Shown here: piece after piece, positions 1-64,000 of the stretch
Position numbering within the stretch: the first letter of the stretch is position 1
Layout of the letters: every line of letters starts with the position of its first letter
Position numbers and translations under genes: made by a program
Notes under the pieces: model-generated
Database searches by the model: none
Told to the model about the DNA's origin: nothing
What the model saw: only the letters and a program-made list of their open reading frames with translations
Source of the DNA: an uncultured Spirochaetales bacterium
GTDB taxonomy: Bacteria > Spirochaetota > Spirochaetia > SZUA-6
Reading direction: 5' to 3'
Assembly: GCA_964596425.1 (NCBI GenBank)
Contig: CAZQTC010000007.1
Location: 10,294 to 74,293 of the forward strand
Length of the DNA stretch: 64,000 nucleotides

Positions 1-6
1 GCAATA

Positions 7-999
7 CTAACGATACTTCTCTTTTACCATCTCTTCTACTAGCTTAACATTACTCTTATCGACAATTGAGGGACCTGTTAAAACATTACCATGAGGGATA
101 AGGCCATACTTGTTGTACAGCACGAGGAAACCTATAGGCAAATATCCCTGGAGATACTGCTGCTGTTCCACCGTGAATACCATTTTTCCATCCTCTATAG
201 CCTTAATTATAGTATTTGTCAGATCAACGGCAGCCAATTTAACCTTTCCTATAAGTCCCTTATCCTCCAAGAGTTTCAGTGCCGGATGCGCACCAAGAGG
301 ACCAACGGTAAACACCACATCGGTATCCGGATGTTTCGTGAGATAGGCATCAAGAACCTGATAGTTCTCCGAAGCATTGGGAGAACCCGCTAACTTATCA
401 ACCGGAATCCCCTCTGCAGAGAAAACTTCTATAAATCCTTTAGCTCTCGCCTCAAGTCCTGCATGTCCTACCTCGTGTATAAGAATCACCGCACGTTTGG
501 GCTTGGTAGAACCAAACTCCTGAAGCATTCGCTTTGCCGCCTCAATTCCAACCTTATAATCATCCGCTCCCACATAACAGAGATATGGAATGCGGTGTTT
601 AAAATCCCTCGTATCAGGAACATTTATTGCAACAACAGGAATCCCTTTTTTAATCGCATCTTTTAAGGGTTTATCAAGAGCTTTCGCATCGGTAATTGTT
701 ACAACAAGGCCATCCGGTTTCGCAGCAATTGCCGTCTCTACCATATCAACAAGCTTCTGAATAGAAAACTTTTCCGGGCCAAGGTAGGTAACATCACAGT
801 TAAACATTTTACCGGCATCCTCTGCTCCCCTCATTACCACTCCCCAGAATGGATCTGCAGGACCCCCGTGTGTTACCACATAGAACTTCATTCTCTTTCC
901 AGAGGGCTTAAGAGCCTCTTTTTTCCCGGAAGCGAACACACCGACACTCAGAGAAAAAATAAGTCCAAGTGCCAGAAGAACGGTTAAAAATTTTTTCAT
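7..999 (-). CDS. Periplasmic sugar-binding protein, PBP type I (RbsB/LacI-fold-like), with signal peptide
   Basis: N-terminal signal peptide MKKFLTVLLALGLIFSLSVGVFASG. Overall resemblance to ribose/monosaccharide periplasmic binding proteins (GIPVVAINVP, YVGADDY). It is the last visible gene of the CBS / ABC-HK fusion / sigma-54 RR operon, and the gene runs to the window edge. Confidence 0.7.
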   Translation of the reverse strand: MKKFLTVLLALGLIFSLSVGVFASGKKEALKPSGKRMKFYVVTHGGPADPFWGVVMRGAEDAGKMFNCDVTYLGPEKFSIQKLVDMVETAIAAKPDGLVVTITDAKALDKPLKDAIKKGIPVVAINVPDTRDFKHRIPYLCYVGADDYKVGIEAAKRMLQEFGSTKPKRAVILIHEVGHAGLEARAKGFIEVFSAEGIPVDKLAGSPNASENYQVLDAYLTKHPDTDVVFTVGPLGAHPALKLLEDKGLIGKVKLAAVDLTNTIIKAIEDGKMVFTVEQQQYLQGYLPIGFLVLYNKYGLIPHGNVLTGPSIVDKSNVKLVEEMVKEKYR

Positions 1000-1234
1000 A
1001 AAAACCTCCTTAATTTTTTTTTGCAGTTGTCTTTTGTACTACATGCATATCTATAAGCAAAACTTATACCAATACCGCATTATATTTCTCTCGGAAAAAC
1101 ACGCAGACATTGTGAGCGTTATCTATTTACACACAAAGCAATTGCATACAGGGTTCAAGGATTGGACCTTAACAAATCCCAACAGAGAGATAAAAAGCAA
1201 AATACAAGAATATTTATTATTGCTTAAATCAGCC

Positions 1235-1264
1235 AAATTGGTGGTGGATTTCAACCACCAATTT
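1235..1264. terminator. Perfect 11-bp inverted repeat (AAATTGGTGGT-N8-ACCACCAATTT) 10 nt downstream of the regulator stop codon. Possible terminator or attenuator, or alternatively an operator.
   Basis: Stem pairing was checked base by base in the sequence. No strong U-tract follows on either strand, so its function (terminator or protein-binding palindrome) is uncertain. Confidence 0.35.
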
Positions 1265-1273
1265 GAGTTTCCA

Positions 1274-2698
1274 CTAATCCCCCTGCCTTATCCCGTACTT
1301 CTCCATACGGTAGCGAAGGGTGTTTCGGGTTATACCCAATTTTCTTGCTGCCCTGGTTACATTCCAACCGCAGGATTTAAGGGCATCTACAAGCAGTTGC
1401 TTTTCTATCTCAAAGAGAGAACCAACCCCATTCCCAAAAACCTTACCCATCCCATTTTCCTCGGTTTTTTTCTTTCCATCGCCCATATCCATAGAATCTT
1501 TAGAGGAATCCCCCTCAAGATCCAAAGTAATGTCAGATATCCCTATGACCTCCCCGGGGGTTAAAACAACTGCTCGCTCTACTATATTCTTAAGCTCCCT
1601 CACATTCCCAGGCCAGTGATAATTAAGAAAAGCCTCTCTAACCTCTCTACTTATTCCCTTTATTCTCTTCCCCGTCTCTAGAGAATACTTCTTAAGAAAA
1701 TACTCAGCTAACGGGATAATATCCTCTTTGCGTTCTCTTAAAGGAGGAATTTCCAGAGTTATTGCATTAATCCTATAGTATAAATCCTCCCTAAAAGCCC
1801 CGCTTTCAACAAGGGATTTGATATCCCGGTTTGTCGCACATATGAAGCGGGTATTTATTGTCACCACAGTGTTACTGCCAAGGGGTTCAAAACTATTCTC
1901 CTCCAATACTCTTAAAAGCTTGGGCTGAATATTCAATGGTAAATCCGCTATCTCGTCAAAGAACACCGTGCCCCCGTCGGCAATTCTAAGTTTGCCCTTA
2001 AAATCCTTTGTAGCTCCGGTAAATGCCCCCTTTTGAAACCCAAACAACTCGCTCTCAAAGAGGGTGGAGGGAATCGAAGGACAATTTATCCTTATAAAAG
2101 GCCTACTCTTAGAATCAATCAATCCCCCGATAGGTCCCCTCCTGTTTCCCAAATTATGAATCATCCTCGCAACAAGCCCCTTACCGGTACCACTCTCTCC
2201 TACAATCAAAACAGGGGTTGATACATTGGCTATCTTTTTAACCATCTCCACAACCCTGCGCATCTTTTCGCTTCTGTATATAAAATCACCCTGTTCAAAT
2301 TTTTCCCTCAATAACTTGTTCTCGTTTTCAAGATTATCAATTTTAAAGGCCTGCCGCACCGTGTGTCTTATAACATCCCTGTTGAAAGGCTTTGTGATAA
2401 AATCGAAAGCCCCTAATTTCATTGCTTTTACAGCACTCTCTATCGAACCAAAGGCAGTTATAAAGATAATCGGCATCTCTTTTCCATTTTTCTTACAGTA
2501 CTCAAGCAGATCCATACCATCGATACCGGGCATCTTTAAATCGGAAATTATCAGATCAAAGACATGATTTTTCTCAAAGAGAGAGATCGCCTCCTCACCA
2601 CTACTGGCAGTAACAACCTCGTAACCATCTTTCTCCAGGGTCATTTTGAGGACCGTACACATATTAACCTCATCGTCCACTACAAGTATGCGTTTCAT
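1274..2698 (-). CDS. Sigma-54-dependent two-component response regulator (NtrC/AtoC family)
   Basis: Receiver domain (MKRILVVDDE...DLIISDLKMPGIDG). AAA+ sigma-54 activator core with Walker A GESGTGKGLVARMIH and the GAFTGA sigma-54 contact loop. C-terminal Fis-type HTH (TRAARKLGITRNTLRYRMEKYGI). About 10 aa are inserted (IGGLIDSKSR) between Walker A and the NCxxIP segment. Confidence 0.9.
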   Translation of the reverse strand: MKRILVVDDEVNMCTVLKMTLEKDGYEVVTASSGEEAISLFEKNHVFDLIISDLKMPGIDGMDLLEYCKKNGKEMPIIFITAFGSIESAVKAMKLGAFDFITKPFNRDVIRHTVRQAFKIDNLENENKLLREKFEQGDFIYRSEKMRRVVEMVKKIANVSTPVLIVGESGTGKGLVARMIHNLGNRRGPIGGLIDSKSRPFIRINCPSIPSTLFESELFGFQKGAFTGATKDFKGKLRIADGGTVFFDEIADLPLNIQPKLLRVLEENSFEPLGSNTVVTINTRFICATNRDIKSLVESGAFREDLYYRINAITLEIPPLRERKEDIIPLAEYFLKKYSLETGKRIKGISREVREAFLNYHWPGNVRELKNIVERAVVLTPGEVIGISDITLDLEGDSSKDSMDMGDGKKKTEENGMGKVFGNGVGSLFEIEKQLLVDALKSCGWNVTRAARKLGITRNTLRYRMEKYGIRQGD

Positions 2699-2718
2699 AG
2701 TAATTTCGTCTTTCCTCC

Positions 2719-4212
2719 TTACCCCTTTACTCTGACAGAGTTAAACTTAAGTCGAAAAATTGAACCTTTATCAGGAGCGGATTGCACCTCGATACTTCCC
2801 CCGTGCTGTTCAACTATGCGTTTTACAATTGGCAGCCCCAATCCCGTACCGTTAGATTTAGTAGTATAAAAAGGCATAAAAATATGCTTTATCTCTCCCT
2901 CACCGAAACCAATTCCCTGATCCTCTACCTCGATAAAGAGATCGTCGTTAATCTCATAGGCCCTCACAGTAACCACACATCCCCTCTTAGAGGCCTCAAG
3001 AGCATTCATAATAAGATTATTCAATACCTGCTCTATTAAACGCTTATCCAGGTAGTACCTTCCCATATTGTCGCTTATCTCCACATTTATAGCAATTCCC
3101 GGGAAATTCCGCGAGGGGATACTCCTGAGAGAGTGATCTACTATCTCAGAAACAGAGCAACTCTCCCTCTCAATCTTAAGAGGCCTTGCAAAATCAAGAA
3201 AATTATTTATAGCAAGATTTAAAGAATCTATCTCATCTATTAATAATCGTGTTAATCTGTTGTAATCCTCCCTTCCGTTGGTAACCTCAAAATCATCTCT
3301 TAGCATCTCTGCCGTAACCTTCATTATACCAAGAGGATTTTTAATCTGATGAGCAACACCCGCCGCCATCTGTCTCACCGCGCCAATTCTTGAAGAGATA
3401 AGGAGCTTTTCTATACCTTCAAGATCGGTGTCTCTCCTGTCCAGGTTGGCTATACTTCTCCCGTTCTGAAGAATAACAAACCTATCGGCAACCTCAAAAA
3501 CCTCATGGGCATTATGTGTAACAAAAATTACGGAAATTCCTCTCCTCTTCGCTTTCAACACGAGGTTTAACACTTCATCCGTTTCGGATTCGGAGAGCGA
3601 AGCTGTCGGTTCATCGAGGATAAGTAGTTTTGTTCCAAAAAAACCTGCTCTTCCCACTGCAACCTTCTGCCTCTCGCCCCCGGATAGGGACTCTATCATC
3701 TTTACCACATTCCCATCGGTAAAACCATTTTCGTCGAGGAACTTCTCCGCCAAATTGTTCATCTTTTTAATATCCAGAAACTTAAACGGACCGATTCGCT
3801 TCTCAATCTCACGGCCCAAAAAAAAGTTTCTTGTAACATCAAGAAGGTCTATCAAGGCAAGGTCCTGATAAACCGTTTCAATTCCCACGCTTCTTGCATC
3901 CGCAGGACATTTAAAATTAACCCTCTTCCCTTCAAAAAATATTTTACCCCTTTCAGGTTTAACAAGACCGATAAGTGTCTTTATCAGAGTGGTTTTTCCC
4001 GCACCGTTGTCCCCCAGCAGCCCCACTATCTCACCCCGCCCAACACCGAAATTCACCCCGTCAAGAGCCACTACCTTTCCAAATCTAACGCTAATTCCTT
4101 CCATATAGACTAGAAAATTCTTGGCAGGAGTCGATCCAGAGGAAGAATGATCCCTACTATTTATCTGTTCGGAGGAAAATTCCATCACCGCGTATTTTAG
4201 CGCGGATTTCAA
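2719..4212 (-). CDS. Soluble chimeric sensor kinase: an N-terminal ABC-transporter ATPase domain fused to HisKA + HATPase_c
   Basis: Residues ~35-270 form a complete ABC nucleotide-binding domain: Walker A GDNGAGKTT, Q-loop VYQD, signature LSGGERQKV, Walker B LLILDEPT, H-loop VTHN. This is followed directly by the H-box AHQIKNPLGI (HisKA) and the catalytic domain N-box (NLIMNALEA), G1 DQGIGF and G2 GTGLGLPIVK. No TM segments are present. The annotated start is TTG; an in-frame ATG lies 9 codons downstream. Confidence 0.8.
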   Translation of the reverse strand: MKSALKYAVMEFSSEQINSRDHSSSGSTPAKNFLVYMEGISVRFGKVVALDGVNFGVGRGEIVGLLGDNGAGKTTLIKTLIGLVKPERGKIFFEGKRVNFKCPADARSVGIETVYQDLALIDLLDVTRNFFLGREIEKRIGPFKFLDIKKMNNLAEKFLDENGFTDGNVVKMIESLSGGERQKVAVGRAGFFGTKLLILDEPTASLSESETDEVLNLVLKAKRRGISVIFVTHNAHEVFEVADRFVILQNGRSIANLDRRDTDLEGIEKLLISSRIGAVRQMAAGVAHQIKNPLGIMKVTAEMLRDDFEVTNGREDYNRLTRLLIDEIDSLNLAINNFLDFARPLKIERESCSVSEIVDHSLRSIPSRNFPGIAINVEISDNMGRYYLDKRLIEQVLNNLIMNALEASKRGCVVTVRAYEINDDLFIEVEDQGIGFGEGEIKHIFMPFYTTKSNGTGLGLPIVKRIVEQHGGSIEVQSAPDKGSIFRLKFNSVRVKG

Positions 4213-4248
4213 ACTTCTTCAAATCTGTTTTTCAGAAGTGCAGCGGAG

Positions 4249-4725
4249 TTACTTCCCTTTGACAATTTTTAGATATGCTTCAATAATTTCATACATGTTT
4301 ATCTGTCCGATAAGTGCACCTCTACCATCTACAACGGGAAGTTCATTAATCTTATTCTCCATCATCACCTTTGCCACATCTTCCAGAGAATCCGTTTCAT
4401 AAACGTAAAGAGGATCCGTTCTCATTATGTCTTCTGCGGTTTTTGCACCGAACATCTTATCATACTCAAGTACATCAGAACTATACCTATCCTCAAACGC
4501 TGCTACCCAGGGAAAGAGAAAATTAACCACATCATTTAACCTGATAGAACCAATTAAACGGTTACTATCATCAACAACGTATACATGCCGCGTTCTGGTA
4601 TCGGCAATAATACTCTCAAGAACCTCTGTAGTAGATGCAGAAGCTTTTACCGTGGTAGGAACCTTTACAAGAAGGTTCCTCACATCCCTAACCTTAGTTG
4701 TTGCAAGTTTTTCTCTTGTATCCAT
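4249..4725 (-). CDS. CBS-pair (tandem CBS domain) protein
   Basis: Two CBS-like repeats (hydrophobic-x-hhD.....lvGiit..Dll pattern: RHVYVVDDSNRLIGSIRLNDVV and ELPVVDGRGALIGQINMYEII). It sits 36 bp upstream of the ABC-HK fusion gene and is probably co-transcribed with it. Confidence 0.7.
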   Translation of the reverse strand: MDTREKLATTKVRDVRNLLVKVPTTVKASASTTEVLESIIADTRTRHVYVVDDSNRLIGSIRLNDVVNFLFPWVAAFEDRYSSDVLEYDKMFGAKTAEDIMRTDPLYVYETDSLEDVAKVMMENKINELPVVDGRGALIGQINMYEIIEAYLKIVKGK

Positions 4726-5044
4726 AATTAAGCCTCACTAAACCACATAATATCCCCTCTCTAAGGAGAGCTTACAAATATCATCGTTAGCAACCTGAAC
4801 GACAAATCACTAACCATGCCCCTTAAAAATAAAACTAGTTATTTTATAGGAATCAATCAATAGGAAATTGCAAGCTTTTCAAAGAGATATTTCCTCACAA
4901 TAATAAAAAGAGGAGGAAAGGAAATTCCAACGATCCAAGCCTTCAGGAGGAATGCCTGTCAAAGATTTTCCTCAAGGCTACGGCATCGGAGAACACGGCA
5001 ATAATTTTCCCAGACTCACATCTTTCCTCCTCTTTGAAAACAAA

Positions 5045-6970
5045 CTACACAATATAATTACCTCTTTTCATATAATAAGTATGCAGGAGCTTATGGCTCA
5101 ATTCGCTACACGGTCCCTCAGTAAGAAAATCACGGTAAATTTGCACTATGTGAGGATTCTCGTGGGATTTTCTATACTCAAGTGTTTCTTCTTCGGCATA
5201 GATAGCCTCTGCACGTTTGCGCCTAATTTCAGGAGAAGTAGGAATCGGCTGTCCCCCACCTCCAAGGCACCCACCAGGACAGGCCATAAATTCGATAAAG
5301 TGACATTCACTAAACTTACCTCCCCGTTTTATATCATCCAGAACTACCCGGGCGTTGGCCGTTCCGTGTACCACGGCTACCTTTAAAGTGATTCCCCTAA
5401 GAAACTCCCAACTTTCAAAGTGACTTTTAAGAAGTGAGGGAACAGAACCCACTTCGGTAATTGGAAACTCCGCATACTTTATTCCCTCAAAACCCCGCAC
5501 CGGTTCTATTTTCATATTAGGGAATATCTCCTCTACCCTTTTACCAGTAATCAGTTCTATCACAGTCCTAAGAGCCGCCTCCATTACACCCCCGGTAGCC
5601 CCAAAGATAAGTCCAGCCCCAGAAGCCTCCCCAAAAGGCTCATCAAAATTCGATTTGGGTAAAGTAGGCAAATTCAAACCCATCTCTTTTATCATTCCGG
5701 CAAGCTCGCGAGTGGTAACAGCATAATCAACATCTTTAAATCCAGAGTCCTGCATCTCAGGTCTGTTACACTCGTACTTCTTAGCCGTACATGGCATAAG
5801 TGCTACAGTTACAATATCCTCAGGATTTATACCATGGAGCTTCGAATAGTAGGTTTTAATTATTGCTCCAAACATCTGTTGCGGACTCTTAGCACTAGAA
5901 AGATTTTCAATAAACTCAGGATAAAAATACTCACAAAACTTAACCCATCCCGGGGAACAAGAGGTGAACTGCGGAAACCGCACAGACACATCTCCATCTA
6001 CCAATAATTTTTTTAACCTGAGCAATAGTTCGGTTCCCTCTTCGATTATCGTTAAATCAGCTGTAAAATTCGTATCAAAAACCCTATCAAAACCACACCT
6101 ACGGAGCGCCGTATTAAGCTGACGGGTCACCGACGTCCCCGGCGGACATCCAAACTCCTCACCTATAGCAGCCCTTGGACTGGGAGCTGTCTGTATTACC
6201 ACATGTTTAGTAGGATCATCTATAGCCCTCCATACATCATCACTCGAATCATTTTCATGGAGTGCCCCCGTAGGACAATGAACTATACACTGACCACAAT
6301 TAATGCATACAACATCCGCAAGAGGTTTTTCCATAAAACTGCTAATCCTTAACTCATTCCCTCTGCCAACGATTCCCAATGCTCCTACACCCTGTAACTC
6401 CACACACGCCCGAACACAACGCCGGCATTGGATACACTTGTTCATATCTCTTACAATTGAATAACTTGATCTATCTAACCTATAACGCGGTATCTCGGAC
6501 TTACCAAATCTGAAAAAATCTACCCCATACTCCTTCGCAAGACTCTGAAGCTCACAGTTATTATTCTTAACACAGGTAGAACAACTACCATAATGCTCAG
6601 ATAGCAGAAGATCTAAAATGTGCCTTCTCGCTTTCCTTATCCGCGCTGAATAGGTCTTAACCTTTATGGGAGAGGTTATAGAGTACGAACAAGAGGCCTG
6701 CAAATTTCGCTCTCCCTCTATTTCTACAATACATATACGACACACCCCCGCTACGCACAGATCTTCATGATGACACAGCGTTGGAATCTGCACACCTACA
6801 CGTCTTGCAGCCTCCAACACGGTCGTACCAAAAGGCACCCTTACCTCTATGCCATCTATAGATACCCGCACGGTCCCACCAATTCCACCCGATTGCTCTT
6901 TACTCAAATTACTTCCCTGGGAAAAAGTAGAGACCATGCCGGAATCATTCGAAGAATTATATTTACCCAT
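5045..6970 (-). CDS. hydA: [FeFe]-hydrogenase catalytic subunit HydA (multidomain, group A3-like)
   Basis: N-terminal 2Fe-2S ferredoxin-like region plus two 4Fe-4S motifs (CIQCRRCVRAC, CINCGQCIVHCP). H-cluster motifs L1 TSCSPGW, L2 MPCTAKKYE and L3 EFMACPGGCLGGGGQP. The ORF track starts at a TTG at 6988. An ATG at 6968-6970, preceded by GAGGAGG-N9, is the more likely start. Confidence 0.9.
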   Translation of the reverse strand: MGKYNSSNDSGMVSTFSQGSNLSKEQSGGIGGTVRVSIDGIEVRVPFGTTVLEAARRVGVQIPTLCHHEDLCVAGVCRICIVEIEGERNLQASCSYSITSPIKVKTYSARIRKARRHILDLLLSEHYGSCSTCVKNNNCELQSLAKEYGVDFFRFGKSEIPRYRLDRSSYSIVRDMNKCIQCRRCVRACVELQGVGALGIVGRGNELRISSFMEKPLADVVCINCGQCIVHCPTGALHENDSSDDVWRAIDDPTKHVVIQTAPSPRAAIGEEFGCPPGTSVTRQLNTALRRCGFDRVFDTNFTADLTIIEEGTELLLRLKKLLVDGDVSVRFPQFTSCSPGWVKFCEYFYPEFIENLSSAKSPQQMFGAIIKTYYSKLHGINPEDIVTVALMPCTAKKYECNRPEMQDSGFKDVDYAVTTRELAGMIKEMGLNLPTLPKSNFDEPFGEASGAGLIFGATGGVMEAALRTVIELITGKRVEEIFPNMKIEPVRGFEGIKYAEFPITEVGSVPSLLKSHFESWEFLRGITLKVAVVHGTANARVVLDDIKRGGKFSECHFIEFMACPGGCLGGGGQPIPTSPEIRRKRAEAIYAEEETLEYRKSHENPHIVQIYRDFLTEGPCSELSHKLLHTYYMKRGNYIV

Positions 6971-6984
6971 CAAACTTATCCTCC

Positions 6985-8175
6985 TCAAATCTGTTTAGCA
7001 ACTACCCTACCGAGTATCTCATCTCTAAAATAGTTAACAATAGAAAGAAATGCATTCGGACTAGACTGACCAAGACCACACTTACAGGTACATTGCATCG
7101 TCCTGCCCAACTCTATAAGCTCCTCTAAATACGCAATGGAACATTTGCCTTCTTTGAGCAATCTAACACCCTCTAGCAATTTAACATTTCCCAACCGACA
7201 AGGGACACACTGCCCGCAAGACTCTTCACAGAAAAACTCAAGAAAATTCTCAGCCACGCTAAGCATATCTCTATCAGCTCCAAAAACAATAATGGAACCG
7301 CCCGTTGGGATGTCTTCATAAGCCAAAGTAGATGAAAATTCCTCTCTAGGCACACACCGACCCGAGGCTCCACCAACCTGAACTGCTTTCGCATCTTCTT
7401 TCCCAACCTCCCTCAATAACTCGCTAATAGTAATACCCATGGGAAACTCATACACCCCGGGTTTCTCTACATCCCCAGAAACACTAAAAAGCTTGGTTCC
7501 AGTTGATCCCTCCGTGCCAAATTTTTTGAACCATTCTACCCCCTTTTCAAGAAGCACAGAAACTGTGGCAAATGTCTCCACATTATTAACTATGGTAGGC
7601 ATTCCTCTAAAACCGACATTCACGGGAAAAGGAGGTTTATTTCTCGGCTCTCCCCGTTTCCCCTCAAGAGATTCTATAAGAGCAGTTTCTTCTCCACATA
7701 CATATGCCCCGGATCCCAATCTTATACCAATGTCAAAATCAAAACCATCTATGCCCATTATACCACTTCCAAGGAATCCCTCTTTGCGCCTTTTCTCCAA
7801 TACACACTCAAGATGCCGCAACAAATAAGTGTACTCGCCTCGAAGATACACAATCCCTTCACTTGCACCTATAGCAAAAGCCCCAATGGTCATACCCTCA
7901 AAAACCATATCCGCATAATCACTAAGAAGCACCCTATCCTTAAAGGTTCCCGGTTCACCTTCGTCCGCATTACATATTACATATTTCTTCTCTCCGCTCG
8001 CCGCAGCAGCTAAATTCCACTTAATCCCGGTAGGAAATCCGGCTCCACCCCTTCCCTTTAACTTACTCTCCCTTACCTCTTCAACAGTTCTATGTCTTCC
8101 CACCTTTAATGCCTTTTTCAAACCACTTTCAGGCTCGTGAACACCAAAGATTACAGGTCCTGTCTTCCCCTTCAT
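6985..8175 (-). CDS. hydB: NuoF-like NADH-binding flavoprotein subunit of the hydrogenase (HydB), minimal 396-aa form
   Basis: GRGGAGFPTGIKW NADH/FMN-binding motif. C-terminal 4Fe-4S cysteine motif (CGQCVPCRLG...). AGGAGG RBS 10 nt upstream of the ATG. It lacks the extra N- and C-terminal ferredoxin domains of the 600-aa HydB of Thermotoga-type enzymes. Confidence 0.85.
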   Translation of the reverse strand: MKGKTGPVIFGVHEPESGLKKALKVGRHRTVEEVRESKLKGRGGAGFPTGIKWNLAAAASGEKKYVICNADEGEPGTFKDRVLLSDYADMVFEGMTIGAFAIGASEGIVYLRGEYTYLLRHLECVLEKRRKEGFLGSGIMGIDGFDFDIGIRLGSGAYVCGEETALIESLEGKRGEPRNKPPFPVNVGFRGMPTIVNNVETFATVSVLLEKGVEWFKKFGTEGSTGTKLFSVSGDVEKPGVYEFPMGITISELLREVGKEDAKAVQVGGASGRCVPREEFSSTLAYEDIPTGGSIIVFGADRDMLSVAENFLEFFCEESCGQCVPCRLGNVKLLEGVRLLKEGKCSIAYLEELIELGRTMQCTCKCGLGQSSPNAFLSIVNYFRDEILGRVVAKQI

Positions 8176-8177
8176 AC

Positions 8178-8693
8178 CTAATCCGCCTCCTTTCCGTCGT
8201 ATGCAGGATCAACAGAGTTTCCTCTGCATTCCTCTATAATTTCCCTTACCCTGCCAGGGGTCAGCCTGGTGTACACCTTATCGTTAATCAACATTGCCGG
8301 TCCTTGATCGCACATTCCAAGACAGTTAACCCACTCCAGCGAAAACTCGCCATCAGGCGTGGTTTCTCCGAAGGATATACCAAGCTCATTCTCAAGCTGC
8401 CTAGCCACCCTACTCTTACCTGCCATATCACAGGCTATGGTTCGACATAACCGAATAACATAGCGGCCTTTAAGTTTTACATCAAGAAAAGAATAGAAGG
8501 AGACCACACCGGACACCTCAACAGGAGAAATGTTAAAATGCCCGGCAAGCTCCTGTATGGCAAAATCCGGGACATGTCGATATTTCCTCTGTATCTCCTG
8601 CAACACGGGTAACAATCCATCCCTTTTGGAACCAAACTTTCTTACCCAGGTTTTAATATCAGCGCTTAACTTTTCCCTTTCACATAACAACAT
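8178..8693 (-). CDS. hydC: NuoE-like thioredoxin-fold 2Fe-2S subunit of the hydrogenase (HydC)
   Basis: Typical NuoE/HoxE segments (LLPVLQEIQRKYRHVPDFAIQELAGHFNISPVEVSGVVSFYSF, and the CRTIACDMAG / CLGMCDQGPAM cysteine pairs). It is the first gene of the hydCBA operon. Confidence 0.85.
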   Translation of the reverse strand: MLLCEREKLSADIKTWVRKFGSKRDGLLPVLQEIQRKYRHVPDFAIQELAGHFNISPVEVSGVVSFYSFLDVKLKGRYVIRLCRTIACDMAGKSRVARQLENELGISFGETTPDGEFSLEWVNCLGMCDQGPAMLINDKVYTRLTPGRVREIIEECRGNSVDPAYDGKEAD

Positions 8694-8828
8694 CTACCTA
8701 CCTCCGCACTAGGAAAACAAAAATTTTCACCCTTTGTGTTACAAAATTAAAAAAAGTAACACCGTTCAATAATTCACAATATTTTATCGTGACAAAAATG
8801 TCAAGTACTTAATAAAACTCAAGAATAA

Positions 8829-10061
8829 CTATTCGTACCTCAGGGCTTCCTGAGGGGGAAGATTTGCAGCCCTCGAGGCGGGATAAAATCCGGAGAGCAG
8901 CCCCGTTACTACGGAGAGTAACAGAGCAATTACTCCTGTAGCCAGATCGATTATAACAGGCCAGCGGGCAAAATGCCCTATTATATATGAGGCAAGAAAA
9001 GAGAGCCCCAAACCAAACAAGCCACCCCCACCACAGAGAAGGAGGGTTTCGATCAAAAACTGAGCCATAATCTGACTCTTCTTGGCACCGAGAGCCTTTC
9101 TTATACCTATCTCTCTGGTCCTCTCTTTTACGGAAACAAGCATTATATTCATAATCCCGATAGCCGCAACGAGAAGGGCAATTCCGGCAAGTATGGCAAC
9201 ACCGGCTGTTACCGAACCTACCACCTTGTTCACCATCTCCAGTTGTGCCTTCATCTCCGTAACAGAAAACTTATCGTATTTTCCATCCCACTTTCCGTGA
9301 TTCCTGGCAAGAACCGCCAACACTTTCTTTCTTACAACTCCGACCTCCGATAAATTTTTAACCTTGGCAAGAACAGTTTTATATCCCCTACGCATAAAAG
9401 AGAACCTCTTAAAGGCCCCTATTGGCACAACCACTACATTGTTGTAAGTCTTATCAGGATCGGAAATGGAAATTGTATCGGTTTTCTCCTTTCTGGCAAG
9501 AACCCCTATAACCTGAAAGGGGGTTCCAAAGGCAATGAAAAACCTTCCAATAGGATTAAACCCCGGAAAAAAGGTGTCAGCCACAAGACTCCCTATTATC
9601 GCAACCTTACTCTGAGCCCTTACCTCCTCATCTGTAAATATCCTTCCAGCCTTTAATTTATACTCCACAAAATTTATATAGTTCCTGTTAGTTCCAACCA
9701 CAGAAATCTTCTTCTCAAGATTTCCTACCCGAACCACCGTACTTGCAGAAACAATAGGAGCAATATCCTCCATTTCCGGAACATGCTCTTCCAGACTGCG
9801 TAAATCACCGTCACTAATGTATTCAATCCTGTAATGGCGTCTCGTTGAATACGCCGTTTCGTAGTTCGGTGATATATATATCGTATTCGCAGACAGACCC
9901 TCAAATTCCTTCATAATGATAGCCTTACCACCGTTACCCGCAGCAATAACCGTAACCACAGAGGCTATTCCAATTACAATACCCAACAGAGTCAAAAATG
10001 TACGAGATTTGTTCGAGGCAATTGCAGAGATGGCTTCGCCGAAGAGAATCTTAAACATCAC
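8829..10061 (-). CDS. ABC transporter permease, MacB/FtsX family (MacB_PCD periplasmic domain + FtsX 4-TM)
   Basis: N-terminal TM, large periplasmic domain, and C-terminal FtsX-type bundle with the ERTREIGIRKALGA motif. It overlaps the upstream permease gene by 4 bp. Confidence 0.8.
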   Translation of the reverse strand: MMFKILFGEAISAIASNKSRTFLTLLGIVIGIASVVTVIAAGNGGKAIIMKEFEGLSANTIYISPNYETAYSTRRHYRIEYISDGDLRSLEEHVPEMEDIAPIVSASTVVRVGNLEKKISVVGTNRNYINFVEYKLKAGRIFTDEEVRAQSKVAIIGSLVADTFFPGFNPIGRFFIAFGTPFQVIGVLARKEKTDTISISDPDKTYNNVVVVPIGAFKRFSFMRRGYKTVLAKVKNLSEVGVVRKKVLAVLARNHGKWDGKYDKFSVTEMKAQLEMVNKVVGSVTAGVAILAGIALLVAAIGIMNIMLVSVKERTREIGIRKALGAKKSQIMAQFLIETLLLCGGGGLFGLGLSFLASYIIGHFARWPVIIDLATGVIALLLSVVTGLLSGFYPASRAANLPPQEALRYE

Positions 10062-11269
10062 TCAATCCTTAAAGCATCTACGGGCATCATTTTCGAGGCC
10101 TTATATGCGGGATATATCCCAAACACAAGTCCTATAAGAGTAGAGATTCCAAGGGCAAACAGTACATAGAGAATGTTCATTAAAAAATTCCACTTTAGTA
10201 TACTGCAGGCCAGTGCTGCTATTCCCACACCAAAAACAACCCCAACTCCACCCCCCAAGAGGCAGAGAGTAATCGCCTCTATCATAAACTGGACAAGGAT
10301 ATCCCGACTGTTAGCCCCCACCGCCATACGTATTCCTATCTCTCGGGTACGCTCTGTAACTGTTACAAGCATTATATTCATAATTCCAAGCCCACCAACT
10401 ACAAGTGAAATAGAGGCTATTACCAGTATCAACATACTTATCACATTAAGTACCCTATCCACAATTTTAATATAAGAATCCATCTTATCTATTCTAAACC
10501 GCTTTTCTCCCCTCAAATATCCGTACCTATTGATAAGATAGTTGTCTATCCTATCTATGGCGTTATCAACATTACTCATAGAATCGAAACGCATAAGATA
10601 GATCCAATATTTTATTTCTCGCCCGCCCCATATAAGTCTTGCCATATAACTTGAGGGAATAAAAATTGTGCTGTTATCGGAACCATCGCTCAAAAAACCC
10701 CTCTCTAACCTTTCGGTTAACCCCACCACGGTATAATCGTGTCCTAGCATACTAATCTGCTTACCGATGGGATCCGTATCCCCGAACAGATCCTCGGCTA
10801 TATCCGGCCTTATAACACAGACTTTCCTGTGTAACCTTATATCCTCGGGAACAAATGCTCTTCCCTTTGCCACTTTTATTGCAAATATCGAAAAATAATC
10901 GGGGCTTACTCCGAAAACAGAAACATCCTCTCCCTTTCCATGGTAACGTACCTTTACCCATCTGTTCAGTATGGTACTCTTGTACACAAGACCGGGCAGA
11001 TACCTATTAAAAAAATCCACATCACTCTCTCTAAGAAGAACCCTGTGCTCTCCCCTTACATAGGCATCCCTATTAGGCCTAACCCAGATAAGATTAGAAC
11101 CAAACTTACCCATTTCTCCCGATATCGAAGTCCTAAAGGACAAACCAACAATAGAAATCGCTATTAAGCTACCAACCCCAAAGTTTATACCAAGCATGGT
11201 GAGAAAAGAACGAATCTTGTTGGAGGCTATAACCTCAAATGTCTGTCGTATACCCTCTGCAATTTTCAT
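10058..11269 (-). CDS. ABC transporter permease, MacB/FtsX family (second, non-identical copy)
   Basis: Same architecture, with the ERTREIGIRMAVGA motif. It is distinct in sequence from the downstream copy, so the permease is likely heterodimeric. Confidence 0.8.
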   Translation of the reverse strand: MKIAEGIRQTFEVIASNKIRSFLTMLGINFGVGSLIAISIVGLSFRTSISGEMGKFGSNLIWVRPNRDAYVRGEHRVLLRESDVDFFNRYLPGLVYKSTILNRWVKVRYHGKGEDVSVFGVSPDYFSIFAIKVAKGRAFVPEDIRLHRKVCVIRPDIAEDLFGDTDPIGKQISMLGHDYTVVGLTERLERGFLSDGSDNSTIFIPSSYMARLIWGGREIKYWIYLMRFDSMSNVDNAIDRIDNYLINRYGYLRGEKRFRIDKMDSYIKIVDRVLNVISMLILVIASISLVVGGLGIMNIMLVTVTERTREIGIRMAVGANSRDILVQFMIEAITLCLLGGGVGVVFGVGIAALACSILKWNFLMNILYVLFALGISTLIGLVFGIYPAYKASKMMPVDALRIE

Positions 11270-11292
11270 CCTTCTCCCTTTACACCAACCAT

Positions 11293-12054
11293 CTACTCAT
11301 GCTTGGAAATAGCCTCTGCCAGAGCATCATTATCCAGATCCGCCACCCTGGACAATTCTTCCTCTGCATCTTTCGGTTTTGATATTCTTTCATCACCTGT
11401 AATAAGTCCATCCTTAAGGTAAACAATTCTACCGGCGTGAAGGGCAATGTCCATCTCATGCGTAACCATAATTATCGTAGCCCCCTCCCTGTGTAATTTC
11501 TGAAATATTGCTATTATGGAGAGCCCCGTCCTGGAATCAAGATTACCGGTGGGCTCATCCGCAAAAATTATACTGGGATTGTTAACAAGAGCCCTGGCAA
11601 TGGCCACACGTTGGCGTTGACCACCGGAAAGTTCATTGGGCTTGTGTTTGGCCCTATGTTCAAGGCCAACGCGTTTAAGCGCATCGAACGCAAGCTGGCG
11701 TCTTTCTCTCTCCCTGAGACCCGCATACACAAGGGGGAGTTCTACATTCCGAAGGGCGGTTATTCTGGGAAGAAGGTTAAAGGTTTGAAAGACAAAACCT
11801 ATCTTTTTATTGCGCAACCTTGCAAGTTCCGTATCGCCCAGGCCAGAAACATCCCTCCCCTCGAGAAAATAACGCCCCTCGGTAGGTCTATCAAGACAGC
11901 CTATTATATTCATCAGTGTCGATTTTCCGGAACCACTCGCTCCCATTATACAGACAAACTCGTGTTCCCTGACCTCCAGGTTAATACCGCGAAGGGCCTC
12001 TACCTCCACCATGCCCATCTTGTAAGTCTTTTTTATATTTTCGAGCCTTATCAT
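11293..12054 (-). CDS. ABC transporter ATP-binding protein, MacB/LolD type
   Basis: Walker [10 protein letters not shown], signature [15 protein letters not shown], Walker [13 protein letters not shown], and H-loop MVTHE. Confidence 0.9.
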
Positions 12055-13334
12055 TTTTTCTTCTTCTCTTTCACTCTCACAAGTTCACCATCATGAAAGA
12101 GCTTAAGATTCCCTCTAAGAATCATATCACCCACCTTAAGACCGGAAATAACCTCTATCTTTTCCACACCCATGATTCCCGTTTTTATCCCGGTTTTTAC
12201 AAGTTTATAGAGCCCTTCGGACATGCTTGAGTCAGAGTTTTTCATTTTAACAAGCCTATACACAAACTTCTTATTTTTTTCCAAAAAGTACTGATCAATA
12301 CCGATAGCCGGAACGTTACTTTTCTTTTCCACCGTAATGTAGATAGAACAACTAGCGCCCACCTTGGCAAGCCCTTTGGGATCATCTATATCAACATGAA
12401 CCTCACACACCCTGGAATCTCCAATATTTCTAATAACGGGAGCAATGTAAGAAACCCTACCCGTAAGTGCCGAGTTTATAAAGGTATCAGATTCTATCCT
12501 CACCCTTTGATTCAATCCAACATACCCGATATCAACCTCATCTATGTTAACCACAACCTCGAGATCCCTTGTATCCTGGACCACCGCTACAGAAGAACCA
12601 ACCCCAACTACAATTCCCTCCTCAACCTTAAGCCTGGTCACAACCCCGGAAATTGGGCTTTTGATGGTACAGTTTTTAAGATCTTCCTCTATGGAGTTAA
12701 GATTATCAATTGCATGTCTTACCTCGGATGAGTTTTCTATTATTTCAGCGTCACTCGGAGGAGGGGTTTTTCTGGAATCATTTATGCTCCTACCCTCACG
12801 AAGATTCAGACGCTGAAGAGCAGAGATATAACTGTCCCGAGCAATTTCATACCTATCCCGTGCATCGGCAAGTTGTTCATCACTGGCAGACTGGATCTTA
12901 TAGAGGGCCTTAACACTCTCGTAATTTCTCTTTGCCTGCTCAAGATTGGCTTTCGCTTGCCTAAAGGCAACTCGCAGGTTTAGCAGCTCTTCCTTAACAG
13001 AGTTTCTAGCACTCCTAAGGGAGGAGAGGGCCTGTCGTTTTCTAATTAATAGCTTCTCTTTATCCAGAAGGACAAGGATATCCCCCTTGCGGACAACCGA
13101 GCCCTCTTTAACAAGCACCCTACTTACCGTTCCGCTAACCTTGGCTACAACCACCGCACGCTTCTTACTTCTTATTTCTCCGTTTGCAGATACCTCCCTG
13201 GAGAGATTAGCAGTAGCAACCCTCGTAAAATCAACAATGGGATAATGTTTTTTTCTCTTTGATATAATCCCTCCGACAACCATTAGTACTATCAAAATCA
13301 AAACTACAAAGAACCCTATTCTTTTTTTTGTCAT
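12051..13334 (-). CDS. HlyD/MacA-family periplasmic adaptor (membrane fusion protein)
   Basis: N-terminal TM anchor, long coiled-coil region, and beta-barrel/lipoyl-like segments. It overlaps the ATPase gene by 4 bp. Confidence 0.8.
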
Positions 13335-13390
13335 CTATACCTTCCCCTTCGATAATTTTCCGAGTAATGTTTTAGCCTCCTTCAACCCAT

Positions 13391-14911
13391 CTAACCTCCG
13401 TATTTACTCTCCAGAACAGAAAGTAAGTCCCTGCCCAACAAAACCAGAATATTCAAATATTCCCTGTTAAGTTCCATCCTATAGTTTAAGAGCTCTAGTT
13501 TTGCATTTTCGAGTTCCATATTGTACCCATTCAAATTACTCTGTGTTATTCTTCCCAGGTTGAAATCTGTCTTTGCCTTTTTGTACTCCATCTCTGCGAT
13601 TTTGAGATTGAGTTTTGCATATTCATAGAGCTTCCTGTTTTCTTCCATCTTACCAAAGAGATCCTCCAGACTGTTCCTAATCTCCCGTTTTTGCGCCTCC
13701 AACCTATACCTGGTAGCCTCTATACCAGCCTTCGTCGCCTTTAACCGTGCATCAAAACTGCCGGCATCGAAGAGTTTCGCAGATAGGGTTATACTTCCAC
13801 TTAACACCGGAGAAGAATTGTCATTAAAAGAATTTTCCAGAGCAACTTTGAGATCGGTGCCGGAAGCGGCAGTGGTGGAAAATCGCACCCCACCCGACAC
13901 TGTTACAACCGGAGCTCTACCTAATTTTGTTTTTATAAGATTATCTTCGGCAATTTTCAGATTGTAGGTTGAAACAGCAAGATTAATATTCTCCGAAAGG
14001 GCTCTCTCTATAACCTCTTTTCGTTTACTAAGAAGGGAATAATCACAGAGATCCTCTATACCTGTGCTTACAACCACATCTCCTGGAAATCCATACTCCT
14101 CACAAAATCTCTCCTTCATAACGGCAAAACTCTTCTTTGCCTCCTCCCAATCAATCCTCGCCTTGTAAAAAGAGGCCTCTGCCTTAAGCAATTCCAATCT
14201 GGAAACCTTTCCCAATCTATACCGTTTCCTCGTAGTCTCGTAACTCGCTCTGGCGTTATTAAACCTAAAGGCAACAAACTGTTCCTTGCTCTTTAAAAAC
14301 TTAAGGTTAAAGTACTCGTTTATAAGATTTAGAACCTCACTATTCAGCCGGGAGAGATAATTCTTCTCCGCTATTTTCAAATTATTAGCGGCAATTCTTT
14401 TACCTGCTCCATAGGCATCCTCAAAAAAAATAGGCTGAGAAAGTGTTAAGCCTATCTCCGGGGTATTATCATACCTTGCCCCTGTCCCCCCAAGAGCATC
14501 GGATAGGATTTCCGGGGTTATAGAACCATTTGAGGTAACACTTAGGGTATCCTTAAGGGTCAAACTAAGTGTTCCACCAGTTGGGAGGTACTGATTAACA
14601 GAGAGGCCAGGTGTAATACTCCAGCTCTTAGCATTTTCAATCGTATAATCAGTACCCAAATAGCTTCCCTCTGTTTTCGTATTATTAACTACAGAAAGAG
14701 ACATATCGGTACTAACACTGGGGTACAAACTTGAAATGTACTCCACATAACTTGCCCTGGCAGATTCGAGAGATAAACATGTGGCTTCAAAATTAGGAGA
14801 GTGCTCTTTAAACCTCTCCAGGAGAGTAGAAAGATTCAGCTCTGCCTCCGAAAAGACACCAATACCAGAAAGGCAAAAACCAAAGAGAAGAACCCCCCAA
14901 AATCTCTTCAT
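13391..14911 (-). CDS. TolC-like outer-membrane efflux protein (OMF)
   Basis: Signal peptide starting at the internal Met (MKRFWGVLLFGFCLSGIGVFS). Two long coiled-coil/beta repeats typical of outer-membrane factors. It is the first gene of the tolC-hlyD-macB-ftsX-ftsX operon. Confidence 0.7.
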   Translation of the reverse strand: MKRFWGVLLFGFCLSGIGVFSEAELNLSTLLERFKEHSPNFEATCLSLESARASYVEYISSLYPSVSTDMSLSVVNNTKTEGSYLGTDYTIENAKSWSITPGLSVNQYLPTGGTLSLTLKDTLSVTSNGSITPEILSDALGGTGARYDNTPEIGLTLSQPIFFEDAYGAGKRIAANNLKIAEKNYLSRLNSEVLNLINEYFNLKFLKSKEQFVAFRFNNARASYETTRKRYRLGKVSRLELLKAEASFYKARIDWEEAKKSFAVMKERFCEEYGFPGDVVVSTGIEDLCDYSLLSKRKEVIERALSENINLAVSTYNLKIAEDNLIKTKLGRAPVVTVSGGVRFSTTAASGTDLKVALENSFNDNSSPVLSGSITLSAKLFDAGSFDARLKATKAGIEATRYRLEAQKREIRNSLEDLFGKMEENRKLYEYAKLNLKIAEMEYKKAKTDFNLGRITQSNLNGYNMELENAKLELLNYRMELNREYLNILVLLGRDLLSVLESKYGG

Positions 14912-14927
14912 ACCCTTCACCCAATTC

Positions 14928-15683
14928 CTACACGAAGAAGAGAGAAACCAACCCCGGAACGGCAGAAACAATCCCAAAAGTTATCACTATGCCTAGAGCC
15001 CGATTTGATCGAATTTTGCCAGCCGCCACAAGGCCATAGTATACTAACACAAAGTAGAGGATATTAAAAATATTGGTAAAGTAATCAATAAGATAAAACG
15101 GAAACTTTCCTAGGGCTGTACGATTAAAAAACGCAGCAATGCTAAGGTTGGTTTTAACGGCGTCACCCAACTCCATTACATTGGTAGCGGATGCTACAGC
15201 CCCCTTCCAATCGGAAAAGTACACGATTAGCCCGCTTACAACTCCCCCCACTACGGTAACAATGGCAGAAAACACAACAATTCGAAATAGGAGTTTGTAC
15301 GAAATCTCTCCTCCCCTAAAAATCTTTACAAGCAGCCATAGAACAAAAGCTCCCACATAAAATGTAACAAGATACACAATGATACTGCCAGCATAGGCCG
15401 AAACAATAGTGATTGTCCTGGTTACACCACTCTCAGCACCCCTTCTGGCCTGCTCCATAGAGATATTCATACCCTTTGCCTTCATCTTTGCCAGCTGCAG
15501 CGAAATGCTTTTATCCAGATAGACCTTGCTCGTTGTAATAGGGACTACAAAACTTACAGCCACCAGGGCCAAAATTAAGATAAAAACAATAGGAACAAAC
15601 ACCTTTGTATTCTCATTCACATCCCGAAATCCCTCCGATGGACTTGCAAGGATTTTCTTCCAGATCAAAAGAGATTTAAACAT
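14928..15683 (-). CDS. Yip1-domain integral membrane protein
   Basis: Five predicted TM helices after a short soluble N-terminus, with a general Yip1/YIF1-like pattern. GGGGAG RBS upstream. The call is by architecture only. Confidence 0.45.
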   Translation of the reverse strand: MFKSLLIWKKILASPSEGFRDVNENTKVFVPIVFILILALVAVSFVVPITTSKVYLDKSISLQLAKMKAKGMNISMEQARRGAESGVTRTITIVSAYAGSIIVYLVTFYVGAFVLWLLVKIFRGGEISYKLLFRIVVFSAIVTVVGGVVSGLIVYFSDWKGAVASATNVMELGDAVKTNLSIAAFFNRTALGKFPFYLIDYFTNIFNILYFVLVYYGLVAAGKIRSNRALGIVITFGIVSAVPGLVSLFFV

Positions 15684-16374
15684 ATCTCCCCCTTCGTTTT
15701 CTATTTTTTCTATTTTTTCGCAATGATTTCGCTTAAATATACAACTTTGAGAATGAAATATTCAAATCGGAAACCTCAAACCACACTTAATCACGCGGTG
15801 AACGAAGTAATAAAAATAAATAGAGACGACCTGCGATTGATTGTGATCCTTAACGACGGAAAAAACGAAAACGTAAAAAAGGGTCATGGGAGTAAAATAA
15901 CGCTTAAAAACTAAAAAAGCATCTCTCCTATTCTAAAATCCCCGTGTACACAGTGGGATACGGTTATATGGGCAAACTACACAGATACAAGGGGCTTCCC
16001 AAAAACGGGAGGTTTCTCTTCTTACTGAGACAAAACAACGAATACAGACACTACTACGGCGGAAACTCCGTTTCGATCACAAATACCAGGAGTATTAATT
16101 AGGAAGCAATTCCATGTTTCCTACCCACCTTCCATAAAATTTCTTATCCTGTTTTAAAAAGAGGTTCCAAGCCCCCAAAGTTAACTATCAAATCCAAAAG
16201 TTAGGGTTTTTCACCTTTAAGTTACTCCTTCAGCCATGTCTTCTATCATTTTTGATATATCACAGATGATACTACCAACAGAAAAATGCAACTCCCAACT
16301 TTCCCCGCGAGCCAAATAACGTTTATTTGCTTATCACACAAATAATTATATATCATCAATTCCAGTCAAACAAA

Positions 16375-16390
16375 TGGCACATAAGTTGCT
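16375..16390 (+). promoter_or_regulatory. Near-consensus sigma-54 (-24/-12) promoter TGGCAC-N5-TTGCT
   Basis: TGGCACATAAGTTGCT. GG and GC are separated by exactly 10 nt. It lies 57 bp upstream of the OMP / small protein / HK / NtrC-like operon. Confidence 0.6.
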
Positions 16391-16446
16391 TATTAACACA
16401 TGAATAAAAACAAGATTTATTCTATACTAATTTTTAGGAGGTCAAC

Positions 16447-17187
16447 ATGAAAAGACTAACAATTCTAACGGTAGTAATGCTATCCTTACTGGCTGGCGTT
16501 ACATTCGCAGAATTCCCTGGTATCAGTAAATGGGGAGCCATAGGCGGGGGATTTGGATACACCGGATTTATGGTAACCTATTCGGATACATCAACCCTAA
16601 ACTCCTTTCTAAAAGCCAACGGATACTCTGCGATTGACAATTTCGACTATTCCTTCGGAGGGGGGGGAGGCTCCGTAATAAACAATTTCTACATAGGGGG
16701 TTCCGGATTTGGAAGCATTCTATCCCAAACCTCAGATAATGCCTCCGGCAATACGTATCTCAAGAGAGAAACCGGAGGAGGAGGACTTGAGTTCGGATAT
16801 GTCTTACTACACCTAAAGAATTACCTCTTTCTCCCAATAGCGGGTTACACATGGGGATCAACAACCTACAAGGTGTACAACACCACGGCAACATCCACAG
16901 ATTTTCAAACTCTACTTACACAACCGGGGAATATGTCAGAGATAAAAAATTCCAAATTTTCCCTAAACGTAGCACTCTTAAACATTATAATGTTCAGGGG
17001 TATGGGCTTATACGTAAAACTCGGTTACTCCTTTACACCGGTAAGCACGTGGAGTTTGGACGGATACAGCGGACACATTACAAATACCCCACAGGAGAGT
17101 CCCCACTCGGTATTTATCTCGGCGGGGTTACTCTTCGGCGGAATGAAATCAACGAAGGAGTACAATGTAAAGGTCGAAAAAAAATAG
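16447..17187 (+). CDS. Secreted Gly/aromatic-rich protein, putative outer-membrane beta-barrel
   Basis: GGAGG RBS. Signal peptide MKRLTILTVVMLSLLAGVTFA. Alternating hydrophobic/Gly-rich strands (FGYTGFMVTY, GGGLEFGYVLL). No recognisable family. Confidence 0.45.
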   Translation: MKRLTILTVVMLSLLAGVTFAEFPGISKWGAIGGGFGYTGFMVTYSDTSTLNSFLKANGYSAIDNFDYSFGGGGGSVINNFYIGGSGFGSILSQTSDNASGNTYLKRETGGGGLEFGYVLLHLKNYLFLPIAGYTWGSTTYKVYNTTATSTDFQTLLTQPGNMSEIKNSKFSLNVALLNIIMFRGMGLYVKLGYSFTPVSTWSLDGYSGHITNTPQESPHSVFISAGLLFGGMKSTKEYNVKVEKK

Positions 17188-17216
17188 GTCGGTCTGTACA
17201 ATATTGAAAGGGGGTA

Positions 17217-17750
17217 TTGACTAGCAAGATGTTTTCTTCAATTACTACAGCAATCAGTAACTATGCCCGGGTAATCTTTGCCGTACTCGGTCTTGTGAGT
17301 CTCTACCCCAATGTAGAAATTAACAACGTACGTGCGATAGAAAAACGAGGAGCAATTTATGCACAATTCACAACCAGATCCCTGATTAACGAGTACTTAC
17401 TACAGATAATAGATTCGGGTATCGATATATACTACAGCGTAGAGGCAACAACGTACCTGACAACCAAAGGAAGGGAACGCGAAATATACAGAAATATCCT
17501 TATAAAAAGAATCTCTCACAGGGGGAATAGCTACATCTTGGACAATGAAGGTTTCAGATCCTGGAAAAAACTTCTAACCGTACTGAACACCAATTCCATT
17601 CTTATCCTCCCCGCCGAAAAGAGAGTGCGGGGGGGAACAATTAAAACAACAATAGTGCTAAAAATATTCTCCGATGCTGTTCCTGATCTTATGAACTTAT
17701 GGGGCAATAAGCCCAATATCGTGTTAAACTATAGGATAAATGAGAGTTAG
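17217..17750 (+). CDS. Small membrane-anchored protein of unknown function (DUF4390-like by size and context)
   Basis: One N-terminal TM (VIFAVLGLVSLY). About 177 aa. It overlaps the downstream kinase gene by 11 bp. The family assignment is tentative and from memory of TCS-adjacent DUF4390 genes. Confidence 0.35.
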   Translation: MTSKMFSSITTAISNYARVIFAVLGLVSLYPNVEINNVRAIEKRGAIYAQFTTRSLINEYLLQIIDSGIDIYYSVEATTYLTTKGREREIYRNILIKRISHRGNSYILDNEGFRSWKKLLTVLNTNSILILPAEKRVRGGTIKTTIVLKIFSDAVPDLMNLWGNKPNIVLNYRINES

Positions 17751-18969
17751 GTTTATCGTCGTACTATTTTTATCAATGCTGCTCATATTAAGTTCTTCCA
17801 TCATAATTACCTACAGGGCAATCGGAAAAACTCAGGAGAGTGTAAAAGGAAACCTCTTAAACAATCTCCTCTCAAGATACAAAGACAACCCGGAGATGAA
17901 AAAATCCATAGAGATATACCTTGCCTTTTCCCAAAAAAGAGCCGTGGAAATAACGAGGGATTCTCTCACCTACTATTCAATTGTACTATTTATAATGGGT
18001 ATTCTATTTGTCTTCTCTATCTTTGCCATAACCCGACCGATAAAACGGCTTTCTAACAAGGTAAATCTAATCCTGCACGACAACAAAACAATGAACGAAA
18101 TTTTACGGGGCAGGTTTAAACCAAAGGGTTCGTACGAGGTGAAACAACTGTACATAGCATTCGACAAACTGGTAAGGGATATAAAAGAGTACGAGGAAAT
18201 AGTGGGTGACAGAGAACGCTACAGAGGATGGAAAGAGATAGCAAGAATCATCGTTCACGAGATTAATAACCTAATCTCACCTATAGAAACCTACTCCGGC
18301 TATCTTCTCGAGACACTCCCCCAATCCGTATCCCACGTAACCCCCAAGGTAAGAGCAATTCTATCAAAGATAGAAGAGATAAGAGAAACCCTGGGGAAAT
18401 TTAGAGACCTTGCCCATCTACCAGAACCCCGGATTAGAGAGGTTAATCTATACAAACTTACCCACGACATAGTGGAAGAGTTTAAGGGGGTAGAGTTTGC
18501 ACCGGCGTTCGCATCATCAAAAGAATCCTTTCCCTATGTAGAGGAAAATGATTTTATAGTCAACACAGACCCGCTCCTATTTGGCGAAATTCTTAGAAAT
18601 ATAGTAAAAAACGCGGTAGAAAGCACCTTCCCTTCCACAACGAGCAATTCATTCGAAGGTTCGTCAGGGGAAAGAGAAAAGGAATCCCCCCGTGTAACAG
18701 TAACAATACAGAAAAAGGAGAACACAGTGAGGCTAGAGGTAACTGACAACGGACCCGGGATTCCGGAAAATATCAGAGACAAGATATTCACTCCCGGATT
18801 TTCCACAAAGGCGGGCAATATAGGAATAGGCCTCTCTCTGGTAAAGAGCCTATCCGAACAGTTAGGAATAGAGATAAAACTAGAGAGCAATCGGGGTGAG
18901 GGGACAAAATTCCTTATAGACTTGCAAACATCGATTTCCCAAAAACAAAAAAAACAGAGGGAAATATGA
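17740..18969 (+). CDS. Membrane sensor histidine kinase (2 TM, small periplasmic loop, HisKA + HATPase_c)
   Basis: Two TM segments flank a ~45-aa loop. H-box IVHEINNLISPI. N-box NIVKNAVEST. G1 DNGPGIP. G2 GIGLSLVKSL. Confidence 0.85.
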   Translation: MRVRFIVVLFLSMLLILSSSIIITYRAIGKTQESVKGNLLNNLLSRYKDNPEMKKSIEIYLAFSQKRAVEITRDSLTYYSIVLFIMGILFVFSIFAITRPIKRLSNKVNLILHDNKTMNEILRGRFKPKGSYEVKQLYIAFDKLVRDIKEYEEIVGDRERYRGWKEIARIIVHEINNLISPIETYSGYLLETLPQSVSHVTPKVRAILSKIEEIRETLGKFRDLAHLPEPRIREVNLYKLTHDIVEEFKGVEFAPAFASSKESFPYVEENDFIVNTDPLLFGEILRNIVKNAVESTFPSTTSNSFEGSSGEREKESPRVTVTIQKKENTVRLEVTDNGPGIPENIRDKIFTPGFSTKAGNIGIGLSLVKSLSEQLGIEIKLESNRGEGTKFLIDLQTSISQKQKKQREI

Positions 18970-20369
18970 GAATATTAATCGTAGACGACAACAGAGATGT
19001 AATAACCAGTATAGACAACGTCTTATCGGAGGACACTATCATAGGGGCAGGTTCCTTCAAAGAAACAGAGAAAATACTCAGAGAATACGGTGAAAAGAAT
19101 ATAGACGTCGCAATAATAGACGTGGTATTAAAAAACGAGGATGGTATCGATATACTAAAACATATAAGGGAAAACTATCCGTCCATACAATGTGTAATGA
19201 TATCCGGTTACTCCACCGTGGAAAAAGCGGTGGAATCCATAAAACTAGGTGCCTTCGATTTCCTCGAAAAACCCATATCCTATCAGAAACTCAAAGTAAC
19301 TCTAAAAAATGCCATAGAGAGAAAAAAATATACACGCCTCCTCGTACGTGAGGTAGATAGATACGCACTGATAGGGGAATCGCCCACAATAAAAAGGATA
19401 AACTCCCTGATAGAAAGAGCTGCCACCACGGACTTACCCGTTTTGATAGTAGGAGAAAGCGGAACGGGAAAGGAGAACGTAGCCCACCTTATACACCTAA
19501 AGAGCTCTCGCTTTGCAAATGAAATGGTAGAGCTAAACTGTGCATCAATTCCGGAGAGCCTATTCGAGAGCGAGTTATTCGGTTACGAAAAGGGCGCCTT
19601 TACAGGTGCAATCGGCAAAAGAACGGGCAAACTGGAACAGGCCAATGGGGGTACGTTATTTCTCGACGAGATAGGAGAGCTTCCCCTTTCGCAACAGGCA
19701 AAGCTTTTAAGAGTACTGGAAACAAAAAGTTTTACCCGCCTGGGAGGAGAAAAGAGTATAACAACCGATTTCAGGCTGATAAGTGCCACGAACAGGGACC
19801 TGGGGGAAATGGTAAAAGAGGGAGATTTTAGAGAAGACCTCTTCTTTAGGATAGGGGTAATTCTAATAGAAATCCCCCCTCTAAGGGAGAGAAAAGAAGA
19901 TATAGCACCACTGGCCCGTCACTTTCTCAACGAAATCGCAGAGAGCGAGAGGGTAAAAATTACCCTCTCGAAAGATGCCATAGAGCTTTTAAAATCCATA
20001 CCACTAAGGGGTAATGCAAGACAACTCAAAAACATCATACAGAGAGCCTTCGTACTATCAAACTCAGATCGCCACAACCGAGAGATAACAAAAGAGTGTC
20101 TTCTGGCAATTCTCTCACCCACAGAGAAACCCTCCCCGACAAGCTTGGGTTTTTCCACCACTGCGGACTCCCAAACTTATCGTGATATATTCGAAACCAC
20201 AATGCCCATATCCGAGGCAAAAAAGTTACTAGAAAAAAAATATATAGAAACCCAACTAGGCCTCCACGGGGGAAACATATCAAAAACAGCAATAGCACTC
20301 GGGATACTCCCCGGAAACCTTATGCGAAAGATGAAAAGTTTAGGGATCAAAATAAAACATAGTCATTAA
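18966..20369 (+). CDS. Sigma-54-dependent response regulator (NtrC/NtrX-like)
   Basis: ATGA overlap with the kinase gene. Receiver domain (MRILIVDDN...IIDVVL). AAA+ core [15 protein letters not shown] with GAFTGA. C-terminal HTH ([24 protein letters not shown]). Confidence 0.9.
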
Positions 20370-20707
20370 CCTATAGCAACAGAGCCTGTCTCTCCGCTCC
20401 TTATCCTTATACACTCTGTCAGGGGGAGAATAAAAATCTTACCATCCCCTATCTTATTTGTTCTCGCTCCCTTTATTATCGCGTTAACCGTAGGTTCAAC
20501 AAAATTCTCATTTACGGCTATCTCAATTCTCACCTTCTTTAAAAGATTAACCTCTACTGCAACCCCTCTGTATGATTCGGTATACCCCATCTGTTGTCCG
20601 CATCCCAATGCGTTAGTAATCGACATCTTCTTAACATCCGCCTTATAGAGCTCTTGCTTTACAGCATTAAGCTTATGAGGCTGAATATAAGCAATTATGA
20701 GTCTCAT
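20366..20707 (-). CDS. glnK: Nitrogen regulatory protein P-II (GlnK-type)
   Basis: Full-length P-II match ([20 protein letters not shown]...T-loop GYTESYRGV...B-loop [10 protein letters not shown]). Its stop codon overlaps the stop codon of the convergent regulator gene within TTAA at 20366-20369. Confidence 0.9.
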
Positions 20708-20727
20708 CTGTAAAAAACCTCCTCAAT

Positions 20728-21978
20728 TCACATGTTCTGGAATATCTGAAATCCACTATATGCCTCGAGTCCATGCTCATCGATGTCCAACCCTCTGAGT
20801 TCTTCATCTTCATGGACTCTAAGCCCCACGGTGAGTTTTATAGAGTAGAAGAGAAGCGTCGTGGTAAGGATTACCCATACAAATACAGAAAATGCACCGA
20901 GAGCCTGAATTCCAAGCTGCCTAAATCCACCACCGAAAAAGAGTCCCTTCATACCAGGTGTATTTGCAAACAACCCAACGGCAAGGGTTCCCCACACACC
21001 ACACACACCGTGAACAGAAACAGCACCAACAGGGTCATCTATATGGAAGATCTTATCTATTATTTCGATAGAGATTACTACAAGAAAACCCGCAACAACC
21101 CCTATAACCACAGCATCAAATGGAGTAACAACTGCACATCCCGCTGTTATACCGACAAGACCTGCAAGCACACCGTTTAGCGACATGCTGGGATCTGGTT
21201 TACCGTAGAGAAACCAGGAGAGAATCATAGCGGACAAAGCACCCGCCGAAGCTGCAATAGTAGTTGTAACTATTATAAGGGGAATTCTAGAATCAAAGGC
21301 GCTTAACGTACTTCCACCGTTAAAACCAAACCATCCAAACCAGAGAATAAAGACCCCCAGAGCCGCCAGGGGCATGTTATGACCTCTAATCGCCTTTACC
21401 TCCACCTTTCCGTTTAACCTTACATACTTACCTATTCTAGGCCCAAGAACCACAGCCCCCATCAGAGCTGCCCATCCACCTGTTGAATGCACAACCGTAC
21501 TCCCTGCAAAATCAAAAAACCCAAGCTTATTCAGCCAGCCATCACCAGACCATATCCAGTGACCCAACACCGGATAGATAAAACCCGAGATAAATACACT
21601 GTAGATTAAATATGAAACAAATCTGGTTCTCTCCGACATAGCGCCGGAAACGATGGTAGCGGCAGCTGCAGCAAAGACAACCTGAAATATCCAATTTTTC
21701 AATGTAGCATGAGTGGCACTGGAAAATAGAAACCCCTTTGTCCCAATAAAACCACTGACAGAACTGTTAGGAGAATGCCCATACATTATCCCCCACCCAA
21801 CAAACCAGAAAACTATCGCCCCTATGGAAAAATCCAGAAGATTTTTCATGATTATATTATTTGCATTCTTTGCCCTGGTCAGACCCGTTTCCACCATCGC
21901 AAAACCAGCCTGCATAAAGAAGACCAGGGCTGCAGCTATTATTACCCAGAATGTATTAACCGCCTCTGTTACACTCAT
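20728..21978 (-). CDS. amtB: Ammonium transporter Amt
   Basis: Canonical Amt N-terminus and TM pattern (MSVTEAVNTFWVIIAAALVFFMQAGFAMVETG). The true start is probably the second ATG (21978). The first ATG (21993) is followed by GGGAGGAG, which serves as the RBS for the second. Confidence 0.9.
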   Translation of the reverse strand: MSVTEAVNTFWVIIAAALVFFMQAGFAMVETGLTRAKNANNIIMKNLLDFSIGAIVFWFVGWGIMYGHSPNSSVSGFIGTKGFLFSSATHATLKNWIFQVVFAAAAATIVSGAMSERTRFVSYLIYSVFISGFIYPVLGHWIWSGDGWLNKLGFFDFAGSTVVHSTGGWAALMGAVVLGPRIGKYVRLNGKVEVKAIRGHNMPLAALGVFILWFGWFGFNGGSTLSAFDSRIPLIIVTTTIAASAGALSAMILSWFLYGKPDPSMSLNGVLAGLVGITAGCAVVTPFDAVVIGVVAGFLVVISIEIIDKIFHIDDPVGAVSVHGVCGVWGTLAVGLFANTPGMKGLFFGGGFRQLGIQALGAFSVFVWVILTTTLLFYSIKLTVGLRVHEDEELRGLDIDEHGLEAYSGFQIFQNM

Positions 21979-22038
21979 GTTGACTCCTCCCATAGATTTT
22001 ATAAATTTTTAGCCTTAACCTTAATTTTCCCATTTAAC

Positions 22039-22056
22039 GTGCACAAAATATGCCAA
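22039..22056 (-). promoter_or_regulatory. Sigma-54-like promoter TGGCAT-N5-GTGCA upstream of amtB-glnK
   Basis: Minus-strand reading TTGGCATATTTTGTGCAC. The GG-N10-GC spacing is correct. There is one mismatch in each element relative to TGGCAC-N5-TTGCA. Confidence 0.45.
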
Positions 22057-22233
22057 TCGCAGGCCATAGAGGAGGAAATATTCTTTCCAGCAATAGACAG
22101 ATTAGAGGAGAAGTTATAATTATTTACCTAAAGAATAATTATGTGCGAGTTTAATACTGTAAATCTTTTCATATACTTTTGCGGTTATACTTTTACTGTT
22201 GCGCACGAAAGGCAGCTTCACTATTATGGAAGA

Positions 22234-24474
22234 ATGGAAAGGATTGCTAGATTCATCGTTAGACACTCAAAAAAAATAATAGCTCTAACCATTATCATCA
22301 ACCTTCTAGCCGCAGCCTCACTGATAAGAGCACGAATAGACGTATCGGTAGAATCCTTCTTTAAACTAGGCGACAAATACACCAGAGCTCTAAGCAGGAT
22401 AACCAAGAAGTACGGGGGAATCGATACCATTCAAATCGTTCTTTCGTCAAATACATCGCTATTAACAGAAAAGAATCTCTTATCGTTATGGAGATACCAG
22501 AAAAAGATAACAGCAGTAAAGGGAATTGTTTCCGCTATATCATTCATTCCTCAGACAATCCCCGCTACCTATCCGCCCTTAAAAACCAACGAAAGCCTCT
22601 TAAAAAAATACTATAGAAGGATTGCCAGAATCGTATCTAAAGGGGGAGGCCTCTTTCCTCTATTTATATCAACAGACAAAAAAACAGCAATAGTACAGGT
22701 TAGATTGAAAGAGAACCAGGACAAGTACAAACTCTTAAAAGAAATCAAATCCATACAAACACCTGTAGGCATGAAAGCCCGTTACACAGGTACAGTCGTC
22801 ATATACGACACACTCTGGCATTTACTTCTTAGGATACTTCTGGTTCTTCCCCCTGCCGTAATCATAATCCTCCTGACAATCTTCTATTTAAACATTAGAG
22901 ACAGAAAACATACCCTCTTTGCACTACTCCCCGCGGGGTTTGGTGCATTGTGGGTCTTTGGTACGATTTTCTGGCTGGGCATTCCTCTAAACCTTATACT
23001 AATCGTAACCCCTATATTTGTAATTATAATGGGCTCGGCGGACGGACTTCACTTTGTAATACACTATCTGGAAAACATAAACGCCCTAAGAGAGAAACAA
23101 TCCAAAGAAACCTCCGCTACATACCCAAAGGTTACATACTCAAAAACTATCAAAGAACGGGCGATAGCAAAGACTTTAAGAGAGGTAGGTATCCCGATGA
23201 TCCTTACCTCATTAACAACTATGCTGGGATTTCTCTCTCTTGCCGTGTCTAAAATAGTATCACTTAAATACCTGGGATTATTCACCGCCATTGGAATTGC
23301 CTACGCAGGGATTGTATCGTGGCTATTCCTTCCTGCAGTTCTCTCGCTTGCAATACCCAGGGTTAATCTTGAAAGAAAAAAATTGGGGGAACATATTCTT
23401 GTGTGGTTAAACTGGCTAATAAAACACCCGGTACTCCCCGTTTCCATCTTCTTGTTAATTGTAGCTCTTTCCGCAATAGCCATTCCACATCTAACGGTAT
23501 ACTCAGATCAACTCTTGTTCTTTAAGAAACACTCCCGAATAAGGAAAACCTTTGCCTATGTGGAAGAGAAATTTGGTTCAAGTCAACCGGTAATAGGCGA
23601 AATAAAACTTAACACCGACCTGTGGAAGCGGGGGGAGATGCAAAGGATATATAAGATAGAGAGAGAACTGGAAAAAATTAAAGGTATCTATAGAGTCTAC
23701 TCTATAATTGACGCCTTAAAATGGAACTATGAGGTACAGGTGAAAAAAGAGGGATTTCCACCCCCGCTTCTTGTAAAATTAATGCTAAAAATGTTTCCCC
23801 AAGGCAAAAACATGGTAAAGGACAACGGGGTTCTCCTATTTATCGTACCCAGAAACTGGAACAATGAGAGTGCGGACAGGCTTATGCAATATGCCTCCAA
23901 ACACAAAAATCTTACCGTTACAGGGATCCCCATTCTTTTTGCACGACTCAACGAACTCGTTGTGGAAACCCAGAAAAAATCCTTTGTAATTACCTTTGTC
24001 GGAATATTTCTAATACTTCTTTTGCTCTACAGAAACCTAAAGTACGCTCTTGTCTCAATGATACCCATAAGTATTACGGTAACGGGTATCTATGGATTAC
24101 TCTATATAACAGGTTTCAACCTAAACCTTCTAACTGTAACCATGTCATCAATCGCCATAGGTGTAGGCATCGACTATGCAATCCACTTTGTCTACCTGAT
24201 TGATTACTACAAGGGAGAGGACTTACGTTACTACGTGGATGCGGCAATGAAATCCTCCGGGATACCCATTCTGGCAAATGCCCTCGGAATATCTGCGGGC
24301 ATGATTGCCATGTTTCTATCCCCCCTGCGTATTCACTTTCAGGTGGGGGTGGTTATGATATTTGCAATGCTTGTAAGTTCACTATCTACCCTCACGATAA
24401 TACCGCTGTTCTTTAAAAAATCCTTTAGCGGCTCATTTGAAAATTCCCCTATCAAAAACCATCTAAAACAATGA
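22234..24474 (+). CDS. MMPL/RND-superfamily transporter (two 6-TM modules with large extracytoplasmic loops)
   Basis: Duplicated TM bundle with sterol-sensing/MMPL-like conserved stretches (GSADGLHFVIHY; GVGIDYAIHFVY). The likely start is the internal Met MERIARF at 22234, rather than 22141. Confidence 0.7.
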   Translation: MERIARFIVRHSKKIIALTIIINLLAAASLIRARIDVSVESFFKLGDKYTRALSRITKKYGGIDTIQIVLSSNTSLLTEKNLLSLWRYQKKITAVKGIVSAISFIPQTIPATYPPLKTNESLLKKYYRRIARIVSKGGGLFPLFISTDKKTAIVQVRLKENQDKYKLLKEIKSIQTPVGMKARYTGTVVIYDTLWHLLLRILLVLPPAVIIILLTIFYLNIRDRKHTLFALLPAGFGALWVFGTIFWLGIPLNLILIVTPIFVIIMGSADGLHFVIHYLENINALREKQSKETSATYPKVTYSKTIKERAIAKTLREVGIPMILTSLTTMLGFLSLAVSKIVSLKYLGLFTAIGIAYAGIVSWLFLPAVLSLAIPRVNLERKKLGEHILVWLNWLIKHPVLPVSIFLLIVALSAIAIPHLTVYSDQLLFFKKHSRIRKTFAYVEEKFGSSQPVIGEIKLNTDLWKRGEMQRIYKIERELEKIKGIYRVYSIIDALKWNYEVQVKKEGFPPPLLVKLMLKMFPQGKNMVKDNGVLLFIVPRNWNNESADRLMQYASKHKNLTVTGIPILFARLNELVVETQKKSFVITFVGIFLILLLLYRNLKYALVSMIPISITVTGIYGLLYITGFNLNLLTVTMSSIAIGVGIDYAIHFVYLIDYYKGEDLRYYVDAAMKSSGIPILANALGISAGMIAMFLSPLRIHFQVGVVMIFAMLVSSLSTLTIIPLFFKKSFSGSFENSPIKNHLKQ

Positions 24475-24502
24475 GCATTAAGAGAGGAGATATAGCTCCC
24501 AA

Positions 24503-25042
24503 TCAAAACACCTCACGTGTAGCCTCGAGATTTAAAAGGTATCTTTTCTTATCAATTCCGCCCCCGTAATTACCCATAGAGCCATCCCCTTTAATAACCC
24601 TGTGACACGGCACCACTATATCTATTCGATTTTTTCCCACGGCACTTCCCACGGCCCTATAGGCATTCGGATATCCTATACGCCGCGCCACATCCCCGTA
24701 ACTTGCAGTTTCTCCGTAGGGAATATCAAGAAGGGCACTCCACACGGCAATCTGAAAGGGGGTACCAAAAAAGCCAACTGCTAAATTGAATTCCTTACGC
24801 ATTCCCTCGAAGTATTCCACCAACTGACGAGTTATCTCCTCTCCCGCACCATTAGCCTCCTCAACCGGTAACATCTTGTTACACCCGCTCACCCTCGCCA
24901 ACTCTAAGAAGATATCATCGGAAAAAGAAAGCCCCAAAAGGGTTGAATCGCTAGAAACCACAAAAAACATACCACCCAGAGGGGTGGAGATTGAGTCCTT
25001 AAAACAAAGTCCTGTCTTGAGATTACTGTTAATTCTAACCAT
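24503..25042 (-). CDS. ogt: Methylated-DNA-protein-cysteine methyltransferase
   Basis: Active-site PCHRVI motif, and the IPYGETASYGDVARRIG helix-turn-helix DNA-binding segment. Confidence 0.85.
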   Translation of the reverse strand: MVRINSNLKTGLCFKDSISTPLGGMFFVVSSDSTLLGLSFSDDIFLELARVSGCNKMLPVEEANGAGEEITRQLVEYFEGMRKEFNLAVGFFGTPFQIAVWSALLDIPYGETASYGDVARRIGYPNAYRAVGSAVGKNRIDIVVPCHRVIKGDGSMGNYGGGIDKKRYLLNLEATREVF

Positions 25043-25305
25043 AAGACCTTAGTACTCCTCTGTTCTTATAATCATACACAACTATCCTAGAGTGTAGTAC
25101 AACCGCTACATATATAGTATATAGGGTTTGTCAATCCAATCGCCACGTTAAACAGAGAAAGGGGAATTTCTCACCGGCCCATTAATTTAAATGATCAAAA
25201 ACCACTTTTTATAAAAAAAAAATTTGGTAATGATAGAAGAAAGTGTTATTAATTAATACTACTACATTAAAGTCAAATTAGAAACGGAAATAAAACAGAA
25301 AAATT

Positions 25306-25734
25306 ATGACTGTAAAAACTAAACCCTTTAGAGATCAACACGACAAAATTCTCGAAATCACCAGGAAAATCGCCAGGTTTCTCATAGACAACGAAGAACT
25401 AAGCGCAAATTCAAATCATGTAAACAAACTACTTGCTGATCTTTCGCGTAACCTCCAGATCCACTTAACTCTGGAAGACACGGCACTCTATCCTATCATC
25501 TGTATAACCGACGATGCAGAGATGAGAGAATTAGCTGAAAAATATAAAACAGAGATGGGCGACATAAAAAAACTCTGCGTAGAGTATTTCGAAAAATGGC
25601 AAAGCAGCTTTAAGATAAAAAGCAATCCCATGGGATTCATAAAAGAAACCAATACTCTATTCAATTTACTAAACAAAAGAATAGATCTGGAGAACAACGA
25701 ACTCTACAAACGAATAGACGAGTTATTTAAATAA
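25306..25734 (+). CDS. Small hemerythrin-like (HHE cation-binding-like) protein
   Basis: DQHDKILEI resembles the iD.qHk.L hemerythrin N-terminal motif. IHLTLEDTALYP resembles the H..EE....yP second motif. Later His ligands are not evident, so the assignment is tentative. Confidence 0.35.
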   Translation: MTVKTKPFRDQHDKILEITRKIARFLIDNEELSANSNHVNKLLADLSRNLQIHLTLEDTALYPIICITDDAEMRELAEKYKTEMGDIKKLCVEYFEKWQSSFKIKSNPMGFIKETNTLFNLLNKRIDLENNELYKRIDELFK

Positions 25735-25757
25735 GCTCAAACGGGGGTTTACCATCC

Positions 25758-27506
25758 ATGAAACGAAAGTATATCTGGCCACTATACGGCTTTATAGCAG
25801 GAACTCTTTTTTCCTCCCTACAGCTAACCATGATCCTCAAACAATTAAAAATCACGCAAGGGGTTAATATTTTCGCATTTTGGGAGAGACCGGTAGGACC
25901 TATAGTATTAGCAGTTACCTTTTTCATAATAGGGTGGTATCAGGACAAATTAATAAATCAGAGAAAACAGGTTGAACAAAAGAATAAAGAACTTCAAAAA
26001 GCAATGATAGACCAGGCTATGCAGCTCGGGGAAGAACTAAACCGAACAATGGATCAATTAACCAGATATACCGACCAGCTCGATAAGATCGTAAACAATA
26101 TAAACATTGGAATATGCGTAATCAACAACGAGTACAATATTGAAGAGGGATTTAACAATTCACTAATTGATATCTTCGGAGACAAGGATTACCTCCATAA
26201 CTCTATATTTGATACAATATTTAACACAATCAATGAAAACCAAAAGAAGGAAATGAAAGATTTCCTGGAACAGTGCTTCTCCAATGCATTGGCATCGGAT
26301 GACATGCTTAGCGAGGCCAATCCCCTCGAAGAGTTTACATATCTATACCTAGAAAAAGGCAAGGCCATACCTAAAACAATCGTAACAAAGATTGTGCGTT
26401 TCAAGTCGACAGAGGACGAAATAGAAAAAGTGATGTTTCTCTTTGAAGACGTTACCACAGAAAGAGAATTAAAAAAACTGATAAAACAAAAAGAAGAAGA
26501 ATACAACAGGAGCTACGACACAATAGTCTCCCTGCTTAGACATGACACTCAGTTAACAAAACAATTTATCAACGAATTACGAGAAAATATGCAAAGGCTA
26601 AAGACAAGTCTGGATGACCTTAAACAAAACGAAAAAAATATCGAATTAATAAACGACATTATAGCAATAGTACACTCTATCAAAGGAGAGGCTTTTTCAC
26701 TTGACTTCGAAAAACTGGCCGAGGAGGCCTCTCAATTTGAGAGGTTCCTCAAGGAAAATCGAAACAGAACTCTGGATTTAGAGATGAATCTGGGGATACT
26801 CAACCACTACGAAAAACTTAGAAACCAGAGTGCCTCCTACGACAGGATAATAGAAAATATGGCAAACTTTATTTACGGGGAAAAAACAGTAGAGAAACTA
26901 CTCGGAGTGGAAACCCGAGATCGGACAAAACACCAAAACACAAGAGATGATACACTCTCCCTATTGGAGAAGGAACTCCGGATTATAACAGAAAAAACCG
27001 CTAAAGAGAAAGAAAAATCAGTCACTCTTAATTTTGAACACGAGGTTGAAAAAATTGACCCTAAAATCTACAAACCTTTAAAGGAAATTCTGTTACATTT
27101 AATCAGAAACTCAATAGACCACGGAATTGAACATCCCGAGATCAGAAAACAAAAGGGTAAAGATGAATCGGGCAATATCAAAATCACGGTAAAAAGGATA
27201 GACGACAATCTTGTGATAGAGTATAGTGATGACGGAGCTGGACTGGATATAAATCGCATAAAAGAAAAGGCTATAAAAGAAAAAATTGTAAGCGAAGAAG
27301 AAGCCGAAAAAATGAGCAAAGCGGAAATTATTAAACTAATATTCAAAGAGGGATTCACCACAAGTAATAATGCGGATATGATCTCGGGGACAGGCGCAGG
27401 TATGTCAATAGTAAAGAAAAATGTAATAACCCAACTGAAGGGAAAACTAAGTATTTTCAACAGAGGAGGAGAGGGATTCAAACTAAAAATTAATATTCCA
27501 AGTTAA
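25758..27506 (+). CDS. Membrane-anchored CheA-like histidine kinase (TM + sensor region + Hpt/P1 + dimerization linker + CheA-type P4 ATPase), no CheW-like P5 domain
   Basis: Two N-terminal TM helices. The Hpt motif IVHSIKGEAFSL has the phospho-acceptor His. The P4 N-box HLIRNSIDHGIE is CheA-specific. G1 DDGAGLD. G2 GTGAGMSIVK. The protein ends 20 aa after G2, so no P5 is present. Confidence 0.7.
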   Translation: MKRKYIWPLYGFIAGTLFSSLQLTMILKQLKITQGVNIFAFWERPVGPIVLAVTFFIIGWYQDKLINQRKQVEQKNKELQKAMIDQAMQLGEELNRTMDQLTRYTDQLDKIVNNINIGICVINNEYNIEEGFNNSLIDIFGDKDYLHNSIFDTIFNTINENQKKEMKDFLEQCFSNALASDDMLSEANPLEEFTYLYLEKGKAIPKTIVTKIVRFKSTEDEIEKVMFLFEDVTTERELKKLIKQKEEEYNRSYDTIVSLLRHDTQLTKQFINELRENMQRLKTSLDDLKQNEKNIELINDIIAIVHSIKGEAFSLDFEKLAEEASQFERFLKENRNRTLDLEMNLGILNHYEKLRNQSASYDRIIENMANFIYGEKTVEKLLGVETRDRTKHQNTRDDTLSLLEKELRIITEKTAKEKEKSVTLNFEHEVEKIDPKIYKPLKEILLHLIRNSIDHGIEHPEIRKQKGKDESGNIKITVKRIDDNLVIEYSDDGAGLDINRIKEKAIKEKIVSEEEAEKMSKAEIIKLIFKEGFTTSNNADMISGTGAGMSIVKKNVITQLKGKLSIFNRGGEGFKLKINIPS

Positions 27507-27517
27507 AGGGGTCCAAA

Positions 27518-27883
27518 TTGAAGGTACTGGTTGTTGATGACTCATCGATAACACGCAGGGTACTAAAAAACATCCTCAAAGAAAAAAACATTCCGGAGAG
27601 TAGTATTATCGACGCAGCCGACGGGGAAACAGCTCTAAAAATCCTAAATACCCAAAACATAGACCTGTTACTCGTAGACTGGAACATGCCAAAACTGAAT
27701 GGACTCGAACTGGTTAAAATTGTGAGACAAATAGATAAGTACAAAAAATTACCAATTATCATGATCACCTCAGAAGCAGCAAAATACAATGTACTCGAGG
27801 CCGTCAAAGCGGGAGTTTCCGATTATATCGTAAAACCTATAACCGGAATCACGGTGATGAAGAAATTAGATCAATACTTATAG
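27518..27883 (+). CDS. cheY: CheY-like single-domain response regulator
   Basis: MKVLVVDDSSITRRVLKN... LLLVDWNMPKLNGLEL ... K in the AVKAGVSDYIVKP segment. This is the classic CheY signature. Confidence 0.85.
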   Translation: MKVLVVDDSSITRRVLKNILKEKNIPESSIIDAADGETALKILNTQNIDLLLVDWNMPKLNGLELVKIVRQIDKYKKLPIIMITSEAAKYNVLEAVKAGVSDYIVKPITGITVMKKLDQYL

Positions 27884-27984
27884 AATCATTCCCCACTGAA
27901 AAATGAAACAAACTGCGACAAACCATACCGGATTTTCCGGCACCTAAACTCTAACACCCAAAACACAAGTCTCACCTCCGTTCA

Positions 27985-28018
27985 AATAAAAAAGCCCCTC
28001 CACATACAGGAAGGGCTT
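27985..28018 (-). terminator. Rho-independent terminator following tRNA-Phe (minus strand)
   Basis: Minus-strand read AAAGCCCTTCC-TGTATGT-GGAGGGGCTTTTTTATTT: a GC-rich stem with a U-tract. It may also terminate cheY transcription from the other side. Confidence 0.6.
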
Positions 28019-28022
28019 TGTG

Positions 28023-28095
<73 letters not shown>

Positions 28096-28169
28096 TTACA
28101 AAAATGAAAATTAACAACTTCTCGCATAGTTGTCAATACTCCCCGGCCACACCCCATACAACATCAAGT

Positions 28170-29405
28170 TCACACCGACCTAAGCGCTTCAACAGGTTCT
28201 ATCTTAGCCGCCCTTCTCGATGGGATAAAAGACGCAAGAGAGGCAACCACAACGCCATAGACAAACACAAAGAGGGTGGTCTTTAGGTTTACAACCGGAC
28301 GAATAACCCCCGAGACCTCGAAGTTTAGATTTTTAAAGTAATTGGAAAGATCAAAACCATCTTTTACAAAGGGTAAAACAATTCCCATACCAACAAGGGC
28401 ACCTACAAAAGCCGAGATTACCGCTATAAAGAACGCTTCCAGAAAGAACAACATCACTATCTGGGAGGACGTCATACCCATAGCAGCTATCGTCCCTATC
28501 TCGCGGGTTCTCTCGTATATAACCATCATCGTCGTATTAATGATAACCGTAGAACCCAGTATAAAAAATATCAGAGCCATAAATTGGTATGAAAGATTAG
28601 ACATCTTTATAAGGGCATACCACGAACCTATACTCCGCCATGTTCTAACCTCAAGCCTGGTAGCAGGAGATTTCTTACCGAGTAAAGATGCTATCCTCGA
28701 GGCTGTTTCCTGCAATTTTGACCTATCTCTAACAAGGATAAGAATCTCTGTAACAGAGTTTTCCATCTTCAAAAACCTCTGCACCGTTTCCAGGGGGATA
28801 AACAAGAAGCGTTTATTAAAAGAATTAACCTCGAACCTCACAATACCTGTTATTTTAAAACTCATTCTCGAAAGCCTCATGTGCACATCCTTTGAGAGCA
28901 AGGTAATCCTGTCCCCTACAGAAACCCCCATCTCCTTGGCAAGCCCGAAGGAGAGAAGCACCTCTTTTCTACCGGCAACAGGCAAAATACCGCTCTTAAG
29001 ATTTTTACCAAAATTTTGGAAGGCCTCGGCCCGGTTAAAATTCAACCCAACACCTACCACTTTAAAGGTTTTACCATTCCTATATACCGAGGCATAAAAC
29101 TCAATTCTGGGCAAGACCGCCCTTACATTCTCATCCGAATCACATACATCAACCACTCTCTCGTAATCCCCGATCCCCAAGTGCAGGGGATTCAAAACCT
29201 CATACCTGTCATACTTTTCATTACGTATCCTTATATCTCCGGTTATAAAATGCCTTATATTCTTCCCGTAATCCGACATAATTCCATCTTCCACTGAAAA
29301 GAGAATCACAATAGACATAACAGAGATTGCAATAGCCACCCCCGAAAGAATACTTCTTCTCTTATTTCTCCTTATATTCCTGAATGCAATTACGGATATT
29401 CTCAT
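28170..29405 (-). CDS. ABC transporter permease, FtsX/LolE-like
   Basis: MacB_PCD-like periplasmic domain and C-terminal FtsX bundle (ERTREIGTIAAMGMT). Confidence 0.8.
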   Translation of the reverse strand: MRISVIAFRNIRRNKRRSILSGVAIAISVMSIVILFSVEDGIMSDYGKNIRHFITGDIRIRNEKYDRYEVLNPLHLGIGDYERVVDVCDSDENVRAVLPRIEFYASVYRNGKTFKVVGVGLNFNRAEAFQNFGKNLKSGILPVAGRKEVLLSFGLAKEMGVSVGDRITLLSKDVHMRLSRMSFKITGIVRFEVNSFNKRFLFIPLETVQRFLKMENSVTEILILVRDRSKLQETASRIASLLGKKSPATRLEVRTWRSIGSWYALIKMSNLSYQFMALIFFILGSTVIINTTMMVIYERTREIGTIAAMGMTSSQIVMLFFLEAFFIAVISAFVGALVGMGIVLPFVKDGFDLSNYFKNLNFEVSGVIRPVVNLKTTLFVFVYGVVVASLASFIPSRRAAKIEPVEALRSV

Positions 29406-29429
29406 AGTTCTATCTCCTCAATTTTATCT

Positions 29430-30686
29430 CTACTGATGTCTCAAACACTCCGTTATCTCCATTTTAAGAGCACGAGAGGCAGGAATAAAAGCGACCCCCA
29501 TAGACACCGCTACCCCAAAGACAAAGGAAATCGGAAAAACCTCCGGATTCCACGCTCCTCTAAAAACCCCCGTCAATCTATAGCCTATATCCACATCCTT
29601 CATATACGCAGAAAAATCAATACCGTATCTCACCGAATAAAAACTTAAAAGGGCTCCGAGCGCAATTCCTACCAGAGCACCTATAAAACCTATTCCTCCG
29701 GCCTCAAGCAAAAAGGCAAACTTTAAGGCGCTATCTCCCATACCCATCGCCCGCATCATACCTATCTCTCTTATCCTCTCATACACAGCCATCAACATCG
29801 TATTGGATATCCCTACAGCGGCAATAATAAAGATTAAAAACAGAATCACAGCAGTTCCGCTCCTCTTACCCTGAGAAACAGCCAAAAAGTCAGGAGCAAG
29901 ATCTCTCCAGCTTTTTACAACAAGACTCCTCTCATCCTCAAGTTTTGCCCTTAAACGACCAAGTATCTTCTCCGGAGTCTGCCAACCGGGGAAATATAGG
30001 GATAATTCGGTGACAGCTCCATGCAGTTCCAGTTCTCTATTGACCAGAGAGAGAGGAATAAAAAGCGTTCCTCCATTTACCTTCGGGTTGGGAGAACCAA
30101 TTACTCCTGTAATCCTAAGACGAAGAGTCTTAAAGACACCGGATTTGGTTCGTATTTTGAGGGTTAGTAGATTCCCAACATCAACTCCAAGGCTTCTCAT
30201 AAGTTTTCTTCCTACCAGAACACCTTTTTCCCCATTATTCAAAAATCTTCCCCTATATATAACATTCTCTAATCTGTACACCCTCTTATCCTCCTTCGGG
30301 TCAATACCTATAACCTTGACCGGTAGAGAACCCTCATCGGTATACACCTCGCCAAAGAAACAAACCCTAGGTGTCCAAACAACACCCGAGCTGCTTAGTG
30401 CATCCTTTAAAGATTTTGAGGGAACAAAGGAGTATTCCAGGGGAAGATAATCGATATTCTTCCAAAAATTAGCCTCCATAACCTTTGCGGCACCGGTTTC
30501 ATACCACACAAGGTTTCTCTCCGACTCTCTCTCGGCCCCCAGCAGGAGGGAATCTACCCATATATACATAGCAATACCGAAGGCAATAGCAACAACAGTT
30601 ATAATTGTCCGACGCCTGTATCTGGAGAGATTCTTCCACGCAAGGGAAACAAGGAAACCCAGCATATGTACTTTAGTCCTCTTCAT
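29430..30686 (-). CDS. ABC transporter permease, FtsX/LolC-like
   Basis: Same architecture (ERIREIGMMRAMGMG). It overlaps the ATPase gene by 4 bp. Confidence 0.8.
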   Translation of the reverse strand: MKRTKVHMLGFLVSLAWKNLSRYRRRTIITVVAIAFGIAMYIWVDSLLLGAERESERNLVWYETGAAKVMEANFWKNIDYLPLEYSFVPSKSLKDALSSSGVVWTPRVCFFGEVYTDEGSLPVKVIGIDPKEDKRVYRLENVIYRGRFLNNGEKGVLVGRKLMRSLGVDVGNLLTLKIRTKSGVFKTLRLRITGVIGSPNPKVNGGTLFIPLSLVNRELELHGAVTELSLYFPGWQTPEKILGRLRAKLEDERSLVVKSWRDLAPDFLAVSQGKRSGTAVILFLIFIIAAVGISNTMLMAVYERIREIGMMRAMGMGDSALKFAFLLEAGGIGFIGALVGIALGALLSFYSVRYGIDFSAYMKDVDIGYRLTGVFRGAWNPEVFPISFVFGVAVSMGVAFIPASRALKMEITECLRHQ

Positions 30687-31360
30687 ACCTTCCCTCCGTC
30701 CGCTACCCTTCCGTCATGCAAAAGGACAAGTCGCTTAGCAAACTCCATAACCATCGGATCGTGAGTGGAAAATACAAAGGTTGTATTATAGCGGTTGTTT
30801 AATTCGGCCATAAGTTCAAGAATCTCCTTCCCGGTAGCAGAGTCAAGGTTAGCCGTTGGTTCATCGGCCAAAACCAGTGTTGGTTTCTTAACCAAGGCTC
30901 TGGCAATTGCAACCCTCTGTTGCTGTCCCCCCGAAAGTTCGGAGGGGAAACGTCTCTCCAACCCCTCAAGCCCAACCTCGGCGAGTATCTCCATCGTTCG
31001 ATTCTTTACATCCTCCCTGTCCAACCCTAAAAGGGAAAGGCTAAAAGATACATTCTCGTAGGCCGTTAAAACCGGAATAAGATTGAAGGATTGAAAAACA
31101 AAACCTATCTTATCCCGCCTTAGAAGGGCAAGTTCCCTCCTGTTTAATCCGGAAACAGGAGAGCCCTCCAGATATACCTCTCCCGATGTCGGTTTATCCA
31201 AACAACCGATTAGATTCAACAGGGTGGTTTTTCCGGAACCAGAGGGACCTGCTATCGAGACAAACTCTCCCGCATCTATCTCCAGAGATACTCCCCGGAG
31301 AGCCTTCACCGTTGTCTTACCCACCCTGTAATCCTTTGTGACATTAACAACTCTAACCAT
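30683..31360 (-). CDS. ABC transporter ATP-binding protein, LolD/MacB type
   Basis: Walker [10 protein letters not shown], signature [15 protein letters not shown], Walker [13 protein letters not shown], and H-loop FSTHD. Confidence 0.9.
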
Positions 31361-31436
31361 CTATCCCACTCCTTGTACTTTATTGGATTTTCTATTGGAT
31401 AGTGCCCTGCAACCAACCTCCACGCGGATAATTTGA

Positions 31437-32564
31437 TCAATCCTCCGCTTCGGACATGGTCCCATCACTATCACCACCCTCACCCCCTTTAAAACCGACC
31501 TTTCCCCGCTCGAGTTTTCCAAGCGCAGCAGAACCAAGAAAACTTCCCAGTGACATCGACTCAACAGCCGAAGAGGGGAGGAGTATAATGGAACCCTGCT
31601 TTTTTAATCCCTCAAAAATCATATTCATCGCTCGAAGGTGCAGAGCGGTAGGATTATCCTTATACCTTTCGGAGGCCTCTGCAAACTTCTCTGCAATCTC
31701 AACCTCCGCAGTTCCAAGAATTACCCTGGACTTTCTCTCCCTCTCCGCTTGAGCCTGCTTGGACATAGCATCTTCCAACTCCTTTGGAATGATAATATCA
31801 CTTATCTCTATTGATATAATTGTTATCCCCCAGGGATTTGTCTTAGCATCGAGAATCTGTTGAATTTCTCTTCCGAGACGCTCCCGCTCGGAGAGAAGGA
31901 CAGCAAGATCGTTACACCCTATCGAATCTCTAAGAGCAGCCTGAGATGCAAGAATAACAGCTTCCGTAAAATTTTCTACCTCAAGAACAGCCTTCTTGGG
32001 ATCCCAAACCATCCAGAAGGCAATTGCGTCTACATTGGTAGGAACGGTATCCCTTGTTAGGGTAGTCTCGGCTCGAAAATCGGTAGCCCTTATCCTCGTG
32101 TCAACGTACTGTACAACGGAATCCACAAGCGGTAAGATTATAAATGGTCCCGGTCCCCTTAGAGCTTTAAATTTTCCAAGCCTAAACACAACAGCCTTCT
32201 CCCATTCCCTTGCTATCTGAAAGGACGGAGAAATCAAAAAACCCAATGAAACAAAGCTAAAGAGAATCCAATAGGCAGGCTCTAAAAAGAAAAACATAGC
32301 AGCCCATGCTATGATAATCAATTTTAAAACAGCGTTCCACGCGGGTAGGAGCAATAAAAGCACAACCCCGCCAACCACTCCAAGTGCAACATACACCAGA
32401 TACGATATATCCGTAGCAGGGTAATATCTGTACTGAACAAACGAGGCGGCAGCAAGAAAGACAATGAGGATAAAAAAACTAATGGAGTTAAAGATAAACT
32501 CTTTCCTTACCCCCTCCCTGTAGAGATTCTTTATCAAAGCTGGTTTCTTAATCTCAAACTTCAT
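31437..32564 (-). CDS. SPFH/band-7 (stomatin/slipin-like) membrane protein
   Basis: N-terminal TM helices, then an SPFH core (FIILPLVDSVVQYVDTRIRATDF ... VDAIAFWMVWDP ... ILASQAALRDSIG) and a C-terminal coiled coil. Confidence 0.75.
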   Translation of the reverse strand: MKFEIKKPALIKNLYREGVRKEFIFNSISFFILIVFLAAASFVQYRYYPATDISYLVYVALGVVGGVVLLLLLPAWNAVLKLIIIAWAAMFFFLEPAYWILFSFVSLGFLISPSFQIAREWEKAVVFRLGKFKALRGPGPFIILPLVDSVVQYVDTRIRATDFRAETTLTRDTVPTNVDAIAFWMVWDPKKAVLEVENFTEAVILASQAALRDSIGCNDLAVLLSERERLGREIQQILDAKTNPWGITIISIEISDIIIPKELEDAMSKQAQAERERKSRVILGTAEVEIAEKFAEASERYKDNPTALHLRAMNMIFEGLKKQGSIILLPSSAVESMSLGSFLGSAALGKLERGKVGFKGGEGGDSDGTMSEAED

Positions 32565-33037
32565 CTTTGATCATCCCCCTTCTGGTTGATACTTGCTCTA
32601 CCCTCACCAATCCCTTCTCCCGTATGTTCCCTCGAATCATAGTCCTTTGAGCCATACTCTCTCAGATATTCAATAATCTCATCCAGAGAAAAACCATAGG
32701 AAGAGGCCTTAACAACAAAGTCCCTGGTAATTCTCGAGAGAATTTTCTCTCTCTCGATAGAATCCAGTTCCACCTTCTTTTCGCTTATGAATGTACCTGT
32801 GCCCTGTTGACTGATAACTAATCCCCTTATCTCGAGCTCGTTGTACGCCCGGGCCACAGTGTTGGGATTAACCTGTAACTCAACGGCGAGCCCCCTCACC
32901 GTGGGAAGTTGATCCCCGGTAGTGAGTCTTCCGTCCGCCATAGCCATCTCTATCTGCAGAATTATCTGTTTGTAGAAGGGAACACCGCTTCTCGGATCAA
33001 GAACAAACTTTAAACTCTTCTCCGACACCCTAACCAC
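32561..33037 (-). CDS. GntR-family transcriptional regulator, YtrA subfamily (short effector domain)
   Basis: Winged-HTH segment LPTVRGLAVELQVNPNTVARAYNELEIRGLV, with a short ~80-aa C-terminal domain. It is the first gene of an operon continuing into SPFH and the LolD/FtsX ABC genes, which is the typical YtrA arrangement. Confidence 0.8.
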   Translation of the reverse strand: MVRVSEKSLKFVLDPRSGVPFYKQIILQIEMAMADGRLTTGDQLPTVRGLAVELQVNPNTVARAYNELEIRGLVISQQGTGTFISEKKVELDSIEREKILSRITRDFVVKASSYGFSLDEIIEYLREYGSKDYDSREHTGEGIGEGRASINQKGDDQR

Positions 33038-33141
33038 TCCTCAGCACAATATCAATAACCAACACTTCCGGACCCAACAAAATTAGCGAGTATTTACCGA
33101 GTTTCACATACTTCATCACAATCCATCAACCCTCGAAAATT

Positions 33142-33194
33142 GTATTAGTCAATTAGTACAATAGTAATTTAGCACATTAGCACTATTAGTCAAG
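33142..33194. promoter_or_regulatory. Cluster of short direct repeats (ATTAGT x3, ATTAGTCAA x2, tandem TTAGCAC-A-TTAGCAC) in the ytrA / thioesterase divergent promoter region. A candidate operator.
   Basis: Read directly: gtATTAGTCAATTAGTACAATAGTAATTTAGCACATTAGCACTATTAGTCAAgg. It lies about 105-155 bp upstream of the GntR start. Confidence 0.35.
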
Positions 33195-33316
33195 GGGAAA
33201 GCAAGAGAAAAACAAAAAATTCCCAAAGTTAAAACCCAAGTTAAAAAAGGAATAGTCTTTTCTCCCTTTTTCATTTAAAATAGCCCCATAACTTTCACAC
33301 ACTCGGGAGACTCTCT

Positions 33317-33769
33317 ATGACTCAGATTAGGATTCAGAAACCACTCTATATCTTCGAGCTTGAGTTTGAGGTTCGAGACTACGAATGCGATCTACAGGGA
33401 GTTGTCAATAACGCCGTATACCTGCACTACCTTGAGCACACAAGGCACAAGTTTTTCAAAGCGGTGGGTCTGGACTTCGCCGCTCTACACGAGGAGGGAA
33501 TAGATGCCTTTGTAGCCCGGGCCAATCTCGAGTACAAACACCCACTAAGGAGCGGCGACAGGTTTGTCTGTAGGTTATGGATTGAGAAAAAGGGGAGGTT
33601 GAGATACATATTCCATCAGGATATTTACAGATTACCGGACGAACTCCTGATAGCTAAAGCCGAAATAACGGGAACCACAACTGTAAACGGGAAACTCGGA
33701 GTCTGCGAGAAGGTAGATAGAGCCTTTCAAAGGGCGATGGCAAACGAAAAAATTCCATCAAATCCATAA
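33317..33769 (+). CDS. Acyl-CoA thioesterase, hotdog fold (YbgC/4HBT family)
   Basis: LEFEVRDYECDLQGVVNNAVYLHYLEHTRHKFF matches the 4HBT catalytic N-terminus, with the active-site Asp in the DLQGVVNNAVY context. Confidence 0.8.
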   Translation: MTQIRIQKPLYIFELEFEVRDYECDLQGVVNNAVYLHYLEHTRHKFFKAVGLDFAALHEEGIDAFVARANLEYKHPLRSGDRFVCRLWIEKKGRLRYIFHQDIYRLPDELLIAKAEITGTTTVNGKLGVCEKVDRAFQRAMANEKIPSNP

Positions 33770-33789
33770 AATCAGGTCATCCGTACCTT

Positions 33790-34200
33790 ATGAGTAATTG
33801 TAAAACACAAAACAAAGAACAACCCACTCTAAAACTTTTTCACAACTCCACGGTAATTTTTACAAGTACAAAAAAGTGGCTTTACCCACTTTTCGATCTG
33901 GAGAGTTTTCTAAAAGACTATTTAACCCACCACCCAGAGGCCACGAGCGATCTATACCTGGAAGACAAAATCGTAGGTAAAGCCTCGGCTTTTCTGATAG
34001 TATATATGGGAATACCCAAGGTTCACGCCCACATTCTAAGTAGTTACGGAAAAAAGGTTTTCGAAACCTATTCCATACAATACACCTATGACACATTGAT
34101 AGAGAGAGTATCCTGCAAAACAGAGGAACTATTAAAAAATGTAAGAGCACCGAAAGAGGCGTATAGAATAATACAAAATCTAAGGAATAATAACACTTGA
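33790..34200 (+). CDS. Hypothetical protein (136 aa)
   Basis: Open reading frame with good coding potential and no recognisable motif. It sits between the thioesterase and csoR. Confidence 0.3.
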   Translation: MSNCKTQNKEQPTLKLFHNSTVIFTSTKKWLYPLFDLESFLKDYLTHHPEATSDLYLEDKIVGKASAFLIVYMGIPKVHAHILSSYGKKVFETYSIQYTYDTLIERVSCKTEELLKNVRAPKEAYRIIQNLRNNNT

Positions 34201-34240
34201 CTATAGCCTACATAAGCACTAAGCTTTACAGAGAGTTGCT

Positions 34241-34258
34241 ATACCCCCCAGGGGTGTA
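34241..34258. promoter_or_regulatory. CsoR-box-like GC-rich pseudo-palindrome ATACCCCCCAGGGGTGTA upstream of csoR
   Basis: It lies 28 bp upstream of the csoR start. It shares an identical 15-mer (ATACCCCCCAGGGGT) with the site at 37120. It resembles the C-tract/G-tract inverted repeats bound by CsoR-family repressors. Confidence 0.5.
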
Positions 34259-34285
34259 AAAAATGCAATAATAACAGCACAAAAG

Positions 34286-34591
34286 GTGTATAAAATGGAA
34301 TCAAAAGCGGAAAAAAAAGGTCCCCACCCGATAAATAAACAAGCACTGAGGCGATTAAAAAATATCGAGGGTCAGGTGAGAGGACTTCAAAGAATGGTAG
34401 AAGAAGAACAGTACTGCGTAGATATTATAACTCAGATATCCGCCGTACGGGCAGCTCTCAACAGTGTCGGAATGCTTATCCTAAAGCGTCACATCGAGAC
34501 ATGTGTATCGGACGCAATTAAAGCGGGCGGAGAGGAAAAAACCCATATAATTGACGAGCTCATGAGTGTACTATCCAGAGCAAAACTATAA
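34286..34591 (+). CDS. csoR: CsoR/RcnR-family metal-sensing transcriptional repressor
   Basis: All-helical, ~100 aa, with ligand residues in the YCVDI ... HIETC context (C-H-C fingerprint). Confidence 0.8.
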   Translation: MYKMESKAEKKGPHPINKQALRRLKNIEGQVRGLQRMVEEEQYCVDIITQISAVRAALNSVGMLILKRHIETCVSDAIKAGGEEKTHIIDELMSVLSRAKL

Positions 34592-34619
34592 GTATCTCAT
34601 CCCCAATCGTCCTGTAACT

Positions 34620-36767
34620 CTACATACGTACCCTCAAAAGTCTTGCATTTATTGCAACAATAACCGTGCTAAGAGACATAAGTACTGCCCCGGCGGCAGG
34701 ACTCAAAAGTACCCCAAAACTATACAGAACACCCGCAGCCAGTGGAATGGCAAGCGCATTGTATCCTGTTGCCCATGCAAGATTCTGAACCATCTTTCTA
34801 TAGGTTGCCCTGGCAAGTTTTAGTATCTTAACAACATCGAGAGGGTTACTCCTAACAAGTACTATATCGGCGGTTTCTATAGCAACATCACTACCGGCAC
34901 CAATCGCAATTCCAACATCGGCACTTGCAAGAGCCGGAGCGTCATTAACCCCATCCCCCGTCATTGCAACAACAAAGCCACGCGATTTCACCTCTTTAAC
35001 CCTACTAGCCTTTTCATGCGGCAGAACCTCCGCAAAAACTTCACCTATACCAATTTCTTTTGCAACCCAATTTGCAACCTCTCTGTTGTCCCCGGTTAGC
35101 ATAATGGTACGAACTCCCATACCCTTTAACTTTTCAACAGCCAATTTTGATTCCTCCCTCACAACATCAGCAAGGGCAATTACCCCCTTGGGTTTCCCAT
35201 CGAGAAGGAGATAAACAACCGTCTTGCCCTGTTTAAAGAGATTCGTGATTCGACTATCATCCATATCCACACCCTTATCCTTAAGGTAACCGGGACTAAC
35301 CACCATCACCTCCCTTCCGTCAACACGTCCGATAGCACCCCTACCAGGTATTGCCTTAAAATCCGTTACAGGCAAAACTCTGTTTTCAGGAACATCAATA
35401 GAAATATCAGTCAGATTATCATCCCTCTTTTCGGACGCCTTTTTGGACTCTTCACCGGAAACCATATCACTAGCGCTTGCCTCAACAGAGCGAGAAGTTA
35501 GCGAAAGTACAATACCTTTAGCAATCGGATGCTCCGAGTTCGCCTCCACCGAGGCCGCATAACGTAAAATCTCTTCCTCTCTCATAGAGTGATCCAACAC
35601 AACAATATCGGTTACCCCAAATCTTCCCTCTGTCAGGGTCCCCGTTTTATCAAATATCACAGCTTGAATATTTCTCGCATGCTCAAAGGCCGCCCGGTTT
35701 CGAATTAGAAGTCCGTTCTTAGCAGAAATCGCAGTGGATACCGCAACAACCAGAGGAACAGCCAGACCAAGTGCATGGGGGCAGGTTATAACCATAACCG
35801 TCACAGTGCGCTCCAGAGCAAAGGCAAAATCCTTATGCACAAGGGCAAGCCAGACAAAAAGGGTAATCCCCCCTGCCCCTAAAGCTATAAGGGTAAGCCA
35901 TAAAGCCGCTCTACTGGCCAGGTCTTGACTTCTGGATTTGCTCTCCTGCGCCTGTCTAACGAGTTTTACCACCTGAGAGAGATAGGAATCCTCACCTGTC
36001 TTTTTTATCTCTACCACCAAAGAACCCTCTCCGTTTACGGCGCCACCTATAACTTCATCGCCCTCCCGTTTAACAACGGGCTTGGACTCTCCGGTAAGCA
36101 TTGCTTCGTTTACAGAACTCTCGCCCTCAATAACCATCCCATCTACCGGAAGCTTTTCTCCCGGTTTTACAAGTACTCTATCTCCGACCTTTAAATTCTC
36201 TACAGAAACATCAATTACCCCTCCATCCGGCAACAACTTATGGGCCTCTGAGGGCATCAGCTTTGCCAACTCTTCCAAAGCCTTAGAGGCTCCCATAACC
36301 GACTTCATCTCGATCCAGTGACCCAAAAGCATAATATCCACAAGGGTTACAAGCTCCCAAAAAAACACCTTCCCGGGAAGTCCAAAAACAACCACACTGC
36401 TATAGACATAGGCTGTGGAAATTGCAAGTCCTATGAGACTCATCATCCCGGGTAGTTTCTTTCTAAGCTCCCTAACAAGCCCACTCAAGAATGGCCAACC
36501 ACCGTAGAAAAATACAAATGTAGAAAGGCCAAAAAGAATATAACCGTCTCCCTTAAAGGCAATTAATTCTCTAATCCCGAAAAGTTTCTGAATCATAGGA
36601 GACAGTGCCAGTATAGGAAGGGTGAATACAACAGAAATCCAAAATCGCTTGCGGAAATCAGCTACCATGTGAGCATGGTGCGAGCTATGAGCGTGTTTGT
36701 GATCGTGATCCTCGGGACTATGCTGCATGTGTTCATGATGTTCGTGATGAGTATGTTTATTATCCAT
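34620..36767 (-). CDS. copB: Copper-translocating P1B-type ATPase with His-rich N-terminus and CPH motif (CopB / P1B-3-like)
   Basis: N-terminus [39 protein letters not shown] motif (ITCPHALG). DKTGT phosphorylation site. GDGVNDAP hinge. No CxxC HMA domain. About 35 aa are inserted in the nucleotide-binding domain. Confidence 0.9.
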
Positions 36768-36785
36768 ATATCAAACCTCCTTATC

Positions 36786-37028
36786 CTAATCCATGAGATC
36801 TTTTTTCATCCGAAGGTACTCTTCCCTATCAATTTCTCCTCTGATATAGCTAGCTTTAAGCTCTTCAAGGGGGTCCATATACAATTTCCCCCTGCCAATC
36901 CCCCGCCTTATGAGAAAAACGATAAGAAAAATCACCCCAACTACAAGAAGAACCATTATCCCAAACATAATCCATCCATAAAGCCCCCAGTAGCCGGAGA
37001 CCCAACTGCCAATTCTATTCCCCATCAT
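36786..37028 (-). CDS. SHOCT-domain small membrane protein
   Basis: N-terminal TM (WIMFGIMVLLVVGVIFLIVFLI) followed by the C-terminal SHOCT motif YIRGEIDREEYLRMKKDL. It is 18 bp upstream of copB and probably co-transcribed with it. Confidence 0.6.
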   Translation of the reverse strand: MMGNRIGSWVSGYWGLYGWIMFGIMVLLVVGVIFLIVFLIRRGIGRGKLYMDPLEELKASYIRGEIDREEYLRMKKDLMD

Positions 37029-37119
37029 TGTTTCGTCCCCCCTCTAATTCCATACTCTTCCTCCTAATGTAACGTCGAAACTCAAAACAACCGCATCTCG
37101 TGGAGACCTCAGCCATACC

Positions 37120-37136
37120 ATACCCCCCAGGGGTCT
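37120..37136. promoter_or_regulatory. Second CsoR-box-like site ATACCCCCCAGGGGTCT in the SHOCT-copB / eamA divergent promoter region
   Basis: Identical 15-mer to the csoR-proximal site. It lies about 92 bp upstream of the SHOCT-copB start on the minus strand. Confidence 0.5.
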
Positions 37137-37255
37137 CGCACGCACATACATAATACAAAAGTTTACCAAAGGAGTCAACTTAAAAACCAAAAAACTACCC
37201 CCAAAAACAAAAGCAACACTAGATTCAACCCTTAAATGATACTACTATCAGAATA

Positions 37256-38185
37256 ATGAAAAGGCCCAAAGACCGCTCACTAATATTACTCTCGTACATA
37301 ACAATATATGTCGTGTGGGGCTCAACCTACTTTTTCATTAAAATGGCCGTAAAAAGCATTCCCCCTCTGGGGGTAGTGGGCATACGCTTTCTTATAGGAG
37401 GCTTTTTCTTCCTTCTCATTGCCATACTAACAAGACGCCTAAGTCCCCCACCAACCATAAAACAAGTTGGAGCCTCTATACTACTGGGAAGCTTACTCCT
37501 CCTGGGAGGAAACGGACTAATCTCGTACGCGGAGAGACAGGTAGATAGCTACCTGGTGGCCCTAATAATAGCCTCTACACCCCTTGTTGTTGCTATCTTT
37601 GACAGAGTACTTCTGCAAAAAAGAATAACATCGGTAAGAATTATCGGGATAATACTCGGAGAAATCGGAGTAGCACTACTGGTATACAACGGAAAATCAT
37701 TCATCACCAGTCTAAATCCCGAGATAGCGATGGTTATCCTTGCAATCCTATTATGGGCTCTGGCAACGACACTCGGACATAAATTCAACGTATACTCGGA
37801 CAATCTGGTAAACAGCGGGATACAAATGCTCTTTGCCGGAATCGTTGCCCTATCAGCAAGTCTTGTACTCGGAGAACTAAGCGTGAACTCTCCAAGGGAA
37901 ATTACAATCTCCTCCCTGCTTGGCCTTGTATACCTAACCGTAATAGGCTCCCTTGCTTTTAGCGCTTACACATACCTTCTTATCCATGAACCTGCCTCCA
38001 GAATTGTAAGCTACTCACTGGTAAATCCCGTGATCGCTGTAATTTTAGGCTTTTTTCTCGGAAACGAAACACCTGTTCCCTACTTTGCGATAGGTCTTCC
38101 ACTCATACTCGCAGGATTACTAGCCCTACTCTACGGAGAAACACTTTTAAAAAAATTAAAAATTGTCCTATCAAAAAAATCATAA
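37256..38185 (+). CDS. EamA/DMT-superfamily transporter (two EamA repeats, 10 TM)
   Basis: Duplicated 5-TM halves. Conserved G-rich motifs appear at the ends of both repeats (GNGLISYAER; EPASRIVSYSLVNPV). Confidence 0.8.
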   Translation: MKRPKDRSLILLSYITIYVVWGSTYFFIKMAVKSIPPLGVVGIRFLIGGFFFLLIAILTRRLSPPPTIKQVGASILLGSLLLLGGNGLISYAERQVDSYLVALIIASTPLVVAIFDRVLLQKRITSVRIIGIILGEIGVALLVYNGKSFITSLNPEIAMVILAILLWALATTLGHKFNVYSDNLVNSGIQMLFAGIVALSASLVLGELSVNSPREITISSLLGLVYLTVIGSLAFSAYTYLLIHEPASRIVSYSLVNPVIAVILGFFLGNETPVPYFAIGLPLILAGLLALLYGETLLKKLKIVLSKKS

Positions 38186-38218
38186 GTTTATCATCTCATA
38201 TCGTCAATCAATATCAAC

Positions 38219-38890
38219 CTACCCTCCTACTACCCTCTTCTCAATCCTCTCCCGCAAACTCTCAAAATCAACCCTACCAATCTCCTCAAATACCATATCG
38301 GCATCCGTTAGTACCTCCGGGCTACCAATTCCAACGGCAAGCATATTGGCACTCCTTGCCGCAGTTATTCCGGCCTTTGAATCTTCAAAAACAGCACAAC
38401 GCTCGGGAGGAATTTCAAACATCCTTGCAGCGAGGAGAAATTGGTCCGGGGCAGGTTTTGTGCGCTCAACCGAATACCCATCAAGTATCACATCTACAAT
38501 CTCTTCTATCCCCAACCTTTTTACAATTTCCCTCGTATTCTTAGAAACGGAAGCTACCGCAATTTTCCCATCGCTCCTCCATATTTTTCTGAATAGAGGA
38601 AGCACACCGGGAAAGAGCGATCCGGGTCCCACACGTTTTAAATATTCCCTGTAATACGAGTTTTTTCTCTCGAGGAGTTCCTCTATCTTATCCTCCGGGA
38701 GTTCTCTTCCATCCAGAAGAAGCAACAGACAATCCCTTCTAGAAACCCCCTTAAAGGCCTCATTTTTCTCCCGATCAAAGGGAATCCCCAACTCATTGGC
38801 TATCCGTTTCCAGGCAAGATAGTGATACTCTGAGGTCGCGGTAAGCACTCCATCAAGATCAAAAATAAACCCATAAGCCATTTTTTTCAT
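38219..38890 (-). CDS. pgmB: Beta-phosphoglucomutase (HAD superfamily)
   Basis: HAD motif I FDLDGVLT immediately after the internal Met (MKKMAYGFIFDLDGV). The caps and motifs are typical of beta-PGM. The start is moved to 38890 from the longer ORF, which has no signal or TM. Confidence 0.75.
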   Translation of the reverse strand: MKKMAYGFIFDLDGVLTATSEYHYLAWKRIANELGIPFDREKNEAFKGVSRRDCLLLLLDGRELPEDKIEELLERKNSYYREYLKRVGPGSLFPGVLPLFRKIWRSDGKIAVASVSKNTREIVKRLGIEEIVDVILDGYSVERTKPAPDQFLLAARMFEIPPERCAVFEDSKAGITAARSANMLAVGIGSPEVLTDADMVFEEIGRVDFESLRERIEKRVVGG

Positions 38891-38923
38891 AACGCTCCCC
38901 AAACAATCCTCAAAACACTTGAA

Positions 38924-38939
38924 TCCAAAGCGCTTTGGA
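38924..38939. promoter_or_regulatory. Perfect 16-bp palindrome TCCAAAGCGCTTTGGA. A candidate LacI-family operator in the pgmB / GH65 divergent region.
   Basis: Same core as the 24-bp palindrome at 41594. It has the CG centre typical of LacI/CcpA-type operators. It overlaps the ORF-track start of the GH65 gene. Confidence 0.5.
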
Positions 38940-38945
38940 AATATT

Positions 38946-41579
38946 ATGTTGATTATGAGCGAAGTAAAAAAATTTGTCAACGGAGGAACCACATTGGGAA
39001 TACAGAAGGAAAACACATTCACCCCATATCCAGAAACAGTCAAACTCATACCACCCAAAAGCCCAGACGAATGGCTTATAGAACGAAAGGGATACAGAAA
39101 AGCGGAAAATGGTTACTTTGAAAGTCTCTTTGTCCTCTCTAACGGATACATAGGCATAAGAAACACCCTTGACTTCTCCGACCCAAATATAAAACCAGGG
39201 ATATTCGTAGCTGGGCTTTACGACAATGCACCCGTGGTATTTAGCGAACTGGCCAATCTCCCCTCGTGGTTACGCTGGGAAATCTTTCCGGTTTCTCACT
39301 CTTTCAACTACCAGGACTTCGACTCAGGTGGCTTTACACTACACGAGGGAGAAAAAAACTTCTATCAAGCCCTTGATATGCAAAAAGGTGCATTATATAC
39401 ATCCTTTATCCTCACATCCGAGGAAAAATCAGAGAAACAAAAAAAGATATTGGTAGAAACCTTTCAGTTTCCACACACCCTGAAGAAGGAACTATACCTA
39501 TCCATTATCAATATCACCCCGCTCAATTTTACGGGGAAAATTTCAATAAGATTCTTTCTGGAAAACAATTCCCACAATGAGGGACTCTATCCATGGCTAC
39601 ACATACACCACCTCAAAACGGAGGAGATAGGATTTCTAAACCTACCACCAGAGAGCTCGGGAGAAGACTCTCAATACAAAGGGGTATACCTATTGTCAAA
39701 GACTCGGGTCACAGAGAAACAACTCCTTCAATGCTCCATTACCATGCCCTACCCAACCCCGGCTACCCGGAATGTTAACTATAGGAGAGGGTACTCAAAA
39801 GCGGGGGTATGGGAAGAGATGTTACTCAATATGAAAGAGGGAAAAACCTACCCCTTTTGCAGATTAGTCTTTAACAAAATCTTACCGGAATCTTCCGGCG
39901 AAAAGATTCTTACAGAACTTCCGGGGGAGAGAACAAAGAAAACTCCCCGGGAAGACCCTCGGAGAAACCTAAAAAACGACGTGGAAGAATTTTCAAAATT
40001 GCTCAGTATCGATATTCAAAAACTCATTACATCCCATACAGAGAAATGGAAAGAAAAATGGGAGAAGGCATGGATATACCTGGAAGGGGATAGTAAATCA
40101 CTCGAGGCAGTCAGATTTAGCACCTTCCAACTTTTACAGGCATACGATGAAAAAAGCCCCCTTACAAGTATCCCGGCAAAGGGGCTCACCGGAGAGGGTT
40201 ACAAGGGACATATATTCTGGGATACCGAAATTTTCATGCTTCCGTTTTACCTATACACAAATCCCGAAGCCGCCAAAAGGCTCTTACTCTACAGAGTAAA
40301 AAGACTTAACACTGCAAAGGAAAATGCCCAAAAAACGGGCACCCAAGGGGCTCGCTTCCCCTGGGAATCCGCCGAGAGTGGCAAAGAGGTAACTCCCTAT
40401 GAAATTTATGATTTTGTGGATGAAAAAACCTACTTCATATACACGGGGAAAGAGGAACTTCATGTGACAGCCGACATAGCCTATGCGGTTATCCAGTACT
40501 ACAATGCAACAGGCGACAGAGAATTTTTACTTCACAACGGTCTTCCCTTACTAATTGAAACCGCAAGGTTCTGGGCCAGTAAAACAGAATGGGACGATAC
40601 AAAAAAAGCATTTGTCATAAAAAAAGTCATAGGCCCGGATGAATTTCATGAACATGTCGACAACAGTTTCTTTACCAATTTTATGGCGGCATGGAACCTC
40701 GAAGTGGCTGCCCAAACTGTGGAAGAGATGAAAAATTTTACTGACATAGAAGTGAAAGCAAAAGAATTACAACATTGGAAACATATAGCTGAGAATATCT
40801 ATCTTCCCACTTCAAACGACGGGATACTCGAGGAATTTGAAGGATACTTCGAACTTGAAAACGTAACAATAAAAGATTGGGATTCTAATTCTATGCCCAT
40901 AATTCCGGAAGAAGTCAAAGAGAGAGTAGAAAAAACTCAGCTTATAAAGCAGGGGGATGTGGTGCTTTTGTTTCACCTACACCCAAACAAATTCAAACCA
41001 GAGACTATAAAGAAAAATTTCCTATACTACGAGGCCAGAACAACCCATAATTCCTCCCTGAGTCCGATGGTATACGCTATAGTCGGACTAAAAATAGGAA
41101 TAGAAGATCTGGCTCTCAAAAATTTCCTGAGAACCTCCAGGGTAGATCTTGACAACAATCAGGGCAACATTCAATTAGGGCTCCATCTCGCCGCATGCGG
41201 TGGCACATGGCAGGCGGTAGTAAACGGATTTGCAGGGGTATCCGCTACCCAGGAGAAAATAGAGATCAACCCAAGACTTCCAGAATCATGGCACCTATTA
41301 GAATTCAGACTCAATTGGAGAGCAAATACATTAAAAATAGAAATAACACAGGAGGCAACAAGAGTGGAGTTAGAAAACTCTTCCGGGCAAACTCCTAAAA
41401 TAAAGCAGAGAGTCCCACAGGATTGGATACTACAGAATCCAGAGAGAATTCCCGTAGTTGTTAGCGGGGTTCAATACCTCTTAGACGAAAAGAACAGGGC
41501 AATTCTGGCTAAAAACCCCGTAAAAACCGGAATGCTGAAAAATAAAAACCAAAAACTTGACACCAAATATGAAAAATGA
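38946..41579 (+). CDS. Glycoside hydrolase family 65 disaccharide phosphorylase (maltose/kojibiose/trehalose phosphorylase type)
   Basis: GH65 catalytic signature GEGYKGHIFWDTEIFMLPFY, with the general-acid Glu in WDTE. It has (alpha/alpha)6 barrel-sized C-terminal two-thirds and a long N-terminal beta-sandwich region with insertions. The start is shifted to the ATG at 38946, because the operator palindrome overlaps 38919. Confidence 0.8.
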   Translation: MLIMSEVKKFVNGGTTLGIQKENTFTPYPETVKLIPPKSPDEWLIERKGYRKAENGYFESLFVLSNGYIGIRNTLDFSDPNIKPGIFVAGLYDNAPVVFSELANLPSWLRWEIFPVSHSFNYQDFDSGGFTLHEGEKNFYQALDMQKGALYTSFILTSEEKSEKQKKILVETFQFPHTLKKELYLSIINITPLNFTGKISIRFFLENNSHNEGLYPWLHIHHLKTEEIGFLNLPPESSGEDSQYKGVYLLSKTRVTEKQLLQCSITMPYPTPATRNVNYRRGYSKAGVWEEMLLNMKEGKTYPFCRLVFNKILPESSGEKILTELPGERTKKTPREDPRRNLKNDVEEFSKLLSIDIQKLITSHTEKWKEKWEKAWIYLEGDSKSLEAVRFSTFQLLQAYDEKSPLTSIPAKGLTGEGYKGHIFWDTEIFMLPFYLYTNPEAAKRLLLYRVKRLNTAKENAQKTGTQGARFPWESAESGKEVTPYEIYDFVDEKTYFIYTGKEELHVTADIAYAVIQYYNATGDREFLLHNGLPLLIETARFWASKTEWDDTKKAFVIKKVIGPDEFHEHVDNSFFTNFMAAWNLEVAAQTVEEMKNFTDIEVKAKELQHWKHIAENIYLPTSNDGILEEFEGYFELENVTIKDWDSNSMPIIPEEVKERVEKTQLIKQGDVVLLFHLHPNKFKPETIKKNFLYYEARTTHNSSLSPMVYAIVGLKIGIEDLALKNFLRTSRVDLDNNQGNIQLGLHLAACGGTWQAVVNGFAGVSATQEKIEINPRLPESWHLLEFRLNWRANTLKIEITQEATRVELENSSGQTPKIKQRVPQDWILQNPERIPVVVSGVQYLLDEKNRAILAKNPVKTGMLKNKNQKLDTKYEK

Positions 41580-41593
41580 TTTAATTAATTATA

Positions 41594-41617
41594 GTTTTCC
41601 AAAGCGCTTTGGAAAAC
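41594..41617. promoter_or_regulatory. Perfect 24-bp palindrome GTTTTCCAAAGCGCTTTGGAAAAC between GH65 and lacI. A candidate LacI-family operator, and possibly also a terminator hairpin.
   Basis: Verified as a perfect inverted repeat. It sits 15 bp after the GH65 stop and 29 bp before the LacI gene. Confidence 0.5.
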
Positions 41618-41645
41618 GTACAAAGATCAAGATCGGCTAAGGCCC

Positions 41646-42650
41646 ATGATAAAACTATCTGATATCGCAAAAGAACTTAATCTTTCACTCACAACAGTCT
41701 CTAGAGCTCTAAATAATTACAGTGATGTGAGTCCAAAAACCCGAAAACTTGTTTTAGAAACAGCAAAAAGGTTGGGTTATATACCAAACCTATCTGCAAG
41801 GGGGCTTGCTCTTAGAAAGAATCACCTGGTGAGTCTTTTCTATTACGATTATGTTAACGCGGGCCCCTATCAACCATTCACCTTTGAGGTTATAGCGGGC
41901 ATTAGAAAATTTTTCAGTAATACCTCCTATGATCTCATAATGATTCCGGAAACGAGAAGAGGGAGAAAGCCGGAATCTCTAAAAAACATCTGTTACTCCA
42001 GGGGAATAGACGGGCTAATCATCCTTGGCATTCTCACAGACGATCCCTACCTGGACGAGCTAAGGAGTGATTTCATCCCGGCAGTATTTCTAGACTATCC
42101 AATGGTCGGAAAGAAAACCTCCTATGTAGAATCGGATAACATACGGGGATGCAAATTGGCAATTGACTACCTAGTCTCTCAGGGTCACACACGAATTGCC
42201 TTCATAAACGGCCACGATCTGGCTGCTGTCACCCCCGTTAGGCTAAAGGGTTATAAAGAGGGACTTGAAAAGCACAACATAGAGTACGACCCCGAAATTG
42301 TTGAAACGGGTGACTATACTGAGAGAAGCGGATACATAGCAGCCAGAAACCTGTTGCTCAAGAAGAAAGGGATTACCGCCATCTTTGCCGCATCCGATCT
42401 CATGGCAATAGGAGCCATACGAGGCCTAAACGATATCGGACTTAAGGTCCCTGATGACGTAGCTGTGGTTGGGTTCGACGATATACTTCTAGCCGAATAT
42501 TTTCAACCAAGGCTTACAACAATCAGACAGCACAAATTTGAACTGGGTTTCCAGGCTGCAGCGGAACTTCACTGCATAATGGAAAAGCCGGAATACATCC
42601 CCAAGGTAAGAAGGATAAAGGTAGAGCTTATAATAAGAGATTCCGCATGA
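41646..42650 (+). CDS. LacI-family transcriptional regulator
   Basis: N-terminal HTH MIKLSDIAKELNLSLTTVSRALNN, with a periplasmic-binding-fold effector domain. Confidence 0.9.
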   Translation: MIKLSDIAKELNLSLTTVSRALNNYSDVSPKTRKLVLETAKRLGYIPNLSARGLALRKNHLVSLFYYDYVNAGPYQPFTFEVIAGIRKFFSNTSYDLIMIPETRRGRKPESLKNICYSRGIDGLIILGILTDDPYLDELRSDFIPAVFLDYPMVGKKTSYVESDNIRGCKLAIDYLVSQGHTRIAFINGHDLAAVTPVRLKGYKEGLEKHNIEYDPEIVETGDYTERSGYIAARNLLLKKKGITAIFAASDLMAIGAIRGLNDIGLKVPDDVAVVGFDDILLAEYFQPRLTTIRQHKFELGFQAAAELHCIMEKPEYIPKVRRIKVELIIRDSA

Positions 42651-42743
42651 AGAAAAAAAATCAGGAGAGAAAGGAGGTGATGAAGGGAAGTTAGGCCAAA
42701 GAGTAAATGCAAGTTACACAATCTTAAACAAAGGGAGGTAGAA

Positions 42744-44054
42744 ATGAGAAAGATTCTCATCCTTTTAATTTCGTTTTTTCTTGTTGTAAGCGTTTCCTCC
42801 GTATTTGCAGGGGGGAAACAGGAAGAAAAACCCTCAGCAAAAACAGCTACTGTATCGGCAGGGGCACAACCAACCAGTTTTAAAAAAATTCCCGTAACAA
42901 AAAAGGTAACCATTGTGTTCTCCGGCTGGGGGGATCAGACAGAACAAAAGATTTACAGGGATTCAATTGTTAGATTCAACAAGATTTATCCCAACATCAA
43001 GGTAGATTACCAACCGATACCGGCTGATTTTCAAACAAAAATAAAGGCAATGATGGCCGGAGGAACCGCACCGGATGTCTTTTATGTGGACGATCAGCTT
43101 ATGACCGCTCTTGGAAGAACGGGCCAACTACTCCCGCTGGACAACTACATGAAACAGGCAGGCGTTTCACGAAAGGATTTTATTACTGAGCTTCTAAAGA
43201 TTTTTACCTACAAGAATAAAACCTACGGGTTACCAAAAGACTGGGGAACACTGGGATTGGTTTATCTGCCGGAGGCATTCACCGCTGCCGGGATACCCGA
43301 ACCCAACGATAACTGGAACTGGGATAATCTATTCGAGGCTGCGAAAAAAATTGCCAAAAACACCAAATTCGCGGGTTTCATCCAGAACCCGGATTGGGCA
43401 AGATTCGCTCCGTGGGCATTCGAGGCCGGAGGCTCGTATACCAATGCGGATTATACAAAGGCAACCCTTGACACACCGGAGATCAAAAAGGCCGCATCTT
43501 ACATACTCAACATGAAAAAAGCTGGTGCGCTTGTAACGAGTTCCGATGTAGGCGCCTCATGGGCGGGTGAAGCTATTGGAAAGAAGGTAGTTGCTATGAC
43601 CTACGAAGGCGGTTGGATGGTTAACTTTATGCGCCAGAATTACCCCAACGTAAAATGGAAAGCAGCCAAAGTTGTCAAGGGCTTAAACGGAGTCCGTTCC
43701 GATGTTATATTTACCAACGCGATAGGTGTTAATGCCAATACAAAGTATCCTACGGCCTCCGCTGTTTTTACAATATTCGTAACAAGCCGGGAGAATCAGG
43801 CTGAGATCGTAAAGACCGGTTTCGCATATTCAACTCATCCTGATCAGATCAACCTTATTCAGAATCCCAACGACAAAGAAATTGCCGCAGGAGGGCTTGT
43901 GGGAAAGGTCGCCTACTGGGGCCCAAACACGGGAAAGATTAACGACCAGGTTAGCAAGGCTCTGGAAAGAATCTACCTAGGGGTACAGACGGTGGATCAA
44001 TCCTTTGCAGAGGCCAACAAAAAGGTTAACGAAATTCTCTCGGGTAACGAATAG
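42744..44054 (+). CDS. Sugar ABC transporter substrate-binding protein (SBP family 1), lipoprotein or secreted
   Basis: Signal peptide with VSSVFAGGKQE (compare the paralogue at 53209). Family-1 SBP length and motifs. Confidence 0.85.
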   Translation: MRKILILLISFFLVVSVSSVFAGGKQEEKPSAKTATVSAGAQPTSFKKIPVTKKVTIVFSGWGDQTEQKIYRDSIVRFNKIYPNIKVDYQPIPADFQTKIKAMMAGGTAPDVFYVDDQLMTALGRTGQLLPLDNYMKQAGVSRKDFITELLKIFTYKNKTYGLPKDWGTLGLVYLPEAFTAAGIPEPNDNWNWDNLFEAAKKIAKNTKFAGFIQNPDWARFAPWAFEAGGSYTNADYTKATLDTPEIKKAASYILNMKKAGALVTSSDVGASWAGEAIGKKVVAMTYEGGWMVNFMRQNYPNVKWKAAKVVKGLNGVRSDVIFTNAIGVNANTKYPTASAVFTIFVTSRENQAEIVKTGFAYSTHPDQINLIQNPNDKEIAAGGLVGKVAYWGPNTGKINDQVSKALERIYLGVQTVDQSFAEANKKVNEILSGNE

Positions 44055-44117
44055 GCGCAGAGAAGAGACAGGAAGGGGCCATCCTCCCTGTCTCTCTCAC
44101 CTTAAAGTAGAACAAAG

Positions 44118-45143
44118 ATGCAAAGAAAATTGACATTTAGGATAATAACAAAACATCAATCACTCAGTCAAATGAAGCGAAGGGAAGAGGTAGCTGCTTA
44201 CATTTTTATTTCACCCTACCTTATTTCCGCACTGATATTCACCGTAGGACTGTTAGCATTTGCCCTCTACATCAGCCTCTGTAAGTGGAACATATTCACT
44301 TCACCCCACTATGTTGGATTAAAAAACTATCTTAAAATATTCAAATCAAAAGAGTTTATTAGAGCCCTCTTTAACATTTTCTGGTACTCACTTATCGTTG
44401 TCACATTTCAGACCATAATAGCCATGCTTATGGCAACCCTTTTAAACAAACCTATCCCGGGTTCCAGTTTTTTCAGAACCTTCTTCTACGCCCCAAGTGT
44501 AACCTCCAGCGTTGTCATTTCAATGATTTTCTGGTGGTTGTACCTAAAAACAGGATTTCTAAACCTTGCAATAGGTAAAATTTTTCTCCTATTCCATGCA
44601 CATTGGAAGAATATCGACTGGCTAAACGACCCAAGGGGACTATTTCAGCTAATAGCAGGGGCATTTGATAAAAAGATAAATTATTCGGAGTGGTATTTCA
44701 CGGGTCCAAGTATAACCTGGATGGCTATTATGTTTCAGGCTATATATACAACCTCTCCGACATTCATGATCATGTTTCTGGCAGCACTACAGAACATCCC
44801 CTCTTCCCTCTACGAATCTGCATCGATTGACGGTGCATCCCAGTGGACTCAATTTATCCGTATAACCGTTCCTCTGCTCAGGCCGGTCATCATGATGGTT
44901 GTGGTACTCGGGACAATCGGGACCCTTCAATTGTTCGACTATGTAAAAATAATGACGGCAGGGGGGCCGCTCGGAACCACCATGGTTCCCGTATATCTGA
45001 TATACAGGGAAACACTGGGTACGGAGGGACCAATTAGAGCCGGTTATGGGGCGGCGATGGCATTTATACTGGCGGCAATTATCTTTATATTCACCTACCT
45101 TCAGCGAAGGTTCATCGAAAAAGGCACGGAACGCTACTATTGA
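44118..45143 (+). CDS. Sugar ABC transporter permease (MalF/UgpA-like)
   Basis: Six TM helices. EAA-loop region IDGASQWTQFIRITVPLLRPV. The start may be the internal Met at 44178. Confidence 0.85.
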   Translation: MQRKLTFRIITKHQSLSQMKRREEVAAYIFISPYLISALIFTVGLLAFALYISLCKWNIFTSPHYVGLKNYLKIFKSKEFIRALFNIFWYSLIVVTFQTIIAMLMATLLNKPIPGSSFFRTFFYAPSVTSSVVISMIFWWLYLKTGFLNLAIGKIFLLFHAHWKNIDWLNDPRGLFQLIAGAFDKKINYSEWYFTGPSITWMAIMFQAIYTTSPTFMIMFLAALQNIPSSLYESASIDGASQWTQFIRITVPLLRPVIMMVVVLGTIGTLQLFDYVKIMTAGGPLGTTMVPVYLIYRETLGTEGPIRAGYGAAMAFILAAIIFIFTYLQRRFIEKGTERYY

Positions 45144-45185
45144 GACTAACGGGATGGGAAGATAAAAAGAGAGGTCCAAAAAACA

Positions 45186-46079
45186 ATGAAAGAAAATGTA
45201 CTTACCATCAATAGGAACATAAATGAACCTAAAGGGAAACCCCCGGTATACTATATAAAGCTGGGGTTTAAATATCTTTTACTGGTTCTTATATCCCTTT
45301 TGCTCTTCTTCCCATTTATCCTTGCCTTCTTCGGAACCCTTAAGTCCAATGCCGAGATAACAGCGTGGCCCCCAAAGGTACTCCCCTCCCACTGGTTATG
45401 GATAAACTGGGTAAAAACATGGAAAACCGACCTCGGCAGAGGGGGAACCTTCCCTCGCTGGATATTTAATACCGCTTTTCTCTCAGTCGTAATCGCGTCC
45501 CTTCAGGTGGTTTTCTGTTCGATGGCCGCGTATGCATTTGCTCGCCTGCGTTTTAGGGGAAAGGAATTGATATTTACCTTCATGATCTCCTCTATGATGC
45601 TCCCTGGTGTCGTAACCCTGGTTCCAAAGTATGTAATGATGGCAAAGCTAAAGCTAATAAACACATACTGGAGCCTCATCCTACCGGGAGCGGTTGAGGC
45701 ATTCGGGATATTTCTCCTTACCCAGTACTTTAAATCCATCCCCCACGAACTCGAAGAGGCTTGTATGATTGATGGGGCAAGCTACTTTAAAATTTACAGG
45801 ACAGTGGTGCTTCCCCTATCACGCCCCGCACTCTTAACACTCTACATCCTGAAATTCCAGGCCACATGGAACAACTTTCTCGATCCTCTCCTCTATCTGA
45901 ATAGGGTTAACATGTGGACTCTAAATGTCGCCCTTATGACATTCCAGCAGCAGTACAAAGCCCAGTGGAATCTCACCTTAGTAGGGGCAATGTTTAATGC
46001 AATACCAGTCCTCGTTATCTTTTTCTTCTTTAGTAAGTACTATATAGAAGGAGTCTCCTTTAGCGGGCTCAAGGAGTAA
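45186..46079 (+). CDS. Sugar ABC transporter permease (MalG/UgpE-like)
   Basis: Six TM helices. EAA loop IDGASYFKIYRTVVLPLSRPA. Confidence 0.85.
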   Translation: MKENVLTINRNINEPKGKPPVYYIKLGFKYLLLVLISLLLFFPFILAFFGTLKSNAEITAWPPKVLPSHWLWINWVKTWKTDLGRGGTFPRWIFNTAFLSVVIASLQVVFCSMAAYAFARLRFRGKELIFTFMISSMMLPGVVTLVPKYVMMAKLKLINTYWSLILPGAVEAFGIFLLTQYFKSIPHELEEACMIDGASYFKIYRTVVLPLSRPALLTLYILKFQATWNNFLDPLLYLNRVNMWTLNVALMTFQQQYKAQWNLTLVGAMFNAIPVLVIFFFFSKYYIEGVSFSGLKE

Positions 46080-46101
46080 ACCTTTTAAGAGATTTTAACA
46101 C

Positions 46102-46449
46102 CTAAAGGGTAATTACTCTCTTATTACTCTTAAGATACTCAGTAAAGGTTGTGCCCATATATTTAACTTCTATTCCCAACCTCTCGAGCTCATCGGAAAC
46201 ACCATACATATCGCTACATGCCTTACACGCCTCAAGCTTTACACCGACCTCTCCCATCTTCACTATATACTCTTTTAACTCCTCGTCCTCGCTGAGCAGT
46301 TTAGCCGAGGGTCCCCACACAATTAACGTAATCTCCCTCCACCATCCCCTCTCTTTAGCATTAAATGTGTACATAAAAACCATCTTCAATGCTACTTCTC
46401 TCTCCCCGCTTGCCCAGAGAACTATTAACTCGTTCGAATTATCAGCCAT
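46102..46449 (-). CDS. DsrE/DsrF-like (YchN-fold) small protein
   Basis: Conserved Cys-containing segment LEACKACSDMYGV, and a DsrE-like beta-alpha-beta core. The start is placed at the internal Met MADNS, which is preceded by GGGGGAGG-N5. Confidence 0.45.
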   Translation of the reverse strand: MADNSNELIVLWASGEREVALKMVFMYTFNAKERGWWREITLIVWGPSAKLLSEDEELKEYIVKMGEVGVKLEACKACSDMYGVSDELERLGIEVKYMGTTFTEYLKSNKRVITL

Positions 46450-46594
46450 AGGCTGCCTCCCCCTAAAATTAATCGGAAGATACATCTCGCATCAATCTAA
46501 GCAATAAGTATAACTTTAGTATGAACCACTCTCCATATTCTAGCCTTCAATTTTTTACCTTGCAAATAATAATTTTATAATTATCATACAACCA

Positions 46595-47950
46595 ATGCTA
46601 AAAGACAATCTCAAGAGAATAATTGTACTGGGGACCCCCCTACTCGCAAGCCAATTCGCCGATTACCTACTACAACTGGCAGACACAATAATGGTAGGGA
46701 AACTGGGTACAAAACCCCTGGCAGCAATTGCCATTGCCGTACTACTTACCGGAATTTTCTTTGTCCTCGTATGGCCGGTAACGGTAGGAACCCAGACTCT
46801 AGCATCCAGAAGGTACGGTAAACAAACCGAGGATATAGCACTTGCCCCTCAGACAGGAATGGTGCTAACACAATCATTTGCCGTTTCAGTGGTATTCGGT
46901 ACGGGGAGTTTTATCCTCGCTTTTTTCTCAAAACCCCTGCTAGGACTACTACTAAAGGACGAATCGCTTATAAACCTTGCTCTGGCCTATATAAACATTC
47001 TAAAGTGGGTATTACCGGTAGTAGGACTATATGCCTCGGTTACGGGATTCCTTGCAGCAATTAATAAAACCACAATAATAATGATAGCCACTATTGGGGC
47101 AAATCTCCTTAACGTCTTTTTCAACTACGTTCTAATATTCGGGAAATTCGGTTTTCCCGCTATGGGGATTGGGGGCGCTGCCCTTGGTACGGTGCTTGCT
47201 CAGAGCCTCGGATTCATCTACCTGATATCATACATCGCACTCTCACCAACAATGAAACAGTACCACTGTTTCAAAAAGCCAAAACTCAACAAAAACACAA
47301 TAGTAGGAATAGTAAAAGCCTCTACCCCTATTATGGCACAAAACTTTGTCGCACTCCTCATATATCTCATTTATGAATCGATAATAGGCAACATAGGAGC
47401 CCTATACCTCGCAGCGACTCACATTGTTTTCTCACTATTTAACATAAACAAAACCATCGTCGGAGGTTTCGCACGAGGAACATCAATCCTTGTAGGAAAT
47501 GCTTTAGGTAGAGACGAGAAGGACAGAGCCGTTACACTTACCCTTACATGCGAGTTAATCGCTTTTGTTATCGGGCTTGCCGTTGTTGTTTCTACTCTCT
47601 CCATGCCGGTTACAATAGTGAAAATATTCAATAAAGATCCCAAGACTATAACAATGGGAATAAAAGCCCTCTATTTCTTTGCTGCTTTTTTCTTCGTAGA
47701 GATAATGGGTTTTTCATTCGAGATAATATTTGCAAATAATGGATGGGGAAGATACGTACTATTCTCTGAGTTCACAACAAACATGGTATTTATACTGGGC
47801 GCAACACTGTTATTCACGCGGGTTTTTAATATGGGTATAACGGGAGCATGGCTTGGATTCGCCCTCTATCAGGTCTTTCACGCCCTCATACTCAGCATTG
47901 GGTTTATATCCAAAAGATGGCTCCATATAGAGGTAGAAGCAAGAGAGTAA
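46595..47950 (+). CDS. MATE-family multidrug/sodium efflux transporter
   Basis: Twelve TM helices with a MATE N-terminal signature (IIVLGTPLLASQFADYLLQLADTIMVGKLG). Confidence 0.85.
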   Translation: MLKDNLKRIIVLGTPLLASQFADYLLQLADTIMVGKLGTKPLAAIAIAVLLTGIFFVLVWPVTVGTQTLASRRYGKQTEDIALAPQTGMVLTQSFAVSVVFGTGSFILAFFSKPLLGLLLKDESLINLALAYINILKWVLPVVGLYASVTGFLAAINKTTIIMIATIGANLLNVFFNYVLIFGKFGFPAMGIGGAALGTVLAQSLGFIYLISYIALSPTMKQYHCFKKPKLNKNTIVGIVKASTPIMAQNFVALLIYLIYESIIGNIGALYLAATHIVFSLFNINKTIVGGFARGTSILVGNALGRDEKDRAVTLTLTCELIAFVIGLAVVVSTLSMPVTIVKIFNKDPKTITMGIKALYFFAAFFFVEIMGFSFEIIFANNGWGRYVLFSEFTTNMVFILGATLLFTRVFNMGITGAWLGFALYQVFHALILSIGFISKRWLHIEVEARE

Positions 47951-47993
47951 CAGATACCAAAAAGTATAAGGTTTACTTATCACTTACTATATA

Positions 47994-49226
47994 TTAAACA
48001 AATTTCACTACATCTGACTCTGAATCCTTTAGAAACTCCTGTATATGAAGAGAGGCAGCTCCAAGAGCTATGGCTATCCTACCAAGATCGGAAATTTCTA
48101 TAGGAACGGATTCCTTGGTATAGTAGAGGGCTCGCTTGTCTACCTCGGTTCTTATTGGATTTAACAGTAATCTCCCCGCTTGAGAAAGATTACCACTAAG
48201 CACTATTTTTTCCGGATCGAAGAGTTTTATCAAATTTGCAATTTGAACACCAAGTATCTTTGCCATCTCCGTGATCAATTCTATAGAGAAAATATCACCG
48301 CCAAGTGCCGCATTTACTATAATTTCCTCATTTATCATCTCAATATCCCCCTTGACCAACTCTACAAGTTTGGTTTTTTCCCCCGCTCTAATCCTATCTT
48401 TGGCTTTTCTGGAAAGGGCGTGTCCAGACGCAAGCGTTTCGAGACACCCTCGTTTACCGCAGTAACAGAGATCCCCGTCTTCCTTCACCGTTATATGTCC
48501 AAGCTCGAAATTCCCATGGGCACCTGTTTGAATCACTCCCCCCATTATTACCCCCATCCCAATACCCCAGGCAAGATTTATACACAGCCCATCCCTTATT
48601 CCCCTGAGCTTACCAAACCATTTTTCCGCACTTGTCATTAATCTCGCGTCTTTTTCTATCAACACAGGCAGTCCCATATAACTTGCAAGCCTCTCCTCCA
48701 TTTCCCGAAGGACACGAGAATCGTTTTCATTGGTAGCAGAAAACTGCCTCGCAAGATCCCCCGTAAATCCAAAGCCTACTCCACGAAGGTTCTCTTTTGG
48801 AATACCCTTAGCAGCTAGATAACCTTCAAGGTAGGTAAGCGTACTTTCTGCCAAACCCTTAAGAGGTTCTTCACTTGTCAGAATCTCCCTACTCCTAACA
48901 GTACCCTCATGCACAATCTCGTTTTCTATATTAACAATCACCAAAGTATTATGGGCATGGCCCACCTCAACCCCAGCAAAGAGGAGTTTCTCCTTATTTA
49001 ATCTGTATAACGTGGGTCTTCTTCCCCCTGTTGATGTCCCAGGGCCCAGTTCTGTTATAATATCCTCTTTTTGAAGCTGCGAAAGAAGAGAACTCACAGT
49101 GGGATAGTTAGACGAAAGCCGTTTAGATATCTCGGCTATAGAAATGGGTTCGCCAGCCTCAACCAACGTTTTTAGAATCAATTTCTTTCTCAGACGTTGC
49201 TTTACAGCTACTCTATCCTCATTCAT
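47994..49226 (-). CDS. ROK-family transcriptional regulator (N-terminal wHTH + ROK sugar-kinase-like domain)
   Basis: HTH (ISIAEISKRLSSNYPTVSSLLSQL). ROK zinc motif CYCGKRGCLETLAS. It overlaps the upstream DUF5107-like gene by 8 bp. Confidence 0.85.
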   Translation of the reverse strand: MNEDRVAVKQRLRKKLILKTLVEAGEPISIAEISKRLSSNYPTVSSLLSQLQKEDIITELGPGTSTGGRRPTLYRLNKEKLLFAGVEVGHAHNTLVIVNIENEIVHEGTVRSREILTSEEPLKGLAESTLTYLEGYLAAKGIPKENLRGVGFGFTGDLARQFSATNENDSRVLREMEERLASYMGLPVLIEKDARLMTSAEKWFGKLRGIRDGLCINLAWGIGMGVIMGGVIQTGAHGNFELGHITVKEDGDLCYCGKRGCLETLASGHALSRKAKDRIRAGEKTKLVELVKGDIEMINEEIIVNAALGGDIFSIELITEMAKILGVQIANLIKLFDPEKIVLSGNLSQAGRLLLNPIRTEVDKRALYYTKESVPIEISDLGRIAIALGAASLHIQEFLKDSESDVVKFV

Positions 49227-51327
49227 AGTCTTCTCTCACCATACTCCTATCTATGTCGGATACTTTCCTAAAATCAATATTCTTAGGCGGGGGATACTTT
49301 CTTCTTACCTCTTCCCTTATTGCCTCAGTTACGATTCCCCCTAACCGGGCGGAGAGTTTCTTCTCCCACATTCCAAACCATAGGTCAGTAAGTTCCGTTT
49401 CACCCTCCCTAATACAGGCAAACTCACCCTTTAATATTTCCTCCAATGTATTAAAATCATCCTTTTCATAAGCTATTCTAGCCCTAACAATTCGCACTCT
49501 ATCCAGCCTTTTTATTTCTTCAGGCAAATTTTCATATACAGTAAGAGATTCATCATACATCCCACACCTATTCAAAATTTCCAAATATTCCTCTGCTATT
49601 CCTGGTTCCAATATACCATCCTCCACGGCCTTTTCCCAGGCCTTCCCAAGGTAGGTGCGTGCCAATAAGGTATTATTATCTCTCAGGGCTAACTGCCCAA
49701 GATTTCGAAAAACCCAACATGAGGCTTCCAAACGAATAGACTCCTCCCATACCTTTCTAGCCCCTACTTTATCACCATTCTCCATAAGCATAACACCATA
49801 GTGAAGAAGTGAATACCAGTTCCTCTCCCTCTCAAGGGATTTCTCCAGCAGGGGAAGCCATTCACTTTGAACCATCCACGAATCCGGGACCTCGTTCGTA
49901 TTTTTCCTTGGCAAAATCCCACTCTTTAGCAATTCCAGCCAGGGTTTCTCCTCTTTACCCATCGAATCTTCGGGGAAATTAAGGGAAACAGGAACCCTAC
50001 CAACAACCCCTTCTCTTTTACATCTCTCTATCTCCAGGGCTCCCCACCCACTTCCAACATGCAAAATTTCCACAGGTTTAAAAAGTGCATATCTGCTAAG
50101 TTGCTCATTAAAAGAGCGCAAAACTGTAGGTTTAATAGTAGATTCCAGGGAATTAGTGACACCATGAACAACCTCTCCCCAATCATTCGAATGAGCAATT
50201 TTAGGATCAGTTTTTATCGAGCCAAAAAGTTCGGTCCATTCCCAGACATCTCCCCTCTTCATAGGAACACTATGCTGTTGAGTTTTTCCAAAACCCGCCT
50301 GTAACTCTATATAAGCCTCTCCCTCTCGAGAAAGAAACTCTTTCCAATGCCTTCCTCCCTGATGCATTCCGAAACAGAACATTTTCCTAACCGGAAAATT
50401 TTTAGTAGAAATTTCAATAAACCCCCTCCCATCTCCCTCTATCGCAGCCCCCCACGGCATCTCTACACCCTGACACTGGTAATAGATTTCACTGGAGAAG
50501 TCGTAGTTGCTCGGGTAGGTGGCATCCTTTCCATCGAGGGAGGGAATATAAGGAAGCCGCGATTTCCCATAACCATAGCTATCGTAATAATTTTTCTCCC
50601 TACGCTTACCGGATGTAGAAGATCTCATATAAATCACTTCCTCCGCCGGAGCAATCACGCGAGTACTCTTACGTTCAGGAAGGGCAATGTTAGTCCACCA
50701 ATACATAGGCAACTCTCTACCAGTAGTATTCTCTATCCTTATATGACAGAAAAGATACCGGGACTCCATGGGAAGATGAAGATCAACCTGCCAAAAAAGT
50801 CCCTTCCTCCTCTCATATTCATAAATTCTTATACCTACAGAGTCCTCCCATGAGTGTATCCGCGCTACGTACACAGATGAACAGGTAAAATAAGAGTGCC
50901 CCAACTGCCCTATATTCCATTCAATACCACCGGCAAACCACGCATTTCGCAGGGCAAGATTTCCAAACCGAATATACGGATTTCTAAACAGTAGCTCTCT
51001 CTCCTCTTTCTTATCGTACAACGAATGAACTCTAGCCCCAAGCTGGGGTAATACCTCAACCCTAAGATGATCATTCTCTAAAATAACGGTTTTTAATTTT
51101 CTCCTACTCATCTTCCGGGTATATCTATCCTGCATTCTATAGGGGAGAACCTTCCTCCCGTTATCCCAACCAAGATAACGGATATCTTCCTCATTCATGC
51201 TCTCATCAACGGGAACCTTTAAATCCTGAACCTCATCGCTAAAAAAAGGAAGAGGATTTTCACCCCCAAGATACGCAATATCGTACAGCTTATCCTTCAC
51301 GTATAACTCCGTTTCCATTACAGCCAC
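49219..51327 (-). CDS. Large uncharacterised protein (DUF5107-like N-terminal region + C-terminal TPR-like helical repeats), embedded in a sugar ABC operon
   Basis: 702 aa with no signal peptide. N-terminal ~450 aa has a beta-rich composition with conserved-looking blocks (FRNPYIRFGNLALRNAWFAGGIEWN). The C-terminal ~250 aa are helical and TPR-like. The family assignment is from memory only. Confidence 0.45.
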   Translation of the reverse strand: MAVMETELYVKDKLYDIAYLGGENPLPFFSDEVQDLKVPVDESMNEEDIRYLGWDNGRKVLPYRMQDRYTRKMSRRKLKTVILENDHLRVEVLPQLGARVHSLYDKKEERELLFRNPYIRFGNLALRNAWFAGGIEWNIGQLGHSYFTCSSVYVARIHSWEDSVGIRIYEYERRKGLFWQVDLHLPMESRYLFCHIRIENTTGRELPMYWWTNIALPERKSTRVIAPAEEVIYMRSSTSGKRREKNYYDSYGYGKSRLPYIPSLDGKDATYPSNYDFSSEIYYQCQGVEMPWGAAIEGDGRGFIEISTKNFPVRKMFCFGMHQGGRHWKEFLSREGEAYIELQAGFGKTQQHSVPMKRGDVWEWTELFGSIKTDPKIAHSNDWGEVVHGVTNSLESTIKPTVLRSFNEQLSRYALFKPVEILHVGSGWGALEIERCKREGVVGRVPVSLNFPEDSMGKEEKPWLELLKSGILPRKNTNEVPDSWMVQSEWLPLLEKSLERERNWYSLLHYGVMLMENGDKVGARKVWEESIRLEASCWVFRNLGQLALRDNNTLLARTYLGKAWEKAVEDGILEPGIAEEYLEILNRCGMYDESLTVYENLPEEIKRLDRVRIVRARIAYEKDDFNTLEEILKGEFACIREGETELTDLWFGMWEKKLSARLGGIVTEAIREEVRRKYPPPKNIDFRKVSDIDRSMVREDYE

Positions 51328-51352
51328 GACTCCTCTCTAACTCATCTAGTCT

Positions 51353-52198
51353 CTAACCCTTTATGGCGCCGGCAGTAACACCCTGAATTATCTTTTCCGA
51401 AAGCAACACATATAGAACCACCGTTGGCATAAAAACAGTAACAACAGCAGCGAACATTCCTGCCCAATCCCCAACGTAACGCATCGATTGAATCATTGAA
51501 AACAAACCAACAGCTACAGGTCGAAGTGCCGATTTGGTAGCAAATATTAACGCCATAAAGTACTCATTCCACAGGGTAATAAAATCAAATATTACCACTG
51601 TAATTATTCCAGATTGTGCAAGCGGAAACATAATGATCCAGAAGGTCTTTATAGGGCCACATCCGTCGATAGCAGCAGCCTCTTCCAGGGTACTGGGGAG
51701 TGTGGAGAAAAAACTAATGAGGAAGAAAACAGTGAAGGGAACAGAAATACATATATAGAGAATTATTAAAACCCATCTGGTATTGGTTATTCTTAACACG
51801 GAGGCAAGTGAAAAGAGGGGTAAGATTATCATAATCTGTGGTATACCCATCGCCAAAACAAACATATTCCTTATAAACATGTTTCCAAAGAACCTAAACC
51901 TTGCAAGTACATAGGCTGCCGGAGCAGCAATCATAACTATCCCTATAAGCGAGGTAGAGGTGTATATTATACTGTTGGTAAAGTAAACAAGTAAATTATT
52001 ACCTATCAGAGCTCTTACGTAATTATCAAAATGAATTCCCGTTTTAAAAAGGGTATTGGTAAATATTTCCCGCGTCGTGGAAAGAGACGCCCCGATAACC
52101 CATCCGAATAACACAGCGGTAAAAGCTACCCACAAAATCAGCAGTAAATATCCGGGGGTCATCCTAAATATTTTTAAAACTTTCGCTTTATTTCTCAT
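51353..52198 (-). CDS. Sugar ABC transporter permease (MalG-like)
   Basis: Six TM helices. EAA loop IDGCGPIKTFWIIMFPLAQSG. Confidence 0.85.
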   Translation of the reverse strand: MRNKAKVLKIFRMTPGYLLLILWVAFTAVLFGWVIGASLSTTREIFTNTLFKTGIHFDNYVRALIGNNLLVYFTNSIIYTSTSLIGIVMIAAPAAYVLARFRFFGNMFIRNMFVLAMGIPQIMIILPLFSLASVLRITNTRWVLIILYICISVPFTVFFLISFFSTLPSTLEEAAAIDGCGPIKTFWIIMFPLAQSGIITVVIFDFITLWNEYFMALIFATKSALRPVAVGLFSMIQSMRYVGDWAGMFAAVVTVFMPTVVLYVLLSEKIIQGVTAGAIKG

Positions 52199-52210
52199 CT
52201 TGCACCACTC

Positions 52211-53152
52211 TCAATATTCAAGACGTTCTCCCTCCGGAAGGAGATAATTCACCATACCGAAAACAATCAAAACGAGTATTGTCATAAAAACACCAACTGC
52301 CGCTCCTGCCCCGGCATTTATCAATTCGGGATTAGTAACCACCATAGAACGGCCAAAAGTAATATTATACATATACACCATAGGCGTAATCGTTCCCACC
52401 TCAGGATCAAAGGGGGAGAACATCATGGACCATACAAAAAAGGCAATAGCAGCTATCGACCATATAACTATACCGGTCTTTATAACCCCCAACATCAGCG
52501 GCATGGTAATGCGTGTAAACTTCTTATACACCCCCGCTCCCTCTATGGTCGCTGCCTCATAAAAATCAGTTGGAATCTTTTCTATACCCGCCATAAAAAT
52601 GAGAACAAAGTACCCAACCGAACCAAAACTGTACGCTATTGTCATAGCCAAAAGTTCATGCTCCGGGGCTGTCCACTGAAAACCAGCCAGTTTATTCAAC
52701 CCCAGTGCTCCAAATATCGTATGGAAAAGCCCATATTTATTGTTGAAGGCAAAATGAATCCACATTGTAGCCATTGCAATCGCTGTTATTACATTTGGAA
52801 GATACAGGACAGCCCTAAAAAAAGATTTACCCTTAACCCCAGAGGTAAGAACTACAGAGAAAACCATAGCAGCAAAGAAGACTCCCACCCCTCCGAAAAA
52901 CCATATATAAAAAATATTATAGAGGGATCTCAAAAACATTTTACTATTTAATATCACTTTATAATTCTTTAATCCCACAAACTGCCACTGGCTCATGGCC
53001 GTCGTAACGTGTTTCACGTAGAAAAAACTCATCAGAACCGTACGAACCGATGGATAGAGAAATACAAGTAAATAGCTCAGGATGGCTGGTGTTAAAAAAG
53101 TAATTATCATTACCCTTTTTGCCCTCATTTTTCCTCCCAAAAAAATACCCAA
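52211..53152 (-). CDS. Sugar ABC transporter permease (MalF-like)
   Basis: Six TM helices. EAA loop IEGAGVYKKFTRITMPLMLGV. The start is possibly at the internal Met at 53128. Confidence 0.85.
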   Translation of the reverse strand: MGIFLGGKMRAKRVMIITFLTPAILSYLLVFLYPSVRTVLMSFFYVKHVTTAMSQWQFVGLKNYKVILNSKMFLRSLYNIFYIWFFGGVGVFFAAMVFSVVLTSGVKGKSFFRAVLYLPNVITAIAMATMWIHFAFNNKYGLFHTIFGALGLNKLAGFQWTAPEHELLAMTIAYSFGSVGYFVLIFMAGIEKIPTDFYEAATIEGAGVYKKFTRITMPLMLGVIKTGIVIWSIAAIAFFVWSMMFSPFDPEVGTITPMVYMYNITFGRSMVVTNPELINAGAGAAVGVFMTILVLIVFGMVNYLLPEGERLEY

Positions 53153-53208
53153 TATACAAAAACAAGGTGATGGATATCCACCACGGCATCCATCACCCTA
53201 CTATTAAC

Positions 53209-54516
53209 CTACTTCTGAATATTTGCCTTTATTGCGGAAACAAACTCTGTTGCATTTATCTTACCCGCAACTAAATCGATAAATTCTTTTTTGATAACCG
53301 GAAAGAGATCCGGATTAGCCGCAAGTCCCCCACTCCAAGGATAGATTTTTTTGAGCGACATAAATATCGCCTTATCATCAGCGAGCTGCTTGGGCCATCC
53401 AGCACTAAGATCCATCGGGATACTCATCGTGTCCTTGGCAAGCTTGTTAGCCCATTTGCCTGTGGTAAGAAAAGCTATAAGATCAAAGGCAACATCCGGG
53501 TTCTTGCATTTTTTATTGATTTGAAAGGATTGAGAGCCAAATGTACCTCCACTCCCATTATCCTTTCCATTATTTACAAGTGGATAGGCAAACTCACCCC
53601 AGGGAAAGTTGGTACCAGCAGTCGCCCTAACCTCATTAGGAAGCCAACTACCGTTCTGCAGATATATAGCAACCTGTCCCGTTGCAAGTTCCTGTTGGCC
53701 AGCAGGATACTTATTGGTAGGAACCTGAGAAGAAAAGTATCCTTTGGAGGCCAGCATCTCATAATCTTTAGCAGTCTGAAGCACCCGCGGATCATCCCAT
53801 AGCTTTCCCGTCTTATCCTTTACAAGCTTCTCAACAGGTTTGTAATCCCCATACAGTCTATCGAGATGTATAGCAAGAGGCAAATCAGCATACGCATCAT
53901 CAAAAGTAATGGGGGTAATACCCGCCGCTTTTAGTTTGGCACAGGCTGTAACAAACTCACTCCACTTTACACCTACGGGGGGAAGACTTACCCCTGCCTT
54001 TTTAAAGAGATCTTTGTTATAAAATACAGAAACAACATACGGTTGTTCGGGGGCTGCATAGAGTGCTCCATCTGTCGAGTAAGTCTTGATAAGATTGTAG
54101 AGTACAGGGATAACAGCATCTTTGTATGCCTTACCACCAGTTGTTGGATAACTCTTATCAAAATAGGAATCAAGCTTAAGGGCATAATTCTGCCAATTTT
54201 TAACCGCATACTCAGGATCTTGCTCCCAGATATCAATTTTAGTACCAGCATCCAATGCCGGTTGCAAGGTTTTCCTGATTTCTCTTCCATTCCACTGGAT
54301 AGAGACTTTTACCCGCGGATGCTTGGCCATATAATCTTTAACAGCCTCCTTATACACCTTTGCTTGAGGCTCCGTCTCATTCCACATAGACCACCAAACC
54401 AACTTAATCGTTGGGACCTTCGTCCCGGCTGTTTCCTGTTTGCCACCCGCAAACACGGATCCACAGGACAAAGCAAATAAAATTAATACAGACCATACAA
54501 CAATCCTACTTCTCAT
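53209..54516 (-). CDS. Sugar ABC transporter substrate-binding protein (SBP family 1)
   Basis: Signal peptide ending CGSVFAGGKQETAG (lipobox-like LSCG). It is the first gene of the SBP / permease / permease / DUF5107-like / ROK operon. Confidence 0.85.
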   Translation of the reverse strand: MRSRIVVWSVLILFALSCGSVFAGGKQETAGTKVPTIKLVWWSMWNETEPQAKVYKEAVKDYMAKHPRVKVSIQWNGREIRKTLQPALDAGTKIDIWEQDPEYAVKNWQNYALKLDSYFDKSYPTTGGKAYKDAVIPVLYNLIKTYSTDGALYAAPEQPYVVSVFYNKDLFKKAGVSLPPVGVKWSEFVTACAKLKAAGITPITFDDAYADLPLAIHLDRLYGDYKPVEKLVKDKTGKLWDDPRVLQTAKDYEMLASKGYFSSQVPTNKYPAGQQELATGQVAIYLQNGSWLPNEVRATAGTNFPWGEFAYPLVNNGKDNGSGGTFGSQSFQINKKCKNPDVAFDLIAFLTTGKWANKLAKDTMSIPMDLSAGWPKQLADDKAIFMSLKKIYPWSGGLAANPDLFPVIKKEFIDLVAGKINATEFVSAIKANIQK

Positions 54517-54652
54517 TTTACTCTCCTTTCCAAGGTTTTAATAACTCCACCATAAACTAAAAAATATATAATGTCAAGCAAACTTTATAAAAATTTTTAA
54601 TAATAGAGCACAAAATAATAAAATAAAAATAAAAGTTCCGCGGATACATATC

Positions 54653-55630
54653 TTACAGAGAGAGTCTTTCTCTCCTTTTCGCCGATTCAATCTCTCTAAG
54701 ACACAACTTAACAGACTCAGCCGCCTCCTTGGGTGTCACAATCTCAGAGTTATCGCGTTTTTCCACAGCCTCCACAAAAGCCTTAAGCTCATAGTAATAG
54801 CCGTCTCCGTCCTCCAACTCTACGGGATAAGCCTCTTTCCCCTCGGGGAATACTTTAACCACATCTTGTTTAGAAAAATCCAACTCCACAGTAGCTTCTT
54901 CCATTACAAAAAAAGCTCGCATATTAAAACCAAAACTCTTAGCACATATCCACCCTCCGGTTGCCTGTACCACCATATCTTCATAATCATAGACAGTTGA
55001 TATGTGAGAAATACTTCCGTCCCGCTCAAAAACTCCTCTCGAGAACACCCCCTCAGGTTTACCAAAGAGATGCAAAACCATATCCACATCATGAATATGA
55101 AGATCTAAAGCAGCATTACCCGATTTCTTTCCATCAAACACCCACCCCTCAGATGTCCATACCGGAGGTTGTGAGAAACGAGCAAACTCAGCATACCTCA
55201 CCCTACCAAGAGAATCACTATCTATAAGTTTCTTCACCGCTACATAGGCCGGCCAATAACGTAAGCACTGTCCCACACCAAATAGTCTACCGGTCCTCTC
55301 CGCCGCTTTGATTATCAAATCCGCATCATCAAGAGTCCCGGCAAGAGGTTTTTCACAAAAAACATCGTAACCTCCTTCCATTGCCATAACAGAGGTCTGA
55401 GCATGAAGATGCGTTGGCAAACATATATCCACAAAATCGAATCCCCCACTCTTAAGCATCTCATTATAGTCAGTAAATTTCTCTATATCCTTCGTACCCT
55501 CAATATGGAGAGCCTCCCCATTAGTATCACACAGAGCAGAAACCCTCACCTTATTCCCTAATTTCTCTGTATACACATTAAAATGCATTTTCCCCATAAA
55601 CCCCATCCCAACAATTGCAACTCTTACCAT
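54653..55630 (-). CDS. Gfo/Idh/MocA-family NAD(P)-dependent oxidoreductase
   Basis: N-terminal Rossmann motif VAIVGMGFMGKMH, and a C-terminal alpha/beta dimerisation domain. Confidence 0.85.
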   Translation of the reverse strand: MVRVAIVGMGFMGKMHFNVYTEKLGNKVRVSALCDTNGEALHIEGTKDIEKFTDYNEMLKSGGFDFVDICLPTHLHAQTSVMAMEGGYDVFCEKPLAGTLDDADLIIKAAERTGRLFGVGQCLRYWPAYVAVKKLIDSDSLGRVRYAEFARFSQPPVWTSEGWVFDGKKSGNAALDLHIHDVDMVLHLFGKPEGVFSRGVFERDGSISHISTVYDYEDMVVQATGGWICAKSFGFNMRAFFVMEEATVELDFSKQDVVKVFPEGKEAYPVELEDGDGYYYELKAFVEAVEKRDNSEIVTPKEAAESVKLCLREIESAKRRERLSL

Positions 55631-55802
55631 TTTTTAACCTCTCCTCCACAGCTTAAAATTTAAAAATTAAGGTTGAACCTTACTCCCTGCCCATTATACT
55701 GAAAGGAGTAGTATATTGAAAAGTATCTAGTAGAAGAGCTATCAAATGCGTAATTTGAGAGCAAATCATCACTGGAGAACTAACACCAAGGGAGAACAAA
55801 CA

Positions 55803-56993
55803 ATGAACATACTGGGAGATTTCGAAACCTTACTCAACAAGCAATTTGGTCATCGTCCAAGTCTCTCTTTTCTCTTATCCAACTTTGATAGTATCGAAAA
55901 GTGGAAAGAGAAGGCAAGGCTCAAGGTAAAGGAACTTCTGGCAAGCCCCAGCAATGTACATCCCTCAAATCCCAGGGTTGTTAATAAGATTACATATGAG
56001 GGCCTAGAAATAGAAACTATCAGATGGAAACTCCCATACGGACCAGAAGCAGAGGCTTTTTTCCTTAAGCCGGAGGGAGAAAAAGGCCCTCTGCCAGGGA
56101 TTATTGCAATGCACGACCACGGATCATTCAAATACTATGGGAAGGAAAAAATAACCCGCACAGGGAAAAACATGCACCATCTACTGATAAAGCATCAAGA
56201 AAAATACTACCAGGGGAAAGCCTGGGCGAATGAGATTGCAAAGCTTGGATTTGGAGTCCTAGTGCCGGATGTGTTTACATTTGGGAGCAGAAGAATTGAT
56301 TTCAGTAAAACACCAAAAAACATGTTAGAATCCCTTCCCCTTCCAAAAAACACCCTTTCAAACAACCTGAAAACAAACAATAAGCGCAACGACAAAACTA
56401 GCAGAACAATTCCACCCCCTCGTGCAGTTGAGAATTACAATGCCATAGCCAGAGAGCACGAACATGTAATAGCGAAATCTCTATTCTCTGCAGGAACAAC
56501 TTGGCCGGGTGTCTTTGTAGCGGAGGATATGGCGGCTCTGGACTATCTAACCACTCGACAGGATATAGACAACAATAGGATAGGCTGTTGTGGTCTCTCA
56601 GGTGGAGGACTAAGAACAGATTTTCTCGCAGGGCTTGATGAGAGAATAAAATGCTCTGTAACGGTGGGCTTCATGTCCACGTGGAGAGATTTTGCATTTA
56701 ATATAGCTCACAAACATACATGGATGACCTACCTCCCCCACCTCCCCCGGTATCTGGATTTCCCGGAAATACTGGGGCTACGGGCACCCCTTCCCACTAT
56801 GGTACTCGCCACAACGGAAGACCCCCTCTACAGTCTATCCGAGGTAAGAGAGGCGGAGAAAGAACTATTTTCAATATACGAGAGAGCCGGAGCACCGGAA
56901 TGCTTTCGTTTTAGCTATTACGATGGTCCTCATTACTTTAATCTAGCAATGCAGGAAGAAGCTTTTAAATGGTTTAAGAGGTGGTTACTGTAA
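55803..56993 (+). CDS. Alpha/beta-hydrolase-fold esterase (dienelactone-hydrolase / acetyl-esterase-like)
   Basis: Nucleophile elbow GLSGGG in the IGCCGLSGGGL context, and an upstream HDHG oxyanion-like region. The start is moved to the internal Met MNILGDF, so the N-terminal 19 codons are probably not translated. Confidence 0.55.
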   Translation: MNILGDFETLLNKQFGHRPSLSFLLSNFDSIEKWKEKARLKVKELLASPSNVHPSNPRVVNKITYEGLEIETIRWKLPYGPEAEAFFLKPEGEKGPLPGIIAMHDHGSFKYYGKEKITRTGKNMHHLLIKHQEKYYQGKAWANEIAKLGFGVLVPDVFTFGSRRIDFSKTPKNMLESLPLPKNTLSNNLKTNNKRNDKTSRTIPPPRAVENYNAIAREHEHVIAKSLFSAGTTWPGVFVAEDMAALDYLTTRQDIDNNRIGCCGLSGGGLRTDFLAGLDERIKCSVTVGFMSTWRDFAFNIAHKHTWMTYLPHLPRYLDFPEILGLRAPLPTMVLATTEDPLYSLSEVREAEKELFSIYERAGAPECFRFSYYDGPHYFNLAMQEEAFKWFKRWLL

Positions 56994-57089
56994 TACCGGA
57001 TTCTTCTAAAAAGCGCAAATTTAAAGGAGTATACCAGTCAAAAAGAGAAACATTTGCAAACATAAAACAGAACCATTATAGTAATAAAT

Positions 57090-57992
57090 ATGCGGAGAAG
57101 AGATTTTATAAAAATCCTAAGCTCCGGGATACTCTACTTTGCCGCAAGAGAGATTTTCCCCATAGGTTTATCCACACGTTACGAGGTCTCTCGAATAAAG
57201 AGCAAAAATACCGAAAGAGCAGTTAAAAAAGCTATAGAGCTTGTAGGTGGGATAAATCGATTCGTTAAGCCAGGTGATATAGTTGTTGTAAAACCCAACA
57301 TAGGGTGGAACACTCCACCGCAACTAAAGGCCGATACGGATCCCATAGTGGTAAGAACCATAGTTCATCTATCCTTTCAAGCCCTGGCCTCCAAGGTGTA
57401 TGTATTCGACAGGACCTGTAGTAATCCGAGGCTAGCCTACAGGAACTCGGGAATAGCAAGGGCTGCAGAAGAGGCAGGAGCAAAGGTCCTATACGTTAAT
57501 CGGGTAAGCTCACGGTTATACAAAAAGATAAGAATACCGGAGGGGCGGTTTTTAAGGGAGAGTTTAATCAACAAATACATTCTCGAAAGCGACGTTTTTA
57601 TTGACGTTCCCGTAGCCAAAAATCATGCCTCGGCAATCCTAACATTGGGAATGAAAAATTTGATGGGTATCACAGGCGACAACAGACAGAAGTGGCACTG
57701 GAAGCTTCATGAGGCAATCTCGGACATAAATACGGCAATAAAACCGAATCTAACTGTGATTGACGCCACAAAAATAATGCTTAAAAACGGACCTACCGGG
57801 GGGAGTATGGCATACCTTAAAGAGACTGACATCATAATTGCATCATCCAATGTACTAAGTGCGGATAGTGAAGCAACAAAGCTCTTTGGGCTCAGAGCGG
57901 AGAATATTCCCTATATGAAACTAGGAGCCGAAAAAGGGGTGGGAAAAATATCCGGATATACGATCGGAGCACGTTCACTTGAGGGTTTTTAA
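57090..57992 (+). CDS. DUF362-domain protein with twin-arginine (Tat) signal peptide
   Basis: The N-terminus MRRRDFIKILSSGILYFAA matches the RRxFLK Tat motif. The DUF362 hallmark IVVVKPNIGW is present. No cysteine cluster is obvious. Confidence 0.65.
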   Translation: MRRRDFIKILSSGILYFAAREIFPIGLSTRYEVSRIKSKNTERAVKKAIELVGGINRFVKPGDIVVVKPNIGWNTPPQLKADTDPIVVRTIVHLSFQALASKVYVFDRTCSNPRLAYRNSGIARAAEEAGAKVLYVNRVSSRLYKKIRIPEGRFLRESLINKYILESDVFIDVPVAKNHASAILTLGMKNLMGITGDNRQKWHWKLHEAISDINTAIKPNLTVIDATKIMLKNGPTGGSMAYLKETDIIIASSNVLSADSEATKLFGLRAENIPYMKLGAEKGVGKISGYTIGARSLEGF

Positions 57993-59379
57993 ATTACTAA
58001 AATATCTGCTATTTATCTTCTCCGGTTCTTTCCTCGCCCTATTTACCTACATATTCATTCGTTCTCTCGATCCGTTTTCACTTGTAACAAACTATTTTCT
58101 TCGCTTTGATCCCCTTATCTTCCTAACAAATATAAAAAACGACCCACTTACCATAGGAATCATTTCACTCATCTTCGTCTTAACGCTTCTATTAGGAAGA
58201 TTCTTTTGCGGATGGATCTGTCCCATGGGCACACTGATTGAGATAATAGACTTCATCACCCGGATTATTCCCTTTGGCAGCGCACTTTTTAGAACGAAAA
58301 AAAACCAGCCCCTTAATTTCACGTTTATTAGACATTCCCCTTCCCTCTTTATACTTGCCGTAATAGCACCAACTATTTTCTTTATGCCACCGGTACTTCA
58401 ATTTTTCCATCCCAACATATGGATAGTAAGAATATTTTCTCTCTCCCTCTCAGGAATAATTTTCTTAGCACCACTTATAGTAACATCTCTGATATCGAGA
58501 AGATTCTGGTGTCGTTACATATGTCCCCTCGGTGCTCTCTACGGGCTAATTGCTAAATTTTCCATATTTTCACTAAAAATCAAATCATGCTCCCACTGCA
58601 CACGTTGCAATGCATGCCCAATGGGAGCGGCGAATTATAAAACCGGGGAAATTATCAAAAGCCAATGCATCCTTTGCTTCGAGTACGAATACTCATGTCC
58701 CACCAGAGGATTTGAATACAGCCTCCACACCCTACCACCAAACCTACCAAAGCCAGCATTCCAAACTTATAGCCCTTCAAGGAGAAACTTCTTAAGACAA
58801 TTCTCAACCCTCGTAGGTGGATTAGCAATAGGTAGCATCCTATCCACCATTGAAACCAGAACACGGACAAAACTACTCAGGCCTCCTGGAGTAGTCGACG
58901 AGACAGAATTTATAGAGAGGTGTCTTAGATGTTTTCAATGTGTCCGCTCATGCCCAAACAAAATAATAAAGATAACAGGAGTCGAGGCAGGATTTTCAAA
59001 CTTTCTAACACCCCATCTCTCCTTCGAGGAATACGGTTGCGATTACTACTGTCAGGTCTGCCAAACCGTATGTCCCAATGGAGCAATTCCGCTTCAAAGT
59101 CTCAAATTAAAACAGATCACCCCAATTGGCAAGGCTAAAATAGATACCTCTCTCTGCGTAGTATACAAAAAGGCTACAAATTGCCTCGTATGCGAAGAGT
59201 TTTGTCCGATACCCGAGAAAGCTATAGTACCAATAGAAAAGAGAGTAACAAAGGACAAAAAATCAATCACACTTCGATACCCTCTTGTTATCACCTCCAG
59301 GTGTAACGGTTGTGGAATTTGCGAAGCAAACTGTCCGGTAACCCCCAAAGCCATACAGGTTTTCAAAAAACCTATCTAA
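57979..59379 (+). CDS. NapH/MauN-like integral-membrane polyferredoxin (4 TM with two CxxCP motifs + four to five 4Fe-4S cluster motifs)
   Basis: Membrane CGWICPMGTL and CRYICPLGALYG motifs. Cytoplasmic or periplasmic CxxCxxCxxxCP motifs: CSHCTRCNACP, CLRCFQCVRSCP, CQVCQTVCP, CLVCEEFCP, CNGCGICEANCP. It overlaps the DUF362 gene by 14 bp. Confidence 0.75.
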   Translation: MRVFKLLKYLLFIFSGSFLALFTYIFIRSLDPFSLVTNYFLRFDPLIFLTNIKNDPLTIGIISLIFVLTLLLGRFFCGWICPMGTLIEIIDFITRIIPFGSALFRTKKNQPLNFTFIRHSPSLFILAVIAPTIFFMPPVLQFFHPNIWIVRIFSLSLSGIIFLAPLIVTSLISRRFWCRYICPLGALYGLIAKFSIFSLKIKSCSHCTRCNACPMGAANYKTGEIIKSQCILCFEYEYSCPTRGFEYSLHTLPPNLPKPAFQTYSPSRRNFLRQFSTLVGGLAIGSILSTIETRTRTKLLRPPGVVDETEFIERCLRCFQCVRSCPNKIIKITGVEAGFSNFLTPHLSFEEYGCDYYCQVCQTVCPNGAIPLQSLKLKQITPIGKAKIDTSLCVVYKKATNCLVCEEFCPIPEKAIVPIEKRVTKDKKSITLRYPLVITSRCNGCGICEANCPVTPKAIQVFKKPI

Positions 59380-59383
59380 AACT

Positions 59384-60118
59384 CTATCTATCCTTCAACC
59401 TTCCAAGTCTAAAAACAAAAACGGAAACCTCAAAGAGAAGCCACAGAGGAAGAGCAACTATTATCATAGAAAGGGGATCCGGTGGTGTTACCAATGCTGC
59501 TATAAACATTGTAACAGGAATCACAAAACGACGCACCTTCCCAATGTTCTCAACTTTCAAAATCTCCATCTTTAAGAGAAGGTAGGTAATAGCCGGAATA
59601 AGCACAAGAACCAGATCCACCAGAGCCAGCATCACATAAAAATTCAGGAAGGTGGAAACCGAAAAATGATAATAAATAGCAGAAATGGCAAAGGTTTTCA
59701 CAAACAAGCGGAGAAGATACGGAGAAAACCAAAAAAGCACAAAACCCGTTGCACCGGAAAAAACAAACACTACAACTGTGAGGAGGACTAAAACTTTTCT
59801 CTCATGCGGCAGCAAACCGGGAAGGACAAACCTGAGTACCTGAAGGATAAAAAAGGGGATACTCACAACAAGTGCTGAGAACGCGGAAACCTTAACTCGA
59901 GACAAGAATGGTTCAAAAACGGATATATAGTAAAGTTTAAGCCCGGAAAAATGAACGAGAAAAGTAATAAGTCTAAGGGATAGGTAAAAATAGGCAACCA
60001 GAAAGAATACAAAAAACACCCCAATTGCCCAGAGTATCTTTACCCTTAAATCCTCCAGATGTTCCCAGAAGGAAAAATCGTCAATCTTTTTCTTTATCTT
60101 CCTTGATCTCTTCCTCAA
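59384..60118 (-). CDS. tatC: Twin-arginine translocase subunit TatC
   Basis: Six TM helices, with the TatC N-terminal signature (FWEHLEDLRVKILWAIGVFFV). Confidence 0.85.
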   Translation of the reverse strand: MRKRSRKIKKKIDDFSFWEHLEDLRVKILWAIGVFFVFFLVAYFYLSLRLITFLVHFSGLKLYYISVFEPFLSRVKVSAFSALVVSIPFFILQVLRFVLPGLLPHERKVLVLLTVVVFVFSGATGFVLFWFSPYLLRLFVKTFAISAIYYHFSVSTFLNFYVMLALVDLVLVLIPAITYLLLKMEILKVENIGKVRRFVIPVTMFIAALVTPPDPLSMIIVALPLWLLFEVSVFVFRLGRLKDR

Positions 60119-60263
60119 CCGAAAGATCTTCTCTCTCCTCCAACCCCTTTCTAAACTCTCTTATTCCCCTTCCTATCGAGCGCGCTATATCCGGGATTCT
60201 CTTAGCCCCAAAAATGAGTATAAGAACTGCAACTATAAGGATTAGTTCCCATGTTCCCAACAT
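60081..60263 (-). CDS. tatA: Twin-arginine translocase subunit TatA/E
   Basis: MLGTWELILIVAVLILIFGAKRIPDIARSIGRGIREFRKG: a TM helix, the hinge FG, and an amphipathic helix. It overlaps tatC by 38 bp in a different frame. Confidence 0.8.
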   Translation of the reverse strand: MLGTWELILIVAVLILIFGAKRIPDIARSIGRGIREFRKGLEEREDLSVEEEIKEDKEKD

Positions 60264-60729
60264 ACCTATACTATACTACACGACAAACAAATTTGCCATA
60301 CCGATTATTTCACAATTAAAAATAGACGTACGAAAACCACAGACCAAAGGGGCTCATTGCCCAATTCAATACTCGAGATAAATCCGGGAGCCCTCAAAAT
60401 TGCAGAAATTCTCGACGGTGAACTTAAAGGAAAGGGTCAACGAACTTACCTCATGAGATTCCACTAATCCTCAAACAGAGTACAACCGAATCTTTGGCTT
60501 TGCTTTGGAAACGATGAAATTACAAATCACATTCACCCAGCATTCCTCTGTCCCCCTTTGGTACCTGGAGAGATTAACAGCGGCTCAAGAGTTCAATTTT
60601 TCACTTGATTTTTTGCCTGCACCGGTATATAATTAATTCGGATTATGAAAAAATTAAACAATATATTAGCAATATTAACAAATAATTTACTTTATAATAA
60701 AGAATTATATTAATTTTGGACAAAATAGA

Positions 60730-61935
60730 ATGAAGCACAATAGCCCGCTTACCAGCTCTTTCTCCTCAACCAGAAAAACCACCGATTTAAGGGAAAGAAA
60801 CATATCATCTGTACTCTATACCCTTCTTACCCATGATAATATATCACGCAAACAAATAATCGAAATAACGGGACTCGCTCCCTCTACAGTATCAAGCATA
60901 ACAGACTATCTCCTGGAAACAGGAATAATAAAACGAATAGGTAATTTAAGTTCTTCGGTTGTTGGTCGAAAATCTGACCTGCTTGCCCGTAACCCTAAGG
61001 CAAGTTTTGTTGGTTCCGTTTATCTAACCCCGGAACGCTGTCAGGTGGCAATAGTAGATTTTAATTATGAAATTGTAGAAAAACGCTATATAGATTTTGA
61101 GGAAGGATTTAAAGAATCCAAGACTTTTAGGATTATTACTCTCCTAAAAGAACTACTCCACAATCAAGACAATCAAAACAATCTGCATGCAATTAGCCTG
61201 GCACTGCCACATCATCCATTCGACAACCGAATAATCATAGACGCCTTTAAAAATGAATTCGATCAGACAATCTTCCCAATAAACAACGTCGAGGCAATGG
61301 CAAGTTATGAGTACTATGCTCACCTAAGCAAGCGACTACACACTCTCATTTTCGTGTATATAGGTACGGGAATAGGTTCGGGACTAATAATAGACGGAAA
61401 ACTTTACAAGGGAATCTCTGGAAACGCAAGTGATCTCGGACATGTGTATATAACCGATAAACCTCTTGTTTGCAGATGTGGAAGGAAAGGGTGTCTGGAA
61501 ACCGTTTCTTCCGAACTAGCATTATCCAAGGCATTTACAGAACATTTTGAACTAAATCGTTACTTAAAAAGAGAAGAACTAATTCAATTTATCCGTGAAG
61601 GAATAAAACGTAAAGACGATTACATCATCTCCAAACTCGAAGAGGCTGTTTTCTACCTTAGCAGGGCATTGTTCAACTTAGCTTCCATCATCGATCCCCA
61701 GGAGATTGTAATAACAGGAAGAATAAACCAGCTCAATCCGTACTTTTCCAACATGTTAGAAACGGCCTATGTCGAACATTCCAAAATTGACAGATTCCCA
61801 CTCATTCCTCTAAGTTTTATCCCTCTACACGAAGAGGCAGGATTAAAGGGGTCCGCTATGTATTCATTTATCAGCTTATACTGCAATTCAAGCCAGAGAA
61901 AATCCATATTAAACACCGGCAATAATAAACCTTAA
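60730..61935 (+). CDS. ROK-family transcriptional regulator (second copy)
   Basis: N-terminal wHTH (QIIEITGLAPSTVSSITDYL). ROK zinc motif CRCGRKGCLETVSS. Confidence 0.8.
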   Translation: MKHNSPLTSSFSSTRKTTDLRERNISSVLYTLLTHDNISRKQIIEITGLAPSTVSSITDYLLETGIIKRIGNLSSSVVGRKSDLLARNPKASFVGSVYLTPERCQVAIVDFNYEIVEKRYIDFEEGFKESKTFRIITLLKELLHNQDNQNNLHAISLALPHHPFDNRIIIDAFKNEFDQTIFPINNVEAMASYEYYAHLSKRLHTLIFVYIGTGIGSGLIIDGKLYKGISGNASDLGHVYITDKPLVCRCGRKGCLETVSSELALSKAFTEHFELNRYLKREELIQFIREGIKRKDDYIISKLEEAVFYLSRALFNLASIIDPQEIVITGRINQLNPYFSNMLETAYVEHSKIDRFPLIPLSFIPLHEEAGLKGSAMYSFISLYCNSSQRKSILNTGNNKP

Positions 61936-61946
61936 GGAGGTAATAT

Positions 61947-63095
61947 ATGAACCTAGACACAACGGTAAAAGAGAAACTTGAAAAACTCGGTCATGCTCTT
62001 ATAGATCAAAAGGAGGCAAGAATAGTTATCCCCCCCATGGACAATAGGGAAGGGTTTTGGTTTGGTGGTGGTAACATGGTAGAGGACAAGAACGGTAATT
62101 TCTATCTTTGCGGTAGATACAGAAATGCCGGTGACTCACGCTACGGATTAGGAAAGGGAGAAAGAGGGTTGGAACTTGCCATATTTAAATCCGAAGATAG
62201 GGGGAAAACCTTCAAAAAAGTCCTAAGTTTTTCTAAAAAAGATCTAAGCTACGACGGATACGAGGTTATTTCCATAGAGGGCTCCTGGTTACGACTAAAA
62301 GACAATCCCAAGGAATCGGGTATCAGTTCTTCGGGCGATTCCTCTCGAGTGGAGCTTTACGTATCCACAGAAAAGAGCAACATACCCTACCCTAAAGGGC
62401 TGGAATCCTTTAAAAAACCTGGAACTGGGGTATGGACAATAGACATAATTGAATCGAATGCCGTCGAATCACTAAATCCCTTCACTATCAAGCCACTTCT
62501 AAAATCTGAAAACTCGCAGTATCTCCACGTAAAAGATCCCTTCGGATTCACAGACAAGGAGGGGAATATAATAGTGGGATTCTGTACCCACCCATTCTGT
62601 TGGTCTAGTTCCAACAGTGCCTATGCACTCAAAAACAGGGAAACGGGTAAGATAGAAGAAATTAACTATACATTTTTTCCCAGAGGCTTTACGTGGGATG
62701 TGGCAATGACACGAATGACAGATGTAATGAAGGTGCCCAAACTGGGAGTTCTAAAAAACCTTCCAACAGTTTATCTTATATTTTACGACGGGGGAGAATC
62801 GGTCAGGAAATACGAGGAACATCCAAATGCCGTAAAAAGACCAAGAGGATACTCCTGTGAGGAGATAGGAGGATTGGCATTTTCTACAGAACGCGACTTT
62901 CCAGAGATAGAACGCCTTTCAATTAATCTACCTGCCTTTACCTCCCCATACGGTACAGGGGCAAGCAGATATGTATCTACCCTCGTTACAGAGGAAGGCA
63001 TATATGCTACGTGGGAACAGTCTCAGGAAGATCACTCTCAACCCCTGGTGATGCACTTCCTTTCGATGAAAGAAGTGGAGAAGATACTGAGTTAA
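61947..63095 (+). CDS. BNR/Asp-box-containing beta-propeller protein (sialidase-like / glycosidase-like), cytoplasmic
   Basis: Asp-box SEDRGKTF (S-x-D-x-G-x-T-W/F). Beta-strand-rich, with conserved DP/DG turns (VKDPFGFTDKEGN). No signal peptide. It lies 11 bp after the ROK regulator. Confidence 0.4.
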   Translation: MNLDTTVKEKLEKLGHALIDQKEARIVIPPMDNREGFWFGGGNMVEDKNGNFYLCGRYRNAGDSRYGLGKGERGLELAIFKSEDRGKTFKKVLSFSKKDLSYDGYEVISIEGSWLRLKDNPKESGISSSGDSSRVELYVSTEKSNIPYPKGLESFKKPGTGVWTIDIIESNAVESLNPFTIKPLLKSENSQYLHVKDPFGFTDKEGNIIVGFCTHPFCWSSSNSAYALKNRETGKIEEINYTFFPRGFTWDVAMTRMTDVMKVPKLGVLKNLPTVYLIFYDGGESVRKYEEHPNAVKRPRGYSCEEIGGLAFSTERDFPEIERLSINLPAFTSPYGTGASRYVSTLVTEEGIYATWEQSQEDHSQPLVMHFLSMKEVEKILS

Positions 63096-64000
63096 GAGAA
63101 CTCCCAAATCCTTCGGATTTGGGGGTTTTAGTTCCATCAACGATAAACTTAGAGACTTCACTATTCATGGTACTTATAGCCTTCTCAAGATTATAGCTTT
63201 CATCTGCAACCCTCACAATTACCTCTGTCACATTAGTAATTTTTTTATCCATACTCTTCAGCGCCCGGAGTATAGCCTTGGAGAATTCTCTTATCTCCTC
63301 CATAGAATGCGCTATCCTATTCACACTATCTTGAATAGTGGAATAATCATCCTTAATACGAAGCTGAGCTTCATCCAGGGAGTTCATGGCTAACAAAATC
63401 TCTTTCCCTCCCTCAGAAAGCTCGAAGGTATTATCGGATATCTCTCCCAGTCCATTAACTACCCCGTTAATAGCCTCATTTATCTCTAAAAATGCAAGGT
63501 TCGTTGATTCACTCGAATCTGCCGTTTCTTCAATTCGAGTAATAAGTTTTCTTAAAACCCCAGATATACTCTTGGCATTCTGGGCGGTTGACTCGGAGAG
63601 TTTTCTAACCTCATTAGCTATAACCGCAAACCCTTTCCCGGCCTCTCCAGCATGAGAGGCCTCTATCGCTGCATTCATAGCCAAAATATTAGTCTGAGCT
63701 GATATCTCTTCAATAATTGAGGACATTTTAAAAAGAGAATCTATATCAGCCACCATGCTATTCACCAATCCATTCGTTCTCTTTAATTCCTCCTCTCCCC
63801 TTGATGCACTCTTCAACAACGCTTCGGATTTTTCCTTCTCTCCTATTGCACGTTTAGAAATATCGTTAAGAGAAGAAATAGTTTGCTTAACTGCCGTGGT
63901 AGATTCGATTATAGCAGCAGTCTGATTTTCTATCTCACCGTGTAAACTCTCAATACTTTCAACAATTCTCTGTATACCCTTATCACTCTCCTCTATATAG
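63007..64000 (-). CDS. Methyl-accepting chemotaxis protein, C-terminal signalling part (partial, continues beyond the window end)
   Basis: Highly conserved MCP hairpin tip NILAMNAAIEASHAGEAGKGFAVIANEVRKLSESTAQNA. The frame is open from position 64000 on the minus strand, so the ORF-track start at 63819 is a TTG inside the gene. Its 3-prime end overlaps the convergent BNR gene by 89 bp. Confidence 0.8.
   Translation of the reverse strand, partial: YIEESDKGIQRIVESIESLHGEIENQTAAIIESTTAVKQTISSLNDISKRAIGEKEKSEALLKSASRGEEELKRTNGLVNSMVADIDSLFKMSSIIEEISAQTNILAMNAAIEASHAGEAGKGFAVIANEVRKLSESTAQNAKSISGVLRKLITRIEETADSSESTNLAFLEINEAINGVVNGLGEISDNTFELSEGGKEILLAMNSLDEAQLRIKDDYSTIQDSVNRIAHSMEEIREFSKAILRALKSMDKKITNVTEVIVRVADESYNLEKAISTMNSEVSKFIVDGTKTPKSEGFGSSLNSVSSPLLSSKGSASPGVESDLPETVPT

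Follow-up and report, generated by a model that had tools for sequence, protein, structure and literature searches.

Repression of copper efflux operons by CsoR has been described in several bacteria. In S. lividans, the copZA2 operator ATACCCCCTAGGGGT, a type-2 site of the form TAC-N9-GTA, binds the CsoR of that species in vitro, and GTA mutations abolished this binding. In S. aureus, EMSA and expression analysis showed that CsoR represses copXL, an operon that encodes a P1B-3 pump. Published criteria define P1B-3 ATPases by the motifs CPH, GYN(X)4P and MSXST and by a His-rich N-terminus (30-100 aa) instead of a CxxC-bearing HMA domain. Parts of the literature dispute whether the ion transported by CopB-type pumps is Cu(I) or Cu(II). 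For small membrane proteins with a SHOCT domain (PF09851, this form formerly DUF2078), the founding paper makes no mention of metals, and the literature surveyed links the domain to metals in passing only, beside the Cuniculiplasma/Mia14 copper island and as silver-induced in Haloferax.

Here we describe a copper-detoxification locus within a 64-kb stretch of DNA (the window) from an uncultured, probably spirochaete-related lineage, in which CsoR, two predicted operators and a CopB pump can be assigned with confidence. Since CsoR repression of a CopB-type pump has already been shown in S. aureus, the arrangement belongs to a known type. The locus is an ordinary one of its kind, and its under-studied part is a SHOCT protein encoded ahead of the pump.

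Two predicted CsoR boxes at convergent copper genes

The sequence features of the regulatory region, observed directly together with their positions and conservation, are as follows.

34197..34225, + strand: putative csoR promoter, -35 TTGACT (34197-34202), 17-nt spacer, -10 TAAGCT (34220-34225), inferred from sequence
34241..34255, + strand: predicted CsoR operator 1 (autoregulatory), ATACCCCCCAGGGGT, TAC-N9-GTG, matching the S. lividans operator at 14/15 positions and with orthologous boxes in relatives
34295..34591, + strand: csoR, 98-aa repressor of the CsoR/RcnR family, predicted Cu(I) ligands C41, H66 and C70 plus Y40, from PF02583 and alignment to solved CsoRs
37120..37134, + strand (transcribed strand minus): predicted CsoR operator 2, the second exact copy, gACCCCTGGGGGGTATGGTATGG on the transcribed strand
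37150..37178, - strand: predicted SHOCT-copB promoter, -35 TTGACT (37178-37173), 17-nt spacer, -10 TATTAT (37155-37150), 10/12 consensus match

Two exact copies of the same 15-mer occur in the window, both on the + strand, and no further site in the 64 kb comes within fewer than three mismatches of it. This agrees with a sequence-only reading of the window, which had reported the pair near csoR and SHOCT-copB and nothing else like it, although the ends it gave (34258 and 37136) overrun the 15 shared nucleotides. It had also placed the first box 28 bp upstream of csoR. That distance becomes 39 nt with the most likely start codon, ATG 34295 rather than GTG 34286, which is also the start chosen by the public gene call for the 98-aa protein.

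Taken alone, the exact pair is within chance expectation. In mononucleotide shuffles of the window, exact 15-mer pairs numbered 6.45 on average; the real sequence has about a dozen independent 15-mer repeats. Thus, the case for operators rests on context and conservation. Operator 1 lies 15 nt downstream of the csoR -10 element, and operator 2 likewise lies 15 nt 3' of the SHOCT-copB -10. The csoR -10 is weak, matching the consensus at 3/6 positions, and was therefore missed by an automatic promoter scan. Both boxes fit TAC-N9-GT, and the right arm reads GTG on the csoR side and GTC on the copB side against GTA in the consensus, so that the final base is G or C and not A. This departure counts against the operator reading, as changes to the GTA arm in S. 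lividans led to loss of binding. The box is identical to the S. lividans copZA2 operator in 14 of 15 positions. The two transcription units are convergent and separated by a 28-nt gap between csoR and copB, in which we found no + strand terminator and, on the minus strand, weak structure only. An EamA gene (37256-38185) is divergent from SHOCT-copB.

Conservation was examined in related loci. Among 72 loci of CsoR homologues, 44 have a box within 260 nt upstream, and box density is 2.3 per kb upstream of csoR homologues versus 0.075 per kb elsewhere, an enrichment of about 30-fold. In the congener L162, where the genes from LacI to Band_7 follow in the same order, both boxes are kept, with full TAC...GTA arms, within otherwise diverged intergenic DNA (72-76% column identity). 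The csoR -35 and a TAAG(C/T)T element are kept there too, as is the -35 of SHOCT-copB. A box again precedes SHOCT-copB in L085 and L099, and the L099 box has 20 identical nucleotides (ACCCCTGGGGGGTATGGTAT) in common with operator 2. In L085 no box lies directly upstream of csoR, which there abuts the upstream ORF. The closest named relative, L001, has an orthologous box upstream of csoR and none in the 363 nt present upstream of copB, where its contig ends. Together, the operator fit, the equal promoter spacing and the conservation in orthologous loci support well the earlier suggestion that the 15-mers are CsoR-box-like sites.

The repressor itself belongs to the CsoR/RcnR family. PF02583 (Trns_repr_metal) matches residues 14-94 with E 1.7e-30 and 105.7 bits against a cut-off of 22.8. 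Alignment shows that Y40-C41, H66 and C70 coincide with the Y-C, H and C of the solved proteins 4M1P, 4ADZ and 2HH7, and that the Cu(I) fingerprint (a Tyr-preceded Cys followed by His-x3-Cys) is present.

Three other explanations of the boxes and their repressor were weighed. The number of repeats in shuffled windows fits a pair that arose by chance, or a generic palindrome rich in GC that has no regulatory role, but such a repeat does not account for equal offsets from the promoter elements of copper genes, for the match to a characterised operator or for the boxes kept in all four relatives named above and enriched upstream of csoR homologues; this explanation is close to refuted. The palindromes might instead work as RNA, as 5'-UTR hairpins acting on stability or translation or as terminators, and each box can indeed form a hairpin within a predicted 5' UTR, at -10.9 to -13.9 kcal/mol. 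The fold z-scores are nevertheless modest (-2.3 and -1.2), and the conserved parts are the TAC/GTA arms and G-tracts of CsoR DNA recognition, beyond what base-pairing alone involves, which makes a role at the RNA level extremely improbable. As for terminators, no U-run follows either hairpin and a terminator scan made no call there. Finally, the family is functionally diverse, and NCBIfam models match the protein only below threshold (87 bits for RicR, whose cut-off is 175, and further hits to FrmR and RcnR), so that the repressor and its pump might answer to persulfide (as CstR), Ni/Co (RcnR) or formaldehyde (FrmR). The C-H-C ligands with the preceding Tyr, as in Cu(I) CsoRs, argue against another signal, as do the best structural relatives, which are Cu(I) CsoRs, a sole regulated transporter of the copper-type P1B class and an operator of Cu-CsoR type 2. 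We consider another signal very unlikely.

Our preferred model, which we hold to be very probably correct, is a copper-detoxification circuit in which CsoR controls csoR and SHOCT-copB. Each TTGACT-type promoter would be served by one type-2 operator placed shortly after its likely transcription start, predicted at about 34232 on the + strand and about 37143 on the - strand. With copper low, tetramers of apo-CsoR would occupy both operators and block transcription of csoR and SHOCT-copB. When cytoplasmic Cu(I) rises, it would bind Cys41, His66 and Cys70, CsoR would leave the DNA and the CopB pump would be made. CopB would then export copper through its CPH/YN/MSxST transmembrane site with the help of its His-rich N-terminal tail, and the small SHOCT membrane protein would be produced together with it. 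We infer CsoR binding, the copper response and the transported ion from characterised homologues.

The CopB pump and its variable loop

34620..36767, - strand: copB, 715-aa P1B-3-type copper ATPase, with E1-E2_ATPase and Hydrolase domains and 620 bits to TIGR01511
35385..35498, - strand: Ser/Asp/Glu-rich insertion in a loop of the nucleotide-binding domain, spanning roughly residues 424-461, from alignments
36666..36767, - strand: His-rich N-terminal tail of CopB, putatively metal-binding, 14 His in residues 1-34 by sequence count

The core motifs of a P-type ATPase are all present in the pump (TGES225, DKTGT373 and GDGVNDAP604), as are SEHP411 of the nucleotide domain and the transmembrane motifs CPH329 (C329-P-H), GYN(X)4P (GYNALAIP, 668-675) and MSLST (697-701). 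We found no CxxC and no match to the HMA Pfam model, and the C329 of CPH is the sole Cys in 715 aa. These observations bear out what had been noted from the sequence, namely an ATPase that has a 34-residue His-rich N-terminus and CPH in place of CxxC domains. All four published sequence signatures place the pump in the P1B-3/CopB type.

An N-domain insertion of about 35 aa had been called unusual, and the alignments agree. The extra residues fall after the SEHPIA helix and before the next beta-strand, and their net number is about 34 relative to A. fulgidus CopB 3SKX (41 versus 7 residues between anchors) and about 38 when set against the relatives. The insertion is absent in 80 of the 80 closest relatives and in the structures of LpCopA, HMA4 and AfCopB. 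The loop of the 81%-identical congener is 27 aa short of the window's and exceeds that of other relatives by about 11 aa. The alignments thus describe a lineage-specific, fast-evolving variable loop, probably disordered, and not a domain.

The locus had also been described as an island. GC content changes without a sharp break, from 0.39-0.45 in the flanks to 0.45-0.49 across copB; no integrase, transposase or other mobility gene lies nearby, and the locus is fully syntenic in the congener, which leaves the term unsupported. The CopB family is found at 60-69% identity across many phyla, which makes an ancient transfer of copB plausible.

A small SHOCT membrane protein ahead of the pump

36786..37028, - strand: single-pass membrane protein with C-terminal SHOCT (PF09851), 80 aa, first in the operon
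37015..37053, - strand: 12-codon mini-ORF (MELEGGRNNDGE*) after a strong AGGAGG, overlapping the SHOCT start by 14 nt

PF09851 covers residues 52-79 of the 80-aa protein with a borderline score (27.1 bits against a cut-off of 27.0) and scores 28.4, 35.8 and 30.1 bits in orthologues. The tail of the protein faces outward and is rich in Gly, Met and Trp, with MMGNRIGSWVSGYWGLYGW as its N-terminal peptide and MFHNFMFGGMWFGW as the consensus. The sequence-only reading had proposed a SHOCT partner translationally linked upstream of the pump. Its place upstream in the same operon stands; the translational link does not, as the two genes are separated by 18 nt that hold AAGGAGG 8 nt before the copB ATG, a Shine-Dalgarno sequence of copB's own.

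The ATG of the mini-ORF aligns with the start codon of the L162 orthologue, a 111-aa protein with a signal peptide that the window copy does not have. The alignment suggests that the mini-ORF is probably left over from the ancestral start codon and signal peptide. This raises the question of whether the SHOCT gene is a decaying passenger without a copper role, its signal peptide lost by a 68-nt deletion. Orthologues P0002 and P0003 do carry a signal peptide, the ancestral start now opens only the 12-codon frame, and the Pfam score sits at threshold. An identical 80-aa protein is nevertheless found on independent public contigs, and the family alignment shows that many members naturally lack a signal peptide and begin at the same MMxG... 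position. Furthermore, the operon place behind a CsoR box is kept in L085 and L099, and metal-efflux clusters surround the family members in 8 of 8 sampled contexts, 5 of them from one study. We regard decay as unlikely.

A search with the single sequence returned only 3 proteins, and a profile search was used for the wider family, which comprises at least 7,941 sequence clusters. In about 17 of 80 loci, spread over many phyla, a SHOCT gene shares its strand with CopB, and in three related loci the SHOCT gene is preceded by a CsoR box. A possible, if doubtful, reading of these associations is that the single-pass proteins formerly called DUF2078 serve P1B metal-efflux ATPases as dedicated accessory subunits induced by copper. 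Such a subunit may combine an outward N-terminal tail (Gly, Met, Trp, His), one TM helix and a cytoplasmic SHOCT hairpin. It may act as a membrane-tethered acceptor of exported Cu(I), or it may be a small regulatory subunit of the pump by analogy with KdpF, FXYD and sarcolipin, which are small regulatory subunits of other P-type ATPases. If the accessory reading is true, the window is one case of a SHOCT partner directly under CsoR. Should SHOCT prove to be a pump partner or a periplasmic copper acceptor, this would be a first function for the single-pass family and an added component of copper export. A useful lead from the locus is this large, unnamed group of small membrane proteins with SHOCT.

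Comparison with characterised copper systems

The predicted operators have the same G-tract pseudopalindrome as those of S. lividans csoR/copZA1/copZA2, B. subtilis copZA, S. aureus copA/copX and L. monocytogenes, its TAC...GT(A) arms 9 nt apart. Likewise, one site lies at the repressor gene and another at the efflux ATPase operon, as in type-2 CsoR systems. The window differs from these in the last base of its right arms (GTG/GTC instead of GTA) and in the position of its box, which does not overlap the -10, as the box of the relatives L085 and L099 does (6 nt), but follows it by 15 nt. It differs also in layout, as csoR is convergent with the pump operon and lies outside it.

The pump shares CPH, GYN(X)4P, MSXST and a His-rich N-terminus with the P1B-3 prototypes, A. 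fulgidus CopB (3SKX/3SKY) and E. hirae CopB. The ATP-binding domain of A. fulgidus CopB aligns to that of the window with E 2e-92, and differs in the loop after the SEHPIA helix, which has 7 residues there and 41 in the window. The SHOCT protein resembles PF09851 in its C-terminal bi-helical motif of about 28 aa, LxxLKxxYAxGEIxxEEYxxxKxxL, placed after a single TM helix.

The S. aureus copXL and copB-mco loci are like the window in pairing a His-rich, CPH-type CopB with a small co-transcribed envelope accessory under CsoR repression through a promoter box, which in the window is predicted. In S. aureus, the accessory gene lies downstream of the pump gene and codes for the lipoprotein CopL or for a multicopper oxidase, whereas in the window it lies upstream and codes for a single-pass SHOCT protein; and those loci are on mobile elements, whereas this one is chromosomal and syntenic. 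The CsoR-CopB pairing thus reaches beyond Firmicutes.

Organisation of the locus and its paired box

A 15-mer resembling CsoR operators, ATACCCCCCAGGGGT, lies at 34241-34255 and 37120-37134, both times on the + strand, once before csoR and once before a SHOCT gene and copB. The locus is organised as follows:

34197-34202, + strand: TTGACT of the putative csoR promoter, with a weak TAAGCT 17 nt further on
34295-34591, + strand: csoR, ATG with an AAAGG Shine-Dalgarno; the 98-aa product equals the public gene call
34620-36767, - strand: copB, convergent with csoR
36786-37028, - strand: 80-aa ORF with a C-terminal SHOCT domain, preceding copB
37015-37053, - strand: 12-codon mini-ORF (MELEGGRNNDGE, then stop) with a strong AGGAGG, overlapping the SHOCT ATGATG start by 14 nt
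37178-37150, - strand: putative SHOCT-copB promoter, sigma-70-like TTGACT-17-TATTAT
from 37256, divergent from SHOCT-copB: the next gene, for an EamA-type transporter

SHOCT and copB form one operon; the sequence-only reading had called them translationally linked, but the genes do not overlap, since 18 nt separate the SHOCT stop from the copB ATG and copB has its own AAGGAGG 8 nt before its start. The gene order from LacI to Band_7 is the same in L162, a syntenic congener (GCA_054040095.1) whose CopB is 81% identical, and does not support the view of the locus as an island. The convergent stop codons of csoR and copB lie 28 nt apart. No terminator can be recognised in this gap (34592-34619), and transcription continuing out of either unit would be antisense to the other. 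A DUF1893/TM1506 gene (33790-34200), whose TGA stop falls inside the csoR -35 TTGACT, adjoins csoR in L162 too; it is not known to be linked to copper.

All other sites in the 64-kb window differ from ATACCCCCCAGGGGT by at least 3 mismatches, in agreement with the earlier claim that nothing else resembles the pair. Independent 15-mers that occur more than once number about a dozen in the window, and shuffles average 6.45 pairs, so an exact pair is unremarkable by itself; the meaning of this one comes from location and resemblance. At both promoters the box starts 15 nt past the -10 element, spanning roughly +9 to +24 relative to the inferred transcription start, so that a repressor bound at either box would block transcription.

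Published type-2 CsoR operators are pseudopalindromes that contain G-tracts and an inverted repeat, TAC/GTA, whose arms are separated by 9 bp (streptomycete consensus ATATACCCCTNAGGGGTATAT). The window boxes read TAC-CCCCCAGGG-GTG and TAC-CCCCCAGGG-GTC, and the imperfect right arm is the sole feature off consensus. The S. lividans copZA2 site, bound by CsoR in vitro, contains ATACCCCCTAGGGGT, one base apart from the window box, and GTA mutations abolished CsoR binding in that species (PMC3902906). CsoR sites of S. aureus are ATACCtataGGGGGTAC at copA and ATACCctggGTGGGTAT at copX (PMC5947656).

The box is also kept in relatives, which bears out its description as CsoR-box-like. L162 retains the two boxes, whose TAC...GTA arms are complete there, and the two TTGACT elements; the rest of the intergenic DNA around them is just 72-76% identical to that of the window. 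Ahead of the SHOCT-copB units of two related loci stand ACCCCTGGGGGGTATGGTAT (L099), of which 20 nt are identical to the window copB-side site, and the perfect palindrome ATAATACCCCCGGGGGGTATTAT (L085); a Spirochaetales MAG (L001) carries ATACCCCCACGGGGTGT 38 nt upstream of csoR. Of 72 metagenomic loci that encode a CsoR homologue and extend far enough upstream, 44 carry TAC[CT]C-N5-G[GA]GT in the 260 nt before the gene, at a density of 2.3 per kb versus 0.075 per kb elsewhere.

Other repeats were seen in the window. An 18-bp perfect palindrome, TCCAAAGCGCTTTGGA (core CCAAAGCGCTTTGG), occurs at 38923-38941, at the start of a GH65 glycoside phosphorylase gene and a divergent HAD/beta-phosphoglucomutase-like gene, and at 41597-41615, 30 nt upstream of a LacI-family regulator gene (41646-42650), whose operators the two copies probably are. 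An exact 20-nt direct repeat, ACAAGCATTATATTCATAAT, lies at 9136-9155 and 10365-10384, 1.2 kb apart.

The CsoR repressor and the CopB pump

The window CsoR matches PF02583 (E 1.7e-30). Among proteins of solved structure it comes closest to the Cu(I)-sensing CsoRs from Geobacillus, S. lividans and M. tuberculosis, with whose copper ligands Tyr40-Cys41, His66 and Cys70 align. NCBIfam gives sub-threshold matches only (RicR, FrmR, RcnR), so that copper is assigned from the ligand fingerprint and the context.

The ATPase (TIGR01511, 620 bits) has the P-type core motifs TGES 225, DKTGT 373, SEHP 411 and GDGVNDAP 604. All four published P1B-3 signatures are present, namely CPH (C329), GYN(X)4P (668-675), MSXST (MSLST 697) and a His-rich N-terminus (14 His in 34 residues), and the whole protein lacks CxxC, its single Cys being that of CPH, which supports the CopB-type classification. 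The ion moved by CopB pumps, Cu(II) or Cu(I), is contested in the literature; a 2018 study is reportedly titled 'Cu+-specific CopB transporter'.

The N-domain insertion is as unusual as had been suggested. From the SEHPIA helix to the next beta-strand there are 41 residues, versus 7 in A. fulgidus CopB and about 7 in L. pneumophila CopA, and the insertion is absent from all 80 CopB relatives at 60-69% identity; the L162 loop falls 27 aa short of that of the window and exceeds the others by about 11 aa. Rich in Ser, Asp, Glu and Lys and without aromatics, the segment reads as a fast-evolving surface loop, probably disordered to judge by its composition, with no sign of function.

The 60-69% identity of these relatives (L001-L080) spans very distant lineages (including Desulfobacterota, Bacteroidota, Ignavibacteria, Acidobacteriota, Betaproteobacteria, Chloroflexota and the archaeon Methanoperedens), which suggests frequent horizontal transfer. 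A csoR gene is nearby in only 1 of these 80 loci.

The SHOCT protein as a candidate pump partner

The window protein scores at the Pfam SHOCT threshold (27.1 vs 27.0) and its orthologues at 28-36 bits, upholding the assignment of a SHOCT-domain membrane protein upstream of copB. It consists of a short Gly/Trp/Tyr/Met N-terminal tail, one TM helix, RRGIGRGK and the SHOCT hairpin. The positive-inside rule would place the tail outside and SHOCT on the cytoplasmic side. Orthologues P0002 and P0003 have a signal peptide, whereas the window copy has none. Since the mini-ORF ATG (37053), read as the ancestral start, aligns with the start of the longer, signal-peptide-bearing L162 orthologue, a loss of about 68 nt in the window lineage has removed the signal peptide. 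The gene is probably functional, because many family members naturally start at this MMxG position and independent contigs carry the same 80-aa protein unchanged.

A SHOCT gene lies within 4 kb of copB in about 17 of the 80 CopB-centred loci, across many phyla, and 24 of 25 SHOCT matches from an iterative search share the strand of copB. Between the CsoR box and copB, L085 and L099 each encode two SHOCT proteins, one small and one of 206-233 aa. In relatives the copB unit has further genes that are missing from the window (L085 6302-6706, 9044-9745; L099 646-1035, 3508-4128; L001 2420-2581, 4682-5026). Their products are a DUF302 protein, an 'LDCC motif putative metal-binding protein' (NF040898) and a second, larger protein, secreted or in the membrane, that has SHOCT at its end.

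At least 7,941 clusters matched in a SHOCT profile search, and no cluster among them bears a functional name. Eight members, picked only for long contigs and five of them from one study and thus not independent, all had metal genes in their contexts (RND ACR_tran, HMBD, YHS/TRASH, Metal_resist or DUF302), and in four a P-type ATPase is encoded on the same strand, no more than 4 kb away. In the 16-18 residues that lead up to the TM helix, Gly makes up 27%, Met 24%, Phe 16%, Trp 11% and His 5% across 123 members; periplasmic Cu(I) sites such as CusF use Met, His and Trp. Two tail types recur among P0004-P0123: one, MFHNFMFGGMWFGW, lacks a signal peptide, and the other resembles a lipoprotein, with GW(D/N)HMMGYGGYGGMFMW following a Cys lipobox. 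Metals go unmentioned in the founding SHOCT paper. In the literature covered there are only passing mentions, of a SHOCT protein beside the copper island of Cuniculiplasma/Mia14 and of a SHOCT membrane protein that silver induces in Haloferax. This single-pass family is a candidate pump partner and the part of the locus worth following.

Comparison with known systems

It is well established that a CsoR can repress both its own gene and, through G-tract TAC/GTA operators, the operon of a copper P1B ATPase. In S. aureus copXL, CsoR controls a CopB-type pump and an envelope accessory transcribed along with it (PMC5947656). By analogy, the window locus belongs to this kind, here in an uncultured, probably spirochaete-related lineage, with minor variations in its convergent gene order, operators 15 nt after the -10 element, degenerate right arms and long N-domain loop.

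What the first reader, a model, noticed from the sequence alone, without database searches (positions are those of the whole stretch)
38219..42650. LacI regulon signature: perfect palindromes TTCCAAAGCGCTTTGGAA on both sides of the GH65 phosphorylase gene; the operator overlaps the predicted GH65 start
A 16-bp perfect palindrome lies at 38924-38939. A 24-bp perfect palindrome sharing the same core lies at 41594-41617. Both have the CG-centred symmetry of LacI/CcpA-family operators, and both flank the GH65 gene directly upstream of the LacI gene. The first site lies between divergently oriented pgmB and GH65 and overlaps the ORF-track ATG at 38919. This argues that the real GH65 start is the ATG at 38946 or 38955, and that the palindrome controls both divergent genes. 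GH65 plus beta-PGM is the classic beta-glucose-1-phosphate route, so the downstream ATPase-less ABC transporter likely imports the cognate alpha-glucoside (maltose, kojibiose, trehalose or nigerose).
Basis: seen in the sequence. Interest (0 to 1): 0.5.

Follow-up and report, generated by a model that had tools for sequence, protein, structure and literature searches.

The report
LacI-type operators of a kojibiose locus
The two palindromes are very probably the binding sites of the repressor encoded next to them, switching off a small sugar-uptake and breakdown gene cluster of an already described kind, so the finding is real but ordinary.

Summary
TCCAAAGCGCTTTGGA occurs exactly twice (38924-38939; 41598-41613, extended to a 24-bp palindrome 41594-41617). 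These are the two longest perfect palindromes in the window.

Both sites are kept in three orthologous loci whose synonymous sites are near saturation. Each sits on conserved sigma-70-type promoter elements. The same motif follows LacI relatives of 57-62% identity, and a one-position variant (CGAAAGCGCTTTCG) follows relatives of 35-40% identity in Bacillales. They are therefore best read as operators of the adjacent LacI-family repressor: O1 for divergent pgmB and GH65, O2 for lacI plus the ABC genes (autoregulation). A terminator reading fails.

The GH65 start is most likely TTG 38994 (GGAGG 7 nt upstream), the only start shared by all orthologues. TTG 38919 is the -35 box and ATG 38946 overlaps the -10 box.

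The GH65 carries the published kojibiose-phosphorylase fingerprint (EEAPxx) and the Ser-Ser phosphate site. The regulator is 43% identical, and the binding protein 33%, to the predicted KojR/KojE of Caldicellulosiruptor.

Verdict: a new member of a known kind, in a Spirochaetales-like uncultured lineage. Interest is low.

The parts
38219..38890 (-). pgmB, beta-phosphoglucomutase (223 aa, ATG 38890, GGGGAG 5 nt upstream)
   Evidence: TIGR01990 bPGM equivalog, 205.4 bits against a 189.4-bit cut-off. HAD Pfam domains. The start matches the orthologues' 219-220 aa gene calls.
38924..38939 (.). Operator O1, perfect 16-bp CG-centred palindrome TCCAAAGCGCTTTGGA (20-bp footprint 38922-38941)
   Evidence: 31.4 bits. 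Identical in L001 and L003, one mismatch in L005.
38919..38947 (+). Predicted GH65 promoter: -35 TTGAAT (38919-38924), 17-bp spacer holding O1, -10 TATTAT (38942-38947)
   Evidence: Listed by the promoter scan. Both hexamers are conserved in all four lineages (TTGAAT/TTGAAT/TTGATT/TTGCAT; TATTAT x3/TATCAT). The transcription start is inferred, not mapped.
38952..38980 (-). Predicted pgmB promoter: -35 TTGACA (38980-38975), 17-bp spacer, -10 CATAAT (38957-38952); O1 begins 12 nt downstream of the -10
   Evidence: Best promoter-like match in the region, 11 of 12. The TTGTCAA block is conserved in all four lineages. The 12-nt gap from -10 to operator equals that at the lacI promoter. The -10 is less well conserved in the orthologues. 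Inferred.
38982..38986 (+). Shine-Dalgarno GGAGG of GH65, 7 nt before TTG 38994
   Evidence: GGAGG/GGAGG/GGGGG sits at the same place in the orthologues.
38994..41579 (+). GH65 glycoside phosphorylase, kojibiose-phosphorylase-like (861 aa from the revised TTG start)
   Evidence: Pfam GH65 N, central and C domains. Best solved relative is kojibiose phosphorylase 3wiq, 489 bits against 285 or less for other specificities. Fingerprint EEAPYK and HNSSLS phosphate site. Start-codon argument.
41557..41585 (+). Predicted lacI promoter inside the 3' end of GH65: -35 TTGACA (41557-41562), extended -10 TGa (41577-41579, which is also the GH65 stop codon), -10 TTTAAT (41580-41585)
   Evidence: TTGACA, TGn and TTTAAT are invariant in all four lineages. 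The scan does not list it because the -10 lacks A at position 2. Inferred.
41594..41617 (.). Operator O2, perfect 24-bp palindrome (16-bp core 41598-41613), 12 nt downstream of the -10 and centred 40.5 bp upstream of the lacI ATG
   Evidence: 33.1 bits. The core is identical in L001, L003 and L005, 8-12 nt after the conserved -10.
41646..42650 (+). LacI-family regulator (334 aa), KojR-like
   Evidence: PF00356 HTH plus periplasmic-binding-protein-like domains. 97/97/87% identical to the orthologues. 43% identical to Caldicellulosiruptor KojR. Leu54 hinge residue invariant.
42744..44054 (+). ABC substrate-binding protein (CUT1 type), KojE-like
   Evidence: PF01547. 33% identity over 371 aa to C. 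hydrothermalis KojE, E 5e-57.
44118..45143 (+). ABC permease 1
   Evidence: PF00528.
45186..46079 (+). ABC permease 2; no ATPase gene follows (the next gene is MatE)
   Evidence: PF00528. ABC-ATPase-like ORFs occur only elsewhere in the window.

Best explanation
The two palindromes are the operators of the LacI-family repressor encoded at 41646-42650. The repressor is most likely a dimer, since it lacks a LacI-like C-terminal tetramerisation tail. It would read each half-site with its helix-turn-helix and insert the hinge leucine (Leu54) at the central CpG. O1 lies in a 62-bp control region holding two overlapping divergent promoters. It fills the spacer between the -35 and -10 of the GH65 promoter, and it lies 12 nt downstream of the -10 of the pgmB promoter, so one bound dimer would block RNA polymerase at both. 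O2 lies 12 nt downstream of the -10 of a second promoter embedded in the 3' end of GH65. That promoter drives lacI and the three ABC-transporter genes, which makes the system autoregulated. No terminator separates GH65 from lacI, so those genes are also reached from the GH65 promoter. An imported alpha-glucoside, most likely kojibiose or a related alpha-1,2-glucoside, or a derivative of it, would release the repressor. GH65 would then phosphorolyse the sugar to glucose plus beta-glucose-1-phosphate, and PgmB would convert the latter to glucose-6-phosphate. Shown here: the sites, their statistical rarity, their conservation, their positions relative to conserved promoter hexamers, the protein families and the enzyme fingerprint. 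Inferred: binding, repression, transcription starts, the effector and the substrate. The GH65 coding sequence starts at TTG 38994.
For: Sequence and statistics. Phylogenetic footprint: both sites are kept in L001, L003 and L005 (7 of 8 site instances, counting the window's own two, identical over the 16-mer and one with one mismatch), while four-fold synonymous sites in the flanking genes are only 28-45% identical. Promoter elements are co-conserved with the sites. The distance from promoter to O2 is kept (8-12 nt) while the distance to the lacI start codon varies by about 100 bp. That argues for transcriptional control. The motif travels with the regulator. LacI relatives of 57-62% identity carry 3-4 copies of TYCRAAGCGCTTTGRA around their gene, again with GH65, an HAD gene and an ABC transporter but in a different gene order. 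Relatives of 35-40% identity in Bacillales carry CGAAAGCGCTTTCG about 30 bp upstream of their own gene and again before the next operon. The recognition helix is nearly invariant across all of them and Leu54 is invariant. The features match family statistics: even palindrome, central CG, autoregulation, sites 30-140 bp upstream of starts (PMC4052901; distances). Known analogues exist: KojR with pgmB-kojP-kojEFG (PMC8579813; locus L095), and YcjW, which is released from DNA by kojibiose (PMC6599011). Enzyme: EEAPxx fingerprint and Ser-Ser phosphate site (PMC8537180, PMC8626586). Start codon.
Against: Nothing was measured: no binding, expression or transcription-start data. The lacI promoter's -10 (TTTAAT) lacks the canonical A at position 2 and was not picked up by the consensus scan. 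The -10 of the pgmB promoter is only weakly conserved in the orthologues, especially L005. The Caldicellulosiruptor KojR locus has no copy of this motif, so the operator sequence is not shared with the nearest named regulator. The GH65 is only about 36% identical to characterised kojibiose phosphorylases and has a variable insert, so the substrate, and hence the effector, could differ. The gene caller behind P0001 chose ATG 38946.
Confidence: 0.85

Rival explanations
1. The palindromes are cre-like sites for a global CcpA-type catabolite regulator, not for the local LacI protein.
For: The core AAAGCGCTTT resembles the centre of the cre consensus (my own knowledge). CcpA chains are among the regulator's best solved relatives (167 bits).
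Against: The outer cre positions TG...CA are CC...GG here. The closest named relative is a Spirochaetales MAG, and CcpA is a Firmicutes regulator (PMC4052901). The motif occurs next to the gene for this LacI subfamily in several phyla, including directly upstream of the gene itself. No other site in 64 kb scores above 9.7 bits.
Confidence: 0.04
2. The palindromes act as RNA hairpins, either as a transcription terminator after GH65 or as a 5'-UTR structure, and not as protein-binding DNA.
For: Site 2 follows the GH65 stop codon and can fold into a 10-bp hairpin of -15 kcal/mol (z = -2.8). The scan lists a terminator-like hit on the minus strand at 38937-38911.
Against: No U-tract follows site 2. 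In the orthologues the stem is only 6-7 weak pairs and the region folds no better than shuffled sequence. Site 1 lies upstream of both flanking genes. Across lineages the sequence itself is conserved. Where half-sites vary they vary independently, without compensatory changes. No Rfam family matches.
Confidence: 0.02
3. The regulator binds these sites but acts as an activator or dual regulator rather than a simple repressor.
For: Some LacI-family members activate (my own knowledge, for example B. subtilis MdxR, which governs a maltose phosphorylase/beta-PGM operon). Nothing here measures the direction of control.
Against: Both sites overlap core promoter elements or the predicted transcription start, which are the positions typical of steric repression. 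The characterised analogue YcjW is a repressor (PMC6599011).
Confidence: 0.07
4. The GH65 start is ATG 38946, as the public gene call has it, or ATG 38955 on a leaderless mRNA.
For: The frame is open back to 38919. P0001 was called from ATG 38946. ATG 38955 lies about where the predicted transcript begins, which would permit leaderless translation.
Against: Neither ATG has a Shine-Dalgarno sequence. ATG 38946 overlaps the conserved -10 hexamer. L005 has an in-frame stop 6 nt upstream of its start, L001 has no upstream in-frame ATG, and the extension peptide is not conserved. A GGAGG-linked start is present in all four lineages.
Confidence: 0.15

Closest known systems
KojR regulon of Caldicellulosiruptor (LacI-family KojR with pgmB-kojP, treP and the CUT1 transporter kojEFG; predicted by comparative genomics, PMC8579813; also KojR in Chloroflexus, PMC4052901)
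   Same: Same parts list: LacI regulator, GH65 kojibiose-phosphorylase-type enzyme, beta-phosphoglucomutase, and SBP plus two permeases with no ATPase of their own. The proteins are homologous: regulator 43%, SBP 33%, GH65 about 35% identical. Same recognition helix, TVSRALNNYSD.
   Different: Different gene order: pgmB is divergent here and co-directional there, and there is no treP here. The C. hydrothermalis locus has no copy of TCCAAAGCGCTTTGGA within 3 mismatches, so the operator sequence differs. Different phylum (Spirochaetales-like MAG lineage). The GH65 has extra tails and a variable linker insert (861 aa against about 755-775).
E. coli YcjW repressor and the ycjM-V cluster (YcjT kojibiose phosphorylase, YcjU beta-PGM, YcjNOP transporter; PMC6599011)
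   Same: A LacI-type repressor with two palindromic, CG-centred sites inside its own sugar cluster. The cluster contains a GH65 kojibiose phosphorylase, a beta-PGM and an ABC importer. Kojibiose releases the repressor in vitro. The EEAP fingerprint is shared.
   Different: Not orthologous: 28%, 28% and 25% identity for regulator, GH65 and SBP. The E. coli cluster is much larger, with glucosylglycerate phosphorylase, dehydrogenases, an epimerase, its own ATPase and OmpG.
CebR/CelR-type cellobiose repressors (14-bp operator TGGGAGCGCTCCCA; e.g. PMC4358012)
   Same: LacI family, local autoregulated repressors of a CUT1 ABC operon. The operators share the central AGCGCT. The regulator's best solved relative is 5ysz, which I recall (from memory, not checked here) to be Thermobifida CelR. 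The Bacillales relatives of the window's regulator sit in a ceb-like lacI-SBP-permease-permease-GH1 operon.
   Different: The outer half-site bases differ (CCAAAG against TGGGAG). The cargo here is an alpha-glucoside phosphorylase pathway, not a beta-glucosidase.
MalR-type regulation of maltose phosphorylase plus beta-PGM operons in Firmicutes (my own knowledge; MalR motifs are mentioned in PMC8579813)
   Same: A LacI-family repressor controlling a GH65 phosphorylase, beta-PGM and a sugar importer.
   Different: The GH65 here lacks the maltose-phosphorylase fingerprint KV[MF]NES. Orthology of the regulator to MalR was not tested.

Membership tests
LacI/GalR-family repressor-operator pair | Regulator with an N-terminal LacI-type HTH and a periplasmic-binding-protein-like effector domain | tested here: met
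   PF00356 (residues 4-48) plus PF13377/PF00532. Full-length matches to LacI-family NCBIfam models and PDB chains.
LacI/GalR-family repressor-operator pair | Hinge-helix leucine that contacts the central CpG (Leu54 in PurR, Leu56 in LacI; my own knowledge) | tested here: met
   Leu54 in the motif SARGL is invariant in 13 aligned relatives, including YcjW.
LacI/GalR-family repressor-operator pair | Even palindrome of 16-22 nt with a central CG | tested here: met
   16- and 24-bp perfect palindromes; 20-bp consensus TTTCCAAAGCGCTTTGGAAA; CG centre. Criterion from PMC4052901.
LacI/GalR-family repressor-operator pair | Site 30-140 bp upstream of regulated starts; autoregulation common | tested here: met
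   Site centres lie 41.5, 62.5 and 40.5 bp upstream of the pgmB, GH65 (38994) and lacI starts.
LacI/GalR-family repressor-operator pair | Site conserved beside orthologous regulators in other genomes | tested here: met
   against near-saturated synonymous sites.
LacI/GalR-family repressor-operator pair | Physical binding of the protein, and release by an effector | not testable with these tools
   Needs EMSA or footprinting.
KojR-type kojibiose utilisation regulon | LacI regulator clustered with a GH65 kojibiose phosphorylase, pgmB and a CUT1 SBP plus two permeases | tested here: met
   Compare L095 and PMC8579813.
KojR-type kojibiose utilisation regulon | Regulator orthologous to described KojR | tested here: inconclusive
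   43% identity over 303 aa, E 7e-91, with the same recognition helix. No phylogeny was built, and Bacillales relatives in beta-glucoside operons are about as close at 35-40%.
KojR-type kojibiose utilisation regulon | Same operator motif as described KojR | tested here: not met
   No match within 3 mismatches in the C. hydrothermalis locus. I did not retrieve the published KojR motif itself.
GH65 kojibiose phosphorylase | Specificity fingerprint EEAPxx at CsKP positions 64/392/394/402/416/585 (PMC8537180) | tested here: met
   Window reads EEAPYK; the orthologues read EEAPYK, EEAPFK and EEAPYE. Numbering was validated on the CsKP chain, and the characterised TbKP and YcjT also read EEAP at the four fixed positions.
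GH65 kojibiose phosphorylase | Phosphate-binding Ser-Ser (phosphorylase, not hydrolase; PMC8626586) | tested here: met
   HNSSLS at residues 685-690 in numbering from TTG 38994, aligned with HKSSLG in TbKP and HDSSLS in YcjT. The kojibiose hydrolase model scores 255 bits against an 800-bit cut-off.
GH65 kojibiose phosphorylase | Phosphorolysis of kojibiose to glucose plus beta-Glc1P | not testable with these tools
   Needs an enzyme assay. Identity to characterised enzymes is only about 36%.
CcpA/cre | cre consensus with outer TG...CA (my own knowledge) | tested here: not met
   The sites read CC...GG at those positions.
Intrinsic terminator | G+C-rich stem followed by a U-tract at the 3' end of a gene | tested here: not met
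   No U-tract after 41617. The hairpin is not conserved in strength.

The most novel reading that the evidence does not exclude
The regulator may be more than a local sugar switch. It is 97% identical between genomes whose synonymous sites are near saturation and whose GH65 catalytic domains are only 75% identical. That is unusual for a local repressor and could mean a wider regulon or an extra constraint in this uncultured Spirochaetales-like lineage. The fast-evolving GH65, with its variable linker insert, may also act on an undescribed alpha-1,2-glucoside rather than free kojibiose. In addition, a single operator serving two overlapping divergent promoters would be a compacted version of the three-operator arrangement seen in the 59%-identity relatives.
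Probability: 0.15. Interest if true: 0.4.

Novelty: new member of a known kind. Interest (0 to 1): 0.2.

Why it matters
It gives a clean, testable regulatory map, with two operators, three promoters and a corrected start codon, for an alpha-glucoside phosphorylase locus in an uncultured lineage. LacI regulons of Spirochaetes were not covered by the large comparative study (no mention; 7 phyla analysed). It also corrects a public gene call: the 877-aa product probably carries 16 spurious N-terminal residues translated from promoter DNA. Finally it shows that one recognition helix and its AAAGCGCTTT-core operator have been reused across phyla with different cargo: kojibiose-type phosphorylase pathways here and beta-glucoside operons in Bacillales. 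None of this changes how LacI-family control is understood.

Tried and rejected
- **Further regulon members.** I searched the window by mismatch search and by weight matrix and found none.
- **Terminator or RNA structure.** Rejected.
- **Recent horizontal transfer** as the reason for 97% LacI identity. Rejected, because four-fold sites are only 34-41% identical.
- **Shared transporter with the Bacillales or L080 relatives.** Rejected: the SBPs show no significant similarity beyond the family level.
- **Orthology with E. coli YcjW/YcjT/YcjN.** Rejected, at 25-28% identity.
- **The window's motif in the Caldicellulosiruptor KojR locus.** Absent. I saw CGAAA...TTTCG-like repeats there but did not resolve them into a motif.
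- **Contig of the near-identical P0001.** Not on record.
- **A malformed Pfam call** failed and was repeated.
- **Not attempted:** structure prediction of the regulator, a GH65 phylogeny, and a genome-wide scan for the 16-mer.
Full report
**1. The observation**

The sequence is as described. TCCAAAGCGCTTTGGA is a perfect 16-bp palindrome at 38924-38939. GTTTTCCAAAGCGCTTTGGAAAAC is a perfect 24-bp palindrome at 41594-41617 and contains the same 16-mer at 41598-41613. Both are centred on CG.

With up to three mismatches allowed, these are the only two matches in 64 kb, against 0.27 expected. They are the two longest perfect palindromes in the window. For palindromes of 16 bp or more, 2 are observed and about 1.0 expected; for 20 bp or more, 1 is observed and 0.09 expected. 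The two share one sequence, which chance does not explain. A weight matrix built later from 25 related sites scores them 33.1 and 31.4 bits, and the next best position in the window scores 9.7.

Two details of the finding need correcting. The mechanical ORF start at 38919 is TTG, not ATG. The 18-mer in the title is exact only at the second site.

**2. The genes**

Pfam and NCBIfam confirm the gene content:
- a beta-phosphoglucomutase on the minus strand (38219-38890; TIGR01990, 205 bits, above its 189.4-bit cut-off);
- a three-domain GH65 enzyme;
- a LacI-family regulator (41646-42650);
- a family-1 substrate-binding protein and two permeases;
- then an unrelated MatE gene.

The operon has no ATPase gene. 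That is normal for CUT1 transporters, which share an MsmK-type ATPase (PMC8579813).

**3. Conservation**

The GH65 has only three close relatives in the protein collection, at 63, 62 and 53% identity. Their contigs keep the same order: pgmB divergent from GH65, then lacI, SBP and two permeases. One of them is a MAG labelled Spirochaetales bacterium.

Four-fold synonymous sites between the window and these loci are only 28-45% identical, which is close to saturation. Unselected intergenic DNA should therefore be scrambled. Even so, both palindromes are present in all three lineages. Counting the window's own two sites, seven of the eight site instances are identical over 16 bp and one differs at one base.

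The conserved blocks are wider than the palindromes, and the extra conservation falls on promoter-like hexamers.
- **Site 1.** CTTGAATCCAAAGCGCTTTGGAAATATTATGTT is almost invariant. It reads as -35 TTGAAT, a 17-bp spacer filled by the operator, and -10 TATTAT.
- **Further right.** TTGTCAA followed by GGAGG is conserved. On the minus strand that is a TTGACA -35 box which, with CATAAT 17 bp away, is the best promoter-like match in the whole region (11 of 12).
- **Site 2.** TTGACA, then TGn, then TTTAAT are invariant, and the operator core follows 8-12 nt later. The distance from that operator to the lacI start codon varies by about 100 bp between lineages, while its distance to the promoter does not. 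That is the pattern expected of a transcriptional operator.

**4. The motif travels with the regulator**

A scan of reference genomes and metagenomes with the regulator alignment gave two further groups.
- **Relatives of 57-62% identity** carry three or four copies of TYCRAAGCGCTTTGRA: two or three upstream of their own gene and one just after it. Where the contig is long enough, the neighbours are again an HAD (pgmB-like) gene, an SBP, two permeases and a GH65. The order differs, the SBP is unrelated, and the GH65 is only 32% identical.
- **Relatives of 35-40% identity** in Bacillaceae and Exiguobacterium carry CGAAAGCGCTTTCG about 30 bp upstream of their own gene and again before the next operon. 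That operon encodes an SBP, two permeases and a GH1 beta-glucosidase. In Gracilibacillus the sites precede a GH81 glucanase.

The recognition helix is nearly invariant across all groups (S-x-TTVS-R/K-ALNN-Y/H-S-D/E-VS), and the hinge leucine, Leu54, is invariant. The one systematic substitution, R20 to K20, coincides with the change from CCAAAG to CGAAAG. This co-occurrence across phyla is the strongest available argument that the adjacent regulator, not some other protein, reads these sites.

**5. Rivals**

- **Terminator or RNA hairpin.** Site 2 can form a 10-bp hairpin in the window, but no U-tract follows it. The orthologues have only 6-7 weak pairs and fold no better than shuffled sequence. 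Site 1 lies upstream of both neighbouring genes. Half-site variants are not compensatory. Rfam finds nothing.
- **cre/CcpA.** The outer TG...CA positions are CC...GG, the lineage is wrong for CcpA, and the window has no further sites.
- **Activator role.** This cannot be excluded without expression data. However, both sites overlap core promoter elements or the predicted transcription start, which is the geometry of repression.

**6. Mechanism (inferred)**

A dimeric repressor is likely, since the 334-aa protein has no C-terminal tetramerisation tail. It would occupy O1 and O2 when no inducer is present.

O1 lies between the -35 and -10 of the GH65 promoter. It also lies 12 nt downstream of the -10 of the divergent pgmB promoter, the same 12-nt gap as between the lacI promoter's -10 and O2. 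One operator therefore serves two overlapping divergent promoters. In the 59%-identity relatives each divergent promoter has its own downstream operator and a third sits between them, so the window's arrangement looks like a compacted version.

O2 controls lacI and the transporter genes, which are also reached by read-through from GH65 because no terminator intervenes. Site centres lie 41.5, 62.5 and 40.5 bp upstream of the pgmB, GH65 and lacI starts. That is inside the 30-140 bp range holding more than 75% of LacI-family sites, and 72% of such regulators are autoregulated (PMC4052901).

**7. The GH65 start codon**

The first half of the argument is right and the conclusion is probably wrong.
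- TTG 38919 is the -35 hexamer.
- ATG 38946 overlaps the -10 hexamer (TATTAT, 38942-38947, followed by G).
- ATG 38955 lies at the predicted transcription start.
- None of the three has a Shine-Dalgarno sequence.

All three orthologues start at a GTG or TTG 6 nt after a conserved GGAGG or GGGGG. L005 has an in-frame TAA 6 nt upstream of that start. L001 has no upstream in-frame ATG. The peptide encoded by the upstream extension is not conserved. The window equivalent is TTG 38994, with GGAGG at 38982-38986. The public 877-aa gene call (P0001) therefore probably carries 16 spurious residues.

**8. Substrate**

The nearest solved structure by a wide margin is Caldicellulosiruptor kojibiose phosphorylase (3wiq, 489 bits). 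Glucosylglycerol phosphorylase scores 285 bits and maltose phosphorylase 269.

The six published specificity-determining positions read EEAPYK here. The motif is EEAPxx for kojibiose phosphorylases and KV[MF]NES for maltose phosphorylases (PMC8537180). I validated the numbering on the CsKP chain (E64/E392/A394/P402/W416/E585). The fingerprint also holds in the orthologues, in the L080 enzyme, and in the characterised T. brockii and E. coli enzymes.

The two phosphate-binding serines that hydrolases lack (PMC8626586) are present, as HNSSLS. So the enzyme is predicted to be a phosphorylase producing beta-glucose-1-phosphate, which gives PgmB its role. An alpha-1,2-glucoside of the kojibiose type is the best guess. 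This is a prediction at about 36% identity to characterised enzymes.

**9. Comparison with known systems**

The closest described system is the KojR regulon predicted in Caldicellulosiruptor (kojR, pgmB-kojP, treP, kojEFG; PMC8579813). I fetched the C. hydrothermalis locus. Its regulator is 43% identical with the same recognition helix, and its SBP is 33% identical over 371 residues. The window's operator sequence is absent there.

The E. coli YcjW system is the experimentally characterised analogue. It is a LacI-type repressor with two sites in a cluster holding a kojibiose phosphorylase, a beta-PGM and an ABC importer, and kojibiose releases it (PMC6599011). Its proteins are only 25-28% identical to the window's.

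CebR/CelR-type repressors share the AGCGCT centre, and the Bacillales relatives have their gene layout.

**10. Verdict**

The palindromes are real, non-random and almost certainly functional LacI-type operators.

This is a new member of a known kind, in a lineage not covered by earlier regulon reconstructions. One oddity is left unexplained. The regulator (97% identity) is far more conserved than the enzymes it controls: 66-67% overall for GH65, and 75% even in its catalytic domain. Interest is low.

Noticed in passing
window 41646-42650, compared with L001, L003, L005: The LacI regulator is 97/97/87% identical to its orthologues. GH65 is 67/66/56% (catalytic domain 75/75/71%) and pgmB 73/64%, with four-fold synonymous sites near saturation in all genes. 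A local repressor more conserved than its target enzymes is unusual, and I have no explanation for it.
   Followed up: partly
window 41557-41585; L001 10503-10505: The lacI promoter is embedded in the 3' end of GH65. The GH65 stop codon TGA (41577-41579) supplies the TG of the extended -10 in the window. In L001 the GH65 stop TGA lies inside the -35 TTGACA. The last residues of GH65 are therefore encoded by promoter DNA and are not conserved (C-terminal tail 19-27% identical).
   Followed up: partly
window about 39753-40112 (GH65 residues 254-373 from TTG 38994): The segment between the GH65 N-terminal and catalytic domains is longer than in characterised kojibiose phosphorylases. It is highly variable, with indels, among the orthologues (38-53% identity). 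Together with the N- and C-terminal tails it accounts for most of the extra roughly 90 residues.
   Followed up: partly
L007-L043, L075-L077 (Bacillaceae, Exiguobacterium); L014 12358-12610: Relatives of the regulator at 35-40% identity carry CGAAAGCGCTTTCG upstream of their own gene and before an SBP-permease-permease-GH1 operon. In Gracilibacillus halotolerans two sites (TCCAAAGCGCTTTGGT, ACCAAAGCGCTTTGGC) lie upstream of a GH81/CBM6/CBM56 beta-1,3-glucanase. So the same reading head and nearly the same operator govern beta-glucan use there.
   Followed up: partly
L079 182-1297; L005 15152-16033: GH130 (beta-mannoside/mannooligosaccharide phosphorylase family) genes lie next to the regulator or the cluster in two related loci. 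In L079 the GH130 gene is the divergent partner of lacI, with operators between them. This hints that the regulon's cargo varies.
   Followed up: no
window 47994-49226 (-) and 49219-51327 (-): A ROK-family regulator with an N-terminal winged-helix domain lies about 2 kb downstream of the cluster, next to a 702-aa ORF. It is a second sugar-type regulator that I did not examine. It is absent from the equivalent position in L001.
   Followed up: no
window 34620-38185, compared with L001 3503-7190: The flanking P-type ATPase (86% aa identity), EamA transporter (83%) and downstream MatE (90%) are syntenic with L001. The whole neighbourhood, not just the sugar cluster, is therefore vertically inherited.
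   Followed up: partly
window 38946-41579, compared with P0001: A near-identical GH65 from a JGI metagenome (877 aa, a handful of substitutions such as K/E and A/V) shows that a closely related strain exists in public data. Its contig could not be retrieved.
   Followed up: partly
window 40961-40991 (+): A weak Rfam hit to UPD-PKib (25 bits against a gathering score of 39, E 0.3) inside the GH65 coding region. Almost certainly chance.
   Followed up: no

Follow-up and report, generated by a model that had tools for sequence, protein, structure and literature searches.

The window, by which we mean the whole 64,000-nucleotide stretch of Spirochaetales DNA that was analysed, carries on its minus strand a five-gene cassette for sugar import, with a sugar oxidoreductase gene upstream (Table 1). 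The gene order given in the preliminary description (solute-binding protein [SBP], permease, permease, large protein and ROK protein) holds, with all five open reading frames in place, and the ROK gene overlaps the gene for the large protein by exactly 8 bp (49219-49226), as had been reported. The SBP, both permeases and the ROK protein each match the corresponding domain families, bearing out the earlier reading of an operon for sugar uptake that includes a ROK-type regulator: one SBP_bac_1 protein and two MalF/MalG-type BPD_transp_1 permeases lie in one cluster, the composition of a CUT1 importer, and permease 1 is present as a 305-residue gene call in the identical NCBI contig. No ABC_tran ATPase gene was found within the cassette; CUT1 systems often use a common MsiK/MalK-type ATPase encoded elsewhere. 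The cassette is a real sugar-import operon, and the large protein, a member of the DUF5107 family, is its only candidate enzyme. By direct reading, the signal of the SBP is of the lipoprotein type and ends in the lipobox-like LFALSC; among solved structures, those nearest to it are of the chitin-oligosaccharide binding proteins 7eho and 7ehp, at a weak E of about 1e-16, and its matches to the NCBIfam models NgcE and CPR_0540 fall far under the cut-off.

Table 1. Genes and promoter of the cassette and its upstream neighbour (positions in the window)
Feature	Position	Strand	Description
Gfo/Idh/MocA NAD(P)-dependent sugar oxidoreductase	54653-55630	-	325 aa; PF01408, PF22725, PF02894
Sigma-70-like promoter 5' of SBP gene	54549-54577	-	TTGACA-17 nt-TATGGT; consensus scan
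SBP gene	53209-54516	-	CUT1-type solute-binding lipoprotein, 435 aa, first cassette gene; PF01547 SBP_bac_1, E 9.4e-22
ABC permease 1 (MalF/UgpA-like)	52211-53152	-	PF00528 just under cut-off; NCBIfam UgpA/MalF-type matches
ABC permease 2 (MalG/UgpE-like)	51353-52198	-	PF00528, E 2.6e-15; NCBIfam GlcU/MalG/UgpE-type matches
DUF5107 gene	49219-51327	-	Aldose-1-epimerase-like beta-sandwich, aa ~1-372; TPR domain, aa ~375-690
ROK gene	47994-49226	-	410 aa, N-terminal winged HTH; PF00480, E 3.2e-47

The large protein had been described as 702 residues long. Its open reading frame stands, but the translated length probably does not: the GTG at 51327 lies only 2 nt past the ribosome-binding site GAGAGGAG, and the ATG at 51318, at a distance of 11 nt, yields a 699-residue product with an identical NCBI entry (P0001), so that ATG 51318 is probably the true start. 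The suggestion that the protein is of the DUF5107 type was correct (PF17128, E 1.9e-32, 113 bits against a cut-off of 24.4, aa 59-351), as was the absence of any GH, GT, CE or PL signature among the Pfam and NCBIfam families; PF17128 is the sole Pfam match, and NCBIfam, searched along with Pfam for known CAZy catalytic models, returned nothing. The N-terminus, read directly, has no hydrophobic signal-like stretch, in keeping with the cytoplasmic location already proposed. The protein has more than 2500 homologues, of which the nearest are 61-66% identical over the full length, and the open reading frame is therefore not a chance one. The full-length architecture of about 680 residues, a sandwich followed by TPR-like repeats, is shared within the family (alignments to homologues span 95-98% of the query, at 41-66% identity, and the homologues are about 670-720 residues long, several of them with TPR Pfam matches), and the family comprises 571 clusters at 50% identity (E <= 1e-30). 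It occurs in at least 587 GTDB species-representative genomes, among them Chloroflexota, Planctomycetota, Bacillota, Spirochaetota, Verrucomicrobiota and others, and also in eukaryotes. A search of the accessible literature found no functional study of DUF5107, PF17128, BDI_1685 or 5CD6, in agreement with the protein having been called undescribed, and none for combinations of mutarotase-like, TPR, NahK and unknown domain. A fusion protein considered as a possible Rosetta stone (P0285, 1175 residues) was uninformative, its 487-residue N-terminal part having no Pfam, PDB or neighbour match.

The beta-rich and TPR-like build proposed earlier corresponds to a galactose-mutarotase-like supersandwich joined to a genuine TPR domain, with the beta-rich part ending near residue 372 instead of at about 450. 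This assignment comes from an AF2 model (pTM 0.89) and from structure 5cd6, the sole match in a PDB sequence search, which aligns with the model over 543 residues spanning both domains; as modelled, sandwich and TPR domain form one rigid body and not a sandwich with a free TPR arm. Invariant residues are found in both, namely E136, H144, N213, D268, K315, E341 and Q343 in the sandwich and W463, E641 and W650 in the TPR domain; R173 and R223 are invariant basic residues along with K315 and H144. No match of the protein to PF01263 was obtained at E <= 0.01. An attempt to map catalytic residues by hhalign, with the family alignment set against E. coli GalM and YeaD, was discarded (E 0.09-0.38, probability <1%), and a comparison with a YeaD alignment, for which the homologue search had returned only relatives 77-100% identical and hence no broad profile, gave nothing significant. 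Aldose 1-epimerases use a catalytic Glu as base and a His as acid, together with a His and an Asp that position the substrate. Going only by the order and spacing of motifs, H144, N213, E280 and E341 would correspond to H104, H175, D243 and E309 of GalM; the Glu and the first His of GalM are then kept, and an invariant Asn seems to stand in place of the acid His.

In other genomes the family often adjoins sugar ABC transporters, which disposes of the objection that it might never be found beside them. A CUT1 transporter lies within six genes of the DUF5107 gene in 20 of 41 well-flanked loci, and the DUF5107 gene comes immediately after the second permease gene, in the same orientation, in 13 of 74 clustered loci. 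Relatives at 61-66% identity keep the five-gene cassette itself, which contains no enzyme gene besides that for DUF5107. NahK is a neighbour in 11/74 loci (PDB 4ocu, E 1.8e-88), and NagA and NagB, above NCBIfam cut-offs, a GlmD-like SIS protein, NanE, a PIG-L deacetylase, a BadF-type kinase, a GalE-like epimerase and a PGM-NTP-transferase fusion are also encoded nearby. One locus (L078) reads SBP, permease, permease, DUF5107, NahK, a further gene, NagA and NagB, the order in which lnpA stands in Bifidobacterium. Seen from NahK, 80 independent loci share the core AraC, SBP, permease, permease, a variable slot, NTP-transferase, NahK and GalE; the slot is occupied by the lacto-N-biose phosphorylase GH112 (10 of the 80), by GH109 with GH95, by GH29, by GH3 or, in loci L132 and L134, by DUF5107. 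DUF5107 is not the usual partner of NahK (2/80 loci), and a general requirement for a mutarotase in NahK operons was discounted, GalM/YeaD homologues being found in none of 163 loci. What is new here is the family-level link of DUF5107 to N-acetylhexosamine (HexNAc) metabolism and its occupation of the 'glycosidase slot' of NahK operons. Within the 64-kb window itself, tblastn with NahK, NTP-transferase, NagA, NagB, SIS and BadF queries gave no match, and there are no GH3, GH20, GH18, NagA, NagB or NagK genes.

The ROK protein combines the ROK domain with the zinc motif CYCGKRGC and an N-terminal winged HTH, the build of a ROK repressor, and has GVEVGHAH at the kinase DxGxT position (motifs by direct reading; HTH_24, IclR, MarR and Crp-type matches at aa 14-59 are weak and under cut-offs). 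NagC and Mlc are its nearest NCBIfam models, at scores short of equivalog level (152.7 bits against a cut-off of 650 and 135.9 against 530, respectively). It is presumed to repress the cassette. A ROK gene also adjoins DUF5107 in L005, L086/87 and L088. The promoter block of the SBP gene, AAGT..GCTTGACA...TATATA with a -10-like hexamer, recurs in L086 and L088, which are orthologous loci. In the window, an AT-rich palindrome, TTATTAAAAATTTTTATAA, lies directly against the -35 hexamer, but no clear palindrome was found to be shared with the promoters of L086 and L088. A search for a common ROK operator in the SBP and oxidoreductase promoters gave AT-rich low-complexity matches only; the oxidoreductase gene has a promoter-like site of its own.

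Our preferred reading, held tentatively and at somewhat less than an even chance, is that the cassette is a ROK-repressed sugar importer whose DUF5107 protein is a glycoside-cleaving enzyme of a new type, with HexNAc substrates at the family level. The lipoprotein SBP and the two CUT1 permeases would import a small glycoside, powered by an ATPase encoded elsewhere, and the DUF5107 protein would take the first cytoplasmic step on it as a hydrolase or phosphorylase. The sugar pocket of the aldose-1-epimerase-like sandwich would serve as the catalytic pocket, using E136, H144, N213, D268, K315, E341 and Q343, and the rigidly packed TPR domain would close it, adding W463, E641 and W650. Across the family, the preferred substrates seem to be di- or oligosaccharides containing N-acetylhexosamine, and the freed HexNAc could enter the NahK or NagA/NagB routes in genomes that encode these nearby; for the window, which has none of these genes, a HexNAc substrate is less secure.

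The alternative that comes nearest, which we consider possible if rather doubtful, is that DUF5107 works as an anomerase (mutarotase), or else as an epimerase or isomerase close to one, on the free reducing end of an imported sugar such as GlcNAc or GalNAc. It would supply the right anomer to enzymes acting at C1, so that DUF5107, NahK, NTP-transferase and the GalE-like protein would form a HexNAc version of the Leloir series GalM, GalK, GalT and GalE; in the window, an anomer-specific 1-dehydrogenase of the Gfo/Idh/MocA family could be the partner. The fold is mutarotase-like, but neither PF01263 nor the hhalign comparisons with GalM and YeaD support it, and the position of the acid His of GalM appears to hold the invariant Asn; a His-to-Asn mutant of L. 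lactis GalM is reportedly almost inactive. A two-domain protein of 680 residues with conserved TPR residues, moreover, far exceeds the needs of a mutarotase, which would also be unusual as the sole enzyme of a cassette, and 78 of the 80 NahK operons have neither DUF5107 nor a detectable mutarotase.

Two further explanations turn on the neighbours of the gene and on the TPR domain. The Gfo/Idh/MocA gene, 136 bp upstream on the same strand, is possibly linked to the cassette in function, and eight other loci (L005, L086, L013, L041, L065, L066, L089 and L134) likewise have a member of its family within a few kb of DUF5107; the dehydrogenase might convert the glycoside to a keto-glycoside on which DUF5107 acted as eliminase, hydratase or isomerase, or DUF5107 might be lyase-like on uronate-containing disaccharides. 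The heparinase II/III-like, MR_MLE, cupin, aldo-keto reductase and sulfatase neighbours of DUF5107 in Chloroflexota and other loci are consistent with such oxidation-elimination, and the invariant R173, R223, K315 and H144 could bind an enolate or anionic group. We nevertheless regard this route as improbable: sugar loci of all kinds commonly contain Gfo/Idh/MocA genes, the association is missing in L088 and in most other loci, and the oxidoreductase need not be co-transcribed with the cassette because a separate, conserved promoter serves the SBP gene. Known eliminases of oxidation-elimination pathways have a xylose-isomerase-like TIM fold, unlike that of DUF5107. Slighter still is the chance that the protein is non-catalytic and acts in the cytoplasm as a scaffold or a sensor that binds sugar, with its TPR domain drawing in partners such as the ROK regulator or the ATPase of the transporter. 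TPR domains usually serve in contacts between proteins, the DUF5107 and ROK genes overlap, and galactose-mutarotase-like sandwiches are non-catalytic accessory domains in many enzymes; against this, conservation falls on polar and charged residues clustered in the sandwich (E136, H144, D268, K315, E341 and others), a pattern typical of an active site, and not on the TPR surface, which speaks against the pure TPR scaffold that had been raised as a counter-reading. The two domains, as modelled, are one rigid body, a ROK partner accompanies DUF5107 in only 4/74 clustered loci and, beyond these, in the close relatives L086/87 and L088, and DUF5107 is the sole candidate enzyme in several operons.

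Returning to glycoside cleavage, we propose, with somewhat greater reserve than for the preferred reading above, that DUF5107 constitutes a new family of cytoplasmic glycoside hydrolases or phosphorylases in many bacterial phyla, and possibly also in phagotrophic protists, in which a remodelled aldose-1-epimerase pocket closed by the TPR domain would cleave HexNAc-containing disaccharides; the acid His would have been replaced, and E136 and E641 would be new invariant carboxylates. We know of no earlier case of a TPR domain contributing to the active site of an enzyme that cleaves carbohydrates. DUF5107 is a large, widespread family with one crystal structure and no assigned function. If it cleaves glycosides, it would be a new fold class among carbohydrate-active enzymes and would fill an annotation gap in HexNAc and host-glycan loci of gut Clostridia, of spirochaetes from termite guts and the sea, and of soil bacteria; should it prove to be a HexNAc anomerase, a Leloir-like route for N-acetylhexosamines would be complete.

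Several known systems resemble parts of this picture. The solved DUF5107-like fold, 5cd6 (BDI_1685 of Parabacteroides distasonis), was deposited by structural genomics as a 'TPR-domain containing protein'; at only 16-19% identity to the window protein and 575-580 residues against 699, and with no assigned function, it gives a fold and no mechanism. The aldose 1-epimerases (PF01263: GalM, the hexose-6-phosphate mutarotase YeaD/YMR099c, and YphB) have no HMM- or profile-level similarity to DUF5107, which is double their size and has an added TPR domain of about 320 residues that supplies invariant residues. Catalysis by a galactose-mutarotase-like supersandwich has precedent in GH186 (the beta-1,2-glucanases OpgG and OpgD) and in the PL4 rhamnogalacturonan lyase; these enzymes have no sequence relationship to DUF5107, are secreted or periplasmic, lack a TPR domain and act on polymeric substrates. 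NagC/Mlc-type ROK proteins and the GlcNAc/chitobiose importers of the NgcEFG/DasABC type pair an HTH-bearing ROK protein with a CUT1 importer, as does the window, although the window scores are all far under equivalog cut-offs. The GNB/LNB cluster of Bifidobacterium comprises an ABC transporter, the GH112 phosphorylase LnpA, NahK, GalT and GalE, and in L078, L070, L071 and L132 DUF5107 lies between or after CUT1 genes and beside NahK, as lnpA does. GH112 is a TIM barrel to which DUF5107 has no similarity, and the window cassette lacks NahK, GalT and GalE.

Open reading frames (ORFs) and Pfam matches confirm the gene order proposed in the preliminary description, namely solute-binding protein (SBP), two permeases, a large protein and a ROK regulator, and place the large protein in DUF5107 with a score well above the cut-off (see the table). 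The five ORFs are closely packed, the ROK gene overlapping the large ORF by 8 bp; no NCBIfam model matches the large protein. The same gene order is found on NCBI contig JBPNUR010000049.1, where the DUF5107 product is annotated as 699 aa. The ribosome-binding site GAGAGGAG precedes the GTG at 51327 by 2 nt and the ATG at 51318 by 11 nt; given this spacing and the NCBI call, 699 aa is likely to be the true length. The cassette most likely begins at the SBP gene, because a promoter-like site (TTGACA-17-TATGGT) precedes that gene and the surrounding block, AAGT..GCTTGACA...TATATA..(-10), is kept in two orthologous loci from other genomes or metagenomes (L086 and L088). In the window the -35 hexamer adjoins an AT-rich, low-complexity palindrome, TTATTAAAAATTTTTATAA, which could serve as a ROK operator. 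Upstream of the SBP gene, separated from it by 136 bp and in the same orientation, is a gene for a Gfo/Idh/MocA oxidoreductase.

Features of the DUF5107 cassette, related loci and the remainder of the window
Feature	Position	Strand	Basis or remark
Solute-binding lipoprotein	53209-54516	-	Pfam SBP_bac_1
ABC permease	52211-53152	-	Pfam BPD_transp_1
ABC permease	51353-52198	-	Pfam BPD_transp_1
Large ORF, DUF5107	49219-51327	-	Pfam PF17128, 113 bits (cut-off 24.4), aa 59-351
ROK gene	47994-49226	-	Pfam ROK domain, weak N-terminal winged-HTH matches
Whole cassette	47994-54516	-	
Promoter block	54517-54652	-	upstream of SBP gene
Promoter block, orthologues	L086:4347-4647; L088:3497-3797		upstream of SBP gene
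c22 members	L009:4126-5535; L066:12510-13919; L078:7514-8899		461-469 aa
GH65 cluster	38919-46079	+	GH65, LacI regulator, SBP, two permeases
Gene group divergent from Gfo/Idh/MocA gene	55746-56993; 57090-59379; 60730-61935	+	
ABC ATPase-histidine kinase fusion	2719-4212	-	497 aa; PF00005, HisKA, HATPase_c
Sigma-54-dependent response regulator	1274-2698	-	after the fusion ORF
[FeFe]-hydrogenase large subunit	5045-6988	-	PF02906, E 1.8e-84

A confident AlphaFold2 model (43-sequence alignment; pLDDT 89.7, pTM 0.89) consists of a beta-sandwich (residues ~1-372) and an all-helical domain (~375-690); the architecture given in the preliminary description therefore stands, but its beta-rich part is shorter than the ~450 aa proposed. 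Across 250 full-length homologues, which share 29-66% identity with the window protein, 42 positions reach 97% conservation or more; 39 of these fall between residues 62 and 350, including W130, G133, G134, E136, N138, H144, R173, N200, W211, N213, R223, D268, K315, W328, E341, Q343 and Q350; the helical domain supplies only W463, E641 and W650. This pattern, unlike that of a protein-binding TPR adaptor, points to a putative active site within the sandwich, to which a closely packed TPR lid would add a few residues. The motifs GGIE, HS, W-N-A-LP and Y-x-E-x-Q-x-G are retained in 5cd6, the structure of BDI_1685 from Parabacteroides distasonis, which shares both domains. No sequence-level link to the aldose 1-epimerases (PF01263) was found for the DUF5107 protein. 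On direct reading, the invariant residues H144, N213, E280 and E341 (spacings 69/67/61) follow the order of H104, H175, D243 and E309 in Escherichia coli GalM (71/68/66), and the DUF5107 'YIELQ' resembles 'LALESE' around the catalytic Glu of that enzyme. Judged from motif order and spacing, DUF5107 would keep the catalytic Glu and the first His, with the acid His replaced by an invariant Asn.

The linkage to sugar transporters extends to the family elsewhere. Crude ORF calls, subsequently clustered, were made in 81 fetched loci, of which 74 contain a full DUF5107 ORF; a carbohydrate importer of the CUT1 class lies within six genes in 25 of the 74. Of the 41 loci flanked on both sides by three or more genes, 20 carry the transporter and 14 carry amino-sugar genes. 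In 13 loci the gene immediately before DUF5107, in the same orientation, encodes a permease. The exact cassette is kept in the closest relatives (61-66% identity; L086/87, L088 and, in part, L005), with no other enzyme genes inside it; Gfo/Idh/MocA genes occur near it in L086 and L005 and are absent near L088. Recurrent neighbours are AraC regulators (17 loci), an APH-family kinase (11 loci) strongly homologous to N-acetylhexosamine 1-kinase (NahK; PDB 4ocu, E 1.8e-88), NagA and NagB (each exceeding its NCBIfam equivalog cut-off), a GlmD/GlmS-like SIS protein, an NTP-transferase, a GalE-like epimerase, NanE, a PIG-L deacetylase, a BadF-type kinase and a PGM-NTP-transferase fusion. GH123, GH127, GH95, GH2, GH116, DUF2961 (which we take to be GH172), heparinase II/III-like proteins and sulfatases are scattered among the loci, and stand-alone members exist (for example, L089). 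What unites the loci is carbohydrate use, and the connection to N-acetylhexosamine (HexNAc) is clear without being universal. A protein cluster, c22, without Pfam, NCBIfam or PDB sequence matches, recurs beside DUF5107 and NahK/NagA/NagB genes, so that HexNAc loci contain another uncharacterised partner besides DUF5107. The 64-kb window contains no NahK, NagA, NagB or SIS homologues; its SBP is weakly similar to chitin-oligosaccharide binding proteins (E about 1e-16) and its ROK protein to NagC. A HexNAc-containing glycoside as substrate is a lead at the level of the family only, not specific to the window.

In the reciprocal set of 80 NahK loci (L092-L171, mostly gut metagenomes), the operon core is fixed (AraC, SBP, two permeases, NTP-transferase, NahK and a GalE-like gene) and is accompanied by a slot of variable content. 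Pfam identifies the occupant as GH112 lacto-N-biose phosphorylase in 10 loci and, in others, as a GH109-plus-GH95 pair, GH29, GH3 or DUF5107; apart from DUF5107, all identified fillers are glycoside-cleaving enzymes. DUF5107 occurs in only two of the 80 loci, as a subfamily at 29% identity: L132 (SBP-DUF5107-perm-perm-NTP-transferase-NahK-GalE) and L134 (DUF5107-GH29-Gfo-NTP-transferase-NahK). The slot is vacant in eight operons, which suggests that HexNAc monosaccharide is imported directly there. Neither the 163 loci nor the window yielded a detectable mutarotase of the GalM or YeaD type.

On the evidence of operon position we tentatively favour a glycoside-cleaving enzyme of a new type, either a hydrolase or a phosphorylase, whose active site would be a remodelled version of the mutarotase pocket: DUF5107 is the sole candidate enzyme of a conserved importer cassette, lies directly after the permeases and fills the slot of GH112, GH109, GH95, GH29 and GH3. 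Its size, with two domains, the conservation of residues at the interface and what seems to be a lost mutarotase acid His are further points in favour of cleavage. The evidence of the fold speaks instead for an anomerase or epimerase, a reading that is possible, if rather doubtful: the fold is nearest to that of stand-alone mutarotases, the catalytic-Glu motif is retained, the family is associated with C1-acting enzymes (NahK and possibly Gfo-type dehydrogenases), and import of monosaccharides is suggested by strong cross-phylum conservation and by the NahK operons whose slot is empty. Less likely than either are an oxidation-elimination partnership with a Gfo/Idh/MocA enzyme, which we consider improbable, and a non-catalytic sensor or scaffold, which seems more improbable still.

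The family is widespread. A word-indexed search returned more than 2500 relatives, and when 1.84 billion cluster representatives were searched exhaustively, 571 matched at E <= 1e-30, 1704 at E <= 1e-10 and 2774 at E <= 1e-3. GTDB species representatives hold at least 587 confirmed loci, those listed spanning Chloroflexota, Planctomycetota, Bacillota (Paenibacillus, Blautia, Clostridia), Verrucomicrobiota, Armatimonadota, Spirochaetota (Breznakiella, Treponema) and others; the closest relative among the matches listed is a Guaymas Basin Spirochaetes MAG. In the one publication found to name it (PMC8163842), DUF5107 (IPR033396) is an indicator orthogroup, of 'unknown function', of phagotrophic marine stramenopiles, beside digestive enzymes, which may be a clue that eukaryotic members work in digestion or hydrolysis. 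The sole fusion seen, P0285 (1175 aa), carries before a complete DUF5107-TPR unit a 487-aa N-terminal region that has no match in Pfam, PDB or neighbours, and may be a gene-calling artefact.

Elsewhere in the window, the divergent gene group begins with an alpha/beta-hydrolase-like ORF (weak Abhydrolase_7 and Peptidase_S9 matches), followed by a DUF362 and multi-4Fe-4S pair and then by TatA/TatC genes and a second ROK gene. The ATPase-kinase ORF is an unusual fusion. The [FeFe]-hydrogenase subunit carries fused 2Fe-2S and 4Fe-4S domains and is in keeping with an organism that lives by anaerobic fermentation. The adjoining GH65 cluster is a second CUT1 sugar locus, whose glycoside phosphorylase/hydrolase (886 aa; PF03632, E 8e-123) is of a known cytoplasmic type and offers a useful internal contrast to the DUF5107 cassette. 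Operons of a CUT1 importer with a ROK regulator are ordinary, and the family already has a DUF entry and a deposited structure; what is better framed now is the question of activity, for a widespread family placed where cytoplasmic glycosidases sit.

Follow-up and report, generated by a model that had tools for sequence, protein, structure and literature searches.

Which enzyme is served by a membrane polyferredoxin that is encoded directly behind a DUF362 protein in the genome of an uncultured spirochaete? The original prediction, made from the 64-kb stretch of DNA analysed here (the window), described a Tat-exported DUF362 protein coupled to a NapH-like membrane protein and adjacent to tatA-tatC, and stated that no partner catalytic subunit was present. 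All four open reading frames (DUF362, polyferredoxin, tatC and tatA) were recovered at the positions first given (Table 1), and the overlap between DUF362 and the membrane protein is borne out by their coordinates. The proposed fermentative, H2-evolving setting is likewise supported, with HydABC at positions 5045-8693 of the window.

Table 1. Features of the DUF362-polyferredoxin locus, with positions in the window
Feature	Positions	Strand	Details
DUF362 gene	57090-57992	+	300 aa; PF04015 match
Twin-arginine signal peptide region, aa 1-20, MRRRDFIKILSSGILYFAAR	57090-57149	+	RR conserved in alignments; no alternative start
Codons for invariant His179, Lys189 and His203, candidate cofactor-binding/catalytic triad	57624-57698	+	Alignment
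Overlap of DUF362 3' end and polyferredoxin TTG start, 14 bp (translational coupling)	57979-57992	+	
Polyferredoxin gene	57979-59379	+	466 aa; TTG start
NapH-like half, aa 1-245	57979-58713	+	TIGR02163, Pfam Fer4_5 x2, hydropathy, motifs
Internal twin-arginine motif S267RRNFLR, weak TM5 and positive tail to invariant RPPG	58774-58890	+	
NapG-like, predicted periplasmic half, aa 305-466, four 4-Cys [4Fe-4S] motifs	58891-59379	+	NF007012, TIGR00397, invariant Cys
tatC	59384-60118	-	PF00902 E = 2.8e-35; TIGR00945 E = 8e-32
tatA	60081-60263	-	PF02416 E = 7e-18; TIGR01411 65.5 bits, above cut-off 53.9

A gene pair conserved across phyla

The polyferredoxin gene lies directly downstream of DUF362 in all 33 informative spirochaete loci and follows DUF362 in 8/8 loci of other phyla (Calditrichaeota, KSB1 and others). 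Because the pair was seen again at every informative related locus, chance pairing is excluded, and DUF362 and the polyferredoxin form a conserved genomic unit across phyla. The reciprocal count found DUF362 at 54 of 68 informative polyferredoxin loci, with no DUF362 gene within 5 kb at the other 14. The junction between the two genes in related loci is an overlap, an abutment or a gap of up to ~370 bp; in the window, GGAG stands 10 nt upstream of the polyferredoxin TTG start. The adjacency of tatA-tatC holds in the window by Pfam and NCBIfam matches, tatC being convergent with the polyferredoxin gene and their stop codons 4 nt apart, but it is not general (9/33 spirochaete loci, 0/8 loci of other phyla).

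Variants of this arrangement were also found. At locus L037, a Tat-signal DUF362 gene is followed by unfused NapH and Tat-NapG genes, and at L062, L064, L079 and L117 a Tat-signal reductive-dehalogenase-like protein stands in the place of DUF362. Two diverged DUF362 paralogues are present at some loci. In FCB-group genomes, the pair adjoins the proteostasis genes HtrA, HSP20, GrpE and DnaJ, a setting that may point to a function in repair.

No nitrate, sulfite or arsenate-type reductase was linked to the pair in the window or in ~120 related loci, and napA, napB and napC were absent from the examined window region and the related loci. Moreover, related loci revealed no further conserved redox partner, no genes linked to the pair hinted at a substrate, and no known pathway emerged through conserved neighbours elsewhere. 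The statement that a catalytic subunit is missing is right for reductases of these types, but it overlooked DUF362 itself, which has a LarA enzyme fold by modelling and occupies a slot that an RdhA-like protein holds at other loci. The two genes make up a widespread, putative periplasmic redox module, of which we found no description in the literature searched.

A Tat-type DUF362 protein and a NapH-NapG fusion

A Pfam search matched the window DUF362 to PF04015 with E = 2.3e-42 (145.8 bits against a gathering cut-off of 24; profile positions 1-198 of 200), and its family assignment stands. The N-terminus reads MRRRDFIKIL, with the h-region ILSSGILYFAA after M-R-R-R-D-F-I-K. The motif M-x-R-R-D/E-F-L-K is kept across 51 close homologues (alignment A1), R3 and R4 show no variation among 62 diverse homologues (alignment A4), and an N-terminal RR motif occurs in 118 of the 150 nearest DUF362 cluster representatives. 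An in-frame stop codon at 57063-57065 lies upstream of the start, and the first ~37 codons contain no alternative start codon. The twin-arginine motif holds, and a true start downstream of RRR, which would have removed it, was not found. The Pfam TAT_signal model gave no match on the window protein itself; it matched among the DUF362 homologues, one of them above threshold. With a conserved motif and h-region, and tat genes in the genome, DUF362 is supported by its sequence as a Tat substrate.

The membrane protein had been described as NapH-like, which is correct (TIGR02163, Fer4_5) but incomplete, as the NapG-like C-terminal half and the internal RR were overlooked. The NCBIfam NapH/MauN model TIGR02163 covers aa 44-214 (E = 9.6e-21), and aa 263-463 are covered by NapG NF007012 (E = 6e-29) and MauM/NapG TIGR00397 (E = 4e-23). 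All scores are below the equivalog cut-offs: 101 bits vs 269 for NapG, 67.1 vs 234 for NapH (NF007013), 74.5 vs 213 for TIGR02163 and 82.1 vs 178.85 for TIGR00397. The NapH-like half has four strong TM helices (hydrophobic segments at aa ~9-27, 59-77, 122-140 and 149-167, all before the internal twin-arginine motif), two Cx3CP motifs at the cytoplasmic face (C77GWIC81P and C178RYIC182P, initially given as CxxCP) and a cytoplasmic 7-Cys FeS region, the cytoplasmic motifs being CxxCxxCxxCP at aa 204 and CxxCx6CP at aa 230. Periplasmic Cys motifs lie at aa 315, 354, 393 and 442. Altogether, the protein has six Cys-motif segments besides the Cx3CP pair; only those at aa 315 and 442 are strict CxxCxxCxxxCP motifs, of which four to five had been claimed.

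All Cys of the polyferredoxin are invariant in 41 homologues, as are R268, R269 and R301-P-P-G304, and the internal RR..PPG recurs in 76 of 80 distant homologues. Crude Hessa-scale sums gave +5.0 for TM5 vs -1.2 for TM1 and -1.1 for TM2, with family medians of 4.0 vs 1.8 and -0.3, respectively. AF2 predicts a continuous helix over residues 266-291, and the tail after TM5 carries charges of +4/-0, being net positive in 38 of 41 homologues. Judged by sequence, NapH-like and NapG-like parts are fused in the membrane protein, which contains an internal Tat motif; this fusion, the invariant internal RR and the weak TM5 together give it every sequence feature of dual Sec/Tat-inserted polyferredoxins. 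It thus bears the signature of dual Sec/Tat insertion, with four [4Fe-4S] clusters predicted outside and FeS sites inside.

Dual Sec/Tat insertion of a polytopic polyferredoxin, Q1NSB0 from delta proteobacterium MLMS-1, has been shown in E. coli (Tooke et al. 2017, eLife e26577; PMC5449189). That study was confined to membrane insertion and assigned the protein neither a partner nor a function. Common to that group, with Q1NSB0 compared by its description, are a NapH-NapG fusion, five TM helices, RR before a weak TM5, positive charges and FeS on both sides; the window polyferredoxin has the corresponding sequence features, namely four TM helices before the RR, the RR, a weak TM5 and a NapG domain. 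The difference is the pairing with a Tat-exported DUF362, shown here from genomes. NapGH of E. coli and Wolinella succinogenes also combines a NapH-type subunit, two Cx3CP motifs and cytoplasmic FeS with a Tat-dependent four-cluster NapG-type ferredoxin (PMC5449189), whereas in this fermentative spirochaete both form one polypeptide and DUF362 is the partner.

In the literature, NapH-like proteins are viewed as modules that conduct electrons across the membrane (PMC8238504). NosR, PceC/RdhC and flavinylated NapH-like systems (Meheust et al. 2021, eLife e66878; PMC8238504) share the NapH-type (PF12801) conduit, which leads to periplasmic reductases or away from oxidases, and, as in PceC/RdhC-type systems, some fused polyferredoxins adjoin RdhA-like genes. 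Those systems carry a flavinylated FMN-binding domain outside, whereas the window system has a fused NapG-like four-cluster ferredoxin and DUF362; the loci inspected showed neither an ApbE nor an FMN-binding gene. The methionine-sulfoxide reductase MsrPQ (YedYZ), of which fused dual Sec/Tat versions exist (PMC5449189), resembles the pair as a Tat-exported cofactor enzyme fed by a membrane electron-transfer subunit, but it uses molybdopterin and haem b vs LarA-like and FeS components, with other folds and no sequence relationship.

The LarA fold and linked lar genes

The top 19 Foldseek matches of DUF362 all belong to the family of LarA, the lactate racemase whose superfamily comprises racemases and epimerases with a nickel-pincer nucleotide, and 205 residues superpose between DUF362 (300 aa) and LarA (~420 aa). 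DUF362 and the N-terminal cofactor-binding domain of LarA are placed in one Pfam clan, CL0471 (PMC11770544; PMC12611868). As modelled, DUF362 has the LarA enzyme fold (alpha/beta). Ten diverse DUF362 members gave no match to PF09861 (DUF2088 / Lar_N) at E <= 10, which sets the relation at clan level only.

The invariant polar set of DUF362 is His/Lys/His/Asp; H179, K189 and H203 do not vary among 62 diverse Tat-DUF362 proteins or in lar-linked homologues. In LarA, Lys184 tethers the cofactor, His200 is a nickel ligand, and His108 and His174 are the catalytic histidines. A weak hhalign match (E 0.033) places H179 on LarA H174 and K189 on LarA K184, the LarA reference sequence being verified against PDB 5HUQ; with a broader and more diverse DUF362 profile, the alignment changed, was not significant and did not reproduce the H179/K189 match. 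The His-x9-Lys spacing is invariant in DUF362 and the same as in LarA. At the position of LarA His108, DUF362 apparently has Asp107-Arg108, by inspection only, and LarA homologues with a single histidine are known (PMC12611868). The Gly-rich SGGRK loop of LarA is not conserved in DUF362, and DUF362 has no conserved Cys although its export is by Tat. With ~120 aa fewer than LarA, it is missing most of the substrate-binding C-terminal domain (~150 aa). DUF362 differs from the LarA superfamily (PDB 5HUQ, 9EIA, 7S91, 9Q3J, 4NAR) by its Tat export and its FeS-conduit partner, and the pairing with an electron conduit implies net redox chemistry, not the internal hydride return of racemisation.

Additionally, the polyferredoxin and DUF362 genes at L107 and L104 are immediately preceded, on the same strand, by larE-larC-larB, all above NCBIfam equivalog cut-offs, and larE alone abuts the pair at L112. 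The polyferredoxins of the two lar-linked lineages are only 37% identical, and by a rough estimate, not a computed statistic, chance would place a lar module beside the pair at well under one locus. There is no LarA (DUF2088) gene in the lar-linked loci, so the lar genes there are not otherwise explained. Hundreds of prokaryotes make the nickel-pincer cofactor yet lack LarA homologues (PMC13524815). We tentatively suggest, at somewhat short of an even chance, that DUF362 uses the nickel-pincer nucleotide or a related cofactor, with Lys189 and His203 holding it and His179 acting as acid/base. That Tat-exported DUF362 proteins make up a new class of nickel-pincer-type enzymes, the first extracytoplasmic and the first FeS-wired, with net periplasmic redox chemistry, is a slightly bolder conjecture.

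A proposed two-subunit oxidoreductase and its alternatives

Taken together, we propose, with a probability of roughly 0.6, that the two overlapping genes encode a two-subunit, periplasm-facing oxidoreductase. DUF362 would fold and take up its cofactor in the cytoplasm, would be exported in folded form via TatAC, and would then dock on the NapG-like domain and serve as the catalytic subunit. We infer this physical interaction from gene linkage only. The polyferredoxin would move electrons between the DUF362 active site and the interior, where the counterpart would be quinol or a low-potential donor in the cytoplasm. Electron flow would most likely be outward, by analogy with polyferredoxin loci bearing a reductive-dehalogenase-like enzyme; the module would then be a reductase that provides an extra electron sink for a fermenter.

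The same architecture could operate with another DUF362 cofactor, such as a simple metal centre of His, Asp and Lys, lar adjacency being incidental or lineage-specific. No lar gene occurs within the window or, as far as the flanks reach, at the other ~120 loci, and L100 lacks upstream lar genes although its polyferredoxin is 80% identical to that of L107; the instability of the LarA alignment and the unconserved SGGRK loop point the same way. We nevertheless consider this unlikely, at perhaps one chance in a few, given that the fold is LarA-specific, that the curated clan ties DUF362 to the cofactor-binding domain, that the His-x9-Lys spacing agrees, and that two independent lineages have lar genes in an operon-like arrangement with the module, at loci that contain no LarA gene.

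It is distinctly less probable that DUF362 is non-catalytic and assists the periplasmic FeS domain as an accessory, assembly or chaperone factor, the true redox partner of the polyferredoxin being a small molecule or the product of a gene elsewhere. The absence of linked substrate-related genes, the uncharacterised state of the DUF362 family and the proteostasis neighbours in FCB-group genomes would fit such a role, but an enzyme fold with an invariant polar set and a conserved Tat signal of its own would not. Moreover, the DUF362 slot is held elsewhere by a bona fide type of catalytic subunit (RdhA-like), and two diverged paralogues at some loci are as expected of enzymes with different substrates. 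The reading of the polyferredoxin as an ordinary NapGH quinol dehydrogenase for Nap, Nrf or Nos elsewhere, with a meaningless DUF362 adjacency, is largely refuted and has very little probability left: NapG, NapH and MauM/N are its best NCBIfam matches, but the NapG and NapH scores fall well short of the equivalog cut-offs, neither the examined window region nor any related locus contains a nap, nrf or nos gene, and the DUF362 linkage is kept across phyla with translational coupling.

The proposed two-subunit oxidoreductase bears on both of its components. Gene linkage nominates DUF362 as the main partner of fused polyferredoxins in Spirochaetota, Calditrichaeota, KSB1 and other phyla, and the LarA fold, the invariant Lys and two His, and the lar linkage make DUF362 a concrete candidate for the cofactor makers without LarA. 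If the nickel-pincer reading is true, the partner of dual Sec/Tat polyferredoxins would be identified and some LarA-less cofactor makers would be explained. Pincer-nickel chemistry would then extend from racemisation and hydride shuttling to FeS-coupled envelope redox catalysis, and fermentative anaerobes would possess an unrecognised electron sink or source. Whatever the cofactor, the two-gene periplasmic module itself remains.

Anatomy and conservation of the DUF362-polyferredoxin pair

A Tat-exported DUF362 protein, an overlapping iron-sulfur membrane protein and tatA-tatC on the other strand had been proposed from the sequence; all four ORFs are present, Pfam and NCBIfam confirm each family, and the 3' end of DUF362 overlaps the polyferredoxin start by 14 bp, as predicted. 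GGAG lies ~10 nt ahead of the polyferredoxin TTG. The DUF362 ATG lacks a Shine-Dalgarno sequence and a promoter-like TTGCAA-17-TATAGT ends 8 nt upstream of it, which raises the possibility of a leaderless mRNA; in a promoter and terminator scan the counts, this match included, were not above shuffled expectation. An Rfam scan of 55500-61000 returned no riboswitch or regulatory RNA, its sole match being a spurious miRNA. The called tatC ORF overlaps the end of tatA, and the true tatC start probably lies further in, given that the Pfam TatC match does not begin before residue 19.

The start codon of DUF362 is firmly placed: a stop in the same frame precedes it and the first ~37 codons hold no alternative. 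The N-terminus reads M-x-R-R-D/E-F-L-K, then a short hydrophobic stretch, in 51 homologues (56-86% identity), and R3 and R4 are invariant among 62 diverse homologues (32-64% identity). An exhaustive search found an N-terminal RR motif in 118 of the 150 nearest representatives, and the Pfam TAT_signal model matches several homologues, one above threshold. Judged from sequence conservation, the Tat signal is real and ancient. The objection, raised beforehand, that the true start lies downstream fails because the RR motif is conserved across homologues, and the claimed twin-arginine signal holds.

The DUF362-polyferredoxin pair is a conserved unit. The genome scan based on the 51-homologue alignment reached essentially only Spirochaetota, with 35 loci from named genomes, all labelled Spirochaetota except one divergent locus, L037. 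A polyferredoxin gene follows DUF362 in every one of these loci that has downstream DNA, and the pair occurs in 33/33 informative spirochaete loci (window counted, L037 excluded), where an assembly gap interrupts one copy and frameshifts disrupt another. Outside the spirochaetes, Tat-DUF362 precedes a 504-528-aa fused polyferredoxin in all eight contexts inspected, which include Calditrichaeota, KSB1 and one 5.2-Mb genome; the four partner proteins translated (loci L038-L041) all keep the Cx3CP pair, the internal RR motif and RPPG. The reciprocal test, with the polyferredoxin as query, drew 80 metagenomic loci (29-49% identity). The internal RR..PPG was kept in 76, and of the 68 informative loci 47 had DUF362 immediately 5' of the polyferredoxin, while 7 others had it at another place in the locus. 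In L037 (40% identity), Tat-DUF362 is followed by separate NapH-like and NapG-like genes, the latter with its own Tat signal, an unfused form of the module. Genes with FGE-like (formylglycine-generating-enzyme) motifs, judged by eye from translations, lie nearby.

Neighbour clustering of the spirochaete loci revealed no recurring gene family beside the pair except tatC; the flanks are housekeeping synteny. Convergent tatC-tatA lies directly 3' of the pair in 9 of 33 spirochaete loci. The adjacency seen in the window is therefore recurrent, but it does not stand as a general feature, and we rejected it as a defining part of the module. In six FCB-group loci (L038, L039, L040, L042, L043 and L045), a STAS and RsbW-like (HATPase_c_2) fusion lies downstream of the pair, followed in most by genes for a small TM protein, Zn_peptidase_2, HtrA, HSP20, GrpE and DnaJ, which hints at co-regulation of the pair with envelope or protein-stress genes. 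The HATPase_c_2 gene was rejected as a redox partner, being a cytoplasmic STAS/RsbW-type regulator. Elsewhere in the window, one ORF looks like an unusual ABC-ATPase/histidine-kinase fusion, and a P-type ATPase whose N-terminus is strikingly rich in His is probably a heavy-metal transporter.

Coordinates and family assignments in the window and in related loci (L handles)
Feature	Sequence	Position	Strand	Details
In-frame stop before DUF362	window	57063-57065		
TTGCAA-17-TATAGT and DUF362 ATG	window	57053-57090	+	
DUF362	window	57090-57992	+	300 aa; PF04015, E=2.3e-42
Iron-sulfur membrane protein (polyferredoxin)	window	57979-59379	+	466 aa; TTG start; NCBIfam NapH/MauN + NapG/MauM
Predicted cytoplasmic FeS region	window	58588-58701		aa 204-240
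tatC	window	59384-60118	-	PF00902; called TTG at 60118
tatA	window	60081-60263	-	PF02416
tatC/tatA overlap	window	60081-60118	-	38 nt
HydABC-type [FeFe]-hydrogenase, three genes	window	5045-8693	-	HydA 647 aa (PF02906 + PF02256)
ABC-transporter ATPase + HisKA + HATPase_c ORF	window	2719-4212	-	497 aa
P-type ATPase	window	34620-36767	-	
Unfused module	L037	6848-9714		NapH-like 322 aa, NapG-like 232 aa
larE	L107			TIGR00268, 316 bits (cut-off 150)
larC	L107			PF01969, E=6e-131; TIGR00299, 203 bits (cut-off 90)
larB	L107			NF033503, 281 bits (cut-off 175)
Reductive-dehalogenase-like, convergent	L062	6781-8334	-	PF13486 + 2x[4Fe-4S]
Same	L064		-	
Same	L079	6757-8130	-	
Same	L117	4685-6061	-	
Two Tat-DUF362 paralogues	L107	7034-9774		
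Same	L100	6872-9091		
Same	L116	7544-9538		
NapC/NirT-family	L041	7169-8668	-	
Same	L045	5945-7450	-	
Same	L077	3181-4668	+	

A NapH-NapG fusion with dual Sec/Tat features

The membrane protein had been described as NapH-like. This is correct for one half (NapH/MauN over aa 44-214), but NCBIfam assigns aa 263-463 to NapG/MauM, and the whole protein is a NapH-NapG fusion with an internal RR motif. Its cysteine motifs also required revision: the NapH-type motifs are Cx3CP (CGWICP, CRYICP) rather than CxxCP, and instead of four to five CxxCxxCxxxCP motifs only two fit strictly, the total being six Cys-motif segments plus the Cx3CP pair. Between the halves lie S267-R-R-N-F-L-R, a weakly hydrophobic helix and then TRTRTKLLRPPG; R268, R269, R301-P-P-G304 and all cysteines are invariant or nearly so in 41 homologues. 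A crude Hessa-scale sum gave +5.0 for TM5 of the window protein versus -1.2 and -1.1 for helices 1 and 2, and the family medians of the same crude sum are 4.0 versus 1.8 and -0.3. AlphaFold2 models aa 266-291 as a single continuous helix, and a net positive tail follows the fifth helix in 38 of the 41 sequences.

By the positive-inside rule, the N-terminus is predicted to be inside, the Cx3CP pair and a seven-Cys region (aa 204-240) cytoplasmic, and the four 4-Cys motifs (aa 315-452) periplasmic. The seven-Cys region (CxxCxxCxxCP + CxxCx6CP) holds no further cysteine and carries an invariant Glu237, which points to a 3Fe-4S cluster or to a ligand other than Cys. In a Foldseek search of the PDB, the polyferredoxin model had no significant match (top, FwdF polyferredoxin, E 0.08).

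The same signature has been described and tested in the 'polytopic polyferredoxin' of delta proteobacterium MLMS-1 (Tooke et al., eLife 2017, PMC5449189), in which Sec inserts four helices and releases the fifth to Tat, placing a NapG-like four-cluster domain outside. That study called the family a NapH-NapG fusion and named neither partner nor function; the window protein carries every sequence feature by which the family is recognized. An orphan NapGH serving a classical reductase was also considered. We rejected it because all NapH/NapG-type NCBIfam scores fall far below the equivalog cut-offs and no nap gene occurs in the part of the window analysed or in the related loci; the module would work like NapGH, yet it is not NapGH.

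Four of the polyferredoxin loci that lack DUF362 have, next to the polyferredoxin, a gene for a reductive-dehalogenase-like protein with a Tat signal and two [4Fe-4S] motifs. Because this gene replaces DUF362, the fused polyferredoxin behaves like a modular conduit serving Tat-exported catalytic subunits that carry cofactors, and NapH-like proteins are generally viewed as modular conduits (PMC8238504). By analogy, the replacement argues that DUF362 is a catalytic subunit and suggests outward electron flow to a reductase. Other neighbours include an aldehyde-ferredoxin-oxidoreductase-family gene after the polyferredoxin in one locus (L051) and, in three loci, two diverged Tat-DUF362 paralogues after it. 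A NapC/NirT-family multihaem cytochrome gene adjoins the pair or a lone polyferredoxin in three loci and may offer another connection to the quinone pool.

The DUF362 fold and a candidate nickel-pincer cofactor

A confident AlphaFold2 model of DUF362 built from 51 sequences (pLDDT 88.8, pTM 0.86) has the LarA fold: Foldseek gave 19 significant matches in the PDB, every one a LarA-family enzyme that uses the nickel-pincer nucleotide. In the LarA literature DUF362 is taken as an outgroup, since DUF2088, the N-terminal domain of LarA, belongs to the same Pfam clan, CL0471 (PMC11770544); DUF2088 binds the cofactor (PMC12611868). DUF362 thus has the LarA fold, yet it is no member of the family as currently defined.

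Among the 62 homologues, Tat-type DUF362 proteins share invariant K68-P69-N70, K177, H179, K189, G193, H203, D225 and G234-P235 and no conserved cysteine; long DUF362 relatives contain no fused redox domains. A profile-profile alignment (LarA reference sequence checked against PDB 5HUQ), weak and local at E 0.033, paired H179 with the catalytic His174 of LarA and K189 with Lys184, which tethers the cofactor, the D-x2-I-x7-H-x9-K spacing being the same in both. With a broader DUF362 profile this pairing was lost, and the alignment obtained instead, to the LarA C-domain, was not significant; a permissive Pfam scan of DUF362 for PF09861 matched nothing, and the DUF362 profile found nothing relevant among PDB sequences. 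The equivalence of H179 and K189 to the LarA residues is therefore tentative.

Genomic context provides a further link. In L107, larE-larC-larB, the genes for the nickel-pincer cofactor, are followed after 117 bp, on one strand, by the fused polyferredoxin, a SAM-methyltransferase gene and the two Tat-signal DUF362 genes. L104 has the same order up to the polyferredoxin, where the contig ends, and L112 carries Tat-DUF362, the polyferredoxin and, in convergent orientation, larE. The polyferredoxins of L104 and L107 share 81% identity with each other and only 37% with that of L112, so two independent lineages are represented. By a rough estimate rather than a computed statistic, well under one such adjacency would arise by chance among ~120 loci. 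No LarA (DUF2088) gene was found among the Pfam-scanned ORFs of L104 and L107. The lar-linked DUF362 proteins have the RR motif, K177, H179 and K189 in common with the window protein, and H203 in all except one divergent paralogue.

Hundreds of prokaryotes make this cofactor without LarA homologues (PMC13524815), and newly reported user families comprise aldo-keto reductases and an ornithine cyclodeaminase, DUF362 not being among them. LarA homologues occur in Spirochaetota, so the cofactor is synthesized in this phylum. Two observations count against the cofactor assignment: lar genes are absent from the 64-kb window and from the flanks of the other loci, and L100, a close relative of L107, lacks them upstream. 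Our literature search found no paper joining nickel-pincer or Lar with twin-arginine or polyferredoxin. That the DUF362 cofactor is the nickel-pincer nucleotide or a relative is speculative.

Proposed mechanism and significance

Taken together, we have demonstrated the anatomy of the module, its two Tat features, the LarA fold of the DUF362 model and the conserved pairing, and we propose the following mechanism. DUF362 would acquire a cofactor in the cytoplasm, which would explain Tat export of a protein without any FeS motif. TatAC would then export the loaded protein, which may dock on the NapG-like domain and serve as the catalytic subunit, with the polyferredoxin connecting it to quinol or a cytoplasmic reductant.

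The H2-evolving fermentative context inferred originally was borne out by the HydABC-type [FeFe]-hydrogenase genes, HydA being accompanied by NuoF-like (396 aa) and NuoE-like (171 aa) partners. Such a fermenter would gain a further electron sink from an outward-facing reductase. The DUF362-polyferredoxin combination is undescribed in the searchable literature and, if the nickel-pincer cofactor proves true, it would represent a categorically new type of nickel enzyme.
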